Positions 1-64,000 of a stretch of DNA of 64,000 nucleotides are shown one piece after another. Made by a program: the position numbers and the translations under genes. A model generated the notes under the pieces. That model did not search any database, was not told the DNA's origin, and saw nothing but the letters and a program-made list of their open reading frames with translations. Source of the DNA: Dehalococcoidia bacterium (GTDB lineage: Bacteria; Chloroflexota; Dehalococcoidia; Lucifugimonadales; UBA1123); assembly GCA_965215735.1 (NCBI GenBank), contig CBDCEF010000002.1, positions 394,161 to 458,160 of the forward strand. Direction: 5' to 3'. Positions within the stretch are counted from its first letter, which is position 1, and each line of letters opens with the position of its first letter.

Positions 1-778
1 GCATCTCGCAGGTCGCGGGTACGCGGTGATAGGCACCAGCAGGCAGATGGAGCGGCTGTCGGGGCTATTCGACGAGGCTGAAGAACGCGGCGTCCGCCTG
101 TTCGGCGTGGAGCTCGACCCCAACTCGGACGAGTCCGTGCAGACCGTGATGCCCGGCCTGATCTCGCAGTTCGGACGCGTCGACTCGCTGGTCAACAACG
201 CCGGCTTCGGAGTCTGGGGGCCGGTCGACAGCCTCTCGATCGACGAGCTCAAGCTGCAGTTCGAGGCCAATTTCTTCGGAGCCGTCAGGATGGTCCACTC
301 GGTGCTCCCGCAGATGCTGTCTCGCGGGTCCGGGCGGATCGTGAACATAAGCTCCGTGCTCGGTCGCATGGGCACGCCGTTCAATGGCGCCTACGTGTCC
401 AGCAAGTACGCGCTGGAGGGACTGAGCGAGTCGCTGAGGGCTGAGGTGAAGCCGTTCGGGGTGCATGTGTCTCTTGTGGAGCCGGGACTTTTCGCGACCG
501 ACTTCCAGAAGAACCAGCTCAAGGCCGCTCGCTCACAGGACGAGGACTCGGCCTATGCCCAGTACGTCGAGCGATACAACAGCCGTCACGACCAGTTCGA
601 GTGGTTTGCCTCAGACCCCATCAAGGTGGCCAGGGTCATTGAAAAGGCGCTCAGTTCGCGTCGACCCGCGTTCAGGTACCCGGTTGGACTCGACGCCCGG
701 ACCGGCATGTTCGGCGCTCGGGTTTTACCGGAGCGGCTGTTCCACGCACTGCTCGACCGCGCGACGATAGGCCGCTGA
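1..778 (+). CDS. short-chain dehydrogenase/reductase (SDR) family oxidoreductase, 5' end outside window
   Basis: The frame is open from nt 2 (HLAGRGYAVIGTSR...), so the Rossmann N-terminus lies upstream. NNAG (VNNAGFG), catalytic Ser (ISSVLG) and YxxxK (YVSSKYALE) motifs are present. Confidence 0.85.
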   Translation, partial: HLAGRGYAVIGTSRQMERLSGLFDEAEERGVRLFGVELDPNSDESVQTVMPGLISQFGRVDSLVNNAGFGVWGPVDSLSIDELKLQFEANFFGAVRMVHSVLPQMLSRGSGRIVNISSVLGRMGTPFNGAYVSSKYALEGLSESLRAEVKPFGVHVSLVEPGLFATDFQKNQLKAARSQDEDSAYAQYVERYNSRHDQFEWFASDPIKVARVIEKALSSRRPAFRYPVGLDARTGMFGARVLPERLFHALLDRATIGR

Positions 779-827
779 CTCAACATTTAACTGGCGAGCC
801 CCGCCCCCTCGCACCTACAATGACATG

Positions 828-1229
828 GCAAGGCGGCCGGGCGGTCGCTGCTTCTACCTCGTCGAGGCCCAGCTTCGCGTGTGTAGGGGGAGAGGAAAGT
901 CCGAGCTCCACCGGACAGGATGCCCGCTAACGGCGGGGCGGGGTGACCCGACGGAAAGTGCCACAGAGACATACCGCCCACCCCCAGCGTTTCCACGACC
1001 GCTGTGTGTGGTGGGTAAGGGTGAAAAGGTGAGGTAAGAGCTCACCGTCCCGGCAGCAATGCGGGGAGCCAGGCAAACCCCATCCGGAGCAAGGCCAAAT
1101 AGGGGGCTAAGGGAGTCCGGCCCAGCCCCGGGTTGGCCGCTCGAGCCTGTCGGCAACGGCAGGCCTAGATGGATGGCCGCCGTCCCGACTCCGGTCGGGA
1201 TACAGAACTCGGCTTACAGGCCGCCTTGC
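828..1229 (+). ncRNA. rnpB: RNase P RNA, bacterial type A
   Basis: Universal blocks are read directly: GGAGAGGAAAGTCCGAGCTCCA, ACGGAAAGTGCCACAGAGA, GGGTAAGGGTGAAAAGGTGAGGTAAGAGCTCACCG, CCGGAGCAAGGCCAAATAGGGGG and ACAGAACTCGGCTTACAGG. The P1 helix pairs 5' GCAAGGCGGCC (828-838) with 3' GGCCGCCTTGC (1219-1229). ORFs called across it are spurious. Confidence 0.93.
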
Positions 1230-1407
1230 GTTCTGTCCACGCAGCGCCGGATGCCTGCCCTTCTGTCCGCCGTCATTCCCTCACATAGTGTGTCCTGTAC
1301 TCCGACATGGTACGGGAGCCCACAGAGTAGCCCGCCGCCCTCAATTCACAGCCCTGCATGGTTTCGTTCGCATTGACACGGCAAGTACACAACTGTAACG
1401 TTGTGTT

Positions 1408-1533
1408 ATGTTGCCAGATTTCGACCGTGCTGGTCTGCTTCCGCCTGGAGTTCATTGGGTTGAGTGGGAGGAACTGCTCCGCAGGTTCGGATCTAATCCT
1501 TGGAGAATGCGACTCATGGCAGGACTGGCATGA
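1408..1533 (+). pseudogene. 41-aa N-terminal fragment resembling DUF6932 / nucleotidyltransferase-like proteins
   Basis: Hand translation gives MLPDFDRAGLLPPGVHWVEWEELLRRFGSNPWRMRLMAGLA*. From memory this matches the conserved N-terminus (LLPPGIH..tWeEf..rFG.n..R..L..gL) of a roughly 150-aa family. The ORF is too short for the ORF track. Its stop overlaps the next start (ATGA). Confidence 0.4.
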
Positions 1534-1955
1534 TTAAGAATGAGCGACAGTACAGGATCACCAGGGCCCAGGTGGAACGCTTCGAGCGGACAATTAAGGA
1601 ACTCAGGAGTCGCAGTCAGACGGAAAGCAACGTGCACCCCCTTATCGCTAGGGCTCAGGAGGACGCGGTAAGCAGCCAACTGGAGGACCTCAAGAGGGAG
1701 ATGAGGGAGTATGAGTCCCTGAAGACCAGCGAGTTCCCGATAGATGAACTCGAAGTAGTGTCTGGCCTGCCCTTAATGCTAATCAAGGCGAGGATCGCCA
1801 GGGGAATGAGCCAGAGGGACCTCGCTGAGCGAATCGGTCTGAAGGAGCAACAGATACAGCGTTACGAGGCCACCGACTACGCTTCAGCCAGCCTATCCCG
1901 GATCAGGGAAATAGTGAGCGGGTTGAGCGGCAAAGTCGATACCGCGGGATCATAA
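1530..1955 (+). CDS. XRE-family helix-turn-helix protein (antitoxin-like)
   Basis: C-terminal HTH: MSQRDLAERIGLKEQQIQRYE. The N-terminal IKNERQYRITRAQVERF helix is typical of HigA-like antitoxins. The start is taken at the ATG at 1530, which overlaps the upstream stop; the ORF track starts at 1500. Confidence 0.7.
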   Translation: MIKNERQYRITRAQVERFERTIKELRSRSQTESNVHPLIARAQEDAVSSQLEDLKREMREYESLKTSEFPIDELEVVSGLPLMLIKARIARGMSQRDLAERIGLKEQQIQRYEATDYASASLSRIREIVSGLSGKVDTAGS

Positions 1956-2086
1956 CTAGTACTCGAATTGCCAGGGACTCTAGATGCCCCAGTTCCGGTA
2001 GAAAGGAACTTTGTTACCTTCCAAAGGGAAATTAGGTCGGAGAACCTGGCCGATGCATTCGTCATCGACTTCGTACGTCAAAGTTA

Positions 2087-2224
2087 CCGGAGCAAGGCCA
2101 AATAGGGGGCTAAGGGTGTCCGGTCCAGCCCCGGGTTGGCCGCCGTCCCGACTCCGGTCAGGATACAGAACTCGGCTTACAGGCCGCCTTGCGTTCTGCC
2201 TGCGCAGCGCCGGATTCCTGCCCT
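2087..2224 (+). repeat. second, partial copy of the rnpB 3' region plus about 30 nt of its downstream flank
   Basis: Near-identical to 1084-1262 (CCGGAGCAAGGCCAAATAGGGGGCTAAGGG...ACAGAACTCGGCTTACAGGCCGCCTTGCGTTCTG...). It has a 40-nt internal deletion between GGCCGC direct repeats. Confidence 0.85.
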
Positions 2225-2268
2225 ATACCTGCGGTCATTTCCGCGCAGGGAGACCTTTGCATAGCTTC

Positions 2269-2295
2269 GTCATTCCGGCGAAGGCCGGAATCCAG
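2269..2295 (+). repeat. REP-like hairpin, family 1 (GTCATTCCGGCGAAGGCCGGAATCCAG)
   Basis: Perfect stem CATTCCGGC/GCCGGAATG. It belongs to the same family as 11 further copies in this window. Confidence 0.8.
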
Positions 2296-2337
2296 AAGGC
2301 CGTAGGTAGTGCCTGGTAGCTTGCGACCAAGCCCTTT

Positions 2338-2375
2338 TCACCCTCACCCCAACCCTCTCCCTCAAGGGAGAGGGG
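2338..2375 (+). repeat. REP-like hairpin, family 2 (CCCTCACCCCAACCCTCTCCC-loop-GGGAGAGGG)
   Basis: Stem CCCTCTCCC/GGGAGAGGG sits immediately 3' of the LRR gene stop on the minus strand and may act as a terminator. Related copies lie at 10821-10858 and 10870-10906. Confidence 0.65.
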
Positions 2376-2376
2376 G

Positions 2377-4386
2377 TTATTCAATGGTCTCCACAGGCGG
2401 GCTGCCCTGCGGCCAGCCGAAGAGGAAGAGGTTGACGACCTGTACCACCTCGTCCCTGGTGAAGATGCCGCCGAACAGGTAATCGCCAATAGCAGTGATG
2501 ACTTCTTCCCTGCCGATCGCGCCGTCGTGGTCATCGTCGTATGGAAGCCCCAGCGTTAGTTGGACAGCCGCCGTGTTGCCGTTGCCATCTGAGTCCTCCG
2601 CTACATCTGCGGCGATGTCCACAGTCACCACGCCGACGGCGTTCGGCGTCACGTCGAACGTATAGACCGAGTCGCCATCGCTGCCGACAAAGTTGCCGGC
2701 TGAACCGTTGTCCACGGTAACGTCGCTCACGGCAAAGCCGTTGACCGGTTCGCTGAACGTGGCCGTCACGGGAATTGGTGAGTTAATCCTCACCTGGTAG
2801 TTCGCGGAGTCGATGCTTATGATCACCGTCGGTATGCCGCAGAACGGCAATCCAAGTTCACCGAGGTCGTTGCTGACGACACGCTGAAGCGCCGCTGGAA
2901 TGCACCCGGCCAGCTGGTTGTCGCGGAGGTATAGGCCACTCAGATTGGGCAGGTTGCCCAACTCCGGGGGTATTGACCCGGTCAGCTGGTTGTTGTGGAG
3001 GTACAGGCCCTCCAGCTTGGAGAGGTTACTTAACTCCGGTGGTATCGACCCGCTCAAGCGGTTCTCCCAGAGGTATATTCCGGTGACTCTTCCATCCGCG
3101 TCGTTGGTGACGCCGTACCATTCTCTAATTGGCCGGTTGCTCAGCCAGTTGGAATTGTCCTCCCAGTTCGCACCATCCGTGGCGCTGTAGAGATCGGCCA
3201 GCACGGCCCGGTCCTCCTGCGAGTCCACCGGTGCGCAGCTGCTGCCGTGGACTGTGTCTATGCCCTGTAGCCATGTCTGGAATGCGTTATCGACAGGGGC
3301 GCATAGACCAGCGTTGCTGAAGAAGGCTAACCTCTCCAGAGATGTCAGCCTTGTCAAGCTGTCTGGGATATCTCCCCTCAGTTCATTCTGACTGAGCCAC
3401 AGATATCTCAGGTTGGACAGGCTACCGAGTTCGCCGGGAATCGTGCCGCTCAACTGGTTTCCGTTGAGCCACAGATCCGTCAGGTTGGACAGGTTACCGA
3501 GTTCGCCGGGAATCGTGCCGCTCAACTGGTTTCCGTTGAGCCACAGATCCGTCAGGTTGGACAGGCTACCGAGTTCGCCGGGAATCGTGCCGCTCAACTG
3601 GTTGTCCCGAAGCGACAGATCCGTCAGGTTGGAGAGATTCCCCAGTTGTGTTGGAATCGTACCGGACAACTGGTTACCCCAAAGCATCAGTTCCCTCAGA
3701 CTGGCCAGATCGCCCAGTTCTGCGGGGATTGTCCCTGTCAGCTGGTTATCCCAGAGCCATAGATTTATCAGGTTGGACAAGTTGCCCAGTTGCGGAGGAA
3801 TCGTGCCGGTCAACTGGTTGTCCAAAAGCCACAGTACTATCAGATTGGATAGGTCACCCAGTTGCGGGGGAATCGTGCCGGTCAACTGGTTGCGCGAGAG
3901 GTTCAATCCTGTCAGGTTGGACAGCCCACCCAGTTCTGATGGGATTGTCCCGGTTAACTCGTTACCCCCGAGGTCGAGTCCTGTCAACTTGGACAGGTTG
4001 GACAGCTCACTGGGAATCGTTCCGGCCAGCTGGTTAAAGGAGAGGTCCAGATATGTCAGACTGGACAGGTTTCCCAGCTCGCCGGGAATCGTACCGGACA
4101 GTCCTCTGCCACCCAGCGATATACTAATTACTCTCATTGGCGTTCCACCCACGGAGATGCCGTCCCAGTCCTCGATGGGAGTGTCCGCAGCCCAGTTCAG
4201 CGTCCCTGTCCCCAACAGGGTGTCTCTGACATCGAGCAGGACTTCGCAATCGGCCGCCAGCGCAGTCTCGCTGGCTGAGACCGCGCCCTGGCTGGCACAC
4301 TCGGTCTGCGCGTTGGCAAGGCTGTCAGGCCCCCACAGTACGGCAACGACCAAAGCAACTGTCAGGCCCGTTACGAGATATCTCAT
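2377..4386 (-). CDS. secreted leucine-rich-repeat protein (plant-type 24-residue LRRs) with C-terminal Ig-like and dockerin/EF-hand-like modules
   Basis: More than 15 repeats follow LxxLxxLxLxxNQLTGTIPxxLGxLSN. There are two LRRNT-like caps (...NWAADTPIEDWDGISV...; ...NWLSNRPIREWYGVT...). The signal peptide is MRYLVTGLTVALVVAVLWGPDSLANAQ. The C-terminus reads DDDHDGAIGREEVITAIGDYLFG. The start is taken at 4386 (MRYLV); the ORF is open to 4461. Confidence 0.85.
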   Translation of the reverse strand: MRYLVTGLTVALVVAVLWGPDSLANAQTECASQGAVSASETALAADCEVLLDVRDTLLGTGTLNWAADTPIEDWDGISVGGTPMRVISISLGGRGLSGTIPGELGNLSSLTYLDLSFNQLAGTIPSELSNLSKLTGLDLGGNELTGTIPSELGGLSNLTGLNLSRNQLTGTIPPQLGDLSNLIVLWLLDNQLTGTIPPQLGNLSNLINLWLWDNQLTGTIPAELGDLASLRELMLWGNQLSGTIPTQLGNLSNLTDLSLRDNQLSGTIPGELGSLSNLTDLWLNGNQLSGTIPGELGNLSNLTDLWLNGNQLSGTIPGELGSLSNLRYLWLSQNELRGDIPDSLTRLTSLERLAFFSNAGLCAPVDNAFQTWLQGIDTVHGSSCAPVDSQEDRAVLADLYSATDGANWEDNSNWLSNRPIREWYGVTNDADGRVTGIYLWENRLSGSIPPELSNLSKLEGLYLHNNQLTGSIPPELGNLPNLSGLYLRDNQLAGCIPAALQRVVSNDLGELGLPFCGIPTVIISIDSANYQVRINSPIPVTATFSEPVNGFAVSDVTVDNGSAGNFVGSDGDSVYTFDVTPNAVGVVTVDIAADVAEDSDGNGNTAAVQLTLGLPYDDDHDGAIGREEVITAIGDYLFGGIFTRDEVVQVVNLFLFGWPQGSPPVETIE
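3409..3624. repeat. three tandem 72-bp units inside the LRR gene
   Basis: CAGGTTGGACAGG(C/T)TACCGAGTTCGCCGGGAATCGTGCCGCTCAACTGGTTTCCGTTGAGCCACAGATCCGT occurs at 3409-3480, 3481-3552 and 3553-3624. The first two units are almost identical, and each unit encodes one LRR. Confidence 0.9.
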
Positions 4387-4710
4387 TACGCGTCGTCTAC
4401 CCTGGCTGCCACCGACTCCCCCATGTGCTGTCACGTTTCCAGAGCAGCCTATCACCGACAAGTCGTCTTTGTGAGTGACGAACCTCTCGCTGACTCCCCC
4501 ATTTCCAGGAAGGTTTAGAGCTCACCCTGGACACGCCCAAGGCCGAAAATTGGAATCGTCCCGGTGCAGTCTGCTACAGTTAACCTATAAAGCGAACCCG
4601 GGCCCCCGGGATCGAGCGGCATCTGTCCATAGACATTTTTCCCTTCTCCATCTCCCCTCCGCCTGTGCACGCTGCTGTTTTTACCCCAATCAGACTAAGG
4701 AAGAATCTCC

Positions 4711-4770
4711 CCGTATGCCATCTGCACCCCCATCTACTCGCCGTATGCCATCTGCACCCTCATCTACTCA
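4711..4770 (+). repeat. 30-bp tandem duplication spanning the helicase start codon
   Basis: CCGTATGCCATCTGCACCC(C/T)CATCTACTC(G/A) occurs twice, giving RMPSAPPSTR/RMPSAPSSTH and two in-frame ATGs (4715 and 4745). Confidence 0.85.
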
Positions 4771-6109
4771 CCGCCGCTCCGGACTCAGACAAGAGTACGA
4801 CGTCGTCTGCACTGATTGCAGCGAGTCTACTACCGTCCCGTTTCGTCCGGCTCCCGACCGGCCCGTGTACTGCCGTCCCTGCTTCACAGACCGGCGGGAC
4901 TATCAGGCAGCGGCAGAAGGAAAGACCGAACCTCGATCAGACGCCGCAGACCACGTGTTTCCCGGCATACAGGTGAGCGACGCCACCAGGGCAGCGGTTG
5001 CCCGGATGGACATAACGGAGCCCACTCCGATCCAGTCCAGGGCCATCCCCCATCTTCTCGATCGACGGGACCTGATTGGTCAGGCGCGCACCGGCTCAGG
5101 CAAGACACTGGCTTTCTCGATACCCATGGTGGAGCACTGCGATCCGTCGGTTCGGAGGATACAGGGTCTCGTACTTGTGCCCACCCGTGAGCTGGCCATC
5201 CAGGTCGCCGGTGTAATGGAGGCCCTGGCCACGCCGCACCGCCTGAGGGTGACATTGCTCTACGGCGGGAGGTCTCTGAGACCGGAGTACTCAGCGCTTG
5301 GTAGGGGACCGCAGATCGTAGTCGGCACTCCCGGACGTACACTGGACCACCTGAGACAGGGTAAGCTGGACCTGAGAGCAGTCAGGTTGCTCATTCTGGA
5401 CGAGGCCGACGAGATGCTGGACAAGGGTTTCCAGCACGACGTCGAGGCCATTATCAGTGGTACTCCGTCAGATCGTCAGACGGCGCTCTTCTCGGCAACC
5501 ATGCCCGAGTGGGTGGCAAAGACCTCCAAGAACCAACTGCACAAACCCATCAAGGTGGAGGTGGACGCCGACCTGCGGAAGCTGCCGTCGGTGAATCACG
5601 TGGTCTACTCGATACGTAAAGATGAAAAGATCGATGCGCTGCGAACGCTGCTGGACGAGCGCGACGCAGGCCCGGTGATCGTTTTCGGCCGGACCAAGCG
5701 CGGCGTGAGAACGCTCGCCAGACGACTCGAAACGTTCGGGTACAGCGTCGGGGCGCTACAGGGCAACATGAGCCAGAACGCGCGCGAACGGGTGATGAAA
5801 GATTTCCGTGCAGGCCATACGTCTGTGCTGGTCGCGACCAACGTGGCCGCCCGAGGCCTGGACATCGAGGGCATCGAGCACGTCATCAACTTCGATCTGC
5901 CGGACTCGGAGCTGCTCTTCACCCACCGTGTGGGCCGGACCGGACGCATGGGGCGCGAAGGCGAGGCAATCACGTTCGTAACCCCTGACGAGGAGAAGAA
6001 GTGGGATGAGATCGAGCGCGGTCTTGGCGCCCGGCTCGCCCGCAAGCCTTGGACTGCCTACCGCCGGAGGGCTAGGACCAACCAGGCTCACTCCGACCGG
6101 TACAGATAG
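4715..6109 (+). CDS. DEAD-box ATP-dependent RNA helicase with N-terminal CxxC...CxxC zinc-ribbon
   Basis: Motifs present: Q motif (TPIQ), motif I (ARTGSGKT), PTRELA, TPGR, DEAD (LDEADEML), SAT, ARGLD and HRVGRTGR. The N-terminus reads VVCTDCSESTTVPFRPAPDRPVYCRPCF. AAGGAAG lies about 12 nt upstream of the ATG at 4715; the ORF is open from 4475. Confidence 0.9.
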   Translation: MPSAPPSTRRMPSAPSSTHRRSGLRQEYDVVCTDCSESTTVPFRPAPDRPVYCRPCFTDRRDYQAAAEGKTEPRSDAADHVFPGIQVSDATRAAVARMDITEPTPIQSRAIPHLLDRRDLIGQARTGSGKTLAFSIPMVEHCDPSVRRIQGLVLVPTRELAIQVAGVMEALATPHRLRVTLLYGGRSLRPEYSALGRGPQIVVGTPGRTLDHLRQGKLDLRAVRLLILDEADEMLDKGFQHDVEAIISGTPSDRQTALFSATMPEWVAKTSKNQLHKPIKVEVDADLRKLPSVNHVVYSIRKDEKIDALRTLLDERDAGPVIVFGRTKRGVRTLARRLETFGYSVGALQGNMSQNARERVMKDFRAGHTSVLVATNVAARGLDIEGIEHVINFDLPDSELLFTHRVGRTGRMGREGEAITFVTPDEEKKWDEIERGLGARLARKPWTAYRRRARTNQAHSDRYR

Positions 6110-6161
6110 GGGATAGAGAGAGTCAGCTTCCTCCGGGTGAGGGTGAAACAACTTTCGTTGC

Positions 6162-9100
6162 TCACTGACTCTGTGTCACCAACTCCAGAATCGCTGAGAC
6201 CCTTCTCCCAACTTCAGCGAAGTGCTGGACCTCATCGGGCAGCAGCGACCTCCCCAGCACCTTGCGCTCCCGATACGACAGCCACTTCTTGAGCACCTGG
6301 TAGCCCCCGAGCTTGTAGCTCCACACGTTGGCCGGCACGTTGCGCCAGTACGCCCGGTCGTTTAGGTAGACGTCGAACGTGGAGTCGCCCAGCGTCGAGA
6401 CCGCACCGCCCAGCGCCTCGCGCTCCTCCGACGTGTACGCCCTCTCGACGACCCGACCCTGGCCCGGCATCACCGCCTGGCCCGATCCGAAGTGACCCCA
6501 GCCCATCATGACGTCGAAGTCGTCGCCGTCCATGTTGCCCCCGTTCGTGGTGGAAGGCACGGCGATGACCGCGATCTCAGGACGCAGCACTCCAGACGTG
6601 ATCCCTGGGACCGGCGTGTCCGAGTCGAGCAGCGCCGCAAGCCTTCGGCCACGCGCCGCCGACTCCGCCAGCTTCCCCGCAGATCCGACCTCATCCCCGT
6701 CCGGCCAGCCAGGAATCGGGATGCGAGGCCACTCCATCCTGAGCGCCCCCGCGTTCGCCTCACGGTACGCCGGATCGTGCAGCACCGCGAGGACGTGATG
6801 GAACAGCTCCTCGACTTCCGCGCCGATGCATTCGAGGTAGTGCTGTGCGGCCGCCGACAGGTTGGGACGACGCTGGATTCCGTCTCCTTCGACTCCCAGC
6901 CCGTCGTCGCGGAGATAGGCAGGGAACATGTTGGCGCCGCGCTCAATGAGGTGCCGTGCCCCGATATGTACTATGAAACACGCCTGCGGTTCTGCGGCTC
7001 CTTTCCGTATGTGTTGCGCATTAGAGAACCACAGATTTCCCTCAAATACATGAGGTCTGTAGTCACCTACAGGGCGTCTCAGCAATCCACCTTCTGATTC
7101 CCAGTAGAGCCATCGATGATCGAAGGGTCGGTAAGCATGACGTAGGAAGCCCTCACCTTTGGAAGACTGTGCGAGGCGTGCGTTACGCACCGACCTGGCA
7201 TTGAAGCCCGATGTATTTTTCATTGCTCCAGGATGGCGTCGTGCGATCTCTTCATGACTCAAGTCAGCATTGAAGTAGTCTGTGACACGCTCCTTCAGAC
7301 GTTGTAGGTCTATGGCGACCAGAAATGAATCCCGCGCAGTCTCAACGCCCGGAAACGAGACTGGGAACAAGTCAGGCAGCGCCGGCCAGTCATGCCAGCC
7401 TTCGCTGACTGCCACTGAAGCAAATGGCAGACCAAGCGGGAGGACCGGCGAGACCTCATCGTACAGCGCGGCCGGCTTGGACTCCGACGTCTCGGTCAAC
7501 TCCTCGCGCTTGGACTGTCCCCACAGGTTGCGAAAGCCGATCGTCTCGGTCGGAGCGTGATCGGCCTTTCGCACCAGCGTAGTGATCGCTGTCCCGACCT
7601 GTATGCCGACGGGATCGACTGGAGTCGAAAAGATGCTGGGGTCGGGAGAGCCGTCAGGCGCGACCTTACCGGTCCTGTACTTGTCGCCGTTGAGACTGTC
7701 GATGCGTATAGCGTCGAACTCTCTCAGGTAGCGCTCCCTCATGCCGGTGAACGACAGCCCGTCCAGCCACGAGTAGTTCGATATGAAGCACACCACGCCC
7801 TGTCCGGTCTTCTCGGTGATGCGATGCTCTGCCATCCTGAAGAAGCGCACGTACAGGTCGTTCAGACCCTGCCCCTCCGGTCGCCGTACCAGCCAGGTGT
7901 TCCGGTATGCGGCCGACAGCTCCCGCTCCTCGTCCACCGCCATGCCCGCGTACCCGTTGTACGGAGGGTTGCCCAGGATGACCAGCACCGGCGTGTCCTG
8001 CTTCACACGCTCGGCGCGGTCGCGTTCCTCCTCAAGCTCAGGGAACGGCAAGGGCTTCTGCACCGTCGGCTCCCAGCCGGTGAGCGCGTTCGTGAGAAAT
8101 ATCCCGGCGCGCTCCGTCTCGTCTGACAGCGGTGCGTCGAGGTCCTGCATCGTCAATCCGACTTGCAGGTGCGCCACCACGAATGGAGCAGGCATGATCT
8201 CGAACCCGAACACGCGCTCGGTGGCCGCCTGCTTCACCCGCGACCCGACCAGCGCACCAAGTCCACTGCCCTCCAGGTTCTGCGCGATTCGGCGCAGAAC
8301 CTCGCCGACGTACGCGCCTGTGCCACAGCACGGGTCGAGCACATAAACGTTCTCAGCCGCCAGCCCGTCTTCGATGCCGAGGTCGTCTTTGAGCGCCATG
8401 TCCACTCGCGCGACCATGTACCGCACAACCTCGGACGGCGTGTACCAGACTCCGAGCTGCTTTCTCAGCACAGGGTCGAACGCTTCCAGGAACGGCTCGT
8501 AGAAGTATTGCACCGCCTCTCCCTCGTCGAACCGCTCGAAGAACGCCTCACGGTCAACGCGGTCGAGCGCGTCGGCTGTCCAGTCAAGCACCTCGACCAG
8601 TCCCAGCGGCTCCAGCTGACCGGGGTTGGAAAGCTGCTGGAACAGAGCCCTGAGCACCGGCGCGCGCAGATGCCACACAGCCAGCCGCCAGTCGAACCTG
8701 CCAGCCGGCGGCGGGGTCTCACGAGACCACAGCACCCACGCCGAGAACACTCCGTAGAAGAGCGTCTGCACCAGCGTAGACCTGAAGAACGCCGCGCCGC
8801 GGTCGCCCTCGAATCGCACGCCCAGCGCGTCCTCCAGCGCCGAGCGCAGAACTGAGAGAGAAGATGAGTCTCCTGAAGACTCGACCCGCGCCAGTCCGTC
8901 CCTCGCGTAAGACGCAAGCAGCCAAGCGAGATCGCGCGGCTCTGCGAGCGTGGCGCGATGGGACAGCGCGCGGCACAGGTACTCGCCAAATCCGGCGCCG
9001 ACCCGACGGGCGAACGCCCGCGGCCTCTGAAGCCCGGACTCGAACTCCTCCTCGGAGTCGGCCAGCCTGAAGGTCTCCAGCTTCGCGGGTCTGCCCTGCG

Positions 9101-9506
9101 CGTCCTCTCCCAGCAGCACGAAGTCGCGCGTGTTCGTGACCAGCACGAGCCGGTACTTCTCCCAGTAACCGCTGACCTGTCTGCTTTCGGCAGTCAGCCA
9201 TGCGTTGTCACCAGGACCTTTGACTTCGACAACGCCGCGCTCGGGGGCTTGTCCGGCGCGAGGTCTGCCCTTCTGCACCTGCCCGGCGGCGTAGAGTCCG
9301 ATGTCTGGGTGTCCCGCGCCCTGGTTGGCCATCTCGACGACGCAGAACACCTTCGGCCTGAGCGTCGCGCCGACGGCGTTGAGCAGGTTGGCGAGCGCCG
9401 GGTATGTCGACAGCTCGCCCGTCGCCCCCCCAGAGGCGCGGAGGCGGCCCAGGTCCCCAAGGTACTCCTCGACGATCGAGGTCAGCTTAGCAGCGTTCGC
9501 AGGCAT
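6162..9506 (-). CDS. large fused N6-adenine DNA methyltransferase with a type ISP-like C-terminal specificity domain and a possible N-terminal PD-(D/E)xK nuclease (type IIG-like RM enzyme)
   Basis: SAM motif I is VLDPCCGTGAY and catalytic motif IV is ILGNPPYNGYAG. The C-terminal WSYKLGGYQVLKKWLSYRERKVLGRSL resembles, from memory, the type ISP/IIG TRD C-terminus. The N-terminal GHPDIGLY...(26 aa)...GVVEVKG is a candidate PD...ExK motif. No helicase domain is present. Confidence 0.75.
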   Translation of the reverse strand: MPANAAKLTSIVEEYLGDLGRLRASGGATGELSTYPALANLLNAVGATLRPKVFCVVEMANQGAGHPDIGLYAAGQVQKGRPRAGQAPERGVVEVKGPGDNAWLTAESRQVSGYWEKYRLVLVTNTRDFVLLGEDAQGRPAKLETFRLADSEEEFESGLQRPRAFARRVGAGFGEYLCRALSHRATLAEPRDLAWLLASYARDGLARVESSGDSSSLSVLRSALEDALGVRFEGDRGAAFFRSTLVQTLFYGVFSAWVLWSRETPPPAGRFDWRLAVWHLRAPVLRALFQQLSNPGQLEPLGLVEVLDWTADALDRVDREAFFERFDEGEAVQYFYEPFLEAFDPVLRKQLGVWYTPSEVVRYMVARVDMALKDDLGIEDGLAAENVYVLDPCCGTGAYVGEVLRRIAQNLEGSGLGALVGSRVKQAATERVFGFEIMPAPFVVAHLQVGLTMQDLDAPLSDETERAGIFLTNALTGWEPTVQKPLPFPELEEERDRAERVKQDTPVLVILGNPPYNGYAGMAVDEERELSAAYRNTWLVRRPEGQGLNDLYVRFFRMAEHRITEKTGQGVVCFISNYSWLDGLSFTGMRERYLREFDAIRIDSLNGDKYRTGKVAPDGSPDPSIFSTPVDPVGIQVGTAITTLVRKADHAPTETIGFRNLWGQSKREELTETSESKPAALYDEVSPVLPLGLPFASVAVSEGWHDWPALPDLFPVSFPGVETARDSFLVAIDLQRLKERVTDYFNADLSHEEIARRHPGAMKNTSGFNARSVRNARLAQSSKGEGFLRHAYRPFDHRWLYWESEGGLLRRPVGDYRPHVFEGNLWFSNAQHIRKGAAEPQACFIVHIGARHLIERGANMFPAYLRDDGLGVEGDGIQRRPNLSAAAQHYLECIGAEVEELFHHVLAVLHDPAYREANAGALRMEWPRIPIPGWPDGDEVGSAGKLAESAARGRRLAALLDSDTPVPGITSGVLRPEIAVIAVPSTTNGGNMDGDDFDVMMGWGHFGSGQAVMPGQGRVVERAYTSEEREALGGAVSTLGDSTFDVYLNDRAYWRNVPANVWSYKLGGYQVLKKWLSYRERKVLGRSLLPDEVQHFAEVGRRVSAILELVTQSQ

Positions 9507-9657
9507 GGCTATACTCTACCCCAGCAACGATGGTGCAGGTAAGGATTTAACCCTCACGAGGCTGCGTCATTCCAGGCGGCCAGATGCATAGGGGATTTTC
9601 GATCCCGAAGAGCGGTGCCGACTGACCTACAGGCGTTCGTGAGATGCGACGTAGAGG

Positions 9658-10410
9658 CTAGGTGCCGCTGTCCGGCCTGTAGGGCGGCTCTATTCCGTGT
9701 TCCCGCAGCAGATGCTCCAACTCACGGCGCGCATGTTCCGATTCCTCGCGCGCACGTCGTTCGGAAGTCAGCGCCTGCTCAGCCTGCTCAAGTGCGCGGC
9801 GATTCTCGTAGGTGTCGGGCAGGTGCTCGTTCTCGACAGGGTCGAAGAACCGGAACCACTCGGCATCAGCGTGTAGCTCGAGTCCCAACACCTCACTCAC
9901 ACCGACGTGTTTTCCGTCCACCTCCCGCACCTCGGTTGGCCGATACTCGCCATCAACCAGCATGTACCCGCGCAGACGAGGCTCCAAGTATCCCTCTTCC
10001 GTTGGATCGTATATCCAGTACTCACGCACACCAAGGTCCTGGTACAGTTCGTACTTCGTCACCGTGTCCCGGCGCACCGACGTCGAGGACATGATCTCAA
10101 GCACGAGATCGGGCACTCGTCCCTCGATCCAGGTCTGGAAGATGTTGCGCCTGTGTCTCTTGTGAGTCCGGGTGACCACGAACACGTCCGGCGTTACCAC
10201 ACTCGACGTTATACCCTCCTCGTAGTAGAGGAACATGTCCGCGCCGACCCAAGTTGTCGGGTCGTCCTCGAACCAGCTGGTCAGGGCCGCATGAGCATAG
10301 GTCAGCGGGAAGAGTTGGTGCTCGGACTCTGCCAAAGGTTCGTCATCGTCTATGGGGTAGTGGACTTCGTCTGCACGAGTCGCTTCCTGCTTGAGTCGGG
10401 GTGTGGTCAT
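9658..10410 (-). CDS. Uma2-family (DUF820) endonuclease, paralog 1
   Basis: Conserved blocks: YPIDDDEPLAESE, PDVFVV, VPDLVLEIMS, REYWIYDP. It has a C-terminal coiled-coil tail. Four further paralogs occur in the window. Confidence 0.85.
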   Translation of the reverse strand: MTTPRLKQEATRADEVHYPIDDDEPLAESEHQLFPLTYAHAALTSWFEDDPTTWVGADMFLYYEEGITSSVVTPDVFVVTRTHKRHRRNIFQTWIEGRVPDLVLEIMSSTSVRRDTVTKYELYQDLGVREYWIYDPTEEGYLEPRLRGYMLVDGEYRPTEVREVDGKHVGVSEVLGLELHADAEWFRFFDPVENEHLPDTYENRRALEQAEQALTSERRAREESEHARRELEHLLREHGIEPPYRPDSGT

Positions 10411-10559
10411 CGTAAAACCTCCACCGGGTGGCTGATACAGTCTATCACACGAGACAGATTGCGAAATCCGTATTCCCCGTGACTGCGCCGCAAATCATAT
10501 ATCGCAGAGTTCCCATCCGTCATTGGCATGAAAATGACCAGCTACACAGCCCTCAACTC

Positions 10560-10586
10560 GTCATTCCGGCGGAGGCCGGAATCCAG
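10560..10586 (+). repeat. REP-like hairpin, family 1
   Basis: GTCATTCCGGCGGAGGCCGGAATCCAG. Confidence 0.8.
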
Positions 10587-10820
10587 TGGTGGGGCACGGG
10601 CAGTCTCCGCATTTTCATTGTTCCTTGTGCAGTTCTCAACTGCATGGGTGATTCCCGCGAAAGAACAGCCTGCCCCGCACTCGATGCGGGGTCACCCCGT
10701 ACTCAGATACGGGGCGGGAACCCACGAAGTGGCTCGCCGCTCGGCAATCCATCAGACCGCCCAGCGAGAATACGGCGGCGCCACACAAGAATGGTCTTAG
10801 AAAAGGTGGTTCCTTATGCC

Positions 10821-10906
10821 TCCTCTCCCTTGATGGGAGAGGATTGAGGTGAGGGTGACAAGTGTAATCCCCCTCATCCTAACCTTCTCCCACTAGGGGA
10901 GAAGGG
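10821..10906. repeat. two family-2 REP-like hairpins in opposite orientation
   Basis: 10821-10858 reads TCCTCTCCCTTGATGGGAGAGGATTGAGGTGAGGGTG (reverse orientation). 10870-10906 reads CCCCTCATCCTAACCTTCTCCCACTAGGGGAGAAGGG. Both lie 3' of the CoA-transferase gene. Confidence 0.65.
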
Positions 10907-10923
10907 ACTTCTCAGACACCCTC

Positions 10924-12348
10924 TTACCCCGAGCGCCCCGGCCACACAGGCTGGTGGTAGCCGAGAGGCACCGATGGACGGGCCCAGTATGGTTGCGTCT
11001 CGGAAAGCTGCACGACAGGGGCGAGATGTCCCAGCCGGCCTCCGGGTACGTCGCTGGCTGTCGACCAGCTTTCGATCTCTTCGGCCGTGAATTCCGCGGG
11101 CACGTCCCGGAGCTCGACTTCGGGCACCTGTCCGCGGCTCAAGAGCCAGCGTCCGGTCTGGGCTAGCGAGATCTGCACCATCCAGCTTCCACCCTCCCGC
11201 ACTCGCCGCGCCAGCGCGACCATTGCGCCGAAGGCCATGAGGTATCCGGTCAGGTAGTCTATCGCGGAGACAGGGTAGAACTGGGGACCCGGCTCCGAGC
11301 CGGGGTACAGCTCACCCTGGCGGTGGGTTATGCCACTTACGGTCTGCACTACGGTGTCGAACCCGCGACGCTCCGACCACGGCCCCAGCCTTCCGAAGGC
11401 GGACAGCGAGACGTACACGATTCCCGGGCGGACCGCGGCCAGGTCCTGGGGAGACAGCCCACGCTTCGCGAGAGTCCCTGGTCGGTACCCCTGGGAGAAG
11501 ACGTCGGCCTGTCTCACCAGCCCGCGCATGGTCTCCAGATCACCCTCTTCGCGCAGGTCCAGGTGGGCGGAGAGCTTGCCGTGTCCGGTATCGTACTCTT
11601 GGGCCCCTATGCTCGGCAGATGCGGAGCGGTGATTTTCATCACGTCCGCGCCATGTTCGGCGAGGGTTCGCGCGCAGGTCGGGCCGGCCAGCACGCGCGT
11701 GAGGTCCAGAACTCTCACTCCTGACAGCGGTCTGGATCCCTCCGGCAGCGCCTCCGGCGGACTGTCGCCGATCTTCCTGATCTCAAGCAAAGGGAGCGAA
11801 GCGACCGCGGCAGCCTGTGGATGCACGGCCCACTCTTCCATGGAGCGTACCATTCCACCTGCGCCTTTCGCCGCGATGATCGCTTCCTCAAGCTCAAGCG
11901 CGTCCCACCTGGCTACGGCCCTGCGCACCGCCTCTCCATCCTCTTCTTCGACACCCAGCACTCCCAGCGCCGCGTCGCGGTGATTGGGGAAGTTGCAGTG
12001 CAGATAGCTCCAGCGCCCCCCTCTGGCGGGATACACGCCCATGATCGGGTGACGTTCAGCCCCGGCGGGCTCACCGTCCATGGTCATGTACTTGCTGCTG
12101 CGCAGGGAAGCCGTGGCATGTCGCGTGTTCACGCTGATCTGCTGACCGCGTCCGGTGCGCAGCTTCCAGAGGTCCGAGGCGGCAAGTCCGACCGCCGCCA
12201 AGCTCGCGGCGGCGGTTTCGCCAATTCGGAAAGGCGTCGGCAGAATGGGGTCCGCCCCGCCGTGGATCTCCACGTCGGAGGCGCGTCTCCGATCCCATCC
12301 CGCAATTGGCAGCAGGGTGGATAGGGTGTTGTCGGTCAGTGTTGCCAT
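10924..12348 (-). CDS. class III CoA-transferase (CaiB/BaiF family)
   Basis: The family signature region GVRVLDLTRVLAGPTCARTLAEHGADVMKI is present, and the length and architecture are typical. Confidence 0.85.
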   Translation of the reverse strand: MATLTDNTLSTLLPIAGWDRRRASDVEIHGGADPILPTPFRIGETAAASLAAVGLAASDLWKLRTGRGQQISVNTRHATASLRSSKYMTMDGEPAGAERHPIMGVYPARGGRWSYLHCNFPNHRDAALGVLGVEEEDGEAVRRAVARWDALELEEAIIAAKGAGGMVRSMEEWAVHPQAAAVASLPLLEIRKIGDSPPEALPEGSRPLSGVRVLDLTRVLAGPTCARTLAEHGADVMKITAPHLPSIGAQEYDTGHGKLSAHLDLREEGDLETMRGLVRQADVFSQGYRPGTLAKRGLSPQDLAAVRPGIVYVSLSAFGRLGPWSERRGFDTVVQTVSGITHRQGELYPGSEPGPQFYPVSAIDYLTGYLMAFGAMVALARRVREGGSWMVQISLAQTGRWLLSRGQVPEVELRDVPAEFTAEEIESWSTASDVPGGRLGHLAPVVQLSETQPYWARPSVPLGYHQPVWPGRSG

Positions 12349-12453
12349 GGGCTCCTACCTGTTTCGCATCCATTAGATTTGGTATAGATTATACGAAGTG
12401 AATGGCACTCATATCGAGAGTTTGGTATCAGCAGCTCAGCGGAGAGTCCGACC

Positions 12454-13230
12454 ATGACCACCCGAAGCTCGCTCAAACAGCCTCACACCGCTGACTACTC
12501 TAAGCTCGAACCGCTGCCGGATCCGCCGCGGGAGCCTGATATGAACCAGCGCAGAAGAACCAGCGCTTTCGACGGCATCCTGATTCCTCACTTTGCCGAT
12601 CGCGACGATGTGCTGGTCTCCGGAGAAGGCTACCTACGGAACAATGGGAGCAACGCGGATGAGAGGCTTGCTCCCGACTGCGTGGTGGCCTTCGGAGTAG
12701 ACGCCAGAGCCATAGAGGCCCGGAACGGCTACGTGATAAGCGAGGTTGGCAGGCCCCCGGACTTTGTGCTGGAGGTCGCATCGCGCAGCACGGGTCGTAA
12801 TGACTACACGGTGAAGCGCGAGGGCTATGCCGGGTACGGGGTACGCGAATACTGGCGCTTCGACCACACAGGCGGCAGGTTTCACGACGCCGCGCTTGCC
12901 GGGGACGTGCTTGTGGATGGTAGGTACGAACCTCTGGAGATAGTCCATGAGCCGGACGGGCTGATCTGGGGCCACAGTGAGGTTCTGGGACTGGACCTGT
13001 GCTGGCGTGACGGCGAGCTGAGGTTCCGAGACCAGCTGACCGGAGAGTTCCTGCCGACGCCGGAGGAGCAACAGACTGCTCGGATAGAGGCGGAGACCCA
13101 CGTTGAGCAGGAACATGCCGCTCGGATAGAGGCGGAGACCCACGCTGAGCAGGAACATGCCGCTCGGATAGAGGCAGAGGCCCGCGTTGCTGCGTTGGAA
13201 GCCGAACTGCGGCAGCTGCGCGGCCAGTAG
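12454..13230 (+). CDS. Uma2-family endonuclease, paralog 2
   Basis: Blocks present: PDCVVAFGV, PPDFVLEVASRST, REYWRFD. The C-terminal tail ends in ELRQLRGQ, as in the other paralogs. Confidence 0.85.
   Translation: MTTRSSLKQPHTADYSKLEPLPDPPREPDMNQRRRTSAFDGILIPHFADRDDVLVSGEGYLRNNGSNADERLAPDCVVAFGVDARAIEARNGYVISEVGRPPDFVLEVASRSTGRNDYTVKREGYAGYGVREYWRFDHTGGRFHDAALAGDVLVDGRYEPLEIVHEPDGLIWGHSEVLGLDLCWRDGELRFRDQLTGEFLPTPEEQQTARIEAETHVEQEHAARIEAETHAEQEHAARIEAEARVAALEAELRQLRGQ
13078..13185 (+). repeat. 42-bp tandem repeat (2.5 units) in the Uma2 paralog 2 tail
   Basis: GCTCGGATAGAGGCGGAGACCCACG(T/C)TGAGCAGGAACATGCC occurs twice plus a partial unit. It encodes ARIEAETHxEQEHA repeats. Confidence 0.85.
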
Positions 13231-13245
13231 AGTTCGTGAGCGATG

Positions 13246-13322
13246 ACCGCCGTCCCGACACTCCGGTCGGGATCCAGAACTCAGCTTACAGGCCGCCTTG
13301 CTATTCTGCCCGACAGCCTGCC
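13246..13322 (+). repeat. third copy of the rnpB 3' end
   Basis: GACCGCCGTCCCGACACTCCGGTCGGGATCCAGAACTCAGCTTACAGGCCGCCTTGCTATTCTGCC aligns with rnpB 1171-1240 with a few substitutions. Confidence 0.8.
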
Positions 13323-14219
13323 TTAGCGGGGCTCGGAGGGCCTGAGGTCCGCAGAGTCGAGCCGATACCATAGTGCGGCATCCGCATTGTTGGCCTCTAT
13401 GAATAGCTCAACGTCGTAATAGAGCCTGCTCTCCATTTCCGGGTCCAATTTGTCGTCCAGCATCACCGCTGCCACAACCGGATAGGCGTCCAGTCCCGTA
13501 GCCGCCCGCAGAATCTTTGCGTGATCGGTGACCTTGAGAATGTCCTCCGCATCCGCGGTGTAAGAAGCTTCGATTGCGATGTAGAATTCCGGGTCCGCGT
13601 CATCGTCAGCGAACAAGTCCCTGACCCACGTGATAATGTCGGGTTGTAGGAATGTTCTCCACGCCCTTGATCGAAGCCCGAGCGCTTCCACCTCGTCGCG
13701 GTTTTCTCTCAGCCACGTCGTCAGCCTGGCTCTGCCAACTTGCCCTGTTACTGTACGCTTCACGCCGCGCAGGTCAGCGAACAGGCCGGCGACCTCAAGG
13801 ACATCTTTGCCTGCTGCGCTCTGCGCGTAGTTGCCGCGGAAGCTGGACTGGGCTCGGACCTCTCTTCTGAACGCTTCACCCAGACCGTCGATGTCTCGCT
13901 TCACTATCTTGATGTCCCCCTCGATGCCGTCGAGCCGCCTGTCCACTTGGTCGAGCCGCCTGTCCATCTGAGCGATTTGCTGATCCACCTGGACGATTCG
14001 CTGATCCACCTGGTCGAGCCGTCTGTCCATCCCGTCCAGCCGTCTGTTCGTCTCGTTGGCATGTTCCAGCAGCGCCGCGGCGCTTTCCCTCAGCGAGGTG
14101 AGTTGCTCTGGCACTTCCAGCAGCGCCGCTGTCAGCAGCTCTCGTCTGATCGTCGCGCGGAACTCAGGGTTCTCACGGAGAACCCGGACCAAGTCGTCTG
14201 AAGTGTTGATGTTGGTCAT
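13323..14219 (-). CDS. heptad-repeat coiled-coil protein with C-terminal PD-(D/E)xK-like domain (DUF3782-like), paralog A
   Basis: Six 21-nt units at 13929-14054 encode RRLDxxD heptads. The C-terminus reads FYIAIEASYTADAEDILKVTDHAKILR. It is a paralog of 31561-32364, sharing the N-terminus DDLVRVLRENPEFRATIRRELLT / EDLLRLWHEDEEFRAASRRELLT. The family name is from memory only. Confidence 0.55.
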   Translation of the reverse strand: MTNINTSDDLVRVLRENPEFRATIRRELLTAALLEVPEQLTSLRESAAALLEHANETNRRLDGMDRRLDQVDQRIVQVDQQIAQMDRRLDQVDRRLDGIEGDIKIVKRDIDGLGEAFRREVRAQSSFRGNYAQSAAGKDVLEVAGLFADLRGVKRTVTGQVGRARLTTWLRENRDEVEALGLRSRAWRTFLQPDIITWVRDLFADDDADPEFYIAIEASYTADAEDILKVTDHAKILRAATGLDAYPVVAAVMLDDKLDPEMESRLYYDVELFIEANNADAALWYRLDSADLRPSEPR

Positions 14220-14420
14220 GTCTTGCTCTTTCTATTGGATTGTAGCCCATCCATGTGTTGAAGGCTCCCCCACCTCAAAAATTGCGAAACGCATTTTGCC
14301 TGCCCCGACCCTCCCCATCTGACACGCCACTCCGTCCTGTCCTGAAATGGATTCCCGCACACACGCAATCGGCGGTAGGGAAAGCACATCTTTGCACTTT
14401 TCTATAATTCACAGTTGCAC

Positions 14421-14449
14421 TTGACGCAACTAGCGACACTCCCTACCAT
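14421..14449 (+). promoter_or_regulatory. candidate sigma-70-type promoter upstream of the terminase genes
   Basis: TTGACG (14421-14426), a 17-nt spacer, then TACCAT (14444-14449), about 50 nt upstream of the ATG at 14502. This rests on pattern only. Confidence 0.25.
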
Positions 14450-14501
14450 GCCTGACAGTACATACGTTCTATAAGACAAACCACAGACGGAGTGTTCCGA
14501 A

Positions 14502-14858
14502 ATGAGTTCCACTTCTAACACATTGCAGCAGCTTGTATTGCGGGAGACCGACGACGGACTGGACCTTGTCCGCTTCCTCGTGGACGTAATGGACGCGGAG
14601 ATAGAGGGAGTGAAGATTACAGACCGCACCGCCGCCGCTCGTGAGCTCCTGGACCGCTGCTTCGGCAAGCCGTTCACCACCACCGACCGTACAGCGGAAG
14701 TCTCCGACGACCGGGACGATGCATCGGACGTGCTGCTCGACAGGATCATGATGGTGATCGACGAAGTATCGTCCCCGGATGAAGATAGCTGGGACCCCGA
14801 AGTCCTCGATGCGCTCGACGATGGTCTGGTGGACGACTGGGGGAGCGACAATGACTGA
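14502..14858 (+). CDS. phage terminase small-subunit-like protein
   Basis: The position directly upstream of and overlapping the large terminase fits this call. The motif DRTAAARELLDRCFGKP resembles the small-terminase helix (..a.ellldRgfGKP), and the tail is acidic. Confidence 0.5.
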   Translation: MSSTSNTLQQLVLRETDDGLDLVRFLVDVMDAEIEGVKITDRTAAARELLDRCFGKPFTTTDRTAEVSDDRDDASDVLLDRIMMVIDEVSSPDEDSWDPEVLDALDDGLVDDWGSDND

Positions 14859-16170
14859 TTCAACCGGACTCAGCACTGTGATGAAGTCAGTGGAGAAGCT
14901 GCCCCAGCGTGTGCGCAGGCAGGTGCTCGCGGGCATGAGAGACGTATCCGGCAGGGCCGCCGATGAGGCGCTCTACCTGTGGCCTCTCTGGGCGCGGGAC
15001 AGCCAGATCGCGCCGCCCGGGGACTGGTCCGTCTGGCTGCTCATGGCCGGACGCGGATTCGGCAAGACGCGCACCGGCGCTGAATGGGTGCGCTCTCGCG
15101 TCGAGTCTGGCGCTTCAGGGCGCATCGCGCTGGTCGCCAGGACTCCCGCTGACGTGCGCGACGTGATGATCGAAGGCGACTCCGGTCTTCTGAACATCTG
15201 CCCTCCATGGGACCGGCCCAAGTACGAGCCTACCAAGCGACGCCTCACCTGGCCCAACGGCGCGTTCGCGCTTGCCTTCTCAAGCCACGAGCCGGACCAG
15301 CTACGAGGCCCGCAGTTCGACGCCGCATGGTGCGACGAGCTCGCAAGCTGGGAGTACCCACGCGAGACCTGGGACAACCTCGCCTTCGGCCTGCGCCTGG
15401 GCACGAGCCCGCAGTGCGTGGTTACGACCACACCCAGGCCGATCGGGATGCTGAGCGAGCTTGTTGACCGCGACGACGTACACGTGACCCGCGGCTCCAC
15501 ATACGAGAACAGACGCTTCCTGGCGCAGAGCTTCATCAGGCAGATCGAGCGGCGCTACCAGGGCACGGACACCGGGCGACAGGAGATATTCGCAGAGCTG
15601 CTGGAGGAGGCAGAGGGCGCTCTGTGGCGTCGCGAATGGATCGGACACGCGGAGACCGTGCCGGACCTCAGCCGCATCGTCGTTGCGATAGACCCCGCAA
15701 TGTCCTCCCGGCCGCACAGCGACGAGACCGGAATAGTCGTCGCCGGGGTCGCCGGAGCTGACGACGACCTCCGTGGCTACGTGCTGGAGGACGCGTCCGG
15801 CAGGATGTCGCCCGACGAGTGGGCGCGACGCGCCATCGATCTCTTCGACCGTCACCGCGCCAGCCGGATCATCGGCGAACGAAACAATGGCGGCGACCTC
15901 ATCGGCACGGTGCTCAGGACGGCTGCCGGCGGACGGACGTTGCCCATCAGGCTCGTCACCGCCAGCGTGGGCAAGTACGCACGCGCCGAGCCGGTGGCCG
16001 CGCTCTACCAGCAGGGCCGCGTGCTGCACGCCGGCTCGCTCCCGCGGCTCGAAGACCAGCTCTGCACCTGGGAGCCGGGATCGCAGACCTCCCCGGACCG
16101 TATGGATGCACTCGTATGGGCGCTCAGCGACCTCATAACCGACCGCAGAATCACCCGGATATGGGTCTAG
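14851..16170 (+). CDS. phage/GTA-type terminase large subunit
   Basis: Walker A is WLLMAGRGFGKTRTGAEW and Walker B is AWCDELASW. A C-terminal nuclease region is present. The start is taken at the ATG at 14851, which overlaps the upstream stop (ATGACTGA); the ORF is open from 14779. Confidence 0.85.
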   Translation: MTDSTGLSTVMKSVEKLPQRVRRQVLAGMRDVSGRAADEALYLWPLWARDSQIAPPGDWSVWLLMAGRGFGKTRTGAEWVRSRVESGASGRIALVARTPADVRDVMIEGDSGLLNICPPWDRPKYEPTKRRLTWPNGAFALAFSSHEPDQLRGPQFDAAWCDELASWEYPRETWDNLAFGLRLGTSPQCVVTTTPRPIGMLSELVDRDDVHVTRGSTYENRRFLAQSFIRQIERRYQGTDTGRQEIFAELLEEAEGALWRREWIGHAETVPDLSRIVVAIDPAMSSRPHSDETGIVVAGVAGADDDLRGYVLEDASGRMSPDEWARRAIDLFDRHRASRIIGERNNGGDLIGTVLRTAAGGRTLPIRLVTASVGKYARAEPVAALYQQGRVLHAGSLPRLEDQLCTWEPGSQTSPDRMDALVWALSDLITDRRITRIWV

Positions 16171-16181
16171 GGGAGGCGCTA

Positions 16182-16349
16182 TTGAACACCAAAGCAAGAC
16201 CGGAAGACGACAGCGAGCCGATCTTCTGCGACGACTGTGGACTGGAAAAGATGGCCGAGGTCCGCGACGGCAAGCTCGTCATCGTCGACAGGCGACACGG
16301 CCGCCAGCACGTCGCGATCGTGGAAGTAATCAGAAAAAAGAAGAAGTAG
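16182..16349 (+). CDS. small hypothetical phage-module protein
   Basis: A 55-aa ORF lies between the terminase and portal genes. GGGGAGG sits 5 nt upstream of the TTG at 16182, and an alternative ATG lies at 16161. Confidence 0.3.
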   Translation: MNTKARPEDDSEPIFCDDCGLEKMAEVRDGKLVIVDRRHGRQHVAIVEVIRKKKK

Positions 16350-16359
16350 GAGAGACGAT

Positions 16360-17577
16360 ATGCTCGACAGGATAGCAAAGTGGATAGAGAGTGTGGACTT
16401 GCTGTTCCCGGCATTCCTGTACCTGAAGATCCAACGCCTCCAGATGCGCCAGGACGGTGGCACCTCCACCGGGCCGCCGATCAACGGCCTGACAGACGCA
16501 GACGACTGGGCGCCAAGCCACTACGCCGCCTACTTCGCGACGTCGGCTCCGGTGTACTCGGCCGTTCGGCTGCGCGCCGACTCGGTCGCGAGGCCTCCAC
16601 TCAGGGTGTATCGTCATATCGCGGCGGCGGGCGTTCCGCACAGGGAGTGGGTCGGTCCCGAGCATCCTGCACAGAGGCTGCTGGACCGTGTGAACCCGCA
16701 CTGGACAGGCGGCGACCTCTGGCGGGCGACCGAGACCTATCTGAACCTATGGGGCGTCGCCTACTGGTCGGTCGAGCGCGATGAGCTGGGAATGCCGGCA
16801 GAGCTGTGGCCGCTGCGCCCGGACCGTGTCCGGATCGTGCCCGACGAGAACGAGTACATTCGCGGCTACCTCTACACCGGACTCTCGGGTGAGCAGACCG
16901 CGTTCGCATCGGACGAGATCGTGCGTCTCCGGTACTTCAACCCGCTGGACGAATACGCGGGGCTGTCCCCTATCGCTCCGGTGCGGCTGACGCTCGATAT
17001 GGGCCGCGATGCTCTGCTCAGCAACAAGTCGGGACTCGCCAACGACGGCTCGCCCGGTGTTGTGATACATACCGATGCCAACCCCAGCGAAGACGAAGTC
17101 AAGCGTCTGCTCGAAGACTGGGAATCGCGGTTCAGCGGCCCCCTGAACCGGCTCCGCCCGGCGGTGCTCAGCGCAGGGATGAAGGCGTCGAAGATGGGCT
17201 TCTCCCCGAAGGACATGGAGTATATCCGCACGCTGCGCTGGACCGTCGAAGAGGTGGCGCGGGTGTTCAACGTGCCCAAGCCGCTGCTGCACGACCTGGA
17301 GCGCGCGACCTACTCCAACATCGAGACTGCCCGCCGGATGTTCTGGGAGACCTGTGTCGTGCCGGAGCTGCGCTTCTTCGAGGAGAAGCTCACCGAGAAC
17401 CTGCTGCCCATGTTCGGGGAAGGCTCCCTCACGGCCGAGTTCGACACGTCCAGCATAGAGGCGCTGCGAGAGTCCGAGTCCGAGCGCGCCAGGCGCATCC
17501 ATATCTACGTCTCCGAGGGAATCATGACCCCCGACGAGGCCAGAGCCGAGCTCGGCCTGGGAGTAGCGAGTCAATGA
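16360..17577 (+). CDS. phage portal protein (HK97 family type)
   Basis: AGGAGAG RBS is present. Typical portal blocks are seen: YFNPLDEYAGLSPI, GSPGVVI, KMGFSPKDMEY. The size of about 400 aa and the position after the terminase also fit. Confidence 0.85.
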   Translation: MLDRIAKWIESVDLLFPAFLYLKIQRLQMRQDGGTSTGPPINGLTDADDWAPSHYAAYFATSAPVYSAVRLRADSVARPPLRVYRHIAAAGVPHREWVGPEHPAQRLLDRVNPHWTGGDLWRATETYLNLWGVAYWSVERDELGMPAELWPLRPDRVRIVPDENEYIRGYLYTGLSGEQTAFASDEIVRLRYFNPLDEYAGLSPIAPVRLTLDMGRDALLSNKSGLANDGSPGVVIHTDANPSEDEVKRLLEDWESRFSGPLNRLRPAVLSAGMKASKMGFSPKDMEYIRTLRWTVEEVARVFNVPKPLLHDLERATYSNIETARRMFWETCVVPELRFFEEKLTENLLPMFGEGSLTAEFDTSSIEALRESESERARRIHIYVSEGIMTPDEARAELGLGVASQ

Positions 17578-17609
17578 TCGACAGCTGTGGACTCCGCTCC
17601 AGGGAACTC

Positions 17610-18311
17610 CTACTCCCCGCGCAGACGCCGAAGCTCGGCTTCCAGCTCAGCCACTCGCGTGTCAGCGGCTTCGGCCCGGGCCTCAGCATCCAGGCGACCA
17701 GTACGCTCCTCCTCATGGCTCAGAAGCCAATGTCCCGCAACAGGGTCCCAGAAGCGCAGATCCCTGTCATCCCACCACAGGTCCAGGTTCAGGACCTCGC
17801 TGTGACACCACACACCGCCGTCACTCTCACGATGCAGCTCCAACCGCCGATACTCGCCGTCCACCAGACGCTCGCCCACCAGCGGCTCGCCGTAGAAGTC
17901 ACCGCCTGTCTCGTCGTACCGCCAGTATTCACCCACCCCCAACTCGGCGTACAGGTCCCGCTTGCTGCTCAAGTCTCTGGACGCGGTGCTCCGAGAGCCT
18001 ATCTCCAGGACGAAGTCAGGTGCCTTGCCAACCTCCCATATCAGATAGACGTTGTTGCGCTTGATCGACTCCAGCGACTCCTGAGAGAGACCAAGCGCCA
18101 CGTAGCAGTCAGGCGACACCGAGCGGCGTGGGTTGCCCTCGACGTAGTAGATGAACGTGTCTCCGTTCACCCTGGCGCCGGGGACGTCTCTGTGGTGGAC
18201 CCTGAGTGTGCTTACGATCCTGACGTACAGCGGCGCTTGGTACTCTCCGTCGGGCAATGGCATACCGTCCGTTTCGGGATAGACTATGGCGGTGGCGCCC
18301 CTGGTGGTCAT
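17610..18311 (-). CDS. Uma2-family endonuclease, paralog 3
   Basis: Blocks present: YPETDGMPLPDGEYQ, SPDCYVALG, APDFVLEIGSRST, GEYWRYD. The tail ends in AELRRLRGE. The start is taken at MTTRGA (18311). Confidence 0.85.
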   Translation of the reverse strand: MTTRGATAIVYPETDGMPLPDGEYQAPLYVRIVSTLRVHHRDVPGARVNGDTFIYYVEGNPRRSVSPDCYVALGLSQESLESIKRNNVYLIWEVGKAPDFVLEIGSRSTASRDLSSKRDLYAELGVGEYWRYDETGGDFYGEPLVGERLVDGEYRRLELHRESDGGVWCHSEVLNLDLWWDDRDLRFWDPVAGHWLLSHEEERTGRLDAEARAEAADTRVAELEAELRRLRGE

Positions 18312-18511
18312 GGACTCCTCCTTGCTTGCTGAGATTCTAACACTTAGCCGGTCAAATGCATGTTGTGGTTGCCCTTGTTCCGTCGTCAACGCGGGTGCCC
18401 ACAAGGGACGCCCCTATAGCTGGACACACCACAAAATGAGACAGGTCTCTTCATTTATAGCGAGCTTAGGCATCTTATAAGATGCTTGTAAACTCGCCAA
18501 AAACTCCACGT

Positions 18512-19690
18512 ATGGACCCAATTCGCAACCCCTACGCGCCCGGAGCGGGCACCCCGCCGCCGGAACTGGCCGGCCGGGACGAGCTGCGCGAGACGGCGAG
18601 AATCGCCCTCGAACGCTCCAGAATAGGGCGTCCCGGCAGAAGCATAATCATGGTCGGACTTCGGGGCGTCGGCAAGACTGTGCTGCTGGACAGGATTCTC
18701 GCGGACGCCGAGGAAAGAGGCATCAGCACGCTCAGAATCGAAGCCCCTGAGAACCGGTCTCTGCCCTCCACGCTTGCGCCCAAGCTTCGACTGGCGCTGC
18801 TGAGACTCTCCAACCGGGAGGCCGCAAAGCAGTTGGCACAACGCGCTCTCAGAGGACTTGCAGGCTTCGTGGGCGCACTGAAGGTCAAGTACCAGGACAT
18901 CGAGGTCGGGCTGGATTTCGAACCCGAACCCGGTCTTGCGGACAACGGAGACCTGGAAGCCGACTTGCAGGACCTGTTCGAGGCGGTCGGCGCGGCGGCC
19001 AAGGCGGACGGGACGTGCGTCGCGCTGTTTGTCGACGAGATCCAGTATGTCAGGGAGGACGAGCTCGCCGCGTTGATAACCGCGCTTCACCGGACATCCC
19101 AGCGGGAGCTGCCGGTGGTCATGGTAGGCGCGGGTCTGCCGCAGATCCGTGGGAGACTCGGCAGCGCGAAGTCATACGCGGAGAGACTGTTCGACTTCCC
19201 CGAAATCGGGGCGCTTTCTGTCGACGACGCCAGGCTCGCGATCGCCAAGCCTGCCCTGGACGAAGGGGTCGAGATACAGCCTGACGCGCTCGACGCCATC
19301 GTCTCCAAGACTAAAGGCTACCCATATTTCCTGCAGGAGTGGGGAAATCGCGTCTGGGACGTCGCCGACAGTTCTCCGATTACGATCGCCAATGTCGAGG
19401 TAGCGTCGGACCAGGCGATGGCCGCACTGGACGAGAGCTTCTTTCTCGTGCGGTTCGACAGGCTCACCCCCACCGAGAAGACATACCTGCGCGCAATGGC
19501 CTATCTCGGCCCAGGCCCCCATCGATCAGGAGACATTGCCAGCGCGATGGACCGTCCCGTGACCTCGCTAGCGCCCACCCGCAGCCAGCTCATAGGCAAG
19601 GGCATGATCTGGAGTCCGAGGCACGGAGATACCGCGTTCACCGTCCCCATGTTCGACGAGTTCATGCGCCGGATAATGCCCGAGGACTAG
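18512..19690 (+). CDS. AAA/ORC-like ATP-binding protein with C-terminal winged-helix
   Basis: The N-terminal NPYAPGAGTPPPELAGRDEL is typical of this family. Walker A is VGLRGVGKTVLL and Walker B is LFVDEIQYV. The C-terminus reads TEKTYLRAMAYLG...SGDIA. The start is taken at MDPIRNPY. Confidence 0.7.
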   Translation: MDPIRNPYAPGAGTPPPELAGRDELRETARIALERSRIGRPGRSIIMVGLRGVGKTVLLDRILADAEERGISTLRIEAPENRSLPSTLAPKLRLALLRLSNREAAKQLAQRALRGLAGFVGALKVKYQDIEVGLDFEPEPGLADNGDLEADLQDLFEAVGAAAKADGTCVALFVDEIQYVREDELAALITALHRTSQRELPVVMVGAGLPQIRGRLGSAKSYAERLFDFPEIGALSVDDARLAIAKPALDEGVEIQPDALDAIVSKTKGYPYFLQEWGNRVWDVADSSPITIANVEVASDQAMAALDESFFLVRFDRLTPTEKTYLRAMAYLGPGPHRSGDIASAMDRPVTSLAPTRSQLIGKGMIWSPRHGDTAFTVPMFDEFMRRIMPED

Positions 19691-19720
19691 CTGCGCGGTA
19701 CTTAGAGCGCGCTAGGCGTT

Positions 19721-21022
19721 CTATCCGCTGGGGTCCAGCACCCGACCCACGAACAGGATGGTGCCCGTCTCACCGTCCCGTATCAGGAATATGAATGGCC
19801 TGTCCACAGTGACCTCAACAGGTGGCCCTGGTGCTCCGCTGACGGGGATAGCGATCACCGCGGTAGCTGCTGCGGCCTCGGTCCCCTCTTCATCCACCGC
19901 CACGAATGCTTTGTGAATGACGTCTGAGAGCACCAGGCATGAAACGTTCCCAGCCATGCAAGACTGGCCATCCATGCCTGAAAAGTCGGCTCTTGAGATG
20001 TCGAAGGCGTTAGCCATACCCATGGCCCTGAGCGTATCGACGAGGTCGAACGTCGACTCGAACTCAAACTTTGGCATCGTCAGCACGACAGCCCTGGTTT
20101 CGATGTCCTCAAGAGTGCGTCCCACGAGCGCGTTGTCCAACGAGGCCTCAAACGCTTCGAAGGTTCCCGAGTCTGGAAGCAGAATGGTCATGGACATCTT
20201 GCCGAACTTGTACTGCAGGTCGACAGCCTGGTACCCGTTCCCGCTGGCGTATCCGATTTTGCCTGTTCGCTTCATCATATGCACGGCGACCGCGTTTCCC
20301 GTGAGCGGATGGAAGTCGGTGGGCGTTGGCATTTCCTTAAAGCGACGCAGCCACGCCGCATTGAAGTAGATGGCATTGGTAAGCACCAGCGCCGGCGGGT
20401 CCCTCTCGAACTTCTCCGGCGGAACCAGATCTACGATCCTACCCTCTGTCTCGTTGGCCACCCAGTCGTTGATTCTGAGACGCGACTCCTCGGGTTGCCC
20501 CACGAAGTCAGTCGGCGTCACACCCGCTCCGTAGTTCTCCCCGACCACGGTGGTGAACTCATCTAGGAATTGATAGTCCTGCCTACCCCACAGCGCATTT
20601 GCGATGTTCAGCCGGAATGCAGCGGGATCTTTGTCCTTCTTTCCGCCACTGCGAGAGTCTAGGTCAAGGTACAGAGTGTTGAACGCGGGATGAAGTGTGT
20701 CCTGCGGAAGGAGGAAGTGGAGCGTATCGGCCATCTGTCGCTCCGTCTCGCCGCTCGCACCGGCGTATGTCATTCCCATAGCCATTGAGATGCTGTATGG
20801 AGAGTAGAACAGGTTCCCGTCGTCGCCTGCACTAAGCGTCCGGTAGAGGTCAAACGCAAGGACGTTGTTACCGCGCACCAGATCGTTTACCTCCTCGTCG
20901 GTGGCTGACGGCCCGGCCCTATCGGGCAACACAGCATTACCGCACGCAGAGGCGACAATTGAAAGCAGGCACAGCAGACTCGCCATTGCTGTCTCCCAGC
21001 AGATCAGGCCACGATGCGTCAT
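19721..21022 (-). CDS. serpin-family serine protease inhibitor, probable lipoprotein
   Basis: Blocks present: FYSPYSISMAMGMTYAGASGET and NAIYFNAAW. The reactive-centre-loop hinge is EEGTEAAAATAV, followed by DRPFIFLIRD. The lipobox-like LSIVASAC is present. An alternative start (MASLL) lies at 20986. Confidence 0.9.
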   Translation of the reverse strand: MTHRGLICWETAMASLLCLLSIVASACGNAVLPDRAGPSATDEEVNDLVRGNNVLAFDLYRTLSAGDDGNLFYSPYSISMAMGMTYAGASGETERQMADTLHFLLPQDTLHPAFNTLYLDLDSRSGGKKDKDPAAFRLNIANALWGRQDYQFLDEFTTVVGENYGAGVTPTDFVGQPEESRLRINDWVANETEGRIVDLVPPEKFERDPPALVLTNAIYFNAAWLRRFKEMPTPTDFHPLTGNAVAVHMMKRTGKIGYASGNGYQAVDLQYKFGKMSMTILLPDSGTFEAFEASLDNALVGRTLEDIETRAVVLTMPKFEFESTFDLVDTLRAMGMANAFDISRADFSGMDGQSCMAGNVSCLVLSDVIHKAFVAVDEEGTEAAAATAVIAIPVSGAPGPPVEVTVDRPFIFLIRDGETGTILFVGRVLDPSG

Positions 21023-21095
21023 AATCGGCCTCCATACGGGTATAGTGACGTAGGAACTCTAGACGCAGAACTGGCAGCCGTCGATACCCAGCGTG

Positions 21096-21175
21096 GTGAT
21101 TTCTTTACCCTGATCGAGTTTCTCAAGCCGCTGGCCGTGGGCTGCAATCCGCATGACCTCCAAATAGGCCAGGTC
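21096..21175 (+). pseudogene. fragment duplicating part of the 5' region of the enolase-superfamily gene
   Basis: It encodes FTLIEFLKPLAVGCNPHDLQI, compared with LGLIEFLKPLVMGRNPQDIGA of the 22138 gene. The nucleotide run CTGATCGAGTT(T/C)CTCAAGCCGCTGG is shared with about 22324-22385. Confidence 0.5.
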
Positions 21176-21247
21176 CGGACGAAGTATGGGGACTAGTCAC
21201 TGTAGTATGGGTTGACCATATTGGCCTATATGGGTAGTATGGCAACT

Positions 21248-21490
21248 ATGAAAACCACTCTCGACATCCATGACGAACTGCTGACCAGGGCCAAGCGCCA
21301 TGCTCGGGAGACCCGTCGCCCATTGCGGGCGGTGGTTGAAGAGGGACTCAGGTTGGTGCTCTCGAAAGAGTCTCGCCCCGAACGTTACGTCCTTCCGGAC
21401 CGCAGCTACGGTGGACCTGAGATTCATGACCCCCTGGCCTCCTACACCTGGTCTGAGCTACGAGACATCATTTACGGCGATACTGTTTAG
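21248..21490 (+). CDS. vapB: type II antitoxin, VapB-like
   Basis: The N-terminus MKTTLDIHDELLTRAKRHARETRRPLRAVVEEGLR is typical of the family, and the gene sits directly upstream of a PIN toxin. The ORF is open from 21212. Confidence 0.75.
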   Translation: MKTTLDIHDELLTRAKRHARETRRPLRAVVEEGLRLVLSKESRPERYVLPDRSYGGPEIHDPLASYTWSELRDIIYGDTV

Positions 21491-21492
21491 CC

Positions 21493-21933
21493 GTGATCGC
21501 GGTTGACACCAACATACTGGTCTATGCGCACCGGACAGACTCGCCGTATCACTCTGGGGCAGCTCCGCTGCTAGCGTCTCTATCGGGGGGCGATATCGCA
21601 TGGGCGATACCGTGGCCCTGCTGCTACGAATTCCTCAGTGTGGTGACCAATCGGCGTATCTGGGGTGACAATGCGACCCCGATGCAGGAGGCCTGGCAGC
21701 AGATCACCGCCTGGACGGACTCACCATCTAACCGACTCATCGGGGAGACCGGTGACTTCCTCGACATCCTGCGTAGATTCGTTGACAGGCCGCATGTTTC
21801 AGGCCCGGTCGTTCACGATGCGCGCGTGGCGGCAATCTGCGTAGCTCATGGAGTGGAGGTCCTGCTCACCAAAGACAGAGACTTCTCGCTCTTCCCCGAA
21901 CTGCCGACCCGCGACCCAGTCAGAGCGGCATAG
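21493..21933 (+). CDS. vapC: PIN-domain toxin, VapC family
   Basis: (V)IAVDTNILVYAHR supplies the first acidic residue. Conserved D/E positions are present, with TKDRDF near the C-terminus. It starts 2 nt after the antitoxin. Confidence 0.8.
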   Translation: MIAVDTNILVYAHRTDSPYHSGAAPLLASLSGGDIAWAIPWPCCYEFLSVVTNRRIWGDNATPMQEAWQQITAWTDSPSNRLIGETGDFLDILRRFVDRPHVSGPVVHDARVAAICVAHGVEVLLTKDRDFSLFPELPTRDPVRAA

Positions 21934-22042
21934 ACAGCCCGATTCTCATTGAGCGGGCGGTGCTTGCTCCGGGCGACTCGGCGACCTCGACTGTCTACTA
22001 CTCATTTATTAACCCAAGCCCGGTCCTGCGTCTTACCCCATC

Positions 22043-22057
22043 ATCGCATTATGCGAT
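22043..22057. promoter_or_regulatory. 7-1-7 palindrome, candidate operator upstream of the enolase-superfamily gene
   Basis: ATCGCAT-T-ATGCGAT lies about 80 nt upstream of the ATG at 22138. Confidence 0.25.
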
Positions 22058-22137
22058 AACCTTGGTACCGTCCTCCCAGTCCGGCCCCAGACAGCAGCCC
22101 ACAACACCAGCCCACTACACCATATAGGAGCGATTCA

Positions 22138-23238
22138 ATGAAGATCACAAACGTCAAGGTAGAGATGTTCAACTGGAAGTCGGAGCCGTGGATGACAGGC
22201 GTCGGCACGAGCTTCGGACAGACTCGACAGCTCGGAATCGTGACCGTCGAGACCGACGAGGGCATCAGCGGCAACGCCTTCCTGGGATCGTCCCGCATGG
22301 GCGCAGACCACTACTCTCTCGGACTGATCGAGTTCCTCAAGCCGCTGGTCATGGGCCGCAACCCCCAGGACATCGGCGCGATCTGGTGGGACATGTGGAA
22401 GATGAACCGCTCCGTCTCCACCAACGCCATCGGCGCCATCGACATCTGCCTCTGGGACATCAACGGCAAGATCGCCGGACAGCCCATCCACAGGCTGCTC
22501 GGCACCTGCAAGGAGTCCGCCCCCGTCTACTCGTCCACGGCCTTCTGGAAGACCACCGAGGAGTACGCCGAGGAGGCGGTCAAGTTCCAGGACATGGGCT
22601 GGACCGCGCACAAGATCCACCCGCACGGCAACCCGAAGTTCGACATTGAGATCTCCAAGGCGGTGCGCGAGGCTGTCGGCGACGACATGAAGTTGATGCT
22701 CGACTCCATGTGGGCCTACCAGTACGAGGACGCCATGCGCGTCGGACGCGCGATCGAGGACCTCGGCTTCTACTGGTACGAGGACCCGCTGGTCGAGGAG
22801 GACATCTACAACTACGTCAAGCTGCACCAGAAGCTCGACATCCCGATCATGTCCACCGAGTACGCCCCAGGCCGCTACTACGGCATGACCCAGTGGATCA
22901 CGCAGTACGCGACCGACATCCTGCGCGGCGACGTGGCGGTCACCGGCGGCATCACGCCGATGGTGAGGCTGTGCCACATGGCCGAGGGCTTCAACATGAA
23001 GTGCGAGATTCACCACGGAGGCAACTCGCTGAACAACGTCGCGAACCTGCACATCACGATGGCCGTGCCCAACTGCGAGTTCTTCGAGTTCTTCCCCTGC
23101 ACCGGCGCGAACATGTACGGCCTGGTCGAGGACATCGACATGACCGGCGGAGTCGTCCACGCCCCCACCGAACCCGGCCTCGGCTACCAAATCGACTGGG
23201 ACCTCGTAAAGCGCGAGTACACGGGGATGGTGGAGTAG
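22138..23238 (+). CDS. enolase-superfamily enzyme (mandelate racemase/muconate lactonizing enzyme family)
   Basis: The N-terminal capping domain (MKITNVKVEMF...) and TIM-barrel metal-ligand region (MLDSMWAY, YWYEDP, DIPIMSTE) are present. AGGAG RBS precedes the start. Confidence 0.85.
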   Translation: MKITNVKVEMFNWKSEPWMTGVGTSFGQTRQLGIVTVETDEGISGNAFLGSSRMGADHYSLGLIEFLKPLVMGRNPQDIGAIWWDMWKMNRSVSTNAIGAIDICLWDINGKIAGQPIHRLLGTCKESAPVYSSTAFWKTTEEYAEEAVKFQDMGWTAHKIHPHGNPKFDIEISKAVREAVGDDMKLMLDSMWAYQYEDAMRVGRAIEDLGFYWYEDPLVEEDIYNYVKLHQKLDIPIMSTEYAPGRYYGMTQWITQYATDILRGDVAVTGGITPMVRLCHMAEGFNMKCEIHHGGNSLNNVANLHITMAVPNCEFFEFFPCTGANMYGLVEDIDMTGGVVHAPTEPGLGYQIDWDLVKREYTGMVE

Positions 23239-23376
23239 GGGGGTGAGAGGTCTCGTAGGGTTCGGCAGTCTCCAACCGACGCAATCCTACGAGACCCTCC
23301 AGTACTCATCCGCGCCATTCTCGCATTTGCCACCATCATTCCTGTACTCACCCCCGTCACTCTCGCACTTACCCCC

Positions 23377-23403
23377 GTCATTCCCGCGAAAGCGGGAATC
23401 CAC
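23377..23403 (+). repeat. REP-like hairpin, family 1, 11 nt upstream of the GIY-YIG start
   Basis: GTCATTCCCGCGAAAGCGGGAATCCAC. Confidence 0.8.
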
Positions 23404-23414
23404 AGCCCTCCACC

Positions 23415-23702
23415 ATGAAAATCCCCTGCGTTTATATCCTTGCGAGCAAACCCCACGGAACCCTCTACATCGGAGTAACATCGAACCTCGTCCAAAGAGT
23501 CTGGCAGCACAAGAACGACCTCGTAGAAGGCTTCTCGAAGCGCTACGGTGTTCACAGGCTGGTCTGGTACGAGGTTCACGAGTCTATGGAAACCGCCATA
23601 GCCAGGGAGAAGGCTATCAAGAAGTGGAGACGAGCATGGAAGGTGGCGTTGATCGAAGAGGGCAATCCGAACTGGCTGGACCTGTATGACCAAGTCGGCT
23701 GA
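23415..23702 (+). CDS. GIY-YIG nuclease family protein (about 95 aa)
   Basis: The motif chain CVYILASKPHGTLYIGVTSNLVQRVWQHK...RLVWYE...AIAREKAIKKWRRAWK is the canonical GIY...YIG...R...E...K...W pattern. Confidence 0.9.
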   Translation: MKIPCVYILASKPHGTLYIGVTSNLVQRVWQHKNDLVEGFSKRYGVHRLVWYEVHESMETAIAREKAIKKWRRAWKVALIEEGNPNWLDLYDQVG

Positions 23703-23704
23703 TG

Positions 23705-23730
23705 TGGATTCCCGCTTTCGCGGGAATGAC
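23705..23730 (-). repeat. REP-like hairpin, family 1, reverse orientation, 2 nt after the GIY-YIG stop
   Basis: TGGATTCCCGCTTTCGCGGGAATGAC. Confidence 0.8.
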
Positions 23731-23786
23731 GGGTAGGCGCTTCTGGTTGGGTGAATGAATCAGGATGAAATGCATACATAAGAAGC

Positions 23787-24056
23787 TTGCCGAAGGAAAA
23801 CGACCAGATCGTGCTAACAGCCGACGTTGTCTGTGAAGATGGGGTGACCCTGAAGTCTGGCAACGTCGGCACGATTGTCCACGTTCATCCCGGCGGGGAA
23901 GCCTGTGTGGTGGAGTTCATGGCTCCAGACCGGGACACGTTGGCTATTGCGACTGTGCTTCCATCCAAAGTCCGTCGCATAAGACCTGTCGAATTTGGAG
24001 ACGATAATTGTCAATGCTGCCCCAAAGCCAGCAGAAAAGGGTCACGCGCATCGTAA
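23787..24056 (+). CDS. DUF4926-like small protein
   Basis: DQIVLTADVVCEDGVTLKSGNVGTIVHVHPGGEACVVEF matches, from memory, the DUF4926 pattern (VvL..dl...gl.kG..GtIVhvy..g.ayeVEF). The start codon is uncertain (TTG at 23787 or GTG at 23811). Confidence 0.5.
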   Translation: MPKENDQIVLTADVVCEDGVTLKSGNVGTIVHVHPGGEACVVEFMAPDRDTLAIATVLPSKVRRIRPVEFGDDNCQCCPKASRKGSRAS

Positions 24057-24199
24057 GGGTCCCACGTCGAGCGGAGGTCGGCAGTGTCTACTTCACGAAT
24101 CTCTTCTCTGAATGTGAGACTGTGTGTGGACAATAGACAGCCATCAGCACGAAATGCCGTAATCAACTGACCGAGCCCCCTTTTATTGTCCTCTGTTCA

Positions 24200-25832
24200 T
24201 GTTATTGCTCAGCATAAATGTCCTGACTAACTGACCAGCATAAATGTCACAGTCACCTCATGGAGAATGTGACATTGAACCAGAAAGAGCAGGCAAGACT
24301 TCAGATCCTCAACAGCCTACTGTCGGAGCATATGACGGTGGACCAGGCGGCCACGCTGATGGGAGTGAGCACACGCCACACCAGGCGGATTCTTGCGGCT
24401 TACACAGAAGAAGGAGCAGCCGCACTCGCTCACAGCCATCGGGGTCGGAGGGCTCCCAACACAACACCCGATTCGATAAGTGCCGAGGTGTTGCGTCTAG
24501 CTCGAACCACGTACTCAGGAGTCAACCACACTCATCTGAGCGAACTGCTGAGAGAACGTGATGGCATAGACATAGCCCGTAACACGTTGCGACGCATACT
24601 GGTTGGAGCCGGGGTGAACAGTCCTCGCCGCCGTCGTCCTCCGAAGCACCGTGTTCGTCGGCAACGTATGCCCCGAGAGGGGATGCTGATACAGATCGAT
24701 GGCAGCTATCACCGGTGGCTCGGAGAGGATGGACCTCAGTTCATGCTTCTGCTTGCCGTGGACGACGCCACGGGCAAAGTGGTCAGTGCGCTGTTCTGTG
24801 AGTACGAGAACACCCGAGACTATCTCGTGCTGATGCGGGGACTGATCGAGCGCCACGGGGTACCCATAGCGCTGTACACCGACCGCCACTCGGTCTTCAA
24901 GCACGTACCGGGAACCGGAGCACCGAGCGCTCCAACCCAGTTCTCCCGTGCGATGGACGAGCTCGGAATACAGATGATCTACGCGTTGTCTCCGCAGGCC
25001 AAGGGTCGTGTGGAACGAGCGGCAGGGACCTTCCAGGACAGACTTGTAACGGAGCTTCGACTCGCGGGTGCTACCACCATCGAAGATGCTGGTGTCGTTC
25101 TGAGAGACTTCCTTCCTCACTTCAACGAGCGCTTCGGGGTATCGGCTCCGGAGTCTGAAGTCGCCTACCGTCCTGTGGACAAAGAGAAGTGTCTGGATAG
25201 AGTCCTGTGCTTCAGGCACAGTCGCAAAGTGGCAAAGGACAACACTGTGAGATACCGACGGAGTACGCTTCAGCTGCTGCCCGGCATGGAACGTCCGACC
25301 TACGCTGGAGTGAAGGTGGATGTGCTTGAGGGACTGGACAGTCAACTGATCGTTGAGCACGAGGGTCAACTCATCCCCAGCCAGGAGGCTCCACCCCGTC
25401 CGAACATCCTGCGCGGTGTGAATGGATACCCTTCACACGCACCGCCGTATCGTAACGGTCTGGGCAGCCGCTGGGAGAGAGTTCTGGCCTCACTCGACAG
25501 GGAGAGAGCCGAAGCAATCGACGGCAACCACGACAATGGTGCAGCCAGGATCCGCAAGAAGGCAACCTCTGTACCGAGGAAGCCCACTCCGAAGCAGATC
25601 GCCAGGTGGGAGGCGGTTCACGCAGCGAAGCGCAGGGGCCTGTCCATCAGGGCAATAACCAGGGAGACGGGGGTCCACAGGGAAACCGTACGGAAGTACC
25701 TTAAGACCGACAGTCCGCCGATGAATCGTCCTCGGGTGATGTCCAAAGCATCGTAGTCTGTTACAGTCGCAAAGTTAGACAGGTGACATTTATGCTGGTC
25801 TCTTACCCGGACATTTATGCTGGTCTTCGACA
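24200..25832 (+). mobile_element. ISNCY-like insertion sequence, copy A (1633 bp)
   Basis: The ends are TGTTATTGCTCAGCATAAATG...CATTTATGCTGGTCTTCGACA, and each end carries two CAGCATAAATGTC boxes. The boundaries were defined by comparison with copy B. No flanking target duplication is seen (CTGTTCA versus ATATCTT). Confidence 0.8.
24260..25756 (+). CDS. rve-type DDE transposase with N- and C-terminal HTH (ISNCY-like)
   Basis: The N-terminus reads NQKEQARLQILNSLLSEHMTVDQAATLMGVSTRHTRRIL..GAAALAH.HRGR. DDE candidates are IQIDGSYH, LYTDRHSVF and GRVERAAGTFQDRL. A nearly identical protein lies at 48981-50477. Confidence 0.85.
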   Translation: MENVTLNQKEQARLQILNSLLSEHMTVDQAATLMGVSTRHTRRILAAYTEEGAAALAHSHRGRRAPNTTPDSISAEVLRLARTTYSGVNHTHLSELLRERDGIDIARNTLRRILVGAGVNSPRRRRPPKHRVRRQRMPREGMLIQIDGSYHRWLGEDGPQFMLLLAVDDATGKVVSALFCEYENTRDYLVLMRGLIERHGVPIALYTDRHSVFKHVPGTGAPSAPTQFSRAMDELGIQMIYALSPQAKGRVERAAGTFQDRLVTELRLAGATTIEDAGVVLRDFLPHFNERFGVSAPESEVAYRPVDKEKCLDRVLCFRHSRKVAKDNTVRYRRSTLQLLPGMERPTYAGVKVDVLEGLDSQLIVEHEGQLIPSQEAPPRPNILRGVNGYPSHAPPYRNGLGSRWERVLASLDRERAEAIDGNHDNGAARIRKKATSVPRKPTPKQIARWEAVHAAKRRGLSIRAITRETGVHRETVRKYLKTDSPPMNRPRVMSKAS

Positions 25833-25974
25833 ATATCTTTGAATCATTAACGGTCCCGCAAACTGCCCTTCCTGATTTACCGAACGTCCTCACATAGTAT
25901 GAAAACGAGGCGATTAGCACGAACTATCAGATGACCTCCCTCATAGGAGGGATACTGTTGCCCATGCGAGCAGC

Positions 25975-26361
25975 CTACAAAGACACAGCGACATCTGGTG
26001 CGCCCCTGAGGATCGCACCGTCGAGCGTGGCAAGTGGGACGCCCAATGTCCGGGCCAGGGCCACGAACTCCGCATCGTAGGCGGTGAGGCCGCATTCCAG
26101 CGCGACGTCGAACACCTGGACGCTTGAGACGTTTCCGATACGGGTGCCCAGAATCGTGGCAGCATCGTCGGTCATGGCTTTGGCATGGTCAGGAACAAAG
26201 ACGCCCCGACGCACGAATCCGAGGAGGACATTGCGCAGCTCGCTCATCAGAATGACGGGGGCGGCCCACTCAGGGTCCTGCTGTAACAGCAGGGCGGCAT
26301 CGGGGCCGTGTTCCCCACCCATCAGGAGGTGGATCATGACGTTCGTGTCGACGACGATCAC
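25975..26361 (-). CDS. vapC: PIN-domain toxin, VapC family (second pair)
   Basis: The N-terminus MIVVDTNVMIHLL is typical of PIN toxins, and the size of 128 aa fits. The start overlaps the antitoxin stop (ATGA). Confidence 0.8.
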   Translation of the reverse strand: MIVVDTNVMIHLLMGGEHGPDAALLLQQDPEWAAPVILMSELRNVLLGFVRRGVFVPDHAKAMTDDAATILGTRIGNVSSVQVFDVALECGLTAYDAEFVALARTLGVPLATLDGAILRGAPDVAVSL

Positions 26362-26600
26362 GGACGCCCGCTGTTCCGCATCTCCCGGAGCGTATCCTCG
26401 CTGAGGTCCACCTGCCCGATAGATTCGTGCCGCAGCCGTATTCGTTCAAGGATCGTTTCAGGGTCTACGGACTCACTACGGACCGAGGCGGTCAACCTCG
26501 CGAGTATCTCCCCGTTCAGACTGCGGTGGTTCCGGCTTGCAGCCGCTTTGAGCTCCTGGTGCAGTTGGTCGGGGATGCCACGGAGCGCCAAGTTCGGCAT
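26358..26600 (-). CDS. vapB: ribbon-helix-helix antitoxin (FitA/VapB-like)
   Basis: MPNLALRGIPDQLHQELKAAASRNHRSLNGEILARL is an Arc/MetJ-type RHH. The start is taken at MPNLAL (26600); the ORF is open to 26654. Confidence 0.75.
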   Translation of the reverse strand: MPNLALRGIPDQLHQELKAAASRNHRSLNGEILARLTASVRSESVDPETILERIRLRHESIGQVDLSEDTLREMRNSGRP

Positions 26601-26820
26601 GTTGGTCTTCTTCCGCAGTGATATCGTAATAGTAACCACCCGGCAGCGCGGCACTACTAGTTGCCAGAACGGCTTTCGTCCGCGAGTTGTAGAGGGTCAC
26701 CGCTGCGGACACCCGACGCGTCCTACGGTCTCCGGAATTGGTGTGGAAGCAGACAACCCTGACTGCTAGCCTTGTAGTAGCGCCCAATAGCAATCCTATG
26801 CCTCCGAGAGGAAGTCCCCA

Positions 26821-29800
26821 ATGAGATTCATTACCGGCCTTGCGCTGCGTCGCAGGTCCGTCACCGTTCTTGCCATCATCCTTGTGCTGGCGGCAGGGAT
26901 ATTCACGTACCGGACGCTTCCGGTCGAGCTGTTCCCCGAGATCGAGTTCCCGCTGGTAACCGTCGTCACGTTTTACCCGTCAGCCAATCCCGACGCGGTT
27001 GCCGAGGACGTCACAGCGCCCATTGAGAACGCGATCAAGGGTATCGACGGACTCGACAGCATGCAGTCGGTATCCTCGGAGAACAGGTCCGTCATACTCG
27101 CCAACTTCGAGTTCGGCGTGGACATGGCCGAGGCCGAGAACACGATTGACTCCAATGTCAGAGGAATCCAGTTCCCGACCGGCGTGATTCAGCCGGTCGT
27201 CGGGCGAATCGACCCGGACTCCTTCCCGGTGCTGCAGCTCAGCGTCACCGGTGACAAAGATATGACCGAGCTTCAGCAGGTCACCGAATCCCTTGTCGTG
27301 CCCGCAATCGAGGGTGTTGACGGCGTGTTCAGCGTGGACGTTGCCGGTACCGTCGAGCGCCAGGCTCTGATCTCGGTCGATTCTGAGAAGATGCTCGAGA
27401 AGCGTGTCTCGATGTTCCAGGTGTCCCAGGCGCTCAGAGAGAACAGCGTCACGTTCCCCGGAGGTGCGATCAGGGATGGCGGACGTGTGCTGCCGATCAA
27501 GACGACCAACACATACGAGTCCCTGGACGAGCTCAGGAACCTGGTCGTCGGCTTCTCGGGAGCGCCCACGGGGGCGCCGGGGGCACCGCCGCAACCATCG
27601 GGCCCGCCGCCCATGCCGGTCACACTGGGCGACGTCGCCGACGTAGAACTCGGACCCGCTCCGGTCACAAGCATATCCCGTACCAACGGCAAGCCCAGCA
27701 TCGGAGTGTCGGTTGTCAAAGAGCCCGACGCCAACACGATAGACGTTACCACCGGTGTACTGGACGCGCTCGACGAGATCGGCCCGCTGCCGGCGGGTGT
27801 TGAGATCGTGACGGTGTCCAACGACGGCCCCTCAATTCGCCAGCAGATCGAAACACTCGAACGCGAGGCGATAATGGGGCTGGCGCTCGCAGTCACTGTT
27901 GTGTTCGCGTTCTTCCTCACGCTCAGGCCCTCGGCCATCAGGGGCGTCCTGACCACCCTGCGCCCGACGCTCGTGATAGGGCTGTCGATACCGCTAAGCA
28001 TCTTCACGGGCGTGCTGCTCATGAGCTGGCAGGACCTTTCGCTCAACTTCATGACACTGGGCGGACTGGCGATCTCGGTCGGACGGGTCGTGGACGACAG
28101 CATCGTCGTGCTCGAAAACATCTACCGCAACATTCAGAGCGGCAGAGAGCGATGGCGCGCCGCACTTGACGCTACGGTAGAGGTCGGCCCCGCCATTACG
28201 GCGTCGACGCTAACCACGATCGTAGTGTTCGTGCCGCTTGCGTTCATACAGGGGCTGGTCGGCGCGTTCTTCTTCCCGTTCGCGATCACGGTCTGCTTCG
28301 CGCTGATCGCGTCTCTCGTCGTTGCGCTCACCGCGGTGCCGGTCCTTGGCGCGTACCTGCTGAGGCCGGGCGATCTGCCCGAGGGAGTCGGAGAAGGGGA
28401 CGAGCCGCACGAGGCCGAAAACTGGATGCAGCGCGTGTACACTCCCATACTGCGCTGGACGCTGGGCCACAAGGCGGTCACCCTTGGGGCGGCGATACTG
28501 TTCGTCGTCGCGAGCTTCGGCCTCATGGCGTTCATACCGGTGTCGCTGTTCGGCTCCAGCGACGTGCGCTACGTTTCGATCGACATGTCGCTGCAGCCGG
28601 GCACGCCGGCGCAGTCCACGCTGGCAGAGGCCGCCAAGATCGAAGATGAGATCAGCGGCATTTCCGAGGTGTACCTCACCACGGTCGGCAGCTCTGCCGT
28701 CAGGTTCGGAGAGAACGGCCCAAGCGGGTTCAACCAGGCCAATATCCTGACCAAGCTCAAGTCGGACGCGCCCGAAGACTCCGCGCAAAAGATGAGAGAC
28801 AATCTCGGCAGCGAGGGCCGCAAAGTGAGCGTCACCGAAGTCGCCGACGGTCCTCCGCAAGGCGGGGTCGAGATCAGCATCACGGGGGCCAACTACACAG
28901 ACATAGCATCGGTCACGCGCCAACTGGTGGCCGAACTGGAGACCATCGACGACGTGATAAACGTGACAAGCGACGTGACCGAGGCGCGTGACGAGATTAT
29001 CGTGAACGTCGACCCGGCTGCCGCGGCCAAGACCGGTCTCAGCGCTCAGCAGGTCGCGTTCCAGCTCAACCAGTTCCTGGTCGGACAGACAGTAACCCAG
29101 GTCGAGGTCGACGGTCGCACGATCGACGTTGCGCTGGCAGGCCGCTCCGGTGACATCGACAGTGTGGAGAAGGTCGAGAGCCTCATGATCGCGGGTCCGC
29201 TCGGGGCTGTCCCGCTTGGGACGATCGCATCCGTGCAGGTCCAGCCGGGCCCTGTGACAATCAGCCGCACCGATGGAGTGCGCTCGGCGAGCATCACAGG
29301 CAGCATCACGTCTGACGACACGCAGGCTGTCGGGATCGAGATTCAGCAGAAGATCGAGGGCCTGTCGCTGCCTCCGGGAGTGGAAGTAGCCAGCGGCGGC
29401 GTGTTCGCGCAGATTGCGGAGGGATTCCAGGACATCTTCCTGGCGATGGCTGTCGGGATCGTCCTCGTATACCTGGTAATGGTCGCCGGATTGGGATCAC
29501 TCAGAAACCCGCTCGTGATTGTCACGAGCCTGCCACTCGCGCTGATCGGCGTGCTGGCCGCGCTCGCCATTACCGGCAGGTCGCTGGGGCTTCCCGCGAT
29601 GATGGGCGTTCTGCTCCTGATCGGAATCGTCGTGACGAACGCCATAGTGCTCATCGCATTCGTCGAGCAGCTCAGGCAGCGCGGCCTGAGTGTGTACGAC
29701 GCACTGATCCAGGGCGGACGGATACGCCTGCGCCCGATACTCATGACAGCGATCACCACCAGCTTCGCGCTGCTTCCGCTGGCGGTGTTCGTCGAAGACT

Positions 29801-29979
29801 CGGGCGGCATCATCGGGGCGGAGCTGGCGACCGTCGTGATCGGCGGCCTGGCAAGCTCGACAATTCTGACGCTGGTGGTCGTACCGGTTGTGTACACCCT
29901 GGCGAACGAGAGCATCCCCAACCTGTTCCGGCGCATTCTCCGACGCGACGTTATGGTGCCGCAGCCCGACGCCGCCTGA
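26821..29979 (+). CDS. RND-family efflux transporter permease (AcrB/HAE type)
   Basis: At 1052 aa it has the N-terminal LPVELFPEIEFPLVTVVTFYP, two large periplasmic/extracytoplasmic loops and 12 predicted TM segments. No adjacent membrane-fusion or outer-membrane gene is present. Confidence 0.9.
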   Translation: MRFITGLALRRRSVTVLAIILVLAAGIFTYRTLPVELFPEIEFPLVTVVTFYPSANPDAVAEDVTAPIENAIKGIDGLDSMQSVSSENRSVILANFEFGVDMAEAENTIDSNVRGIQFPTGVIQPVVGRIDPDSFPVLQLSVTGDKDMTELQQVTESLVVPAIEGVDGVFSVDVAGTVERQALISVDSEKMLEKRVSMFQVSQALRENSVTFPGGAIRDGGRVLPIKTTNTYESLDELRNLVVGFSGAPTGAPGAPPQPSGPPPMPVTLGDVADVELGPAPVTSISRTNGKPSIGVSVVKEPDANTIDVTTGVLDALDEIGPLPAGVEIVTVSNDGPSIRQQIETLEREAIMGLALAVTVVFAFFLTLRPSAIRGVLTTLRPTLVIGLSIPLSIFTGVLLMSWQDLSLNFMTLGGLAISVGRVVDDSIVVLENIYRNIQSGRERWRAALDATVEVGPAITASTLTTIVVFVPLAFIQGLVGAFFFPFAITVCFALIASLVVALTAVPVLGAYLLRPGDLPEGVGEGDEPHEAENWMQRVYTPILRWTLGHKAVTLGAAILFVVASFGLMAFIPVSLFGSSDVRYVSIDMSLQPGTPAQSTLAEAAKIEDEISGISEVYLTTVGSSAVRFGENGPSGFNQANILTKLKSDAPEDSAQKMRDNLGSEGRKVSVTEVADGPPQGGVEISITGANYTDIASVTRQLVAELETIDDVINVTSDVTEARDEIIVNVDPAAAAKTGLSAQQVAFQLNQFLVGQTVTQVEVDGRTIDVALAGRSGDIDSVEKVESLMIAGPLGAVPLGTIASVQVQPGPVTISRTDGVRSASITGSITSDDTQAVGIEIQQKIEGLSLPPGVEVASGGVFAQIAEGFQDIFLAMAVGIVLVYLVMVAGLGSLRNPLVIVTSLPLALIGVLAALAITGRSLGLPAMMGVLLLIGIVVTNAIVLIAFVEQLRQRGLSVYDALIQGGRIRLRPILMTAITTSFALLPLAVFVEDSGGIIGAELATVVIGGLASSTILTLVVVPVVYTLANESIPNLFRRILRRDVMVPQPDAA

Positions 29980-29993
29980 GGAGGCCAACTATC

Positions 29994-30551
29994 TTGAGGG
30001 TCTTCGAATTTCATAACCAGGTGCGTCTTCCTACGGCCATAGATGAGACGTTCGAGTTCTTCGCCGACGCTCACAACCTGGAGAGGCTGACGCCGCCGAT
30101 GCTGAGATTCGAGGTCCTCACGCCGTCGCCGATCGAGATGAAGATCGGCACTCTGATCGACTACCGTCTCCGGGTCCGTGGAGTGCCGCTCCGATGGCGG
30201 AGCGAGATCACGGCGTGGGAGCCGCCATACCGCTTCGTCGATGAGCAGCGAAATGGGCCTTACAGCCTTTGGGTCCACGAGCACACCTTCCGGGCCGAGG
30301 ACGGCGGAACACTCGCGGAGGACCACCTGCAGTACGCCGTGCCGGGTGGAGTGCTGATTAACCGGCTGTTCGTTGCCGGGGATGTTCGCAAGATATTCGA
30401 ATTTAGAAACCGGCGTCTGCTACAAATACTGGGTGGGGAAATGCAAAACTCCATCTCCAACAGATTCGTCACTCCCGCGTTCGCGGGAGTCCAGTACCCT
30501 AAACGATGTTGCCAACCGATGGATTCCCGCGTTCGCGGGAATGACAAGTGA
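29994..30551 (+). CDS. SRPBCC-superfamily (cyclase/dehydrase-like) protein
   Basis: Family pattern: FFADAHNLERLTPP...YRLRVRGVPLRWRSEITAWEPPYRFVDEQRNGPYSLWVHEHTF. The last 35 or so codons read through two REP hairpins, so the true C-terminus is uncertain. Confidence 0.7.
   Translation: MRVFEFHNQVRLPTAIDETFEFFADAHNLERLTPPMLRFEVLTPSPIEMKIGTLIDYRLRVRGVPLRWRSEITAWEPPYRFVDEQRNGPYSLWVHEHTFRAEDGGTLAEDHLQYAVPGGVLINRLFVAGDVRKIFEFRNRRLLQILGGEMQNSISNRFVTPAFAGVQYPKRCCQPMDSRVRGNDK
30468..30545. repeat. convergent pair of family-1 REP hairpins
   Basis: GTCACTCCCGCGTTCGCGGGAGTCCAG (30468-30494) and TGGATTCCCGCGTTCGCGGGAATGAC (30520-30545, reverse orientation). Confidence 0.8.
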
Positions 30552-31255
30552 AGCACTCACCCCGTCAACTCGCTGAGATAGCGGCATCCCTCGGTCTCGA
30601 ATTCGACGACATCTCACTGTTGGAGATGGCGTTCGTTCATGGGTCGTTCGTCTCGGAGTTTCCGGGCGTGTTCGACGAGTCGAACCAGAGGCTCGAATTC
30701 CTCGGTGACGCCGTTCTTGGGCTGATCGTCGCGCAGGAGCTGCTGACCAGGTTCCCGGAGTGGCCGGAGGGTCGGCTGACACAGGTGCGAGCCTCACTGG
30801 TGGACGGGCAATCGCTGTCGAAGATCGCCGCAAGACTTGGGCTTGGCGACTGGCTGGTCATGGGACGGGGCGAGATCGAAAGAGGCGGCAGCGAGCGCCG
30901 TTCGAACCTCGCGGACGCGTTCGAGGCGCTGATGGGCGCGCTGTTCCTGGACCAGGGATACGACGCCTCGCGAGACTTCGCCGTTCGCGTCATGGGAGTC
31001 GAGCTGGATCTGGCCGGCGAGGCAGGGGCCGCTCCACGTCATGCCAAGTCACTGCTGCATGAAGCAGCAATGGAGCGCGGCTACGGGCCGCCTAAATACG
31101 AGACGATCGACATGGACGGACCGAGTCACGATCCTATCTTCACGGTCCAGGCCATGGTCAACGGGGTCGCGCTGGGAACGGGCCAGGGCCCAAGCAAGAA
31201 GTCGGCGGGAGCAGAGGCTGCGGTGCAGGCGTTGAGAGAACTGTCGGGCAGGTGA
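30548..31255 (+). CDS. rnc: ribonuclease III
   Basis: The RNase III signature ERLEFLGDAVLGLIVA is present, along with DAFEALMGALFLD and a C-terminal dsRBD (KSLLHE...PKY...GPSHDP.F...G.GPSKKSAGAEAA). Confidence 0.93.
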   Translation: MKHSPRQLAEIAASLGLEFDDISLLEMAFVHGSFVSEFPGVFDESNQRLEFLGDAVLGLIVAQELLTRFPEWPEGRLTQVRASLVDGQSLSKIAARLGLGDWLVMGRGEIERGGSERRSNLADAFEALMGALFLDQGYDASRDFAVRVMGVELDLAGEAGAAPRHAKSLLHEAAMERGYGPPKYETIDMDGPSHDPIFTVQAMVNGVALGTGQGPSKKSAGAEAAVQALRELSGR

Positions 31256-31338
31256 GGCAGAGCAATCGCATTTAGAGTCGATGGGCACATCGTCAGTCGT
31301 CATTCCTCTGAAAATAGCCGACCAGCGCCGGCCCACTT

Positions 31339-31455
31339 GTCATTCCCGCGAACGCGGGAATCCAGGGGAGGGGCAAGGGACGCGACCCCATTTTCATTGC
31401 TCCCTGTGCCGGTGGCAACCCGCGATCGTCATTCCGGCCTTGAGCCGGAATCCAG
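31339..31455 (+). repeat. two family-1 REP hairpins, each followed by GGGAGGG(G/A)CAAGGG
   Basis: GTCATTCCCGCGAACGCGGGAATCCAG (31339-31365) and GTCATTCCGGCCTTGAGCCGGAATCCAG (31428-31455). Confidence 0.8.
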
Positions 31456-31560
31456 GGGAGGGACAAGGGCAGGCTCGCATTGACATGGTGCGTGGGGGTC
31501 AGTCGCCTGTCTCGTGAGTATGCGACTGCTGCTGCCTGAGCGATTCAGTCTTGGATTCGC

Positions 31561-32364
31561 TCAGGGATCGGTAGGCTCCAAGAATATCAGGACCTCTTCC
31601 AGTCCTTCCCTTGCTTGTGCCGAGCGCCTCTGCTGGTCGGCGACACGGTAGCCGTAGACTACCGGGATCGTCTCCTGTGAATATAGTTTTCTGAGCGCCG
31701 TCGCAGACTCGCGAGCTCGTCGGATGTCCCTCTCGCCTATCAGGCCGGAGACCTCAGCCACTATCCAGAGCCGTGTCCCGTCACGCTCACGAATGGCCCG
31801 AGCAACCATGTCGGTCCTGTTGAGCCTGCCCTCTTCTTCCGAGGTGATGGTCCCCGCATCGGCACCCGATTCAATATCGCTGGCGAATTTGTCACTCCTC
31901 TGAAGTGGAGCGACAATGCTACGGGGCACCCATATCACCTGGACTCTCCTGATGCTGAGAGTATCGCTGAGAAGTTGGCACAGGTGAGTGGGAGCCTTTG
32001 CCTCCAAGGCATCGCCTCGCAGACCGTCGACCGTTATCTCCACGCTTCCCAGCCTCGTCTCCACACCTTCCAGCCTGGTCTCTACTCCATCCAGTCTGGT
32101 CTCCACTCCATCCAGTCTGGTCTCCACGCCTTCCAGCCTGGTGTCCACTCCATCCAGCCTGTTCCCCATACCCTTTAGTTGCGAGTCAACCTGCCTGGCG
32201 TTTTCGGCAAACTTCTCAGGCAGTTCAATTAACTCATTGGTCAGCAACTCGCGCCTGGACGCTGCACGAAACTCCTCGTCTTCGTGCCACAGTCTCAGCA
32301 AGTCCTCTGTTGTGCTGATTTCGTCAGCCATCCAGCCTCTCCATGACGAGGCCAATTGTAACAC
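31561..32364 (-). CDS. heptad-repeat coiled-coil protein with C-terminal PD-(D/E)xK-like domain, paralog B
   Basis: Repeats read RLDGVDTRLEGVETRLDGVETRLDGVETRLEGVETRL. The C-terminus reads LWIVAEVSGLIGERDIRRARESATALRKL. It is a paralog of 13323-14219. Confidence 0.55.
   Translation of the reverse strand: MLQLASSWRGWMADEISTTEDLLRLWHEDEEFRAASRRELLTNELIELPEKFAENARQVDSQLKGMGNRLDGVDTRLEGVETRLDGVETRLDGVETRLEGVETRLGSVEITVDGLRGDALEAKAPTHLCQLLSDTLSIRRVQVIWVPRSIVAPLQRSDKFASDIESGADAGTITSEEEGRLNRTDMVARAIRERDGTRLWIVAEVSGLIGERDIRRARESATALRKLYSQETIPVVYGYRVADQQRRSAQAREGLEEVLIFLEPTDP
32038..32163. repeat. six tandem 21-nt units (7-aa RL(D/E)GVET repeats)
   Basis: The units have the form CTCCAC(N)CCTTCCAGCCTGGT / CTCCACTCCATCCAGTCTGGT and were counted directly. 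The analogous array in paralog A lies at 13929-14054. Confidence 0.9.
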
Positions 32365-32526
32365 AATTAGTCCAGAATTACGTATTCCGTAATATCAGTT
32401 GCCGAAAATTGACTTCCAATGAGGGAATTCGTCAACCGGGGGGGGGTACTTGATTAGCCTGTTCAGCGAGTACTCGGTTTGGGCTTGGGTGTTTGCGGCT
32501 TGGGCCTGGGTGGCGGTGGTTGGGGA

Positions 32527-33003
32527 TTAGGCTTGGGCTTCGAGTCCGTCACTATGCGCAAACTCATTGGGAATAGTCGCATAGGAATCTTCTTGAGCTC
32601 TGGCATGGAGATCCTTATCGATGGGAATATCGTAGCCTGTTCCAATCCTGTCACTGGCGCTGCGAAGCGCGTAAACCTCTTCAGGAGTCGAGTCGCTATA
32701 CCAGAGTTGACGCCATTCAGTGGCAAGGTGATCGTACTGTTCGCTGAACAGACGAGCGGCGACAGCTTTGCCGGAGTAGTCCTTGAGATAGAGCCAGATC
32801 GCAACCGCTGAAGCGATAAGCAAAGCGACGGCTGCTATGGCCTCCGGGAAGCGAGCCAACAGGGACGCCGCCGAACTCGAAGCTGATACAACAACCACAC
32901 ATGTGAGAATCAGATGCCATCGACTGTACTTGTCCGAGACCATTCCGTAGTAGCGACCAAGTCGATCAGCCTCAAGAATCCCAGCCCAAATCTGCTCCCT
33001 CAT
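32527..33003 (-). CDS. two-TM hairpin protein (SLATT-like membrane effector candidate)
   Basis: MREQIWAGILEADRLGRYYGMVSDKYSRWHLILTCVVVVSASSSAASLLARFPEAIAAVALLIASAVAIWLYL gives two hydrophobic helices after an amphipathic lead, followed by a soluble tail. The family assignment is tentative. The start is taken at 33003. Confidence 0.4.
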   Translation of the reverse strand: MREQIWAGILEADRLGRYYGMVSDKYSRWHLILTCVVVVSASSSAASLLARFPEAIAAVALLIASAVAIWLYLKDYSGKAVAARLFSEQYDHLATEWRQLWYSDSTPEEVYALRSASDRIGTGYDIPIDKDLHARAQEDSYATIPNEFAHSDGLEAQA

Positions 33004-33040
33004 GCCATCCACTCCTGCTGGCCACATAGTGGCGGTGTCG

Positions 33041-33304
33041 TCAATCTCCAGTCTCGTGAGTGTGAGACTGCTGCCTGAGTACGTTCGACAGCATGCTGTT
33101 GGCGCCTTCGAGACGGGCCTGTTCGCGTTCGACATCGCTGAGCCTCGTGCCCTGCGCATCGATCTTGGCGCCCTGTGCCCTTATCTCTTCGGTGAGCCTG
33201 TTGCTCTGAGAGTGTATCTGCCAGACGAAAATCAGTATCGACAGGAAGATGCCGACCAGGATGGCTGAAACAGAGACGATTTCGCCGATCTCCAAGATAC
33301 ACAC
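33041..33304 (-). CDS. small N-terminal-TM / coiled-coil protein
   Basis: At 87 aa it has one TM segment (IVSVSAILVGIFLSILIFVW) followed by a coiled coil. Its C-terminal codons (LRQQSHTHETGD*) recur as a fragment at 31498-31545. Confidence 0.4.
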   Translation of the reverse strand: MCILEIGEIVSVSAILVGIFLSILIFVWQIHSQSNRLTEEIRAQGAKIDAQGTRLSDVEREQARLEGANSMLSNVLRQQSHTHETGD

Positions 33305-33643
33305 GTCCTCTTTAACGAGCTAACCAAGCGTCGTCTGCGAGAAGTTGAGAATCTATCCTGAGAGGGTCTCCCATAGCTGCCTAGTACACCACGCAAGAAC
33401 GACTCTGATGAGGCTAATCATAACATATATGCACCAGATCTACGTAATCCGCAATTCCATTAGTCCACTACTGACTTCTGATGAAGGAATCAGTCAGTCG
33501 TCAGTACAATGTGCTTCCTGGAACATCTGTTTGACTACGTCTGATTCAGGTGCGAAACTAACTTATACCAATTCGTTTTGACTACGCCGCTAATTTGTCC
33601 GACTACTCTCCATAACTATGCTGCTAGCGCCGATCCCTAATCC

Positions 33644-33670
33644 GTCATTCCCGCGAAAGCGGGAATCCAG
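33644..33670 (+). repeat. REP-like hairpin, family 1
   Basis: GTCATTCCCGCGAAAGCGGGAATCCAG. Confidence 0.8.
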
Positions 33671-33817
33671 AGCTAGTCACACATATACGGCGACATCACT
33701 GCGAATTGGTATTAGTGATGCCTGGGAGGTGGTGGTGCCAGAGGTGGTGTTCGAGCCAGAGCTGCAGAACCCCTGTAACAGGGAGAGTCCTCCCAATCAA
33801 TCGTCAAAGAGGCGCTA

Positions 33818-34045
33818 ATGCAGAGCGAAGTGTCCAGCGTTCAACAGCTAGATATGTTTGCAGATGACGCGCGAGAAGAGCATCTTTGCTTGGATTGTGG
33901 CGTCGACATTTCGCACCGAAGGTGCGATGCCCGACGCTGCGAGCCCTGCTCAACCATTCGCAACAGAGAACGTGCCAAGAATCACTACTGGGCAAACCGT
34001 ACAGAAAAACTAGAGTATATGAAGAGGCGGCAGCAAACCCCTGCG
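33818..34045 (+). pseudogene. 5' part of a zinc-ribbon / endonuclease VII gene interrupted by IS66
   Basis: It encodes the CLDCGVDISHRRCDARRCEPCS module. Removing 34046-35569 (the IS plus one target-duplication copy) joins it in frame (..RRQQTPEGKQIRRAW..) to 35570-36373. Confidence 0.7.
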
Positions 34046-35561
34046 GTAATTGATTAGCGGTAGTGGTTGGTGAGATTGCAGTCGGCAGGTCATGTTCTTA
34101 TACTTCGGCCATGTGTACCGACAAAGACCGCCCTCCCTGTGAACACGACGACCTGGTCGGCAAGGTCGACCGCTTGCAAGGCCAGGTCGCGCGTCTGACG
34201 ACGACGATCAAGGAGCTTCGCAAGCAACTCGCCGCAGCGCAGCGAGCGGGCAAGCGCCAGGCAGCGCCATTCTCCAAGGGCGAGCGGACCTCAAAGCCAA
34301 GGCGTCCGGGTCGAAAGCCCGGGAAGGGGAACTTCAGCTACAGAAAGCCGCCCGCGGTGGACGAGCTGACAGCACCGCCTGTTGACGTTTCGGTTTCGGA
34401 GGAAAGCTGCCCCGGATGTGGAGGCATACTCGAACATGAGGGAGAGAGCCTTGCGTACGTGACCGACATTCCCCCGATGCCCAGACCGCAGGTGACAGAG
34501 TACCGGGTGCAGGTATGCCGATGCGTGTCGTGCGGCAGGCGTGTGCGAGGGCGTCATCGGGACGTTGGACCTGACCAGTACGGTGCGAGCGCCCATCGGG
34601 TGGGAAGACGAGTGATGGCTGCGGCTCACATGCTGCACTACGGAGTGGGCATACCGGTTCGTAGGGTACCGACGGTACTCAGAGCGCTGACCGGTGTGGA
34701 GTTGAGCCAGAGCGCGATCACCCAGGACGCACTGCGCCGTGCACGGGGCGCTGTGGGAGATGGGTACCGTAGGCTTCGGGAGTCTGTGCGTGAGAGCGCG
34801 GTGGTGCACACCGACGACACGGGCTGGCGAGTGGGAGGAGAGTCTGCGTTCCTGATGGCGTTCGAGACCGATGACGCCACGGTGTACCAGGTGCGCGGTC
34901 GTCACCGTAACGAGGAGGTCAGGGAGGTTGTACCTGCCGACTATGCGGGAGTGATGGTGACGGATCGAGCGCGGAGCTACGATGCTCAGGCTCTGTCGGG
35001 AGTGAGACAGCAGAAGTGTCTGGCGCATGTGCTGCGCTCGATCAGCGAGGTTATCGAGACCAAGGTGGGCCGTGGTCGCAGCTTCGGAAAGCGACTGAGC
35101 GAGTTGCTCAGAGAGGCGATGGAACTGCGGGAGTCGGAACGTCGTGGAGAGGTGGCGGACTATGGTGGGGAGACGGAGCGGTTGAGACGAGAGGTGAGCC
35201 ACCATCTGCGGGACCGTCCGCTGTCTGATCGTGACAACTGGAGGCTTCAGAACGAGCTTGGCTGGCAGGATGACCGTGGGAACCTGCTGCGCTTTCTGGA
35301 CGATGGTGGGATAGAGCCGACTAACAACCGGGCGGAGCGGGCGCTGCGCGGTGCGGTGATAGCGCGTAAGGTGTCACACTGCTCCAGGAATGAGGCTGGT
35401 GCGGATGCGTTCAGTGCGTTCACCAGTGTGATCAGGACCCTGGCTCGGCACGGTGGGGGTCAGTCGACGGTGGACGGTCTGTGTGGTGTGTTCAGCGGCG
35501 CGCCTGTCCACACCCGCTCCATCTGAACCTCCTCCCCCCTCTGACTCCGCTAATCAATTAC
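34046..35561 (+). mobile_element. IS66-family insertion sequence (single-ORF type)
   Basis: Perfect 15-bp terminal inverted repeats are present: GTAATTGATTAGCGG (34046-34060) and CCGCTAATCAATTAC (35547-35561). The flanking 8-bp duplication is CCCCTGCG / CCCCTGAG (7 of 8 match). Confidence 0.85.
34111..35526 (+). CDS. IS66-family transposase
   Basis: The leucine-zipper N-terminus, zinc ribbon CPGCGG...CRCVSCGRR, HTDDTGWRV and IEPTNNRAERALRGAVIARKVS are all present. The start is taken at MCTDKD because the 5' fragment at 63352 begins the same way. Confidence 0.88.
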   Translation: MCTDKDRPPCEHDDLVGKVDRLQGQVARLTTTIKELRKQLAAAQRAGKRQAAPFSKGERTSKPRRPGRKPGKGNFSYRKPPAVDELTAPPVDVSVSEESCPGCGGILEHEGESLAYVTDIPPMPRPQVTEYRVQVCRCVSCGRRVRGRHRDVGPDQYGASAHRVGRRVMAAAHMLHYGVGIPVRRVPTVLRALTGVELSQSAITQDALRRARGAVGDGYRRLRESVRESAVVHTDDTGWRVGGESAFLMAFETDDATVYQVRGRHRNEEVREVVPADYAGVMVTDRARSYDAQALSGVRQQKCLAHVLRSISEVIETKVGRGRSFGKRLSELLREAMELRESERRGEVADYGGETERLRREVSHHLRDRPLSDRDNWRLQNELGWQDDRGNLLRFLDDGGIEPTNNRAERALRGAVIARKVSHCSRNEAGADAFSAFTSVIRTLARHGGGQSTVDGLCGVFSGAPVHTRSI

Positions 35562-36373
35562 CCCCTGAGGGCAAGCAGATAAGGCGAGCATGGAGAGAAA
35601 AGAATCCTCACAAGGTCTTAGCCAAGCGTGAACGCCAAAGGCAAAAGCATCGAGAGAAGACAGGTTACAACCCGGAAGGTCGAACCTGCGAGGATTGCAA
35701 TGCTGATATATCTCACAGGGGACATAACGCCAAATGGTGCGTTCCTTGTTCGACACCTCCTGCTAGGACGTGCATAGTATGCCATACCGACATTTCGAAC
35801 AGAGGGGTCAGAGCACAATTCTGTAGTGAGGACTGCAAGCAACATCAGCAGCAGTCGAAGGAGTTGGTTGGGTACACCAAGACATGTACCAAGTGCAACG
35901 AGAACAAAGATCACAATGAATTCGGACTTCACTACAATCTCAGGCGCTCAGTCTGCAAAAGTTGCGAAGTTAAGGACCAGTCAGAACGGTACCACAACTT
36001 CACTCCTGAACAGAGGGCAAGAAGGCGTCGCCTTCGACGCAAGCGTGAGCGAATCAAAAGGACCAGTCTGTCCCCAACGGAAAGGGCAGTGCTGAGAACC
36101 AACGTCCGCCAAGTTCGCAGACGGAAGCTATATGGGCCTGGCTTCGATGAGGATAGATTGTATTCAGAGCAAGAGGGCAAGTGTGCTGTCTGCGAAACTC
36201 CTAAGTCGCTGGAAGAGCTGGAACTCGACCATGACCACGCGACAGGAAGGCTGCGGGGATTCCTGTGTAAGAATTGTAACTTCAAGCTGCTGCCTCGCTA
36301 CGAGAAGTTTCCACACCGACACCAAGATTCGCCGCTTTTGAATGCATACCTGTTAAAAGGCAAACGGCAATGA
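35562..36373 (+). pseudogene. 3' part of the IS66-interrupted zinc-ribbon / recombination endonuclease VII gene
   Basis: Two more C.DC..DISHRG..A.WC.PCS modules are followed by the EndoVII core GKCAVCETPKSLEELELDHDHATGRLRGFLCKNCNFKL. Confidence 0.7.
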
Positions 36374-36846
36374 CCCAAGTGACAATGTTCAAGAGACAAG
36401 AACGAGTACTCAAGCAGTGCAACAGCTGTCACCAGTCGTTTGAGAAGACATCCTTCCCTCCCGGACGCGCTCGTTGCAGGAGATGCCACCTAGAAAGGCT
36501 GAAGGTCAGCGTACGGAAGTCCATGTTGAAGCATCAGTATGGTATTACGCCAGAAATTCACCGGGCGATGTACGAGGATCAAGGCGGCAAGTGTTACTTT
36601 TGTGATGACCATAGACCCAGCAGAGGAAAAAGAGGACTAGCGATAGACCACGACAAGGTGACCGGCTTTGTTCGCGGTCTATTGTGTCGTCCATGTAATG
36701 CGAATTGGGTTGATGAGTACAAGAAGCTGCCTACGGAGTACCAGGACTCACCACGAACTAATGCCTATCTGCTTCGTGGTGAAACCGGTGATTACGTAGA
36801 GAGCATCAAGTGGCGTTTGGCAAGCCAGCGGCCGGGCTCACAATGA
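36370..36846 (+). CDS. recombination endonuclease VII family protein
   Basis: The core reads GGKCYFCDD...LAIDHDKVTGFVRGLLCRPCNANW. It shares the tail motif YQDSPRTNAYLLRG with the upstream gene (HQDSPLLNAYLLKG). The start overlaps the upstream stop (ATGA). Confidence 0.75.
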   Translation: MTQVTMFKRQERVLKQCNSCHQSFEKTSFPPGRARCRRCHLERLKVSVRKSMLKHQYGITPEIHRAMYEDQGGKCYFCDDHRPSRGKRGLAIDHDKVTGFVRGLLCRPCNANWVDEYKKLPTEYQDSPRTNAYLLRGETGDYVESIKWRLASQRPGSQ

Positions 36847-37077
36847 GTAGAGACTCCATCTTCAGTGCCAGGGGTCGCTCACCCACCAGCTTTACCGGAC
36901 CCCACTATGGGCTTCTATCTAGTAGCAAGCCGGTCAACCTTATCTTGCGAATGCTACATTGAGCGTCCGTCCCAGTTGGCTGACGTAATCAAGTGGGACG
37001 ATGCGGATTCTGACCAGTCAACAACCACACTGGCTTCAATGGCAGATGGTAAGGGTTGAGGTTGGAAGCTACTACTG

Positions 37078-37506
37078 TCAGTATCCATTCCGCCGACCCC
37101 ACTCGATCCATGCACTCGCCATCTCTGAGATGTTGCCCTGACAGTCCTCAGGTACGGGATTGGCCCCGGTGATCGAGTAGAGTGCCCAGAACCAGTGGTC
37201 TGGCCGACGGTTGAGCTCGTTCAGGATTAGTGAGACTGCGTCTTCGCCCATTCCGATTATCCGCTGGTATGAAGGGTGCATCACCATGTCGGCGACGTCG
37301 ACTCCGCGAGGGCGATCACGGCGCCAGTCTTCTGCGAGCTGCTTGAAAAGTGGAGTGCAGTCCTGCCGTCCGTGTTCATCAGCATGTGTCTCTGAGAGCC
37401 AATTCTCGATAGCCTCTGCCGCGAGGTCATCGACTTGTCTGCCGGTCTTGGCGGCCTCGTCTTCAAGGGCCCTGTATAGAGTCGCGCTCAGCGAGAGTGT
37501 GTTCAT
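37078..37506 (-). CDS. hypothetical protein with RHH-like N-terminus
   Basis: A 142-aa ORF lies 27 nt downstream of the rhodanese gene on the same strand. The N-terminus LYRALEDEAAKTGRQVDDLAAEAIENWL looks CopG-like, and the C-terminus contains the conserved-looking PDHWFWALYSITG. No family name is assigned. Confidence 0.5.
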   Translation of the reverse strand: MNTLSLSATLYRALEDEAAKTGRQVDDLAAEAIENWLSETHADEHGRQDCTPLFKQLAEDWRRDRPRGVDVADMVMHPSYQRIIGMGEDAVSLILNELNRRPDHWFWALYSITGANPVPEDCQGNISEMASAWIEWGRRNGY

Positions 37507-37533
37507 TCCGGTACCTGAGTAGATGCGGGGTTA

Positions 37534-39117
37534 TCAGTCCCCTACAGCGTACTTGTGCCCCAGCTCCTCCTCCCATCGCAGGTAGTTCACCATATCCGCG
37601 AAGCCGCGGTCGGGGCCCATGGGGAGCGAGTCATTGGGAGGGGACATGACTCCGGTCAGCCCGACCTCTACGTCGCGGCCTGAGCTCTGCCATGCCTTCG
37701 TTCCGCCTTCCAGTGTGCTGACGTCGGTGTAGCCCATATCGGTCAGCGTGGCAGCTGCCAGGAGCGACTGCGCTCCGCCGTCGGCGCAGGTGACGACGAT
37801 CGGTGCGTCCTTGTCGGGCGCGACATCGCCGATTCTGAACTCCAGCCAGCCCCTCGGCACCCATGACGAACCAGGTACGTGACCCTGGACGAACTCCGTG
37901 CTAAGTCCGACGTGTATGACCCGGGCAGACGAGGAGGAGGCGTCAACGTCGTCCGCTGTCACAGTGCCAACGCTATTCATAGAGAGCGTCGGTGCACTGG
38001 ACGCCGGTGCGCCGCTCGCCATCTCGCGGCCTGACTCGACCCACGCTGACGTCCCGCCATGGACCGCGTACACTTCCTCGAACCCCATCTGCCTGTACCA
38101 TGACGCCGTGAACGCGGCGCGTGCCCTGCCGTCGCAGCAGAACACGATGGGTGCGTTTTGGACGACAGCGACCTCGTCGGCGCGCTGCACCGCCTGTCCG
38201 CCGGGGAACCACCTGAAGCCGGATATGTGACCCTCGGCGTACTCGGAGTCGGTACGGACGTCGATCAGATATACGGTCTCGGACGTCCTGCGTTCCATCA
38301 GGGAGTCCAGGGCGGATACGTCTATGTATCGGACTCCGTCCTGCTCCACGAGCTGGTCGGCGAACCGCTCGGCGGCGGCCAGACCCTCGTCTGTCGGATC
38401 GGGCAGATCGAGGCGGTCTGCGCCGGTCTCCAGCTGGTACCCGGCGAGCACCCAGCCTGCGGTGCCGTTCTCGAGTCCGACCACGTTGTCTACGCCCATC
38501 CGCTGGAGGAGCCGAGCGCCGATGATGCTCCTGGTACGACCGGCGCAGTTGATGATGACGGTCGTATCGTCGTCCACATCGTCGAGGAGATCGCTGATGT
38601 GCAGGCCAAGCTCGCCGTTGGGCACGCTGCGACCGCCGGGAATGCAGTTCCGCTGGTACTCCTCAGGAGTGCGCGTGTCCAGGATGACCATCTTGTCGCC
38701 GCGGTCCATCCTGCTCCGCAGCTCGACCGCGTCGATCTCAGGCACGCCATGCTGGACCTGCACCTTCTCGCCGAAGTCCTTGCTGGGCACGTTGACGCCC
38801 CACTCGGTGGGACGGCGTTCGGTCACCCAGCGGTTCATACCGCCGCTCATCGCCGTTGCGTTTCGATAGCCGAGACTACGGAGGGTCTCTGCGGCGAGGG
38901 CCGCGCGTCGGCCGTCGTCGTCGCACAGCACGACCGTCGTATCCGCGAACGGTACCGAGTCGGCGATGCGTAGCTCCAGCTCTCTGCGCGGGATCAGGCT
39001 AGATCCGGTGATGTGCGAGGAATTGTACTCACCCGCTTCCCGAACGTCGATCAGCGCGAACGGCCGGTCGCCAGCGAACAGGTCGGCAACTTCGGCGCAG
39101 GATATAGTTGATGACAT
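37534..39117 (-). CDS. multi-domain rhodanese-family sulfurtransferase (four rhodanese modules)
   Basis: Four repeats of the rhodanese fold carry active-site-loop cysteines: LCDDDGRRA, CAGRTRS, CCDGRARA and CADGGAQS. Confidence 0.8.
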   Translation of the reverse strand: MSSTISCAEVADLFAGDRPFALIDVREAGEYNSSHITGSSLIPRRELELRIADSVPFADTTVVLCDDDGRRAALAAETLRSLGYRNATAMSGGMNRWVTERRPTEWGVNVPSKDFGEKVQVQHGVPEIDAVELRSRMDRGDKMVILDTRTPEEYQRNCIPGGRSVPNGELGLHISDLLDDVDDDTTVIINCAGRTRSIIGARLLQRMGVDNVVGLENGTAGWVLAGYQLETGADRLDLPDPTDEGLAAAERFADQLVEQDGVRYIDVSALDSLMERRTSETVYLIDVRTDSEYAEGHISGFRWFPGGQAVQRADEVAVVQNAPIVFCCDGRARAAFTASWYRQMGFEEVYAVHGGTSAWVESGREMASGAPASSAPTLSMNSVGTVTADDVDASSSSARVIHVGLSTEFVQGHVPGSSWVPRGWLEFRIGDVAPDKDAPIVVTCADGGAQSLLAAATLTDMGYTDVSTLEGGTKAWQSSGRDVEVGLTGVMSPPNDSLPMGPDRGFADMVNYLRWEEELGHKYAVGD

Positions 39118-39225
39118 AGCAATTCACCTAGTCTTGTAGGGGTGGGTTTCAAACCCGCCCCTACGGGATTGTCGGACAGGATGCAGACAACAGATCAGGC
39201 CCGCCACCTGAAATCTGACGCCAGC

Positions 39226-39801
39226 CTAGCAGTTGTCGAAGCGCGTGGTTGCGAAGTGCTTGACCTCGCCGGTCTCCACGCTGTACCTGCTGCGCTGCAA
39301 GCCCCTCAGGTCGTTGCCGTAGACGTGTATCTCGACCGTCGGCCGGTCGGAGTAGTTGTCCATCTGGTGGATCTCGTCTACCTCGGGGATCAGCAGGCTG
39401 ACGTCGCCGGGCAGCACCAGCGTCTCGCGGTCCCTCTCGATCTGCGCGTAGTCGTCGCGCGAGCGGTCGTCGTGTCGCCTGAATCGGGTCTCGGTGATGC
39501 CGTTGTCCATCACGCCGATCATGCCCCAGGTGCAGTGGTCGTGCGGCCCGATGTGGTCGCCGGGCCCCCAGACCACGGTGGTCACAAGCAGTCCGTTGTC
39601 GCCATAGTGGAGCAGATAGGTGCCGTGATTACGCCCCTGCGAAGGCGTCCTGTACCGCTCCGGAATAGCGTCCGGGTTGACTATGAGCCGCTCCAGGTAT
39701 GTGGAGCCGCGATCGAACAGCCGCTCCTGTTCCGGCTGCTCGTCAACCAACGCGCTCATGTCGTGGATGAACTCGTCGAGTGCATACTTTACCGTGGTCA
39801 T
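39226..39801 (-). CDS. cysteine dioxygenase type I-like cupin (thiol dioxygenase)
   Basis: The cupin motif GPGDHIGPHDHCTWGMIGVMDNG is present. A GGAGGA RBS precedes the ATG at 39801, and the ORF is open to 39867. It lies directly upstream of the rhodanese gene. Confidence 0.7.
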   Translation of the reverse strand: MTTVKYALDEFIHDMSALVDEQPEQERLFDRGSTYLERLIVNPDAIPERYRTPSQGRNHGTYLLHYGDNGLLVTTVVWGPGDHIGPHDHCTWGMIGVMDNGITETRFRRHDDRSRDDYAQIERDRETLVLPGDVSLLIPEVDEIHQMDNYSDRPTVEIHVYGNDLRGLQRSRYSVETGEVKHFATTRFDNC

Positions 39802-39975
39802 CGTAGTCCTCCAAGTTGTCTTGCCTCGGCTACCCATTGTCATTGCGGGGGAGAGCCGGGGGCGCACCCCCAGTTTTTGCCATAGATGTAATCCTAATTC
39901 TCACACCTCGCCATGCAGGTTGCAACAGCGTGAGTGATTCTGAGACTGTTCCAGATTGGTAGGCACTACTATTTC

Positions 39976-40002
39976 GTCATACCGGCGAAGGCCGGTATCC
40001 AG
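39976..40002 (+). repeat. REP-like hairpin, family 1 variant
   Basis: GTCATACCGGCGAAGGCCGGTATCCAG, with compensatory stem changes. Confidence 0.75.
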
Positions 40003-40135
40003 AGGTGGAGGGGTGGCTCACGCAGGGATCGCCTACTAACGTGGCACAGGCTCAGCGATTCTCGATCCGCCCACTGCGCATGGCCCTGAATGTCCGTGTG
40101 ATAGACTGGATCAAGCGCCCGTTGGAGGTCTCACA

Positions 40136-40921
40136 ATGGTCACGCCACACCTCAAACAGGATGTCAGACACACTGATACTGACACCGTCCACTACCCCAT
40201 AGACGATGACGAACCCTTGGCCGAATCCGAATACCAGCTCTTCCCGCTCACCTATGCGCACGCGGCGCTGAGGTCGTGGTTCGAGGACAATCCGACCGTC
40301 TGGGTCGGAGCGGACATGTTCCTCTACTACGAAGAAGGCGTCCCATCGAGTGTGGTCGCGCCCGATGTGTTCGTGGTCACTCAGACTCACAAGAGATATC
40401 TGCGAAACATCTTCCAGACGTGGGTCGAGGGCCGGGTGCCTGAACTGGTTTTGGAGATCATGTCACCCTCGTCGGTACACCGTGACACGGTGACGAAGTT
40501 CGAGTTGTACGAGCGCCTGAGTGTACGGGAATACTGGATTTACGACCCGACAGAGGAGGGCGTTCTTGAGCCCCGACTGCGGGGGAACGTGCTCGTGGGA
40601 GGTGAGTACCGCCCGATAGAGATGCGTGAGGTGGATGGGAAGTACGTCGGTGTGAGCGACGTATTGGGCCTCGAGTTCCACGCCAATGCTGAGTGGTTCC
40701 GGTTCTTCAACCCTATCTCAGGCGAGTACCTACCCGACTACCAGGAGAATCAACAAGCGCAGGTGGAAGCCGAGACTCTGGCCCGCACGGAGCAAGCCGC
40801 CAGAGAAGCCGCCGAGGCACAAGCCGAACAGGAGCGAGCCGCAAGAGAAGCAGCCGAGGCGCGGCTGGCGGCAATGGAGGCTGAGCTCCGACGGCTGCGT
40901 GGTCAACAGAGACCGAGCTAG
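40136..40921 (+). CDS. Uma2-family endonuclease, paralog 4
   Basis: It is very similar to paralog 1: YPIDDDEPLAESEYQLFPLTYAHAAL, VPELVLEIMS, REYWIYDPTEEG. The tail ends in AELRRLRGQ. Confidence 0.88.
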   Translation: MVTPHLKQDVRHTDTDTVHYPIDDDEPLAESEYQLFPLTYAHAALRSWFEDNPTVWVGADMFLYYEEGVPSSVVAPDVFVVTQTHKRYLRNIFQTWVEGRVPELVLEIMSPSSVHRDTVTKFELYERLSVREYWIYDPTEEGVLEPRLRGNVLVGGEYRPIEMREVDGKYVGVSDVLGLEFHANAEWFRFFNPISGEYLPDYQENQQAQVEAETLARTEQAAREAAEAQAEQERAAREAAEARLAAMEAELRRLRGQQRPS

Positions 40922-41028
40922 GACCGTAAGCCAAGCGGCGGGACGCGCGCGCCAAACCACAGCTTCCAATTCTCTCGAAATAACGTCATCACGTATTAGG
41001 TAGTAAGGCAGTTCAACAACCCAATTTC

Positions 41029-41139
41029 GTCATTCCGGCGTAGGCCGGAATCCAGAACGGGCGCGATGTCCGCTTCCAAAGGCGCCTAGATTGCCGGCGG
41101 CGAGCCACTTCGTGGGTTCCCACTTTCACGGGAATGACT
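41029..41139. repeat. family-1 REP hairpin plus a degenerate reverse copy
   Basis: GTCATTCCGGCGTAGGCCGGAATCCAG (41029-41055) and GGGTTCCCACTTTCACGGGAATGAC (41114-41139). The adjacent GCGAGCCACTTCGTGGGTTCCC is the reverse complement of 10719-10742. Confidence 0.7.
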
Positions 41140-41205
41140 GGAAATGTCAACACTGCCTAGATGCGAGCGGAAATCCGCCTGCCAGACTCAGTCATCCGGC
41201 CTTTC

Positions 41206-42354
41206 TTACCTGCTCTTCGTGAGGATCTCGCGCAGGCGATTGGCGACGATCTCCTCTTCGCCGTCCCTGACGTTTACAGGTATGAACGAGAAGCTGTCGT
41301 CTATCTGCGACGCCCTGACCCGTATCCCCGGATCGCCGTCTTCAAGCTGTTGGACGATCTCATCCAGTGACGGGCCGGTCCACGCCGAAGTCAGTTGGAC
41401 GACGGCACGGGCGGTGTTGTTATCAGGCTCATACAGCTCTGGGCGGGCTTCCACCAGCTCGATGGTCAGACCGTCTATGTCCTGCAGCCGGTCGGCAACG
41501 TGTGCGGACTTCGCTCTCCAACCGGCCTGCACCGCGTAGAAGTCTGTATCGACAAACATCTCAAGCGCTGTCACCAGTCCGGCGATCTCCTCTTTGCAGA
41601 CCTTGGCGGCGCGGCCTATTGACTCGGAGTTCGGAGCCGAGTTGGCGTACGCCGCCTCGATGAGGTCGGCACGGCCTGCCAGTATGCCCGTGGACTGAGG
41701 TCCGAGCACGCCCTTGCCCCCGCTGAAGCTGACCAGGTCGGCCCCCTGATCGATGAATCTGCTCAGGTTTTCGGGAGGCGGCAGCATGGCAGCGGCGTCC
41801 ACTATGACAGGGACATCGCGCTCGTGCGCGATCTCGATCACCTTGGGCAGGGACAAGGCTCCGCCGCGTCTGGGGCCGAACACGTAGGCGACAGCGGCGG
41901 TGTTCTCGTTGATTGCGGACTCCAGCTCCCACTCGTGGGTCGTGCCGGTGTTGCCGATCTCGACCAGCTTCGCACCGGTGACACGGAAGCTGTGGTCGTA
42001 GTTGACGCGGTGTGCGCGGTGAATGACGATCTCGTCCTTCATGCCGGTCGTGTCGGGGAGTTGCCATATCTTGGCGGGGTCGGTGCCCGCTATGCACGCC
42101 GCCGACTCGAGCACCATCCCGGCTGCCGACCCGGCCGTGACCAGTCCCGACTCGGCGCCGGTCAGCCGCGCGATGACCTCGCCGGCCTTCTGGTTCAGCT
42201 CGTGCAGGTCGATGAACCACCGTGAAGCCTCGTTCATCGACTCGACCACGGCAGTCGGCATGATGCTGCCCCCGTACACGGTGATCCAGCTCGCCGCGTT
42301 GATGATTCGCTTGACGCCAAGTCGGTTGTAGAACTCGTTTGTCTGACTAGTCAT
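41206..42354 (-). CDS. SelA-like PLP-dependent enzyme (aminotransferase class V fold)
   Basis: The N-terminus reads YNRLGVKRIINAASWITVYGGS. The PLP-lysine region is DLVSFSGGKGVLGPQSTGILAGR. The start at 42354 overlaps the flotillin stop by 8 nt. Confidence 0.7.
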   Translation of the reverse strand: MTSQTNEFYNRLGVKRIINAASWITVYGGSIMPTAVVESMNEASRWFIDLHELNQKAGEVIARLTGAESGLVTAGSAAGMVLESAACIAGTDPAKIWQLPDTTGMKDEIVIHRAHRVNYDHSFRVTGAKLVEIGNTGTTHEWELESAINENTAAVAYVFGPRRGGALSLPKVIEIAHERDVPVIVDAAAMLPPPENLSRFIDQGADLVSFSGGKGVLGPQSTGILAGRADLIEAAYANSAPNSESIGRAAKVCKEEIAGLVTALEMFVDTDFYAVQAGWRAKSAHVADRLQDIDGLTIELVEARPELYEPDNNTARAVVQLTSAWTGPSLDEIVQQLEDGDPGIRVRASQIDDSFSFIPVNVRDGEEEIVANRLREILTKSR

Positions 42355-43831
42355 TAGGGTCTTCGCTCCTCGATTCGATTGCGTCCGATGATTCTCCATC
42401 AACGTCTTCAGATTGACCACCCTGCCGATTGTTGTCGTCTGAAACTATGCCGGGCAGGTTCTTGAGCGTGCTGATGAGGTCAACTCCGGTGAGGGACTGG
42501 ACCAGCGCAGGAAGCTGAGCAATGGTGTTCGATACGTCCTGGGTGACCTTGCTGGCCCCGGTGCCCGCTCCATTATCTCCGCCGTTGCTTATGACCACTA
42601 TACTGTCGGTCTTCGCCAGCGGCTGCGCCACAGCGTCCGCGACCCGCGGCAGAGACTCGAACAGCTGCTGGATCATAGCGGCCTGCCCGTAGCCCTTCCA
42701 GGCATCCGCCTTCTTGTCCATCGCTTCCGCCTCCGCGAGTCCCTGTGCCCTGATGGATTCGGCCTCAGCCTCTCCACGCGCTTTGATGGCGTCCGCCTCC
42801 GCCTGTCCTCGAAGCCTGATGGCTTCGGCCTCTGCTTCAGCTTCCGCGATGACGCGCGTCCGTTCGCCGGTGGCCACGGTCTCCAGGCTGTAGCGCTCTG
42901 CCTCTGCCTCGACGCGGGCGCGACGCCTGTTGCCCTCGGCAATCAGCTCCAACTGGTCGCGCTCGGCTTCGGCAGGGCGACGCACGGTCGCGTCCAACTC
43001 ACGTTCCCGGCGGGTGATCTCCTGCACCTGAATTTCGATCTGCTTCTGGCGCTCGACCACTTCGATCTGCAGCTCTTCCTCTCTGATCTGCTGGCGTGTC
43101 TTCGCCTCCTGGAGTGAGTATGCCAGCTCCGCTTCGGCCCTGCGCGCGTTGGTCTGCTGATCGTATGCCGCCTTCTCGATACTGAAGTCTCTTTCCGACT
43201 CCGCGATCGCGGTATCCGCAGCGAATTTCGCCGCCTGGTGCTCCTGTTCGGCCTGGGCGGCCCTGATCCCGGCGTCACGTTCCGCCTCGGCCTGGCCGAT
43301 AGCGGCGTCACGCTTCACCTCTGCGGTCCTTCTGACTCCGAGCGCCTCCAGATACCCCTGCTCGTCCTGGATGTCTCGAATCGAGAAGCTCACGATCTCC
43401 AGGCCCATATTGGTCATGTCAGTCGCCGCTACTTCGCGGACCTGTTCGGCAAACGCCACCCTGTCCTGGTAGATGTCCTCGACGGTCATCGTCCCCAGAA
43501 TCGCGCGCTGCTGGCCTTCGAGCGTCTGCAGGGCGACCTCAGAGGTCTCCTGCACACTCTTGCCGAGGAACTGCTCTGCGGCGGTCCTGATCGCCTGCTC
43601 GCTTCGACCTACCTTGACCTGCGCCACGCCATCGACCGATATGGAAACCCCTTCCGCCGTGTACACCCTCGCCGTATTGACCTGGAGTGTCATCACTTCC
43701 AGCGACAGCATCTGTGCCTTCTGAATGAACGGCAGGACGAACATCCTGCCGCCCACTTTCACCTTCGGCTGTATGTCTCCCCCTGACACGATCAGGGCGT
43801 AGTTGGGTCCTACTGTGTGAAATCCTGCCAT
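42347..43831 (-). CDS. flotillin / SPFH (band 7) family protein
   Basis: The SPFH N-terminus is GPNYALIVSGG...FVLPFIQKAQMLSLEVMTL. A long EA-rich coiled coil follows. The start is taken at MAGFHTV. Confidence 0.88.
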   Translation of the reverse strand: MAGFHTVGPNYALIVSGGDIQPKVKVGGRMFVLPFIQKAQMLSLEVMTLQVNTARVYTAEGVSISVDGVAQVKVGRSEQAIRTAAEQFLGKSVQETSEVALQTLEGQQRAILGTMTVEDIYQDRVAFAEQVREVAATDMTNMGLEIVSFSIRDIQDEQGYLEALGVRRTAEVKRDAAIGQAEAERDAGIRAAQAEQEHQAAKFAADTAIAESERDFSIEKAAYDQQTNARRAEAELAYSLQEAKTRQQIREEELQIEVVERQKQIEIQVQEITRRERELDATVRRPAEAERDQLELIAEGNRRRARVEAEAERYSLETVATGERTRVIAEAEAEAEAIRLRGQAEADAIKARGEAEAESIRAQGLAEAEAMDKKADAWKGYGQAAMIQQLFESLPRVADAVAQPLAKTDSIVVISNGGDNGAGTGASKVTQDVSNTIAQLPALVQSLTGVDLISTLKNLPGIVSDDNNRQGGQSEDVDGESSDAIESRSEDPND

Positions 43832-43882
43832 CTGGTCTCTCCTCATTCGGCTTGATTGGGCGACGCATCGTTTCGGCTGCCT

Positions 43883-45226
43883 CTAGGAATCTCCCTCGAG
43901 CTTCTCCACCCTCAACACCTGTCCATAGACTGCGGTCACCCGGATTTCGTCGCCCTCTTTGATGATAGCTCCCAGGTCTGTCGCTGCCGACCACTCTTCG
44001 CTGGCGACCCATACCTTCCCGGAAGGGGCGAGGTCAGACATCGCGACACCCCACTGTCCCTCCAGGAAGATTTCGTCATCCGACTGGTAGCCGCTCGAAG
44101 TGCCGCCTTCAGTCCTGACGGCGCGGATGAACAGTACCCATCCCGCGATCGCGAGTCCAGTCATAATAGCGATCATGACCGGACTCGCCATGAACCTCGG
44201 CTCAGGCAGGTCAGACGGGCTGAGGAAGTTCCCAAACAGGAATATCGATCCGAGCAAGAGGCTGACGACTCCTCCCACTCCCCACGCTCCGAAGCCGGGC
44301 GCTATGGTCTCAACGTAGAAGAGCGCCATGGCGAGCGCGATTAGACCCACGCCCACCCAGCTTCCGGGCACGTTCGAGAAGCCGACGAACGCGAGAATCA
44401 GCAGAATGACCCCCAATATGCCGGGACCGAACATTCCAGGTATCGCGAACTCGGCGACCACGGCCAATCCGCCAATCAGGAACAGCGCCAGAATCACGTT
44501 CGGGTTCGCCAGGACGCCCAGTGTCCGCTCCAGGAGCGTCGCGTCGAGCTTTCGGACCTCGAGGTCGGCCGATTCGACGGTGACCGTTCCAGCGGCGGTC
44601 GTGGTTTCACGACTGTCGATCTCGCTGAGCAGAGTGCCGAGGTCGGCTGCGACGAAGTCGATCACGCCCAGATCGGCTGCCTCCTGCGATGAGTAGGACC
44701 GGGCTGTCAGGACCGTGTCCTCAAGCGCCTCGGCGTTGCGTCCGCGAGTCTGCGCGACGCTCCGTATGAACGCGCGAGTGTCTTCGCTGATCTTGCGGGA
44801 GAGCGTCTCCGGCAGGTCGTTACCATCTGATGTAACCGGTGTGGCTGCGCCGATGCTGGTGCCCGGCGCCATAACCGCAAAGTTGGCGGCGGCCGCGATG
44901 AACGTACCAGCGGAAGCTGCACGCGCGCCCGCGGGTGAGACCCATACGACTACGGGAATCTCAGATGCAATCAGAACCTCAACGATGTCACGAGTAGAAT
45001 CGAGAAAACCGCCAGGAGTATCCAGCTTGATAACCGCCAGATGGACGCCGGACTCGTGGGCCTCGTCGAGACCTCGGGCGACGTGATCGGCGGTCAGTGG
45101 ATCGATCTCGCCGTCGATCTCTATTAGAAGGAGACTCTGGGCTTGAGCAACAATGGAGTCCGTGGAATGCCACGTCAACAGGAGCAAGCAAGCACAAGCC
45201 ACTAAAGCGACTGCTGTACGCTGCAT
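43883..45226 (-). CDS. NfeD-family membrane-bound ClpP-class serine protease
   Basis: The ClpP-like domain is IDGEIDPLTADHVARGL...KLDTPGG...ARAASAGTFIAAAA. TM segments and a C-terminal NfeD OB domain (GKVWVASEEWSA...GDEIRV) follow. A GGAGGGA RBS precedes the ATG at 45226. Confidence 0.88.
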   Translation of the reverse strand: MQRTAVALVACACLLLLTWHSTDSIVAQAQSLLLIEIDGEIDPLTADHVARGLDEAHESGVHLAVIKLDTPGGFLDSTRDIVEVLIASEIPVVVWVSPAGARAASAGTFIAAAANFAVMAPGTSIGAATPVTSDGNDLPETLSRKISEDTRAFIRSVAQTRGRNAEALEDTVLTARSYSSQEAADLGVIDFVAADLGTLLSEIDSRETTTAAGTVTVESADLEVRKLDATLLERTLGVLANPNVILALFLIGGLAVVAEFAIPGMFGPGILGVILLILAFVGFSNVPGSWVGVGLIALAMALFYVETIAPGFGAWGVGGVVSLLLGSIFLFGNFLSPSDLPEPRFMASPVMIAIMTGLAIAGWVLFIRAVRTEGGTSSGYQSDDEIFLEGQWGVAMSDLAPSGKVWVASEEWSAATDLGAIIKEGDEIRVTAVYGQVLRVEKLEGDS

Positions 45227-45420
45227 GACCTCCCTCCTAGTTTCAGCGTACCACATCCGCAGTACGCTCAATACGGGCCCGGAAATCCCCTCTCCCTTGA
45301 CGGGCTGACAGGGGGAAGCATCACAAAAGTGGTGGGTAGAGGTAGAGGGGGTATCGAGATAGAGAGGACTGGCCCTTATTCTTGGACAAACACAAACACA
45401 TCCAGGAGAAGACCAGTCCA

Positions 45421-46687
45421 ATGCAGGTAACGATCACCCGCACCATACAGATACCAGACGAGATCGAATCTATCAATGAGCTTGAGGGTCGCATACACAT
45501 CTTTGGTCTGAGACTGATGCGTGAGGTTCTGTGCGAGGTGTGGCAGTTGTGTCAGCGGCTGCGCTGGGCATGTGAGGTGTGCGGAAGTGACCGGATAACA
45601 GGGGAGGGCTATCGAGACTACGGCGTCATGACGGTGTTCGGACGAGTGAAGCTGAAGCGACACAGGGTGAAGTGTCACGAATGCACGAGTCTCAGCCAGC
45701 CAGTTGACAGCATGTTGAAAGAGGTGAGAGGAGGCCATGCCAGCATCAGGTTCGCTGAGTTGGCGTCTCTGAGCGGAGCGTCGTGGCCATACGAACAGGC
45801 GGCGACCGTGCTTGAGAAGATGGTTGGGGACAAGGTGAGTCACGAGCAGGTGCGCAGACTGACGAACAGACATGGACAGGATGCGGTCGAAGCTCAGCTC
45901 AGAGAGGCCGATGGTGCGCTCGAGCGGCATGTGGAGCCGTCGGCAGGCGTGGACGGGCCTGAGATGGTGAATGTGGCAATTGACGGCGGTTGGGCGCGAA
46001 GCAGAGACAACCCCAATGGAATGGAGGGCAAGGTTGGAGTGGTCTATGTGGCCAGCGAGAAGGTCGGAGAGCACAGACGCTCTCTGAGCGGACGACGATA
46101 CGCCGCGGACGTTCGGACCGTCTGAGAGGGAGGGACGACTGATATACGCTCAGGCGCGCAGACAGGGCATAGACCATGCGGCCAAACAGTCGGTGATAGG
46201 GGATGGAGCGCGATGGATAAGCACGATAGCTGCGGAACACTTTCCATACGCCCTGCGTATCCTGGACCTGTGGCACATCGAACACAGAGTATGGAGGTCG
46301 GTCAGAGCGTCCATAGCGCGCCAGGAGGTGGGTACGGTCTGCCACACACTCATGGAACTGCTGGTCAGAGGCAGACCTGAAGAGACTCTCAGACAGTTGG
46401 TGAAGCTGTCCCACAGATACCCGACCGACAGTCTGAGGGAGTTGATGACTTATGTGAGCAACAACGCCGATTGGATAGGCGACTACGACTGGCTCAGGTC
46501 AGAGGGGTATCCTGTGGGCAGTGGAGCGGTGGAGAAAGCGGTGGACATCGTAATCAACAGGAGACTGAAGGGGCGCAGAGGAATGAGTTGGAAGAGAGCC
46601 TGCGCAGACGAGGTCGTGGCGCTGAGAGTGCTCACACTTAACAACGACTGGGACAGCATGTGGCATACCAACAATACCGCAGCATGA
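45421..46687 (+). pseudogene. ISKra4-like transposase, frameshifted
   Basis: The N-terminal ORF (...CEVCGSDR...NVAIDGGWAR...SGRRYAA) stops at 46125. The reading frame continues in the +1 frame from about 46109 (TFGPSEREGRLIYAQARRQGIDHAAKQSVIGDGARWI...DLWHIEHRVW...GSGAVEKAV). The element ends are not defined. Confidence 0.7.
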
Positions 46688-46712
46688 TTACCCACCAGAG
46701 TTTTGATGCTTC

Positions 46713-47924
46713 CTAAGCTTTGAGCTCCTGCGGCTCTTCGCGGAACAGGAACTTGACTCGTCGCCAGTCCACGGCGACGAGCAGAATGGACAGCGCTAAG
46801 TACGCGCCGGCGAATCCCAGCCTGAGGGCGGGGTCGAGGAACGGCAGGTGCAGGAGGAAGAGCGCCAGAAGGATCGCGCCTGCCCACCAGGAAATCACGC
46901 GCTTGGCTATTAGCAGCAGCGCGAACAGCGAGACCGAGGTTGTCAGCAGGAACTCGACTGTCTGTCGCCAGTCCAGAGGGAAGTTGAGCGGAGTCATCAG
47001 CGAATCTCCCGCCGCTCCGCTGAACACGATCACCATGCTTCCTATGAGCAGCGTGAGCTGGTTGACCTCGGACGAGATCAGCGCGGTCAGACCCGCGATC
47101 GGGTTCGCCCGCAGGCTGAACAGCACAGCCACGATTATCTCCGGCGATTCAGATGCCAGTGGAGCGACCCACTGAATCAGCGTGAATTCGTCTATGCCGA
47201 ATTCGGTGCCGGTCTCGATCAGCCCATGTACGAAGGGCTCTGCCGCCATGATGATTACGACGGCGGAGTACACGAACAGGAAGATCACTATGGCGCGACG
47301 TCGCGCGGTCGGCTGTTGGCCGATGAGTGCGGCGGCGCCGATGAGGTCGGGCTCCTCAGCCTCTTTGGTGGAGCTTATCCAGAGATAGACTACGTACAGT
47401 CCGATCAGTCCAATCGCCAGGATGAAGTGGACCTGCTGCATGAAGAAGATGATCAACGTCAGCAAAGTGGCGATCGTGAGCATGGTTATCTCCAGGCCCA
47501 ATTCGCCTCGCATGTCAAGCGCCCGCCGTCGCTTTATCCAGTAGATGAGGATTACCGCGGACCAGCCCAGTCCGATCAGCAGACGGTTCGCACCGGTAAC
47601 GTTTGCTGCGACTCTGGAGATCTCATCGGTGACCTCACCGGTCACCAGGTTGAACGACGCTCCCGCTTCGCGCGCGAGGACGAACTCGATGACGTACTCG
47701 GGCAGAATGGCTATTAGAGCCAGCACCGCGATCGCGAGGGACGCTGACACATCCATCTGAGCCACCTCGGCAGCCCATGAGAGCAGAAACGCGCCTGCAA
47801 CTATGCCAATGCCGAAGATGAAGACCGTAATGAGAGACGGTTCAACGTGTGGCCCAGTGATGGCAAGCAACTCGGGCGCGCCCAAGACAATGGCAGGAAC
47901 GCCCAGCGCCAGAAAGACGAACAT
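46713..47924 (-). CDS. CaCA-family cation/calcium antiporter-like membrane protein
   Basis: It is polytopic, with two alpha-repeat-like motifs (IAILPEYVIEFVLA and APLASESPEIIVAVLF). Confidence 0.6.
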   Translation of the reverse strand: MFVFLALGVPAIVLGAPELLAITGPHVEPSLITVFIFGIGIVAGAFLLSWAAEVAQMDVSASLAIAVLALIAILPEYVIEFVLAREAGASFNLVTGEVTDEISRVAANVTGANRLLIGLGWSAVILIYWIKRRRALDMRGELGLEITMLTIATLLTLIIFFMQQVHFILAIGLIGLYVVYLWISSTKEAEEPDLIGAAALIGQQPTARRRAIVIFLFVYSAVVIIMAAEPFVHGLIETGTEFGIDEFTLIQWVAPLASESPEIIVAVLFSLRANPIAGLTALISSEVNQLTLLIGSMVIVFSGAAGDSLMTPLNFPLDWRQTVEFLLTTSVSLFALLLIAKRVISWWAGAILLALFLLHLPFLDPALRLGFAGAYLALSILLVAVDWRRVKFLFREEPQELKA

Positions 47925-48389
47925 GGTTGCCCACAGTCTGCCGCTGTTGAGTTGTTCTGTCAGGTTAGGAGCTCCGACATCGTGAGATTGGTCTCTGGAA
48001 GAAGGCCGAAATCAGGCAGTCGAAAGTGTAGCGTCAGGCTGATGCTTTGGTCAATCGGTTTGGCGCTTCCTGGCGTCATTGGCTTTCCCCTACTCTCTCA
48101 GGATACGGATGGCATCGGTATTCGGAGAGTCCTGACCGTCGATGCCTGACTGGCCTGGCCTTTAGCCGTTTCGGGATCGACAGTCCCGATAACCGCCCAT
48201 CTTCGGCGTGGGATCCAACTCTTCGTGTCTACGGGGATCATCACCGTCACGGAGGACACACTTATAGTTGTAAACGGCGGAGATAAAGTGTACCTCGTGG
48301 ACGGCTCGAACGTCGGTTGAAGGCGCTTGAAAACGACCGTCCACCACCTTCCATAGGGACATACCAAGAGCCCACGGAAGGTGTGAAGG

Positions 48390-48905
48390 ATGTACCAGGT
48401 GGAACTGTATCTTCGCGTCCGACGAGCCTGCATGGTAGACGGCATGAGCACCAGGGAAGCGTCCCGGGTGTTCGGTCTGCACAGAGACACCGTTCGCAAG
48501 ATGCTCGCGTACTCGGTACCGCCGGGATACCGAAGACGACAACCTCCCAGAAGACCCAAGATCGGTCCATACACCGGGGTCATAGACCGGATACTCGAGG
48601 ATGACCTCGGCCTTCCCAGGAAGCAGCGCCACACCGCCAAACGCATCTACGAGCGTCTGAGGGACGAGTACGGCTTCGACGGCAGGTACACGATCGTCAA
48701 GGACTACGTCCGAGAGCACCGCCGCCGGACACGTGAGATGTTCGTGCCTCTATCGCATCCGCCCGGACACGCGCAGTGCGACTTCGGAGAGGCATTGGCT
48801 GTCATAGGCGGAGTGAAGCGGAAGAGCCTGCCCCTGGCGGAAGCAGGGGTCCACTTCTTCGTCCTGGACCTGCCCCACAGCGACGCGATGTTCGTCAGGG
48901 CATAC
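48390..48905 (+). pseudogene. istA: IS21 transposase IstA, 5' part (interrupted)
   Basis: The HTH N-terminus MSTREASRVFGLHRDTVRKML is followed by KQRHTAKRIYERLRDEYGF and PGHAQCDFGEA. The gene is cut after ..MFVRAY by the insertion at 48906. Confidence 0.85.
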
Positions 48906-50537
48906 TGTCGAAGACCAGCATAAATGTCCGCCTAACTGACCAGGGAAAATGTCACCTGTCTAACTTGCGACTGTAACAGACTACGATGCTTTCAACATCA
49001 CCCGAGGACGATTCATCGGCGGACTGTCGGTCTTAAGGTACCTCCGTACGGTGTTCCTGTGGATGCCCGTCTCCCTGGTTATTGCCCTGATGGACAGGCC
49101 CCTGCGCTTCGCTGAGTGAACCGCCTCCCACCTGGCGATCTGCTTCGGAGTGGGCTTCCTCGGTACAGAGGTTGCCTTCTTGCGGATCCTGGCGGCACCA
49201 CTGTCGTGGTTGCCGTCGATTGCTTCGGCTCTCTCCCTGTCGAGTGAGGCCAGAACTCTCTCCCAGCGGCTGCCCAGACCGTTACGATACGGCGGTGCGT
49301 GTGAAGGGTATCCATTCACACCGCGCAGGATGTTCGGACGGGGTGGAGCCTCCTGGCTGGGGATGAGTTGACCCTCGTGCTCAACGACCAGTTGACCGTC
49401 CAGTCCCTCAAGCACGTCCACCTTCACTCCAGCGTAGGTCGGACGTTCCATCCCGGGCAGCAGCTGAAGCGTACTCCGTCGGTATCTCACAGTGTTGTCC
49501 TTTGCCACTTTGCGACTGTGCCTGAAGCACAGCATCCGATCCAGACACGTCCCTCCGTCCACAGTGCGGTAGGCGACTTCAGGCTCCGGAGCCGATACCC
49601 CGAAGCGCTCGTTGAAGTGAGGAAGGAAGTCTCTCAGAACGACACCGGCATCTTCGATGGTGGTCGCACCCGCGAGTCGAAGCTCGGTTACAAGTCTGTC
49701 CTGGAAGGTCCCTGCCGCTCGTTCCACACGGCCCTTGGCCTGTGGAGACAGCGCGTAGATCATCTGTATTCCGAGCTCGTCCATCGCACGGGAGAACTGG
49801 GTTGGAGCGCTCGGTAGTCCACTCCCCGGTACATGCTTGAAGACCGAGTGGCGGTCGGTGTACAGCGCGATGGGTACCCCGTGGCGCTCGATCAGTCCCC
49901 GCATCAGCACGAAGTAGTCTCGGGTGTTCTCGTACTCACAGAACAGCGCGCTGACCACTTTGCCCGTGGCGTCGTCCACGGCAAGCAGAAACATAAACTG
50001 AGGTCCATCCTCTCCGAGCCACCGATGATAGCTGCCATCGATCTGTATCAGCATCCCCTCTCGGGGCATGCGTTGCCGACGAACACGGTGTTTCGGAGGA
50101 CGTCGGCGACGAGGACTGAGAAGACCGGCTCCAACCAGTATGCGTCGCAACGTGTTACGGGCTATGTCTATACCATCACGTTCTCTCAGCAGTTCGCTCA
50201 GATGAGTGTGGTTGACTCCTGAGTACGTGGTTCGAGCTAGACGCAACACTTCGGTCTTTATCGAATCGGGTGTTGTGTTGGGAGCCCTCCGACCCCGATG
50301 GCCGTGAGCGAGTGCGGCTGCTCCTTCTTCTGTGTAAGCCGCAAGAATGCGCCTGGTGTGGCGTGTGCTCACTCCCATCAGCGTGGCCGCCTGGTCCACC
50401 GTCATATGCTCGGTCAGTAGGCTGTTGAGGATCTGAAGTCTTGCCTGCTCTTTCTGGTTCAATGTCACATTCTCCATGAGGTGACTGTGACATTTATGCT
50501 GGTCAGTTAGTCAGGACATTTATGCTGAGCTATAACA
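48906..50537 (-). mobile_element. ISNCY-like insertion sequence, copy B (1632 bp), nested in istA
   Basis: It has the same ends as copy A. A perfect 7-bp target duplication GGCATAC lies at 48899-48905 and 50538-50544. Excision restores ..FVRAYPAETTEAFCDGHVSAFSF.. Confidence 0.9.
48981..50477 (-). CDS. rve-type DDE transposase (ISNCY-like), copy B
   Basis: A 498-aa protein that is near-identical to the protein at 24260-25756. Confidence 0.88.
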   Translation of the reverse strand: MENVTLNQKEQARLQILNSLLTEHMTVDQAATLMGVSTRHTRRILAAYTEEGAAALAHGHRGRRAPNTTPDSIKTEVLRLARTTYSGVNHTHLSELLRERDGIDIARNTLRRILVGAGLLSPRRRRPPKHRVRRQRMPREGMLIQIDGSYHRWLGEDGPQFMFLLAVDDATGKVVSALFCEYENTRDYFVLMRGLIERHGVPIALYTDRHSVFKHVPGSGLPSAPTQFSRAMDELGIQMIYALSPQAKGRVERAAGTFQDRLVTELRLAGATTIEDAGVVLRDFLPHFNERFGVSAPEPEVAYRTVDGGTCLDRMLCFRHSRKVAKDNTVRYRRSTLQLLPGMERPTYAGVKVDVLEGLDGQLVVEHEGQLIPSQEAPPRPNILRGVNGYPSHAPPYRNGLGSRWERVLASLDRERAEAIDGNHDSGAARIRKKATSVPRKPTPKQIARWEAVHSAKRRGLSIRAITRETGIHRNTVRRYLKTDSPPMNRPRVMLKAS

Positions 50538-51552
50538 GGCATACCCCGCCGAGACCACAGAGGCGTTCTGCGACGGACATGTGTCGGCGTTCTCGTTCCT
50601 GGGAGGGGTTCCACAGAGCATCGTGTACGACAACACCCGTCTGGCAGTTGCGAGGATACTGGGAGACGGTCGTCGCCGACGCACACGCGTGTTCACAGAG
50701 CTGCAGTCGCACTACCTGTTCGAGGACAGGTTCGGACGTCCCGGCAAGGGCAACGACAAGGGGAAGGTGGAGGGTATGGTCGGATACACCAGGAGGAACT
50801 TCCTGGTGCCCATACCCTCGTTCGAGAGCTTCGAGGCCCTCAACGCCCACCTCGAGGAGCGATGCCTGGATCGGATGGAGGCGAAGCTCAGGGGACATAC
50901 AGAGACGATAGACGAGCGCATGGTGCGTGATCTCGACGCACTTCTGCCGCTGCCGGCAGTGCCGTATGACCCGAGCGACAGGCACCTGACCCGTGTGAGC
51001 TCGCTGTCGCTGGTCCGCTACCGCACCAACGACTACTCGGTGCCTGTCGCATACGGACACAGGGATGTACTGGTCAGAGGCTATGTCGACGAGGTGGTCG
51101 TCAGTTGCGGGACGGACGTGATCGCCCGTCACCGTCGCTCCTACGAGCGGGACGACTTCGTGTTCGATCCCATCCACTACCTGCCTCTGTTGGAGCGGAA
51201 GACCGGTGCGCTGGACCAGGCGGCGCCACTTGCCGGATGGGACCTCCCCGAGGAGTTCGGTACCCTGCGCCGGCTGCTGGAGTCTCGGATGGGCAGACGA
51301 GGCAAGAGGGAGTTCGTGCAGGTGCTCAGACTCATGGAGACGTTCAGTATCGATGAGGTCCACCAGGCGGTGCGGGACGCGATCAGACTGGGAGCGCTGA
51401 GCTTCGACGCGGTCAAGCACCTCGTGCTGTGCGGCATCGAGGGCCGACCGCCAAGACTGGACCTGGAGCTGTATCCATACCTGCCCAGGGTGAGCGTGAG
51501 CACAACATCGACGACAGACTACATGACGCTTCTGTCAGGGAGGGCATCGTGA
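50538..51552 (+). pseudogene. istA: IS21 transposase IstA, 3' part
   Basis: It reads AETTEAFCDGHVSAFSFLGGVPQSIVYDNTRLAV...GKGNDKGKVEGMVGY and is contiguous with 48390-48905 once the nested IS is removed. Confidence 0.85.
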
Positions 51553-52361
51553 GCGACAGACCAACACTGCTGCTGGAACACCACCTCAGGGAGCTCAGGC
51601 TGCCGACCTTCCTCAGGGAGTACGGGAAGATGGCAGCCCAGTGTGCAGAGGAGGGGGTGGACCACCCAGACTACCTGCTCAGGCTGTCCGAACTGGAGCT
51701 CATAGACAGACACCATCGCATGGTCGACCGCAGGATCAAAGCCGCGCGCTTCCCGACGGTCAAGAGCCTCGACACCTTCGACTTCCCTGCGATCCCGTCG
51801 GTGAACAGGCAGTTGGTGACCCAGTTGGCCAGGTGCGAGTACGTGGACCGCAGGGAGAACATCATCGCCATCGGCAACAGCGGCACGGGCAAGACCCACA
51901 TGGCGCTGGGACTGGGACTCGCAGCCTGTCAGAGGGGACTGTCTGTGGGGTTCACCACGGCCGCGGCGCTGGTCAACGAACTGATGGAGGCCAGGGACGA
52001 CAGACGTCTGCTGAACTTCCAGAAGAGGCTGTCCCGTCTGAAGCTGCTGATCATAGACGAGCTGGGCTTCGTTCCCCTGTCGAAGACCGGTGCGGAACTG
52101 CTCTTCGAAGTATTCAGCCAGCGCTACGAGACCGGTGCGGAGCTGCTCTTCGAAGTATTCAGCCAGCGCTACGAGAGGGGCTCGGTGCTTGTGACCACCA
52201 ACCTGCCGTTCGACGAGTGGACCGATGTGTTCGGATCGGAGAGACTGACCGGTGCGTTGCTGGACAGACTGACACACCATGTGCACATCCTGGCGATGAA
52301 CGGTGAGAGCTACCGTCTGAAGCAGAGCAGACAGACCGCCAACATGCCGTCCTCGGACTGA
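51549..52361 (+). CDS. istB: IS21 helper ATPase IstB with an internal 15-aa tandem duplication
   Basis: LRLPTFLREYGKMA, Walker A GNSGTGKTHMA and Walker B LLIIDELGF are present. The 45-nt unit ACCGGTGCGGA(A/G)CTGCTCTTCGAAGTATTCAGCCAGCGCTACGAG occurs twice (52086-52130 and 52131-52175). The GTG start overlaps the istA stop. Confidence 0.85.
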   Translation: MSDRPTLLLEHHLRELRLPTFLREYGKMAAQCAEEGVDHPDYLLRLSELELIDRHHRMVDRRIKAARFPTVKSLDTFDFPAIPSVNRQLVTQLARCEYVDRRENIIAIGNSGTGKTHMALGLGLAACQRGLSVGFTTAAALVNELMEARDDRRLLNFQKRLSRLKLLIIDELGFVPLSKTGAELLFEVFSQRYETGAELLFEVFSQRYERGSVLVTTNLPFDEWTDVFGSERLTGALLDRLTHHVHILAMNGESYRLKQSRQTANMPSSD

Positions 52362-52676
52362 CCTCCGACCTCAGTCCCAGTTCACTCGGAGCGGACATTA
52401 TTGCTGACCACCTGCGACTCCAGTGGTACACTTTCCCGCCGCCCCAGTGGTCTGTTATCCGCCCGCCCTTGACAGTTTGTGTTTCCAAAACCATTATCCT
52501 AGATGCACAGGAGCACTTTCTTACCCCTTCAGCACACCGCTACACTCATCTTTTCGGTGGATTGGGGCTAAGCCAGAAGGGCAGGTACTGGGTACCGCTC
52601 AACTTACACCGCCCGTGACATGAGGCCATTCGCGCGGGACCTCGGATACAAATTGGAGCTGTTCATCTATGGGTAG

Positions 52677-52793
52677 GAAGATCGCCGATACCTTCGCGTC
52701 CGTGTGGACGCGTTCTACTTCAACAACCTTTGCGGCCTGAGCCGAGAGGAGGCTGGCTACATGCTCGGCACTTTCGTTATAGTCCGCCGATAG
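52677..52793 (+). pseudogene. C-terminal remnant of a large restriction-modification/methyltransferase-type gene
   Basis: It encodes EDRRYLRVRVDAFYFNNLCGLSREEAGYMLGTFVIVRR*. From memory this resembles the conserved C-terminus (LDAa.fhLYGLsRdev.YiLdtFpIvkr) of large type IIG-like enzymes. A stop lies immediately upstream. Confidence 0.3.
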
Positions 52794-52969
52794 GATGAGG
52801 AAGGATTTAGGCGCTAGCTAATTAATGAGGGTGCTGGTGTGTACATGAGCGCGCTGCCCGAAGTAACGGTCGAGGAGAGGCTGTGAGTGTAGCTGACCAC
52901 GCAGCAGGATCTGAGCTGTTCAGCATGCATGAGACACTTGCGATATGCTAGGCCGCGAGGTAAAAGGTT

Positions 52970-53971
52970 ATGGCCAGCGGAAAGATACTGAGGAAGCTGA
53001 TAGGGTCCGGTGCGGAAGGTGATACGGACGCTTTTCGTTGCGCCGCCAAACAGATGGTTGCTGAGGAACGCCAAAAGCAACACCACCTCTTGGCAGACGA
53101 TCTAGAAGCGATCCTCACCGGCCGTACAGGGTTACCTCCACGTTCTAAACTACGGCGCGCAATTGCTGGGGTCCCAGAGGACCGTGAGCGAGGGCTATCC
53201 CTGCTATCAGTTCGAGAGCCTACCCGCGACTTGGCGGATATCGTGCTGTCACCCTCAAATACGTCCATTGTTAAGGAACTGCTCCGAGAGCACAATCGAG
53301 GTGACGTCCTTAAAGCCCACGGCCTCAGTCCCAGCAGTCGAATTCTCTTGTGCGGCCCGCCAGGTTGCGGTAAGTCCCTGACTGCTGAGATTTTCGCCAG
53401 CGAACTCGGTCGCCCACTAGCTACAGTGCGTATGGAAAGCATTGTGTCCTCTTATTTGGGAGAGACGGCGTCCAACATTCGGAAAGTCTTCGACTTCGCT
53501 GCTGACTCTCCCATGATCGTATTGTTCGACGAGTTTGATGCATTGGGAAAAGAGCGAGTGGATGCTTTTGAGCATGGCGAGTTGCGTCGCGTTGTTAACG
53601 CAATCCTGCAGATGTTAGACGAGTATAACGGGCAAAGTATTATCATAGCTGCCACTAATCACGAGGGAATGCTGGACTCGGCAGTGTGGCGGCGGTTTGA
53701 GGAGGTTCTCTTTCTCAAGCCACCAACACGGGCCCAGATTTGTAGCCTGCTAAATGTGAAACTGCGGGGCACACGCCAGGACTTCGATCTCAGAGAACTA
53801 GCTTCCAGAGAGTGGTTCAGAGGAGCAACGCACGCAGATGTAGAGCGTTTAGTACAAAGGGCGGTTAAGGAGATGGTTCTAGAGGGTGGTGATATGACCT
53901 TGCGTATCGAACATCTGGAGTTGGCGCATCGACGTGAAAAGGCCAGAAAACTCCGTGCGACCGGGCGGTGA
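52970..53971 (+). CDS. AAA+ ATPase (classic CDC48/FtsH-clade AAA module), IetA-like
   Basis: Walker A is LLCGPPGCGKSLTAE and Walker B is IVLFDEFDALG. The sensor-1 region is IIIAATNHEGMLD and the arginine-finger region is DSAVWRRFE. At 333 aa, its stop overlaps the start of the next ORF. Confidence 0.85.
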   Translation: MASGKILRKLIGSGAEGDTDAFRCAAKQMVAEERQKQHHLLADDLEAILTGRTGLPPRSKLRRAIAGVPEDRERGLSLLSVREPTRDLADIVLSPSNTSIVKELLREHNRGDVLKAHGLSPSSRILLCGPPGCGKSLTAEIFASELGRPLATVRMESIVSSYLGETASNIRKVFDFAADSPMIVLFDEFDALGKERVDAFEHGELRRVVNAILQMLDEYNGQSIIIAATNHEGMLDSAVWRRFEEVLFLKPPTRAQICSLLNVKLRGTRQDFDLRELASREWFRGATHADVERLVQRAVKEMVLEGGDMTLRIEHLELAHRREKARKLRATGR

Positions 53972-54696
53972 TGGTTAGCAGACGGGACAACACGTACCCC
54001 CACTTGCAGTTGAGACGTGAGGAGCCTTTCCTCCGGCGTCGCCCCGGCGGTGGCCGCCGTCCTCGTATCCCGCCACCGAACGACCCCAATGCGCACGGTG
54101 TTAGGCTCAGAGAACGCCTGCAAGCAGCCCGTGAGGCCTCTGGTCAATCTATAGGAGGTTTCGACGAGCGGCTCCTCATGAAAATCGAAATGCGCGATTA
54201 CGTTTCACCGGAAGCGATATCCAGTGCCTCAAGCGGTGTGGAAATCGTGAGCCAAGAAGAGGACAATTTAGTCTTGGCCTTTGCTACTGCAGCGCAACTG
54301 GAGACCTTCGAGGCGCGCCTCAGCGACCTTGCGGATGGACAACCGGTGACCTACGCCAACGTTATCTACGCCATGCAGGACTTCGACCAGTGGACGCGGG
54401 AGGACCGAACTGGCTGGGCTTTGCGACGAGATGGGTTCCCTGACCATGAGCGCTTTATCATCGACGTCGAGCTATGGCCCCTAAATCAGGATGAAGCAAT
54501 CGGCCAGCAGCGCCATACGTTTGAGGATTGGCTGCAGGCAAATGATGGCGAGACCATCGATTCTGTGAAGCGAGCCTACCTCACTATTTATCGGGTTCGG
54601 TGTTCCCGACAACTGGCAGAGGATTTATTGCGCTATCGTGACGTACGATTGCGCTATCCGTACGAACCGTCGATTTGCCGCCCCGTATTGGACTAG
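53968..54696 (+). CDS. N-terminal (non-catalytic) segment of the subtilase gene, separated by a frameshift; alternatively an independent 242-aa gene
   Basis: The start (GTG at 53968 or ATG at 53971) overlaps the ATPase stop. Frame A ends ..LLRYRDVRLRYPYEPSICRPVLD*. Deleting the 17-nt repeat at 54649-54665 fuses it in frame to 54675-56366. Confidence 0.6.
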   Translation: MMVSRRDNTYPHLQLRREEPFLRRRPGGGRRPRIPPPNDPNAHGVRLRERLQAAREASGQSIGGFDERLLMKIEMRDYVSPEAISSASSGVEIVSQEEDNLVLAFATAAQLETFEARLSDLADGQPVTYANVIYAMQDFDQWTREDRTGWALRRDGFPDHERFIIDVELWPLNQDEAIGQQRHTFEDWLQANDGETIDSVKRAYLTIYRVRCSRQLAEDLLRYRDVRLRYPYEPSICRPVLD

Positions 54697-56366
54697 ATCT
54701 GCAGATCCCATTAACCAGTGTGCAACAGTTGAACTCTACACCAGATCCTCCGGACGATGTCCCTGGAGTCGTCGTACTTGATTCCGGCCTAATTGGGGGA
54801 CACCCTCTTATCGCGCCCGCCGTGGGGGATGCTCAGAGCTTCATTGCTGGCAAGGGAGCAGCAGATGAACACGGACACGGCACGGCGGTTTCTGGGCTCG
54901 CTCTGTACGATGACATTGCGGACTGCATACGCAACAGAAGTTTCGTACCTGAGTTAAGGCTTTTCAGTGGGCGCATTTTGGATCATCAGAATGCAGGCGA
55001 TCCACCGCTGATCCACAACCAGGTTGATTCTGCAGTTCGCTACTTCGTGGACCATTACGATTGCCGCGTGTTCAATCTCTGCTACGGGGATCTAAACAAG
55101 CCATACCAAGGAGGGCGCGTCGCTGGTCTCGCTGTCACATTGGATGCCCTGGAGCGAGAGCTCGATGTTTTATTCGTTGTTCCCACAGGAAATTACAGTG
55201 CCGTGGACGATGGACGACCGGACTGGCGGACAGACTACCCCCACTATCTGAAATCAGATACGGCTGCCATAATTGACCCCGCGCCAGCGCTGAATGTCCT
55301 GACTGTTGGTAGCCTCGCACGATATGAGCAGGGCACTCCGAGCCAACGCTATCCCAATGATCCTGCTTACATCGCAGTAGCCAAGTCTGATCAGCCTTCG
55401 CCATTTACAAGGTGCGGGCCATCTGTAAGAGGTGCCATCAAGCCAGACTTAGTGGACTATGGTGGAAACATATTAGTCGACTCCCGGAATGGAAACCGCC
55501 GCATGGTAGGCTCGCAAGGTGTGGGTGAAATCACTACCTCACGAGAATTCGCCACAGGACGTCCATTCGTGGAGGAATCTGGCACAAGTTTTGCTGCCCC
55601 TCGGGTTGCAAATGCTGCTGCTCGGCTTTTTTCGGAGCTGCCCAATGCCAGCACTGATCTGTGTCGCGCATTATTGGTCGCGCATGCGCGTGCTCCAATC
55701 GCTTGTGCAGATCTGTACGGAGCTGACACAGACGCACTGCTAAATACAATAGGCTACGGTCTGGTGGATCGCTCGGCACTCTATAGGTCGTTGGACAATT
55801 GTGTGACGCTCTGGGCGGAAGATCGAATAGAAGACCAGCGACACCACTTCTATGAGGTACCGGTCCCCGAGGGATTCTGGGAAGGAGGCAGGCGTACCCG
55901 CGAGTTGACTGTATCCTTGGCATATAGACCTGCAGTCCGGACTACTCGGATTGATTACCGGGCATGCTCTGTAAAGTTTAAGCTGGTTCAAGCGAACTCC
56001 CTAGACCAGGCTGCGCAGTGGTTCGACGCTGACGTCCAAGTCGCTGAGGACGAGGTGGGAAATGGCAGGGAACGAGGTGCTGGGAGAGGGTTGACCGAAA
56101 CAGCACGGTCTAGGGGTACTGTGCAGGCATCTACTTGGACATTCACGCAACCATCGAGGGTCATTCGCCAGTCATCTTGGTTTGTCGTAGTTACCCGTAA
56201 TGGTCCTGCGTGGGGCGAAAGTATTTCCTTCGAGCGGGAGCCGTATGCCTTAGTTGTTAATCTCTCAGAGCGAGTTGAGCAGCAAACACAGTTATCTGTC
56301 CTTCCGCTCTATTCGCAGATGCGGGCCTTGCTACAGGGTAGAGCACGAGGGTCGATCAGGATTTGA
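54675..56366 (+). CDS. subtilase (peptidase S8) domain protein, IetS-like; lacks an ATG start
   Basis: The catalytic triad occurs in D-H-S order: VVVLDSG, EHGHGTAVSG and ESGTSFAAPRVANAAARL. Only a TTG lies at 54675, and the frame is open from 54642. A C-terminal domain of about 200 aa follows the protease. Confidence 0.8.
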   Translation: MPPRIGLDLQIPLTSVQQLNSTPDPPDDVPGVVVLDSGLIGGHPLIAPAVGDAQSFIAGKGAADEHGHGTAVSGLALYDDIADCIRNRSFVPELRLFSGRILDHQNAGDPPLIHNQVDSAVRYFVDHYDCRVFNLCYGDLNKPYQGGRVAGLAVTLDALERELDVLFVVPTGNYSAVDDGRPDWRTDYPHYLKSDTAAIIDPAPALNVLTVGSLARYEQGTPSQRYPNDPAYIAVAKSDQPSPFTRCGPSVRGAIKPDLVDYGGNILVDSRNGNRRMVGSQGVGEITTSREFATGRPFVEESGTSFAAPRVANAAARLFSELPNASTDLCRALLVAHARAPIACADLYGADTDALLNTIGYGLVDRSALYRSLDNCVTLWAEDRIEDQRHHFYEVPVPEGFWEGGRRTRELTVSLAYRPAVRTTRIDYRACSVKFKLVQANSLDQAAQWFDADVQVAEDEVGNGRERGAGRGLTETARSRGTVQASTWTFTQPSRVIRQSSWFVVVTRNGPAWGESISFEREPYALVVNLSERVEQQTQLSVLPLYSQMRALLQGRARGSIRI

Positions 56367-56487
56367 TACGAAGGTGCGGCATTCAGCCCCTGGCGCCTCC
56401 GCAATCGTGTTTGAGATGGGACATCGTTCACAGTGAGTGAAACTAAATCCACGACCTCGGGGGACAGTCGTGGGACTGTGTTCCTGT

Positions 56488-56525
56488 CACCGCCACAGCG
56501 GCCTGTTTTTCGCCCGCCCTTGACA
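56488..56525 (+). repeat. solo copy of the IS21 right-end terminal repeat
   Basis: CACCGCCACAGCGGCCTGTTTTTCGCCCGCCCTTGACA compares with CCGCCGCCCCAGTGGTCTGTTATCCGCCCGCCCTTGACA at 52437-52474, in the same orientation. Confidence 0.7.
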
Positions 56526-56552
56526 GGGTCTCAGACGACGGTGACGCTCACC

Positions 56553-56827
56553 ATGAACAACTCCGAGGCTAGCCATGTCATCAAGCTCGGTGGGGTGACC
56601 GACGCGGAAGACCCAGCGCACACCTATGCCGTGACGGAGAGGGAGAAGGAGATACTCACACAGTTCGCAAGGGGCATGTCCTACTCTGCCATCGCCGAGG
56701 CCAGAGGCAACAAGCCGGCGACTGTCCGCAACACCATCTTTGCCATACAGACAAGCTGGGATCAGACTCGAAGCAGGAGGTCGTCGTCTGGGCCGTGCAA
56801 AACGGCCTGCTGGATCGATCGGACTAA
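56553..56827 (+). pseudogene. small LuxR-type HTH regulator with a 1-nt frameshift
   Basis: ..TEREKEILTQFARGMSYSAIAEARGNKPATVRNTIFAIQ is in frame 0. The expected continuation DKLGSDSKQEVVVWAVQNGLLDRSD* is in frame +1 from about 56750. Confidence 0.6.
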
Positions 56828-56980
56828 GGCGACTTCGTTCATAACTCCTCGGCCTCGACATTCACCGATCCCATTGAGCGGAGTGATGTTAGTCCACATC
56901 TCCCCTCTTTTCATTCGCACTCTATTAGTTATGTCAAGCTAGACGAGCCAGAGAGGCTGAAAGCGAGCTGGCGGACGCGC

Positions 56981-57685
56981 CTAGCCCAGCTCCTCCAGAC
57001 GTGCCCTGAGCCTGCGCACCTCAGCCTCGGCATCCCGTCGAGCTTTGGCTTCCGCCTCCGCACGAGCGGTCTCCTCCCGGTGGCTGAGCAGATAGCTCTC
57101 GGTCACGGAGTCGAAGAACCGCAGGCTCCCGTGCTCCCAGCACACGTGAAGCCCCAGCGTCTCGCTGTAACCGCGCCAGACTCCATCGCCGAGCTGCTCC
57201 ACCTCCAGCGGCTCGTACACACCGTCAACCAGACGGTCGCCGGCGAGCGCGGCATCATAGTGGTCGCCGCCGCTCGGATCGAAGCGCCAGTACTCGGGTA
57301 TCCCGTAGCGCGCATAGTCCAGGCGCTTGTCCGTGTAGTCGGTCACCCCCGTCGTCGGCGAGGCAACCTCAAGGACGAAGTCCGGCGGCCTTTCCATCAG
57401 CGCCAGCGCATAGCCGCGACGCTCCTCGATCAATTCGCGGTCGCAGTCGAACGCCACCAGCAGGTCGGGTATCCGGATGTCGTCACGGTCGGACAGGTCG
57501 GGGCCTACGGGCACCTCGCTGGCCACGACGGTGTTGGGCAGCTCCGTGAAGTAGACCGACAGCGCTGTCAGGACGGCGGAGTCGTAGAGGTGGAGCCAGT
57601 TCTGCATATCGTCCCGGGGCGTGAAGACGGGGAATCGGGCGATCCCGTCAGCTTCCTGCATGAGAGTGGTCGTCTTGCTGGTCAT
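56981..57685 (-). CDS. Uma2-family endonuclease, paralog 5
   Basis: Blocks present: IPDLLVAFD, PPDFVLEVASPTT, PEYWRFDPSGG. The tail ends in RRLRARLEELG. The start is taken at MTSKTTT. Confidence 0.85.
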   Translation of the reverse strand: MTSKTTTLMQEADGIARFPVFTPRDDMQNWLHLYDSAVLTALSVYFTELPNTVVASEVPVGPDLSDRDDIRIPDLLVAFDCDRELIEERRGYALALMERPPDFVLEVASPTTGVTDYTDKRLDYARYGIPEYWRFDPSGGDHYDAALAGDRLVDGVYEPLEVEQLGDGVWRGYSETLGLHVCWEHGSLRFFDSVTESYLLSHREETARAEAEAKARRDAEAEVRRLRARLEELG

Positions 57686-57959
57686 CGCGGACCTCGGGTG
57701 CCTCGTGGGCCAACTGGTGACAGTATACCACTGGGGTCTCGGGTGCCTGGAACTCATAGAGGATGGGCTGGGTGGGCGTCTCTACATTGTCCTGGCGGAC
57801 CGCGGCTCGACAGAGCGGACGATTCCCAGGGGTCGTGGTATTGCGGGTGGGCCGGTCTGTAAACAGGTTCTCCACGCCGCTCCCTGTGCGTCGGTTTCCG
57901 CGCCGGGCAGATTGCGGTCCTCGACGGCCTTGTCCGGCGTGAGTGGACTCCGGGGGGGT

Positions 57960-58664
57960 ATGAGGGTGCTCAGACACGGCCTGAGAGGGCGTGTGGCGCG
58001 CCTCCAGGTCGATTCCCTGGCTGCACAGGAAGACAGTGAATGGGGAGCGATCGTCGTGGACGACGCATCGACAAATGGGTTTGGCGAATACGCCGAGGTG
58101 CTGCTGGCTCCCTTTGCAGATCGGGTCACGCTCGTGCAGAACGAGACGAGGCGCGGCACCCTCCACAACACCTGGAAAGCCGTCACCGGGCTCTGCACCA
58201 ATCCCGAGACCGTCATCATCACACTGGACGCTGACGACGCCCTCATAGGCAGGCACGTCCTGTGCAGGGTGCGGGCCGAGTATGCGGACGGAGCCGACCT
58301 GACGGTGGGCTGTATGCTCAGGATGGACAAGGAGGCCGACTACCCCGCTGACCTCGATAACCCACGATCATGGCGAAGCAACGTGTGGCAGCACCTGCGC
58401 ACCTTCAGGAAGTACTTGTTCGATGCCATCGACGTCAATGACCTCAAGCTGGACGGCGAGTGGATCGACTTGGCCAACGACTGGGCCTTCTTGGTCCCGA
58501 TGGTCGAGATGGCCAGCAGTCCGAGGCACGTACAGGACAAACTCTACCTGTATGAACCGGCCTCACCCAGAAGTGACCAGTACAGGCGCCGGAGGGATTC
58601 GATCATCCAGAGAATACTGGCGAAACCGCGGTATTCAAGGCTGGTGCCTCAGAGACACGCTTGA
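57960..58664 (+). CDS. GT-A fold (family 2-like) glycosyltransferase, possibly N-terminally truncated
   Basis: IVVDDASTNG and ITLDADDAL (the DxD region) are present. The start is uncertain; the ORF is open from 57621 but overlaps the divergent Uma2 gene. Confidence 0.45.
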   Translation: MRVLRHGLRGRVARLQVDSLAAQEDSEWGAIVVDDASTNGFGEYAEVLLAPFADRVTLVQNETRRGTLHNTWKAVTGLCTNPETVIITLDADDALIGRHVLCRVRAEYADGADLTVGCMLRMDKEADYPADLDNPRSWRSNVWQHLRTFRKYLFDAIDVNDLKLDGEWIDLANDWAFLVPMVEMASSPRHVQDKLYLYEPASPRSDQYRRRRDSIIQRILAKPRYSRLVPQRHA

Positions 58665-58822
58665 ATCCGACTCCCGAGTTCGACGGCGGCGGCCCTGACA
58701 ACTGAGAGAATAGGGCTGTTTAGTCAATCAGTGTGTAGTGTCACGTTCTGATACTACACACTACACCCCTGTGGGATAGCAGGGTACGATCAAGTAGACT
58801 CGGTTCCCTTACCCCTTACCGG

Positions 58823-58966
58823 TCAGGAAGCCTTTCCTAGCCTGAACATCGTGGTGCTGCACCGGGCGCAGGTGCCCCTTGTGGCTGCTCTGCCATTCTT
58901 CATCGTGACCTGCTGGGCGTTCTGGATCTCGCGGCTCTCTCGACACTTCAGGCAGTATCCGGTCAT
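58823..58966 (-). CDS. DUF5679-like zinc-ribbon protein (47 aa)
   Basis: Hand translation gives MTGYCLKCRESREIQNAQQVTMKNGRAATRGTCARCSTTMFRLGKAS*. The AAGGAAA RBS lies 5 nt upstream. The ORF is below the size cutoff of the ORF track. Confidence 0.6.
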   Translation of the reverse strand: MTGYCLKCRESREIQNAQQVTMKNGRAATRGTCARCSTTMFRLGKAS

Positions 58967-59129
58967 TAAGTTTTCCTTTCGGTGCTAAGCGTCCTTACGT
59001 AGGCCGACTAGTTTAATTGGCAGACAGGTAGGATCATATCATTGAGGCTTGGACAACAGAGAGGAACTACTCCCTGCATCCGGTGGCGTGGACAGGCAGT
59101 GTACTCAACTGCGGTCCAGCACCAGACCC

Positions 59130-59300
59130 TCACGGCACGGCCGCCAGGCTTCCAGCCGGATCCGGCACCAGGGACATGTAGATGAGCGTCGTCTGGATCA
59201 ACGAGTGTCCAAGCCAGCAGGACAGGTAGTTGACCGGATGCCGTATACCAACAGGTGGATGGCACAGCTTATGGCTCGCCCTATAACAATTATGCCAACA
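59130..59300 (-). pseudogene. C-terminal remnant of a tyrosine recombinase/integrase
   Basis: The minus-strand frame gives HPVNYLSCWLGHSLIQTTLIYMSLVPDPAGSLAAVP*, which contains the box II motif LGHxxxxxTxxY. The upstream part (..AISCAIHLLVYGI) is in another frame, so the gene is degraded. Confidence 0.5.
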
Positions 59301-59842
59301 ACTGGTCGTGAAGACGGACGGTACATGGGCTATTTTCTGCGGGTCTATATTAGTGCAATGACTGCTACGGTTTGATCGAGTGCGAGGTAGCAGGTCAAGT
59401 AGTCTGTTACTGTGACGATCGACTCTTCTTGGCGGGTCCCTCCGTGTTCATGCCAGGCCTGCCCAGTTCGTCCTCTCGGCCTAACGCCACTATACGTGGA
59501 TGAGGACCAGGCCTGGCCCCGCTCGTGGGTGGAAGGTTCGCAGACTTCTTCAGTGTGCGTGCATTCAGCATCAGCTTTGAGTGGATCGATCCTGACGGAG
59601 TCGCGGGCCTCCCGGGCTTCATGTTTACAGGTTACGATTTCCTGTTCGTCGTTTCGTTCGCGCTCGGTCTCATCGCGTCAAAAACACTCGCTGCTATTCG
59701 GGAGGATGGCGAGGCGGACCGCGAAACGGTGATGGAGGAGTTGTTGGCCGGTACGGCCGACATGACACGCGCGGTTAGTTCAATCCCCGGGCTGAGGCTG
59801 GCCGCTCAGTTGCCGTAAAGTTATCTCCGGCACGTTCCGGGC

Positions 59843-60397
59843 GTGGATGTTGCGGTGGGTGTGACCGCATACCAGTTGGCATCTTCCACACGGGCGGCGA
59901 CCGCTGCTGCAGGACGGGGAGCAGCGTCGGCGGAGGACATTGCCAGGACCGTATCCGCAACTGTGCAGAGTGTGACCGGACCAGTCGCAAACATCGGAGA
60001 AGTGGGGGCTGAGGTCGCGAGACACTCAGCCAGGGGCGTGCTGCATGCGGCCAACGAGGTGGACCATAGCGTCGAGACACTTGCCGGTGGAGCCCTCATT
60101 GGAGCGTCGCGCACGATGGGAAGGACTGTGTCGGGCTCGGTCCATGCGATAGAGGGGGCTGCTCACGGGATAGTGCATGGCGCCCACGAGGCTGGTGCGA
60201 GCGTTTACCGGGCAGTGGCCGGTACTCTTGAGAGCGCAAGAGATGTGTCACGCACCCTGGGACTCACGGAGCAGGAGGCGTTTGAGAGTGCAGCGGACAG
60301 CGCACTGGAAGCTGCTGAAGAAATCGGGCCGGAGGTGGTCGCCGAGGTAACCAGGGCCATAAAGGCAGCAGATGTCGACGGTCCGTCTACAAATTGA
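59843..60397 (+). CDS. hypothetical Ala/Gly-rich protein
   Basis: A 184-aa ORF of low complexity with amphipathic repeats (..A.G...GA..) and a GTG start. Coding status is uncertain. Confidence 0.3.
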   Translation: MDVAVGVTAYQLASSTRAATAAAGRGAASAEDIARTVSATVQSVTGPVANIGEVGAEVARHSARGVLHAANEVDHSVETLAGGALIGASRTMGRTVSGSVHAIEGAAHGIVHGAHEAGASVYRAVAGTLESARDVSRTLGLTEQEAFESAADSALEAAEEIGPEVVAEVTRAIKAADVDGPSTN

Positions 60398-60610
60398 TCG
60401 CTGTCTTGGATAGACCGAACAGCGGCGTCTACCGTCCTGCGAAGAGCATGGGCCAATTGCAGTCCAAATGCGAATGCCTCGGGGTGTTCCGGGGCGTTAC
60501 TATTCCACCTCCATTTCCGTCCTACATGTATTATTTGTAAGTGAGAGGCCCTGCGACAGCGGTGTTGCGACTTCCCGCGTTCAGTCTTTGGCGATTCATC
60601 GTTCAGGAGC

Positions 60611-62524
60611 ATGACCATAGACGTTCTGCTCTCATTACCCACTGCCGGTCTATCGGAGGGTAGCGCCACCCTCCTGAAGGACTTCGCCATTGCAATGGTG
60701 ATTGCCGCCGCCGGCCTGGCACTGGCAAGGCTGATCAGGCAGCCTCCGGTGCTCGGGTACCTGGTGACCGGGATGTTGATCGGGCCGTTCACGCTGCCGA
60801 GACCTCTCATCAGCAACCTGGATACCATCGGGCTGCTGGCCGAGCTGGGACTCATCCTGCTGCTCTTCGGTATCGGCCTGGAGCTGGGCTGGCGGCGTAT
60901 TCGCAATATCGGGTTTCCGGTAATGGTGATTGGCGTCGTGGAAATCAGCGTGCTGACCCTCTTCGGCATCTGGACCGCCAGCGTCTTCCCTGGCATCGAC
61001 TCGAGCCACGGTCTCTATCTGGGTGGCGCGATCGCCATCAGCAGCTCTGCCATTCTATTGAAGGGGTTGCGTGACAGTGGCAATCTCAACGCTGGCTGGG
61101 GTCGGACAATCGTCGGCATCCTGCTGGTTGAGGATTTCGCCGCCGTGATACTGCTGACCATCCTGTCAGGCCTGGCGACTACGGGCACAGCGAGTCTGGC
61201 CGACGCGGGGTTGCTGGTACTCAAGCTGGGTATCTTCTGTATCGTCGTTTTGGTGATAGGCACCATGCTGGTCCCCAGACTGACGCAACTGTTGTCACGG
61301 TCCCAGTCGGACGAAACTTTGCTGCTGGCCAGCCTGGGTTTCTGCTTCCTCCTCGCGCTGTGCGCCACCCTTCTGGGTCTGTCTCCAGCCGCGGGAGCCT
61401 TCCTCATTGGGGTGGTGATTGGCGATACGGAAGCCTCCGGGCGGATCACAAGAATGGTCACGCCGGTTCGTGATATGTTCGGCGCCCTGTTCTTCCTCTC
61501 CATTGGAATGCTCATCGACTACCGTGTCCTGGGAGACTACATAGTGCCGGCGCTGGTGGTGGTGGCAGTGTTCATGGTCGGGAAGATTGCCGCCAATACG
61601 GTCGGCTCCATACTGGCTGGCCAAAGACCCGGGGATGCGCTGCGAGTGGGTATGACGATGCCGCAGATGGGCGAATTCTCCCTGGCGATAGGCCGTCTCA
61701 GCCCTGCCGACGTGGTGGGTGGAACGGCGCTTGGGCCGGTGCTGTCACTCTGCACTGCCATCACCTCGGTGTTGGCCCCCCTGACCAGCCGTGCCGCGGT
61801 TCCTCTGTCCGGGTGGGCCGGCCAACACACACCCGCACCGCTGCGAAAGATCATGCTCGCGATCATGCTCGGGGTGCGTATCTTCTGGTCAGCCCTGTCC
61901 CTGACCGGAGAGACCGGCGGGCAGCTCCGCGATGTCGGACGGGGGATTCTGATCAACGTCGCCATCATCGGCGTACTCTGCGCCGCCGGGACGGGGGTGC
62001 TGTACGTTGCTCCGGAGGCGCTCAGAAATCTACTTCCATGGCCTGTGGGGATCACCGGACTGCTAATCCTGGGGGTGGTGGTCGGCCTGAGCGCGCCGTC
62101 GGCGATCCGAATCTGGCATTCACTGGGTACTCTCGCCCGTCTTGCTACCAGCGTACCTCAATTTCAGCCTTTCGGTACCGGGAGGCCTGAGCGCTGGCGG
62201 ACGTGGCAGACGATGGTTGAATATGGGCTTGCAACGGTGTTGCTGGGGCTGTTGTTCCTGTTGAGTCTTCCCTTTGTTGTCAAGCTGTTCTCCCTGGGCA
62301 GTCTGTCAGTCCCACTCTCACTGATCCTGTTGGTCTTGCCCGCGCTGGCGGTGGGGGTATTCAGCTTCCGGCTACACCTGATATTGGAGCCGGCATTCAG
62401 AGATACGTTCCTTGACGAGTCAGTAAGTTCCGGGGACCCTCCGGATACTGGCTCTCAGGAAGCGGTTGACGTGGAGTCACAGTCAACAGACTCCCACCCG
62501 CAGCGTACCGAGGACGTTCAATAG
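60611..62524 (+). CDS. cation:proton antiporter (CPA2 / Kef-type Na+/H+ exchanger family)
   Basis: IGLLAELGLILLLFGIGLELG is the signature region. About 13 TM segments are present, and AGGAG precedes the ATG. Confidence 0.85.
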   Translation: MTIDVLLSLPTAGLSEGSATLLKDFAIAMVIAAAGLALARLIRQPPVLGYLVTGMLIGPFTLPRPLISNLDTIGLLAELGLILLLFGIGLELGWRRIRNIGFPVMVIGVVEISVLTLFGIWTASVFPGIDSSHGLYLGGAIAISSSAILLKGLRDSGNLNAGWGRTIVGILLVEDFAAVILLTILSGLATTGTASLADAGLLVLKLGIFCIVVLVIGTMLVPRLTQLLSRSQSDETLLLASLGFCFLLALCATLLGLSPAAGAFLIGVVIGDTEASGRITRMVTPVRDMFGALFFLSIGMLIDYRVLGDYIVPALVVVAVFMVGKIAANTVGSILAGQRPGDALRVGMTMPQMGEFSLAIGRLSPADVVGGTALGPVLSLCTAITSVLAPLTSRAAVPLSGWAGQHTPAPLRKIMLAIMLGVRIFWSALSLTGETGGQLRDVGRGILINVAIIGVLCAAGTGVLYVAPEALRNLLPWPVGITGLLILGVVVGLSAPSAIRIWHSLGTLARLATSVPQFQPFGTGRPERWRTWQTMVEYGLATVLLGLLFLLSLPFVVKLFSLGSLSVPLSLILLVLPALAVGVFSFRLHLILEPAFRDTFLDESVSSGDPPDTGSQEAVDVESQSTDSHPQRTEDVQ

Positions 62525-62658
62525 ACGCCGGTCAATCCCTTGAAGTCTCCCGGAGTCGAGAGCATGGCTGTGCGAGAGGACGATATCGAGGGCCGGCACC
62601 GTGTTCCGAAGTCCCGGGCAAACCGAGGGATACAGGGTAAGCCGCATTGGTCTTCTGA

Positions 62659-62934
62659 TTGGTGCTCTGGGCGTCAACTGAAAAGTCGCTGAAACTTCAG
62701 ATAGCAAGGTGGAGAGCTGTACAGAAGGCGAAGCGCAGGGGGGTGTCGATTCGAGGGATTGCTCGGGAGTTGGGTATCCATAGGAGCACGGCCAGGAAGT
62801 ACATGGAAGCTGAGAGTCCGTCCTTGGCGCGCGCTCGAGTACCAGCGGAACCCACTTGAACTGATAACATTCCGAACTGAGCGGGTGACATTTTCCCTGA
62901 ACAGTTAGGCGGACATAATCGCTGAACATCGACA
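62659..62934 (+). mobile_element. 3' fragment of a third, diverged ISNCY-like element
   Basis: The ORF tail LQIARWRAVQKAKRRGVSIRGIARELGIHRSTARKYMEAESP parallels KQIARWEAVHAAKRRGLSIRAITRETGVHRETVRKYLKTDSP. The end GGTGACATTTTCCCTGAACAGTTAGGCGGACATAATCGCTGAACATCGACA matches the right end of copies A and B. Confidence 0.7.
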
Positions 62935-62992
62935 CCCTTGACAAGAAATCTCATGTTCGTAGGTATCCGGGCATCCCGTGTTAAACGACATG

Positions 62993-63211
62993 TTATGAGC
63001 GAACGATCAGGACCGGATCTCCTGACTCTCTGACTACAGCCTCGGCCACGCTCCCGAGCAACATTCGACTCACCCTCGAGCGTCCGTGCGCGGCTAAGAC
63101 AATCATGCTGTGATCCGTCCTGCGGGCCAGATCAGCTATCACGGAGGAGGGTTTCCCTCGAAAGAGTTCCGCTCCAACTTCCAGCCCTTCTTTGCGCAGC
63201 TGCCTGGCGCT
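62993..63211 (-). pseudogene. C-terminal part of a universal stress protein (UspA family) gene
   Basis: ..GKPSSVIADLARRTDHSMIVLAAHGRSRVSRMLLGSVAEAVVRESGDPVLIVRS is the typical Usp C-terminus. Its N-terminus has been replaced by IS66 sequence. Confidence 0.6.
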
Positions 63212-63417
63212 TCCCGCTCGCTTGGCCTCGGCGAGTTCCTTACGCAACTCTTTGATCGTCGCCGTCAGACACGCAACCTGATCTTGCTGTCGGCTGACCA
63301 GGGCGATCAGCTCGTCGTGTTCACAGGGGGGAGAGTCTTTGTCAGTACACATAGCCAGAGTATAAGAACCTTGATCTGCCTATCGCAATCCCACCACCGA
63401 CGCCGCTAATCAATTAC
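63212..63417 (-). mobile_element. 5' fragment of an IS66-family element (left IR plus the first 47 or so codons)
   Basis: The IR GTAATTGATTAGCGG (reverse complement of 63403-63417) lies 65 nt from the ATG at 63352, exactly as in the full copy (34046 to 34111). MCTDKDSPPCEHDELI... parallels MCTDKDRPPCEHDDLV... Confidence 0.75.
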
Positions 63418-63538
63418 GTTACGTTGAATGTCCCGTCCACAGTGATCGCATGCTAGCAGCCTGTCTGAGGAATGACTGACGTAGCCGCCGGGTCAGGGAG
63501 AACAGGCCGCGACGACTATTGGCGCCGGTTGCAGCCAC

Positions 63539-64000
63539 TCAGACCCGGGTCGCTTTGCCAATGGCACCGTGTTCACGATCCCGGCGAAGTCGCTGATGCG
63601 TTGGACAGACCTGTTGACCCGTGCTTCGCTGGACAGATCGGCACTCAGAGCGGAACAGCTTCAACAGGTTGTGACCGGTGCAGATCAGCGACCACTCTCC
63701 GTTCACCTTCTCCAGTCCCCGCAGCAGGAACTGTCGGAAGCCCCAGCCCTGTTTGACCTGGCCGAATACCGGCTCAACCGTCTCCATTCGAAGGGCGTAT
63801 CGCTGACGACCACGCCTGGTCTGCAATTTCCGTCGCATCCGATCCCTGGGAGACAGCCGACCGGGTATGCGACCGCGGGGAGCCGGGGGCGGCACCCTGC
63901 CGTGGCGGGTCTTATCCGGTGCAATGAACGGCTCCACACCCAGCGCATGTATCTCACCGACTGCCTTTGTCGAGTAGTAGCCGGCGTCGGCGGATACTTC
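63539..64000 (-). CDS. IS1182/IS5-like DDE transposase, C-terminal part (5' end outside window)
   Basis: RMETVEPVFGQVKQGWGFRQFLLRGLEKVNGEWSLICTGHNLLKL is the conserved C-terminal block. The frame stays open to the window edge. Confidence 0.7.
   Translation of the reverse strand, partial: EVSADAGYYSTKAVGEIHALGVEPFIAPDKTRHGRVPPPAPRGRIPGRLSPRDRMRRKLQTRRGRQRYALRMETVEPVFGQVKQGWGFRQFLLRGLEKVNGEWSLICTGHNLLKLFRSECRSVQRSTGQQVCPTHQRLRRDREHGAIGKATRV

Follow-up and report, generated by a model that had tools for sequence, protein, structure and literature searches.

The 3′ end of the RNase P RNA gene, rnpB, is present three times in direct orientation in the window, a 64,000-nt stretch of a metagenome-assembled genome (MAG), and segmental duplication is the better-supported reading of these repeats than integrase islands. 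Specifically, segmental duplication, deletion, and reshuffling at rnpB, without a dedicated site-specific recombinase, probably explains them. Rfam RF00010 and repeat matches placed the copies at 829-1232, 2087-2224, and 13242-13311, and the coordinates in a first-pass annotation of the window proved right to within a few bases. That annotation had proposed integrase-mediated islands, with segmental duplication as an alternative; it is the alternative that gains from the junction beside the third copy and from duplicated tracts that run past rnpB in relatives. A 28-mer from the rnpB 3′ end occurred three times in the window at ≤3 mismatches, against 0 expected (100 shuffles), and the whole 3.96-Mb genome held only these three copies, all on the same strand. 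They therefore do not belong to a dispersed repeat family, which the annotation had named as a refuting case.

The first copy is an intact class A RNase P RNA gene (829-1232, forward strand; RF00010, 307 bits, E = 1e-99, full model 1-367) and is the sole functional rnpB. Its last 163 nt were 100% identical to rnpB of the closest relative, G009. Upstream lies its conserved neighbor, a short-chain dehydrogenase (SDR) gene (2-778, forward strand; Pfam adh_short, 4e-41), the full ORF of which begins 85 nt ahead of the window. The SDR gene is in turn preceded by a Uma2 gene, Uma2up, at window positions -784 to -92 on the ORF map of the upstream region. The order Uma2-SDR-rnpB was kept in G002, G005, G006, G009, and G257. 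Alignment of the native, copy 2, and G009 flanks showed that the sequence following native rnpB (1233-1287, forward strand; repeat family D5) represents the ancestral rnpB flank in a diverged allelic form and makes up the right part of a duplicated tract common to copy 2.

Copy 3 (13242-13311, forward strand) comprises the last ~60 nt of rnpB and ~10 nt of flank, with 88.6% identity to native positions 1172-1238 and 56 of 61 positions identical to the native gene in the rnpB part. Ahead of it is a second copy of the upstream block (12418-13243, forward strand), consisting of the gene Uma2b, the sequence 3′ of it, and SDR nucleotides 1-9 (GTGAGCGAT). Uma2b itself (12454-13230, forward strand) has an expanded 42-nt tandem repeat at 13063-13188. 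This block matched window positions -820 to -78 at 90% across 663 nt and 79% across 72 nt, and its last 52 nt differed at 1 position from the Uma2-SDR junction of G009. On the left side of copy 3 the sequence switches from SDR nucleotide 9 to rnpB position ~1174, with GAT microhomology. Sequence comparison thus identifies the left edge of copy 3 as a ~1.25-kb deletion junction inside a second Uma2-SDR-rnpB block, and copy 3 is the remnant of an rnpB copy that adjoined the ancestral downstream region. An unlikely alternative is that integrative elements with an attP mimicking the rnpB 3′ end inserted successively, restoring the gene and displacing the old 3′ end, with integrases lost or supplied in trans (integrase-less cis-mobilisable cassettes). 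Against it, what a deletion has fused to the left of copy 3 is upstream DNA of the host, not element DNA.

Beyond copy 3, the region 13323-17577 is the ancestral downstream neighborhood of rnpB and includes a prophage remnant conserved across the genus. It encodes a coiled-coil protein, CC298 (13323-14219, reverse strand), a large terminase (14779-16170, forward strand; Pfam Terminase_6N/6C), and a portal protein (16360-17577, forward strand; Pfam Phage_portal). The first-pass annotation had suggested looking in relatives for rnpB followed by the sequence from 13323 on, and this was found: rnpB is succeeded, directly or past an array of leucine-rich repeat (LRR) genes, by CC298, terminase, portal, and enolase. 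Terminase and/or portal adjoin rnpB, directly or past the LRR array, in 13 genus genomes (G001, G002, G003, G005, G010, G011, G012, G013, G014, G015, G018, G040, and G395), and in G257 the terminase is ~15 kb downstream, past the array. One to many LRR genes were located between rnpB and the terminase in G001, G002, G005, G006, and G257. Elsewhere in the window, vapBC is flanked by an enolase fragment, a sign that duplication also acted on the flank opposite rnpB.

Segment 2, between copies 2 and 3, has the gene content originally described, by Pfam matches. Two dispersed hairpin repeats, the REP-like TCGTCATTCCGGCGAAGGCCGGAATCCAG (28 genome copies under strict and ~100 under loose matching) and CACCCTCACCCCAACCCTCTCCC (17-24 copies), lie at 2267-2380 (repeats D12 and I1), between copy 2 and the 3′ end of an LRR gene. 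The latter (2377-4461, reverse strand; Pfam LRR_1/LRR_4/LRR_8/Big_12) encodes an LRR protein with a Big_12 domain and 72-nt repeat units (repeat families D1 and D2), and belongs with the tandem arrays of LRR genes found at the same locus in relatives. It is followed by a DEAD-box helicase with an N-terminal zinc finger (4475-6109, forward strand; Pfam DEAD, Helicase_C, zf_Tbcl_2), single copy in this genome and with orthologs of 75-83% nucleotide identity at other loci in relatives. A family III CoA-transferase (10924-12348, reverse strand; Pfam CoA_transf_3, 3e-59) is likewise single copy, and almost every genome of the genus has an ortholog at 78-85%. In G013 and G271 the orthologs of these two genes lie 53 nt apart and are 82-85% identical to those in the window, and both are native genes of the genus. 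Between them is a two-gene module (6162-10410, reverse strand) of an 1114-aa N6_Mtase/Type_ISP_C protein (6162-9506, reverse strand; Pfam) and Uma2a (9658-10410, reverse strand; Pfam). The pair recurs at other loci in G002 and G005, and a second methyltransferase copy, with a Uma2b-like gene beside it, is present in the window's genome (C4:133889-137237). A composition check, as the annotation had suggested, showed nothing odd for segment 2: among 4-kb windows of the genome it ranked at the 83rd-95th percentile for tetranucleotide distance, which is ordinary, the core AcrB region reaching 97.6. Rather than foreign cargo, segment 2 is thus a mosaic in which native genes are combined with the dispersed pair of Uma2 and methyltransferase genes and with a duplicated Uma2 block; its native genes and normal composition again count against integrative elements.

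Copy 2 (2087-2250, forward strand) consists of rnpB 1084-1232 minus 40 nt, then the ancestral post-rnpB flank; the fragment proper occupies 2087-2224, with flank homology continuing to ~2250. Positions 2087-2143 matched 1084-1140 at 96% and 2134-2224 matched 1171-1261 at 93% (repeat families D8 and D5), so that the copy takes in ~32 nt past the rnpB end. The annotation's account, a 40-nt deletion between GGCCGC repeats and about 30 nt of flank, therefore stands, with TGGCCGC repeats at the gap edges and the P18 hairpin region missing. Copy 2 shared 105 of 108 positions with native rnpB (3 substitutions), yet its RF00010 score of 36.5 bits is under the cut-off of 100, and it is a non-functional fragment. 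Its flank is colinear with the native rnpB flanks of G009 and G001, with weaker homology as far as ~+55 nt in the G009 alignment, and the one rnpB of G009 runs into the same flank and LRR gene as copy 2 does in the window.

The core of segment 1 (1288-2086, forward strand), between native rnpB and copy 2, also agreed with the earlier description by Pfam: a 41-codon N-terminal DUF6932 fragment (~1410-1535, forward strand; PF22014, 8.6e-10) and an overlapping XRE-family HTH gene (1533-1955, forward strand; HTH_3, 4.7e-9). The core was absent from the rnpB site in G009, an empty site that favors integrative elements, and in the other relatives examined. A paralog of 72-76% is located at C4:11412-12274 in the window's genome (G000), and no copy elsewhere in the genus (70-78%) adjoins rnpB. 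The GC content of the core is 54%, compared with 59% for the genome. Because segment 1 is new DNA within a bounded ~200-nt repeat, unlike a simple tandem duplication, an insertion event is needed here, and its origin may involve a decayed or trans-acting integrase.

Partial copies of the rnpB 3′ end, 10 in seven genomes, all kept the exact 3′ end, downstream of rnpB and in direct orientation; only 3′ fragments were seen. Such uniformity (10 of 10) is what att sites classically leave behind, and random duplication and decay would account for it only with an additional argument. The design of an intact rnpB followed by direct 3′ fragments was present in four genus genomes (G000, G002, G005, and G006) and in three other families of the order (G046, G232, and G310), and both the design and its recurrence support integrative elements, as do repeats that themselves end within a few bases of the rnpB 3′ end (G046, G232, G310, and G002). 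However, fragment left ends differed (~209, 241, 256, 323, 331, and 344-352 in rnpB positions), and a common crossover position is absent. Homology also enters flanks or upstream DNA in three genomes: in G005, the rnpB 3′ end, its flank, and 1.15 kb of LRR gene are duplicated (1471 nt at 88%), extending 1.47 kb downstream of rnpB; in G368, whole rnpB with 147 nt of upstream sequence is duplicated; and in G046, sequence from upstream of rnpB recurs 8.4 kb downstream, together with a second colinear segment. Moreover, the LRR array of G001 is interspersed with 160-nt internal CC298 fragments (94%), so the process is not specific to rnpB. Variable tracts follow rnpB in relatives, and G009 has a single rnpB; the repeats therefore bracket lineage-variable material, and that much of the proposal of integrase islands holds.

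What that proposal lacks is a recombinase. Matches to tyrosine recombinases (PF00589) in 15 genus genomes were all >20 kb from rnpB, with none on the window's contig; serine recombinases (PF00239) were absent from the window's genome and from within 20 kb of rnpB in 12 genomes. No recombinase turned up when the larger ORFs of the window and of the arrays in eight relatives were scanned with Pfam, bearing out the annotation's statement that neither segment holds an integrase. In other bacteria, prophages with an integrase do sit at the rnpB 3′ end, so rnpB is usable as an attachment site: one viral contig (L112; IMGVR_UViG_3300044812_000037) has a full rnpB, a tyrosine integrase 44 nt on, and then a large terminase, and a 46-kb contig (L127/L107; IMGVR_UViG_3300045988_174042) has 95-nt terminal direct repeats of the rnpB 3′ end. 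For the search that the annotation had suggested, rnpB fragments beside integrases, the outcome in this lineage was negative: its genus-specific rnpB 3′ end is in no IMG/VR viral contig, which counts against integrative elements here. Both the window and these phages have the class A rnpB 3′ end as target and a phage packaging module near rnpB, whereas the window has no integrase at the corresponding place, and Terminase_6N/6C instead of the TerL_ATPase/TerL_nuclease of L112. The prophages of other bacteria speak against the duplication reading, as do the phage remnant abutting rnpB throughout the genus and the typical mobile-island cargo (XRE toxin-antitoxin (TA)-like module, Uma2 nucleases, and restriction-modification (RM)-like methyltransferase); such defense- and TA-like cargo favors integrative elements.

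Islands and prophages inserted into tRNA and tmRNA gene 3′ ends by tyrosine integrases, as defined for Islander/TIGER (PMC4383910), resemble the rnpB locus in having an intact stable-RNA gene followed by displaced direct 3′ fragments around lineage-variable DNA, and in forming tandem arrays. The rnpB units differ in having no integrase inside or near, and in repeat boundaries that vary, with homology extending into flank and upstream DNA; one boundary is a deletion junction and the main segment is native DNA. The tandem ssrA islands of Dehalococcoides (McMurdie et al. 2011, PMC3146451) are of like design and lend the integrative account further support: in the same bacterial class, multiple tandem units follow a single-copy essential stable-RNA gene within a high-plasticity region. 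The islands have in common a uniform 20-bp repeat and a single insertion position (333/334), and 16 of them have a conserved 6-gene integration module beside attL, with DsiB/DsiA serine recombinases; certain units are without integration genes, and for these a fixed or cis-mobilisable state was suggested (PMC3146451). In contrast, the target here is rnpB, repeats measure 30-200 nt and differ at their left ends, and the search for serine recombinases found none near rnpB in 12 genomes and none at all in the window's.

A selected, functional cassette array appears very improbable. Under it, rnpB 3′ ends would be kept for a function, for example bidirectional termination of the convergent LRR and CC298 genes, or use as portable homology anchors to shuffle, expand, and contract LRR surface-protein cassettes. 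The native rnpB end is followed by a convergent LRR 3′ end in G001, G002, G005, G006, and G009, and the same holds directly after four fragments (G000 copy 2, G005 f1 and f2, and G006 f1); the stop codon of convergent CC298 directly adjoins copy 3, and the terminal stem-loop is kept in fragments. Copies are also homogenized within each genome: G002_f1 and G005_f3 have an orthologous junction in common, yet each carries its own genome's rnpB variants, a pattern that, judged from these sequences, appears to be concerted evolution. However, passive tandem duplication of a unit of rnpB 3′ end plus LRR gene gives the same pattern, fragments gather substitutions and the 40-nt deletion, and the arrays outside the genus hold unrelated cargo (thiolase, enoyl-CoA hydratase, PIN, and HEPN genes).

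Least probable of all, and by our estimate close to negligible, is an assembly artifact in which strain variants of a hypervariable locus were concatenated into false tandem copies. The genome is a MAG with an estimated contamination of 7.6%, and relative G198 has SDR-rnpB on two contigs; but the copies differ by substitutions, the 40-nt and 1.25-kb deletions, and their neighbors, analogous arrays occur in independent single-contig chromosomes (G002, G005, G046, and G368), and junctions are common to different genomes.

Segmental duplication with deletional decay, as known from unequal crossing-over, gene amplification, and pseudogene remnants, matches the locus in its colinear, same-strand partial copies, duplicated neighbors (Uma2, LRR, and CC298), microhomology deletion junction, gene conversion between copies, and paralogous array expansion; it departs from a plain form of that process in the exclusive 3′ fragments and in segment 1, novel DNA that needs an insertion step too. 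The ancestral genus order is Uma2, SDR, rnpB, (CC298), terminase/portal remnant, and enolase. In the clade of the window's genome, rounds of segmental duplication, mostly in tandem, would have built up a fast-evolving LRR gene array that parts rnpB from the phage remnant, the duplicated units having left ends in or past rnpB and right ends in CC298, with redundant copies later trimmed by deletion. Copy 3 is the leftover of a second Uma2-SDR-rnpB block that lost ~1.25 kb, from SDR codon 3 to rnpB ~1174. It is in part established that copy 2 marks the ancestral place of the rnpB 3′ end beside the LRR gene, and functional rnpB now lies 1 kb to its left, the two split by a ~0.96-kb insertion flanked by a ~200-nt duplication (rnpB 1084 to +55). 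The insertion most likely arose by RecA-dependent single-crossover (Campbell-type) or homology-facilitated illegitimate recombination, with donor DNA that presumably carried a diverged rnpB-plus-flank allele. The partial copies, non-functional, would serve only as homology tracts, which gene conversion may keep similar to the master rnpB and which may favor further unequal crossing-over. In this Dehalococcoidia (Chloroflexota) MAG, rnpB lies at the left edge of a recombination-prone plasticity zone.

The Rfam search returned one complete class A RNase P RNA gene (rnpB) at 829-1232 on the forward strand (307 bits), while the repeat finder and a three-way alignment placed two partial copies downstream on the same strand. 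The first of these, copy 2 (2087-2224), repeated positions 1084-1261, the repeated tract comprising the last 149 nt of rnpB and 32 nt of flank, with a 40-nt gap that was flanked by TGGCCGC repeats and took out the P18 hairpin region. Copy 3 (13242-13311) repeated 1172-1238 at 88.6% identity. A 28-mer from the rnpB end occurred three times in the window versus zero expected, ruling out chance similarity, and the three copies were the only ones in the whole 3.96-Mb assembly, all at the rnpB locus, which ruled out a dispersed repeat family. The first-pass annotation was accurate in describing three direct rnpB 3′ ends and, according to Pfam scans of the ORFs, in the gene content it gave for segment 1 (between rnpB and copy 2) and segment 2 (between copies 2 and 3). 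The repeats are real and mark a lineage-specific rearrangement. As in integrated islands, an intact target gene was accompanied by displaced, direct 3′ fragments at the far end of the insert. Approximately 30 pairs of short flanking direct repeats were recovered in a genome-wide scan.

The relatives compared were metagenome-assembled genomes of uncultured Dehalococcoidia, many of them single-contig chromosomes, and the naming style and LRR-rich content of the lineage suggest that they may be sponge-associated symbionts. Across the genus, a conserved order was observed: Uma2, a short-chain dehydrogenase gene (SDR), rnpB, a phage remnant (large terminase and/or portal), and an enolase-superfamily gene. 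The portal gene was located within about 0.3-0.6 kb of rnpB in six genomes (G003, G010, G011, G012, G014, and G015), and in G018 the terminase and portal began about 0.75 kb downstream of it. In the clade of our genome (G000) with G001, G002, G005, G006, G009, and G257, one to many minus-strand LRR genes separated rnpB from the terminase. The genus-wide succession of rnpB and phage remnant identified the DNA to the right of 13323 as the ancestral downstream neighborhood, bearing out the earlier proposal to look for relatives in which rnpB directly precedes this sequence. The insert was sporadic in occurrence, with an empty site in G009 and a portal or terminase close to rnpB in seven others.

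The phage module itself, an isolated large terminase and portal with a small ORF upstream (14779-17577 in the window), lay beside rnpB across the genus (loci L035-L048, L095, and L097), with 62-87% amino acid identity and open reading frames; the portal alone was kept in G003, G010, G011, G012, G014, G015, G040, and G395. The module resembles a prophage remnant of long standing, which may have been domesticated. Large tandem LRR arrays of at least four genes per genome, with 72-nt units, were present between rnpB and the terminase in G001 (L037), G006 (L038), and G005 (L034), their paralogs sharing only 35-65% protein identity, and arrays were located downstream of the enolase gene instead in G010, G011, G012, and G014. 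A second rnpB on a 19-kb contig of G198 was rejected as a mobile element, representing an SDR-rnpB overlap or a haplotig.

Comparison with G009, which was 92-95% identical to our genome in aligned blocks around the locus, delimited the segment 1 event. This relative had a single rnpB with a 3′ end identical to that of the native gene in G000, and its flank, REP elements, and LRR gene were colinear with the DNA after copy 2. Compared with G009, our genome carried about 0.96 kb of additional DNA, lying between the two copies of a duplicated tract of about 200 nt that spanned rnpB 1084 to 55 nt past the gene end. Copy 2 and native rnpB therefore had about 55 nt of post-gene flank in common, copy 2 bearing three substitutions in addition to its 40-nt deletion, and the flank after native rnpB was a diverged allele of the ancestral one. 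The segment 1 event is a bounded insertion with target duplication. Three mechanisms would fit such an insertion, specifically a Campbell-type single homologous crossover, homology-facilitated illegitimate recombination with DNA of a relative, and site-specific integration by an enzyme since lost or acting in trans. The GC content of segment 1 was 54%, against 59% for the genome, in a segment that is too short for compositional judgement. Its DUF6932-XRE module had relatives at 70-78% only, every one at another locus, and no donor-like arrangement of rnpB followed by DUF6932-XRE was found in the genus.

The DNA bordering copy 3 was of host origin. Directly to its left, a block comprising the Uma2b gene and 3′ flank (12418-13243) aligned at 90% over 663 nt, and at 79% over another 72 nt, to the Uma2/intergenic DNA directly preceding SDR-rnpB (window positions -820 to -78). 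The homology passed the stop codon and entered the first 9 nt of SDR (GTGAGCGAT), the Uma2-SDR junction tract differing from that of G009 at 1 of 52 positions, and SDR nucleotide 9 was joined to rnpB at about position 1174 through a common GAT microhomology. The upstream homology and the switch to rnpB make copy 3 the tail of a second Uma2-SDR-rnpB block minus about 1.25 kb, in other words a deletion remnant of a duplicated upstream block. An attP-derived boundary would show element DNA, whereas host upstream DNA was seen, rendering the left edge of copy 3 unlike an att boundary. Across the locus, the repeat was not confined to an attP part with element DNA inside both repeats, given the roughly 55 nt of flank in copy 2 and the host DNA at copy 3. 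The Uma2b gene also contained three 42-nt tandem repeats near its C-terminus (13063-13188), two units (84 nt) more than the upstream Uma2 copy. Uma2 paralogs in general were very numerous, at 70-90% nucleotide identity, and are candidate recombination substrates.

No foreign-origin cargo was recognized in segment 2, either by tetranucleotide composition or by gene affiliation. Its tetranucleotide distance fell between the 83rd and 95th percentiles, similar to core DNA and as compared with 97.6 for the AcrB region, so that foreign composition was rejected and the contrast with core genes for which the first-pass annotation had suggested a check did not materialize. The DEAD-box helicase, CoA-transferase, methyltransferase (MTase), and Uma2 genes all had counterparts across the genus at 75-85%; those of the DEAD and CoA-transferase genes were orthologs present throughout, and neither of these two genes had a second copy in G000. 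On composition and gene affiliation, segment 2 is native DNA. In G013 and G271, the DEAD and CoA-transferase genes were convergent neighbors, 53 nt apart, at a different locus; in the window, the MTase-Uma2a pair sits between them. Genes flanking the two in G013, G271, and G002 (L099-L102) had homologs scattered over three contigs of G000, a sign of extensive reshuffling of gene order within the genus.

The 1114-aa Type ISP-like MTase and Uma2 formed a two-gene module at differing loci (window 6162-10410; G002:C1:2996915-3001006; G005:C1:2166380-2171021), and another contig of our genome (G000:C4:132860-137237) carried a further MTase copy, adjoined by a Uma2b-like gene. This distribution suggests a mobile or often relocated defense-like unit. 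Two dispersed hairpin-type repeats were placed at gene ends and at the boundaries of segment 2 modules. One, the REP-like TCGTCATTCCGGCGAAGGCCGGAATCCAG, was located at 2267-2295 and 10558-10586, with 28 strict copies genome-wide and about 100 loose ones; the other, CACCCTCACCCCAACCCTCTCCC, had 17-24 copies and was located at 2334-2361 and, inverted, at 10835-10862.

We pursued recombinases at several scales. Among the main ORFs at 1-40 kb in the window, Pfam scans exposed no tyrosine or serine recombinase. In genome-wide searches, tyrosine recombinases (PF00589, 15 genomes) were not found within 20 kb of rnpB or on the contig of the window, and serine recombinases (PF00239, 12 genomes) were not found within 20 kb of rnpB, nor anywhere in G000. 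Likewise, the larger intervening ORFs in the arrays of eight relatives encoded, by Pfam, a reprolysin-like protease, a LuxR response regulator, IS21 and IS6 transposases, an HNH-methylase, and thiolase, enoyl-CoA hydratase, HEPN, PIN, and DUF6602 proteins, with no integrase among them. An integrase inside or near the segments was thus rejected, upholding the earlier observation that neither segment holds one. The closest published analog, the tandem ssrA islands of Dehalococcoides, combines a 20-bp repeat that is uniform among islands with a serine-recombinase module, DsiB (PMC3146451). In those islands, DsiB, a CcrB-like large serine recombinase, and DsiA form a conserved module beside attL, and the target is ssrA; here, rnpB takes the place of ssrA, the repeats measure 30-200 nt and differ in their left ends, and neither the uniform repeat nor the module was found, in line with the lack of any PF00239 match in G000.

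In some other bacteria, rnpB apparently serves as a genuine phage attachment site. Three of the 44 IMG/VR contigs that carried the common bacterial rnpB 3′ motif stood out: L112, where 44 nt separate a full rnpB (295 bits) from a downstream tyrosine integrase, with a large terminase (TerL) beyond it; a 46-kb contig (L127/L107) that has the rnpB 3′ end as 95-nt direct repeats at its termini, with adjoining ABC-transporter and radical-SAM genes; and L144, in which an integrase adjoins a 25-nt tail of rnpB. In L128, the rnpB 3′ end was followed by a CI repressor. Two further contigs were rejected as rnpB-integrated prophages, since the integrase adjoined two tRNA genes in L136 and lay on the 5′ side of rnpB in L118. 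In the searched literature, that on the Islander and TIGER island databases included, rnpB was nowhere described as an attachment site. Sequence of rnpB next to an integrase, for which a search was first proposed, was seen in other bacteria (L112 and L144); the genus-specific rnpB 3′ end was on no IMG/VR viral contig.

These viral contigs lend some plausibility to an integrative origin, decayed or served in trans, which would concern mainly segment 1 and which we nevertheless consider unlikely. It would account for all fragments keeping the 3′ end and lying downstream in direct orientation, and the phage remnant abutting rnpB genus-wide may be a relic of integration at this gene. Against it stand the absence of the genus-specific rnpB end from viral contigs and that of the hallmarks of the ssrA islands from the locus. 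Still more doubtful is an extension in which, in sponge-type Dehalococcoidia, the rnpB 3′ end would be a genuine att site for small integrase-less cassettes (LRR, toxin-antitoxin-like, and defense), which a recombinase encoded elsewhere would insert, accrete, and excise, the array doubling as a platform for shuffling eukaryote-like LRR surface proteins. If true, the rnpB cassettes would be the counterpart of the Dehalococcoides ssrA islands.

Rearrangement around rnpB extended well beyond our genome. Downstream same-strand fragments of rnpB were found in G005 (three), G002 (one), and G006 (one), and in other families of the order in G046 (127 nt, 4.3 kb away), G310 (56 nt, 2.4 kb), and G232 (67 nt, 0.4 kb). 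In G005, the last 192 nt of rnpB, the flank, and 1.15 kb of the LRR gene were duplicated as one (1471 nt at 88%). In G046, sequence from upstream of rnpB recurred 8.4 kb downstream, and 0.9 kb past each rnpB end lay another colinear repeat. A member of another family, G368 (L091, G368:C1:1318000-1327500, oriented 1601-3882), carried rnpB twice in tandem, both copies near full length (275 and 235 bits) and 82-85% identical; the duplicate took in 147 nt upstream of rnpB, and a PIN-domain gene lay between the copies. The left ends of fragments differed (about 209, 241, 256, 323, 331, and 344-352), the repeats being 30-200 nt long. One fragment each of G002 and G005 (G002_f1 and G005_f3) had an orthologous junction in common, including 350 nt of the LRR 5′ region, yet each carried the rnpB variants of its own genome, which points to gene conversion templated by the master gene, a process that can also explain why similarity often stops at the rnpB 3′ end.

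Neighboring genes were also affected. The LRR array of G001 contained two internal 160-nt fragments, at 94%, of the coiled-coil protein gene that occupies 13323-14219 in our window. In G002 (L036), a 195-nt direct repeat (99%; oriented 1730-1924 versus 9435-9629) was interleaved with the rnpB repeat pair, one copy being between rnpB and the LRR gene and the other after the portal gene. In the window, a 51-nt enolase-superfamily fragment (21110-21160 versus 22324-22374; 84% identical, direct) was on the far side of a vapBC (PIN) pair, a further case of a small duplicated gene piece at the border of an inserted module.

Taken together, the features anticipated for duplication were recovered in three respects. 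Tracts extended beyond the gene, colinear and on the same strand (the Uma2b block, the flank to +55, G005, G368, and G046), internal deletion junctions lay at microhomology (GAT between SDR and rnpB; TGGCCGC in copy 2), and adjacent genes were likewise fragmented (the coiled-coil gene in G001, the 195-nt pair in G002, and the enolase fragment beside vapBC). In a fourth respect they were not, in that the DNA between the copies did not all come from the duplicated unit: neither the DUF6932/XRE core of segment 1 nor the DEAD/MTase/CoA-transferase mosaic was copied from adjacent DNA, so the model requires insertion or translocation as a further step. The best-supported mechanism, and one that we hold to be reasonably probable, is driven by recombination: native DNA bordering an LRR plasticity zone would have been segmentally duplicated, deleted, and reshuffled. 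Of the two readings first offered, segmental duplication is hence the one retained, while decayed integrase islands are disfavored by the recombinase-free surroundings, the deletion junction at copy 3, and the native character of segment 2.

Direct repeats of the 3′ ends of stable-RNA genes are usually taken as att scars and are used by island-calling software to delimit mobile elements. The rnpB locus shows that an att-like picture can result from duplication, deletion, and gene conversion on the border of a plasticity zone, with no integrase involved, and an island label would wrongly make the native DEAD helicase and CoA-transferase genes horizontally acquired. The locus records the growth of LRR ('eukaryote-like') arrays in uncultured Dehalococcoidia with strongly scrambled gene order.

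Follow-up and report, generated by a model that had tools for sequence, protein, structure and literature searches.

The Cassette Encodes IetA and a Two-Part IetS

The cassette lies at positions 52970 to 56366 of the window, by which we mean the whole 64,000-nucleotide stretch from a Dehalococcoidia bacterium that was analyzed. It opens with ietA (52970–53971, plus strand), an intact gene for a 333-aa AAA+ ATPase of the classic clade, the published antitoxin component, as identified by PADLOC, Pfam AAA, and its motifs. The ORF matched Pfam AAA (PF00004) with an E value of 1.5e-31 and carries Walker A (GPPGCGKS, 53354–53377) and Walker B (FDEFD, 53525–53539) motifs, together with a pore loop (SSYLGE), a sensor-1 (ATNH), and an arginine-finger motif (WRRF), all of them conserved at ≥90–98% (n = 81 homologs). 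The PADLOC IetA model PDLC02196 aligned with IetA residues 4 to 310 (E = 5.4e-92, 307 bits), and three more PADLOC IetA models hit at E ≤ 3e-56. An identical IetA protein is present on 19 contigs. The TGA stop codon of ietA (53969–53971) overlaps the ATG of ietS (53971–53973) in the sequence TGATG, and a GTG is also found at 53968.

The ietS gene follows on the plus strand in two pieces. Its 5′ part (53971–54641; PADLOC IetS, Pfam, and AF2) is read as ORF2 (53968–54696, 242 aa), and its 3′ part (54659–56366; PADLOC and Peptidase_S8), which is out of frame with respect to the 5′ part, is read as ORF3 (54675–56366, 563 aa). The two ORFs correspond to consecutive parts of one PADLOC IetS profile, PDLC02198 (length 795), with ORF2 covering positions 3 to 221 (E = 6e-49, 165 bits) and ORF3 positions 224 to 784 (E = 9e-190, 630 bits). 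The 5′ part encodes a disordered N terminus followed by two tandem domains of predicted ferredoxin-like α/β fold (Pfam Y4kK_N and Y4kK_2nd), and the 3′ part encodes the S8 subtilase domain (Peptidase_S8, PF00082, E = 6.9e-34 on ORF3) followed by a ∼190-aa C-terminal domain predicted to be a β-sandwich; Y4kK_N, Y4kK_2nd, and Peptidase_S8 are likewise the domains of an intact same-species homolog. The catalytic residues D265 (54780), H297 (54876), and S534 (55587) and the oxyanion residue N402 (55191) fall in alignment columns that show no variation in 60 homologs. The repaired IetS has >2000 homologs at E ≤ 1e-10, with lengths of ∼780 to 793 aa. Both genes are members of the IetA and IetS families. 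An earlier note on this DNA had described a 333-aa AAA ATPase with Walker A, Walker B, and arginine-finger motifs, coupled through an overlapping stop and start to an S8 subtilase with an intact D/H/S triad, and had proposed an IetAS-type module; the profile hits and located motifs bear out each of these points.

Relationship to Characterized IetAS Systems

The ietAS pair was reported as an antiphage system (Gao et al. 2020, as cited in PMC13069673). IetS is the toxic effector, the protease activity of which is needed for defense, and IetA is the antitoxin (PMC13069673); the system acts by abortive infection upon triggering by a phage protein, with YosG as a trigger (10.1101/2022.08.27.505566). 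As of April 2026 its molecular mechanism was still described as unknown (PMC13069673). A protease-dependent antiphage (abortive-infection) or plasmid-stabilizing phenotype is known only from members distant from the pair studied here (PMC13069673; 10.1101/2022.08.27.505566). The best NCBIfam match of IetA is IteA_antiphage (E = 1.6e-68), with a score of 231.5 bits, under the equivalog cutoff of 510, and the top match of IetS is IteS, with 117.8 bits against a cutoff of 900. With scores this far short, the pair forms a subfamily of its own and is no equivalog of the NCBI-modeled one; function is accordingly transferred here from relatives that are only 29 to 34% identical.

The founding toxin–antitoxin pair, IetAS of Agrobacterium pTiC58-type Ti plasmids, shares with the window copy its gene order, strand, and tight coupling, with an ∼330-aa AAA+ ATPase upstream and an ∼800-aa S8 peptidase after it. 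Identity between the two IetA proteins is 34% across 291 aa (E = 3e-53), and that between the IetS proteins is 29% across 446 aa (E = 1e-25), a stretch comprising the catalytic domain and the first part of the C-terminal domain; the N-terminal ∼250 aa of IetS gave no BLASTP alignment. The pTi pair is plasmid-borne; the window copy, in contrast, is chromosomal and its ietS is frameshifted. From the PADLOC PDLC02196/PDLC02198 subfamily (equivalent to Pfam Y4kK_N + Y4kK_2nd + Peptidase_S8) the window copy differs solely by a 17-bp interruption. The description of the locus as diverged is fair relative to pTi IetAS; the subfamily, however, is already represented in PADLOC and Pfam models.

A 17-bp Insertion Splits ietS

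The 17-bp insertion, CGTACGATTGCGCTATC, occupies positions 54642 to 54658 on the plus strand (equivalent placement 54649–54665), as defined by same-species contigs without these 17 bp. It pushes ietS into the −1 frame, with a stop at 54694 to 54696, and its computational removal restores a single open frame of 793 codons. The insertion is built from a copy of TTGCGCTATC and a copy of CGTACGA, both from the preceding 21 bp, and falls at codon 226/227, exactly on the invariant RDVRTVDLPPR junction that links the protease domain to the N-terminal regulatory domains. The 17 bp are missing in same-species metagenome contigs L081, L082 to L085, L087 to L092, L094, and L095. Contigs that are 99.8% identical and lack the 17 bp encode an intact 792-aa IetS, and only three residues separate this intact allele (P0001) from the repaired window IetS. 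ORF2 and ORF3 are a single ietS gene broken by a 17-bp insertion, that is, a pseudogene. Because the in-frame product is only a 242-aa N-terminal fragment, the system cannot work in the window; what is left is an orphan antitoxin gene and a dead toxin gene.

The earlier note had raised a three-ORF variant in which the ∼240-aa N-terminal region is a separate protein, so that ORF2, as a regulatory module, and ORF3, as the protease, would function alongside IetA. Such an organization would agree with the location of the break between predicted domains and with the TTG codon at 54675 that opens ORF3. However, ORF3 has no ATG, no Shine–Dalgarno-like sequence is visible upstream of it, and the split breaks up the junction motif D229-L230-P231, which is invariant. 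The split is also allele specific, being absent in at least 11 near-identical contigs. Across phyla, ietS is in one frame at 54 of the 60 loci that contain it; none of these 54 intact homologs is organized in separate ORFs, and the six fragmented ones are broken at differing places. Since the near-identical contigs without the 17 bp encode intact IetS, the apparent three-ORF variant is a pseudogene, and we judge a functional one very improbable. The cassette, its protease gene inactivated by the insertion, is therefore no new three-gene variant; it is an unremarkable, decaying representative of a known system that PADLOC and Pfam models already recognize. Programmed frameshifting was considered separately and rejected, as the ORF2/ORF3 overlap has no X XXY YYZ slippery site and the shift is allele specific.

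The insertion is known from one assembly. We weighed whether it is an assembly or consensus artifact of a long-read contig, the organism itself possessing an intact and working two-gene IetAS. The intact allele is carried by all five short-read scaffolds and by two long-read contigs of this species, and the only other small ietS insertion is, by an odd coincidence, also exactly 17 bp and also from a long-read assembly. Yet the inserted sequence is structured, with adjacent motifs of 10 bp and 7 bp duplicated, and does not look like a homopolymer error; the window allele also has two private nonsynonymous changes, L20F and L275I (Leu ≥90% conserved). As described below, real IS insertions and a deletion also strike ietS in sister strains. 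An artifact is thus unlikely, and we proceed with the reading of a genuine insertion.

The Cassette Differs in Composition from Its Surroundings

The cassette has a GC content of 54.9%, the lowest of any 3.4-kb stretch in the whole 64 kb, where the mean is 60.1% (SD 2.2% for stretches of 3.4 kb); the flanking IS21 has 61 to 64% GC. GC3 values agree, at 0.545 for ietA and 0.51 to 0.61 for ietS versus 0.66 to 0.94 for 17 other window genes. This GC3 contrast supports a probable recent horizontal acquisition. The left border of the island, directly upstream of the cassette, is an IS21 remnant (50581–52420, plus strand; Pfam Mu-transpos_C_2 and IstB_IS21) consisting of an N-terminally truncated istA and istB (50581–52361), and a 1.6-kb IS (48902–50537) has in turn inserted into it. 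The same IS21 is upstream of ietA in same-species contigs L082 to L086. Between the IS21 end and ietA lies a noncoding leader (52421–52969, plus strand) that accompanies the cassette, being colinear at 99.8% with the same-species contig L081, which begins exactly at the leader start. A promoter and terminator scan of 52300 to 57000 gave site counts not over shuffle expectation.

Both the AT-richness of the cassette and its placement among ISs, noted previously, stand after these analyses, but the proposed adjoining restriction-modification (R-M) gene remnant does not. The sole restriction-labeled neighbor is an intact Uma2 gene (56981–57757, minus strand; PF05685). No R-M remnant was found when 1,102 neighbor ORFs from 80 homologous loci were compared by tblastn with 52300 to 53000 and 56300 to 57000, or when six-frame translations of the 550-bp upstream spacer and of the downstream spacers were searched with Pfam at E ≤ 1. 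The window flanks hold no trace of the DISARM class 1 genes drmD, drmMI, drmA, and drmB, and there are no secretion, ESX, or proteasome genes near the cassette. tRNAs are absent from the window, and of the Rfam families RNase P RNA alone reaches its gathering score. An exact-protein look-up of the downstream Uma2, meant as an unbiased anchor, returned no record, and a 169-aa ORF served in its stead. We consider it very probable that a chromosomal IetAS module, of the toxin–antitoxin type that aborts infection, was acquired horizontally at this locus and that its ietS has been inactivated by the 17-bp insertion at codon 226/227.

ietS Is Broken Repeatedly in the Same-Species Population

Same-species contigs at ≥99.9% identity carry other lesions in ietS. 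These are an IS66 insertion at codon ∼74 (L082), an IS5-like insertion at codon ∼236 that duplicated its CTAG target (L086), a second 17-bp insertion, unlike that of the window, at codon ∼418 (L083 and L092), and an IS-associated deletion that takes out ietA and the 5′ part of ietS (L093). At least five independent ietS knockout alleles are thus present at ≥99.9% identity, with ietA kept in four (not in L093), in a contig sample that was partly ascertained via the exact IetA sequence and would miss ietA-only knockouts. Because true IS insertions and a deletion hit ietS in sister strains, loss of ietS clearly occurs in the population, and the inactivation in the window is one of several independent ietS knockouts. 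When 14.6 kb were aligned four ways, no indel >1 bp was seen outside IS genes apart from the two in ietS. A search for a local template of the second 17-bp insertion (L083) found none. That two unrelated insertions should both measure exactly 17 bp might point to a specific process of repair or mutation, and ietS loss may be recurrently selected in this IS-rich, probably host-associated lineage.

Apparent Toxin-First Decay and Defense Context across Phyla

The cross-phylum comparison revealed an asymmetry between the two genes. Sixteen of 70 ietA-anchored loci (23%), distributed across phyla, have no intact ietS, the gene being missing or fragmented, whereas 65 of 66 ietS-anchored loci have full-length ietA, the exception (L101) having a frameshifted ietA tail. 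Fisher's test gives p = 1.3e-5 with all 66 counted as ietA-intact; at 65/66 the value is ∼1e-4, as estimated and not computed. The arrangement of ietA followed by an adjacent, co-oriented, tightly coupled ietS is found in all 54 intact cross-phylum loci and in 65/66 ietS-anchored loci. As far as comparison of loci can indicate, the decay of ietS first fits the published model in which IetS is the toxin and IetA the antitoxin.

Forty-one of 80 homologous loci adjoin DISARM, type I or III R-M, HEC-01A, or PDC-M28B, with neighbors that include DrmD, DrmMI, DrmA, and DrmB, type I HsdM/S/R, and type III Mod. The clade is regularly nested in such operons, and the majority of the nearest relatives lie within complete DISARM class 1 operons, arranged drmD-drmMI-ietA-ietS-drmA-drmB. 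This IetAS clade may be not a stand-alone system but an accessory module that normally works inside DISARM class 1 or type I/III R-M operons, typically between methylase and nuclease or helicase genes; such a position suggests a functional link, for example a back-up abortive-infection arm triggered upon restriction inhibition. A related arrangement is ietHAS (PMC13069673), in which ietAS is joined by IetH, an SNF2 helicase similar to DrmD. A DrmD-like SNF2 helicase is immediately upstream of ietA in homologous loci L033, L035, L058, L075, and L080; the window cassette, in contrast, has no adjoining helicase or drm gene and has the IS21 remnant upstream instead.

These neighborhoods also bear on whether the genes are a housekeeping AAA chaperone and maturation protease, of the T7SS EccA/mycosin or proteasome type, with no role in defense. 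A sequence search for solved structures returned none of IetA or IetS, and the nearest to IetA were p97/Cdc48 D2 domains, a point in favor of a housekeeping role. There were also weak NCBIfam hits to T7SS mycosin and EccA and to Cdc48/PAN ATPases, but these scored far under their cutoffs (279 to 800 bits), with 38.2 versus 279 bits for mycosin (TIGR03921) and 24.8 versus 466 bits for EccA (TIGR03922). No recurring housekeeping family was found beside the homologous pairs at the 80 loci, so that, as the earlier note had anticipated for a defense module, homologous pairs occur in defense islands and not in housekeeping operons. Neither secretion nor proteasome genes are nearby, the gene is dispensable in nature, and GC3 marks it as foreign. 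A housekeeping role is thus extremely improbable, and assignment to the IetAS defense families is retained.

Predicted Structure and Working Model

The AF2 model of IetS residues 1 to 226 has a mean pLDDT of 83. The mean pLDDT of the full-length model is 56, as the protease domain failed (<50); its C-terminal strands have values of 65 to 85, and Foldseek linked them weakly with Kex2, PCSK9, and jelly-roll folds. Against the PDB, the full-length model weakly matched PCSK9 (E = 2.5e-4) and Kex2 (E = 1.6e-3), with TM ≤ 0.24. The N-terminal domains had no Foldseek match at E ≤ 1e-3, the best being ACT-like tandem domains (E = 4.5e-3). The order of α/β (ferredoxin-like) domains, subtilase, and C-terminal β-sandwich in the IetS model recalls proprotein-convertase–type subtilases such as Kex2 and PCSK9, an analogy that draws on weak matches and a low-confidence catalytic-domain model and does not imply membership. 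Because the protease model failed and the N- and C-terminal fold matches are weak, we can only infer a zymogen-like model. IetS would be laid out like a proprotein convertase, with N-terminal ferredoxin-like domains, subtilase, and C-terminal β-sandwich. An IetA hexamer with Tyr-Leu-Gly pore loops would hold or remodel IetS, keeping it inactive, and a phage trigger would free the protease, which would then cleave cellular targets.

Implications

As annotation the locus carries low weight, being a known defense system that is a pseudogene in the window genome. Apparent toxin-first decay, with ietS broken five ways in one population, fits the putative roles of IetS as toxin and IetA as antitoxin in this subfamily. 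The nesting of relatives in DISARM class 1 and type I/III R-M operons bears on whether IetAS may cooperate with restriction-type systems. As a joint proposal, that ietS loss is recurrently selected, that the clade is an accessory module in DISARM class 1 or R-M, and that the 17-bp insertions stem from a specific process, we put this forward tentatively, as possible and not as probable. If ietS loss is indeed so selected, the population would allow the cost of autoimmunity from a protease toxin to be studied in nature.

Results

The first gene of the cassette, ietA (ORF1; 52970..53971, +), encodes a 333-aa classic AAA ATPase (Pfam PF00004, E 1.5e-31), as the earlier note had read it, and matches PADLOC profile PDLC02196 (E 5.4e-92), which identifies it as IetA. 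The Walker A (GPPGCGKS), Walker B (FDEFD), Tyr-Leu-Gly pore loop, sensor-1 (ATNH) and arginine-finger (WRRF) motifs were all located, and each is kept at a level of at least 90% in the 81 homologues compared. Among solved structures, it comes closest to p97/Cdc48 D2-type unfoldases, with the pore-loop motif kept. The proposed translational coupling to the next gene also holds, as the ietA stop codon and the following start codon share bases (GTGATG, 53968-53973).

Downstream lie ORF2 (53968..54696, +; 242 aa) and ORF3 (54675..56366, +; 563 aa). ORF3 is, as claimed, an S8 subtilase (PF00082, E 6.9e-34) with an intact triad; D265, H297, N402 and S534 are all present, in columns that are invariant in 60 homologues. 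ORF2 and ORF3 match consecutive stretches of the 795-position PADLOC IetS profile PDLC02198 (3-221 and 224-784, respectively), so that they represent a single gene split between two frames. Reading of the ORF2/ORF3 junction revealed 17 extra bp, composed of copies of the neighboring motifs TTGCGCTATC and CGTACGA; without them, a single 793-codon frame runs ...LLRYRDVRTVDLPPRIGLDL.... Searching a database with the repaired IetS retrieved P0001, a 792-aa intact IetS with only three residue differences. L081, the same-species metagenome contig that encodes P0001, differs from window positions 52421-57695 by nine substitutions and a single gap, which is the 17 bp at 54642-54658. Thus, the earlier assignment to IetAS stands, but the suggested three-ORF variant is, as judged from these comparisons, a two-gene system of the standard kind whose ietS has become a pseudogene by frameshift. 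A stop codon is reached 16 codons past the insertion in the invariant RDVRTVDLPPR linker, and therefore no protease can be made from the window copy.

Further same-species contigs were recovered in look-ups that used either the exact IetA protein or the 169-aa ORF 3′ of the cassette. Their cassettes are at least 99.9% identical, and the 17 bp of the window is absent from every one. Seven carry an intact ietS and the remainder have other lesions: an IS66 insertion at codon ~74 (L082), an IS5-like insertion at codon ~236 that duplicated its CTAG target (L086), a 17-bp insertion unrelated to that of the window at codon ~418 (L083 and L092) and an IS-associated loss of ietA together with the 5′ two-thirds of ietS (L093). 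With the window allele, these four sister-contig lesions make five independent ietS-disrupting events, in a sample partly ascertained via intact IetA, from which knock-outs of ietA alone could have escaped. A four-way alignment over 14.6 kb shows, outside IS genes, just two indels larger than 1 bp, both of them in ietS.

The IS66 element in L082 is 92% identical to the window copy at 34063-36373 (+), where the gene after the IS66-family transposase encodes an Endonuclease VII domain protein. The insertion in L083 (5255-5271, the same in L092; window-equivalent 55241) is exactly 17 bp, GGATGGTGATGGAGAAG, for which no local template was found; it equals in length the window insertion, to which it is unrelated.

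We then compared loci across phyla. The ietA-anchored set comprises 80 loci from a species-representative genome collection covering many phyla, mostly MAGs, and 70 of the 80 had enough downstream sequence to judge. Among these, ietS is in a single frame in 54, fragmented or truncated in 6 and missing, leaving an orphan ietA, in 10. Conversely, of 66 metagenome loci anchored on an intact ietS and with enough upstream sequence, 65 carry a full-length ietA immediately 5′ of it. The exception, L101 (2992-4000), has an intact ietS and the sole abnormal ietA of the set, in which the C-terminal tail, the last ~45 codons, is frameshifted. A Fisher test of this asymmetry gives p = 1.3e-5 if every one of the 66 ietS-anchored loci is taken as ietA-intact; with L101 taken as not intact, p is estimated at about 1e-4. 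Such an asymmetry is what a pair of toxin (IetS) and antitoxin (IetA) would predict.

Neighbor clustering and PADLOC annotation of the homologous loci revealed no recurrent housekeeping partner. In most of the closest relatives, ietAS is nested in DISARM class 1, in the order drmD-drmMI-ietA-ietS-drmA-drmB (among the ietA-anchored loci, L003, L005, L007-L009, L014, L016-L018 and others have ietAS between drmMI and drmA). A second group has ietAS nested in a type I R-M operon (hsdM-ietAS-hsdS-hsdR), and in a third the locus is preceded by a DrmD-like SNF2 helicase and followed by a type III methylase. Such defense neighbors occur in 41/80 homologous loci; none of the three kinds adjoins the cassette in the window. 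E. coli ietAS co-localizes with type III R-M (10.1101/2022.08.21.504612). In two ietA-anchored loci, L075 (6924-10987) and L080 (7097-10987), an orphan ietA without ietS lies directly 3′ of a DrmD-like SNF2 helicase, and after it come a DUF5131-like gene and a type III methylase; this arrangement could be what is left of an ietH-ietA unit or some other pairing.

Windowed GC bears out the claim that the cassette is more AT-rich than its surroundings. Specifically, its GC content is 54.9% versus 60.1% for the window, the lowest of any 3.4-kb stretch in the 64 kb, and its GC3 is 0.51-0.61 versus 0.66-0.94 in 17 other window genes. This contrast points to a recent acquisition of the cassette by horizontal transfer. 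The cassette does sit among ISs, with an IS21 remnant directly upstream that is interrupted in turn by another IS. The R-M gene remnant said to adjoin it was looked for and not found; the closest gene with a restriction label is an intact Uma2 family gene.

Several other features of the window were noted. Uma2-family paralogues ("putative restriction endonuclease") lie at 40136-40921 (+), 56981-57757 (-) and 9658-10410 and give diverged inverted repeats of 77% identity; the one downstream of the cassette has five clustered SNPs versus L081 (57252-57281). The sole clear R-M gene, 46 kb from the cassette, encodes a 1114-aa type ISP/IIG enzyme (N6_Mtase, Eco57I, Type_ISP_C; 6162-9506, -). An IS of ~1.6 kb encoding a 498-aa HTH-rich transposase is present as two inverted, 96% identical copies (24200-25836 and 48902-50537) with 23 kb between them, the right-hand of which interrupts istA of the IS21. 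The istB of the IS21 remnant contains a 45-bp perfect in-frame tandem duplication (52084-52176; …TGAELLFEVFSQRYE twice) that is private to the window; sister contigs L092, L094 and L095 lack it. Compared with three sister contigs, the window alone has one extra base (A) at 63643, within an IS transposase gene (DDE_Tnp_1). A class A bacterial RNase P RNA (829-1232, 307 bits) marks the window as chromosomal. Genes for a phage terminase large subunit and a portal protein (14779-17577, +) indicate a prophage remnant or gene-transfer-agent-like cluster. Two eukaryote-like proteins are encoded, a leucine-rich-repeat protein that is built on ~72-bp DNA repeats and carries a bacterial Ig domain (2377-4461, -) and a serpin (19721-21022, -); combined with the IS load, they hint at life in association with a host.

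Discussion

IetAS was first described as a plasmid-stabilizing toxin-antitoxin pair in which the toxin is a serine protease and the antitoxin an ATPase; its phage defense needs protease activity, ietA mutants could not be constructed and the way in which it counters phages "remains unknown" (PMC13069673). In Bacillus, a homologue aborts infection in response to the SPbeta protein YosG (10.1101/2022.08.27.505566). In the predicted structure of IetS, residues ~40-230 form two tandem ferredoxin-like alpha/beta domains (pLDDT 83) and the last ~190 residues a beta-sandwich (pLDDT 65-85). Foldseek returned weak matches only: the full-length model hit PCSK9, Kex2 and jelly rolls, and the N terminus hit ACT-like tandem domains. 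We propose that IetS would be a zymogen-like protease kept in check by an IetA hexamer, from which a phage cue would release it. For the window copy, as sequenced, this model is moot because the stop codon precludes making of the protease.

Identity to the founding Ti-plasmid proteins is 34% for the window IetA and 29% for its IetS, and both score below the NCBIfam equivalog cut-offs; the pair belongs squarely to the PADLOC/Pfam subfamily (Y4kK_N, Y4kK_2nd, Peptidase_S8), which has thousands of members. By these profile assignments, it is a further, broken member of an already modeled IetAS subfamily. What the comparisons add is modest, namely that ietS is lost repeatedly, that ietA and ietS are retained asymmetrically and that ietAS can be nested in DISARM and R-M operons.
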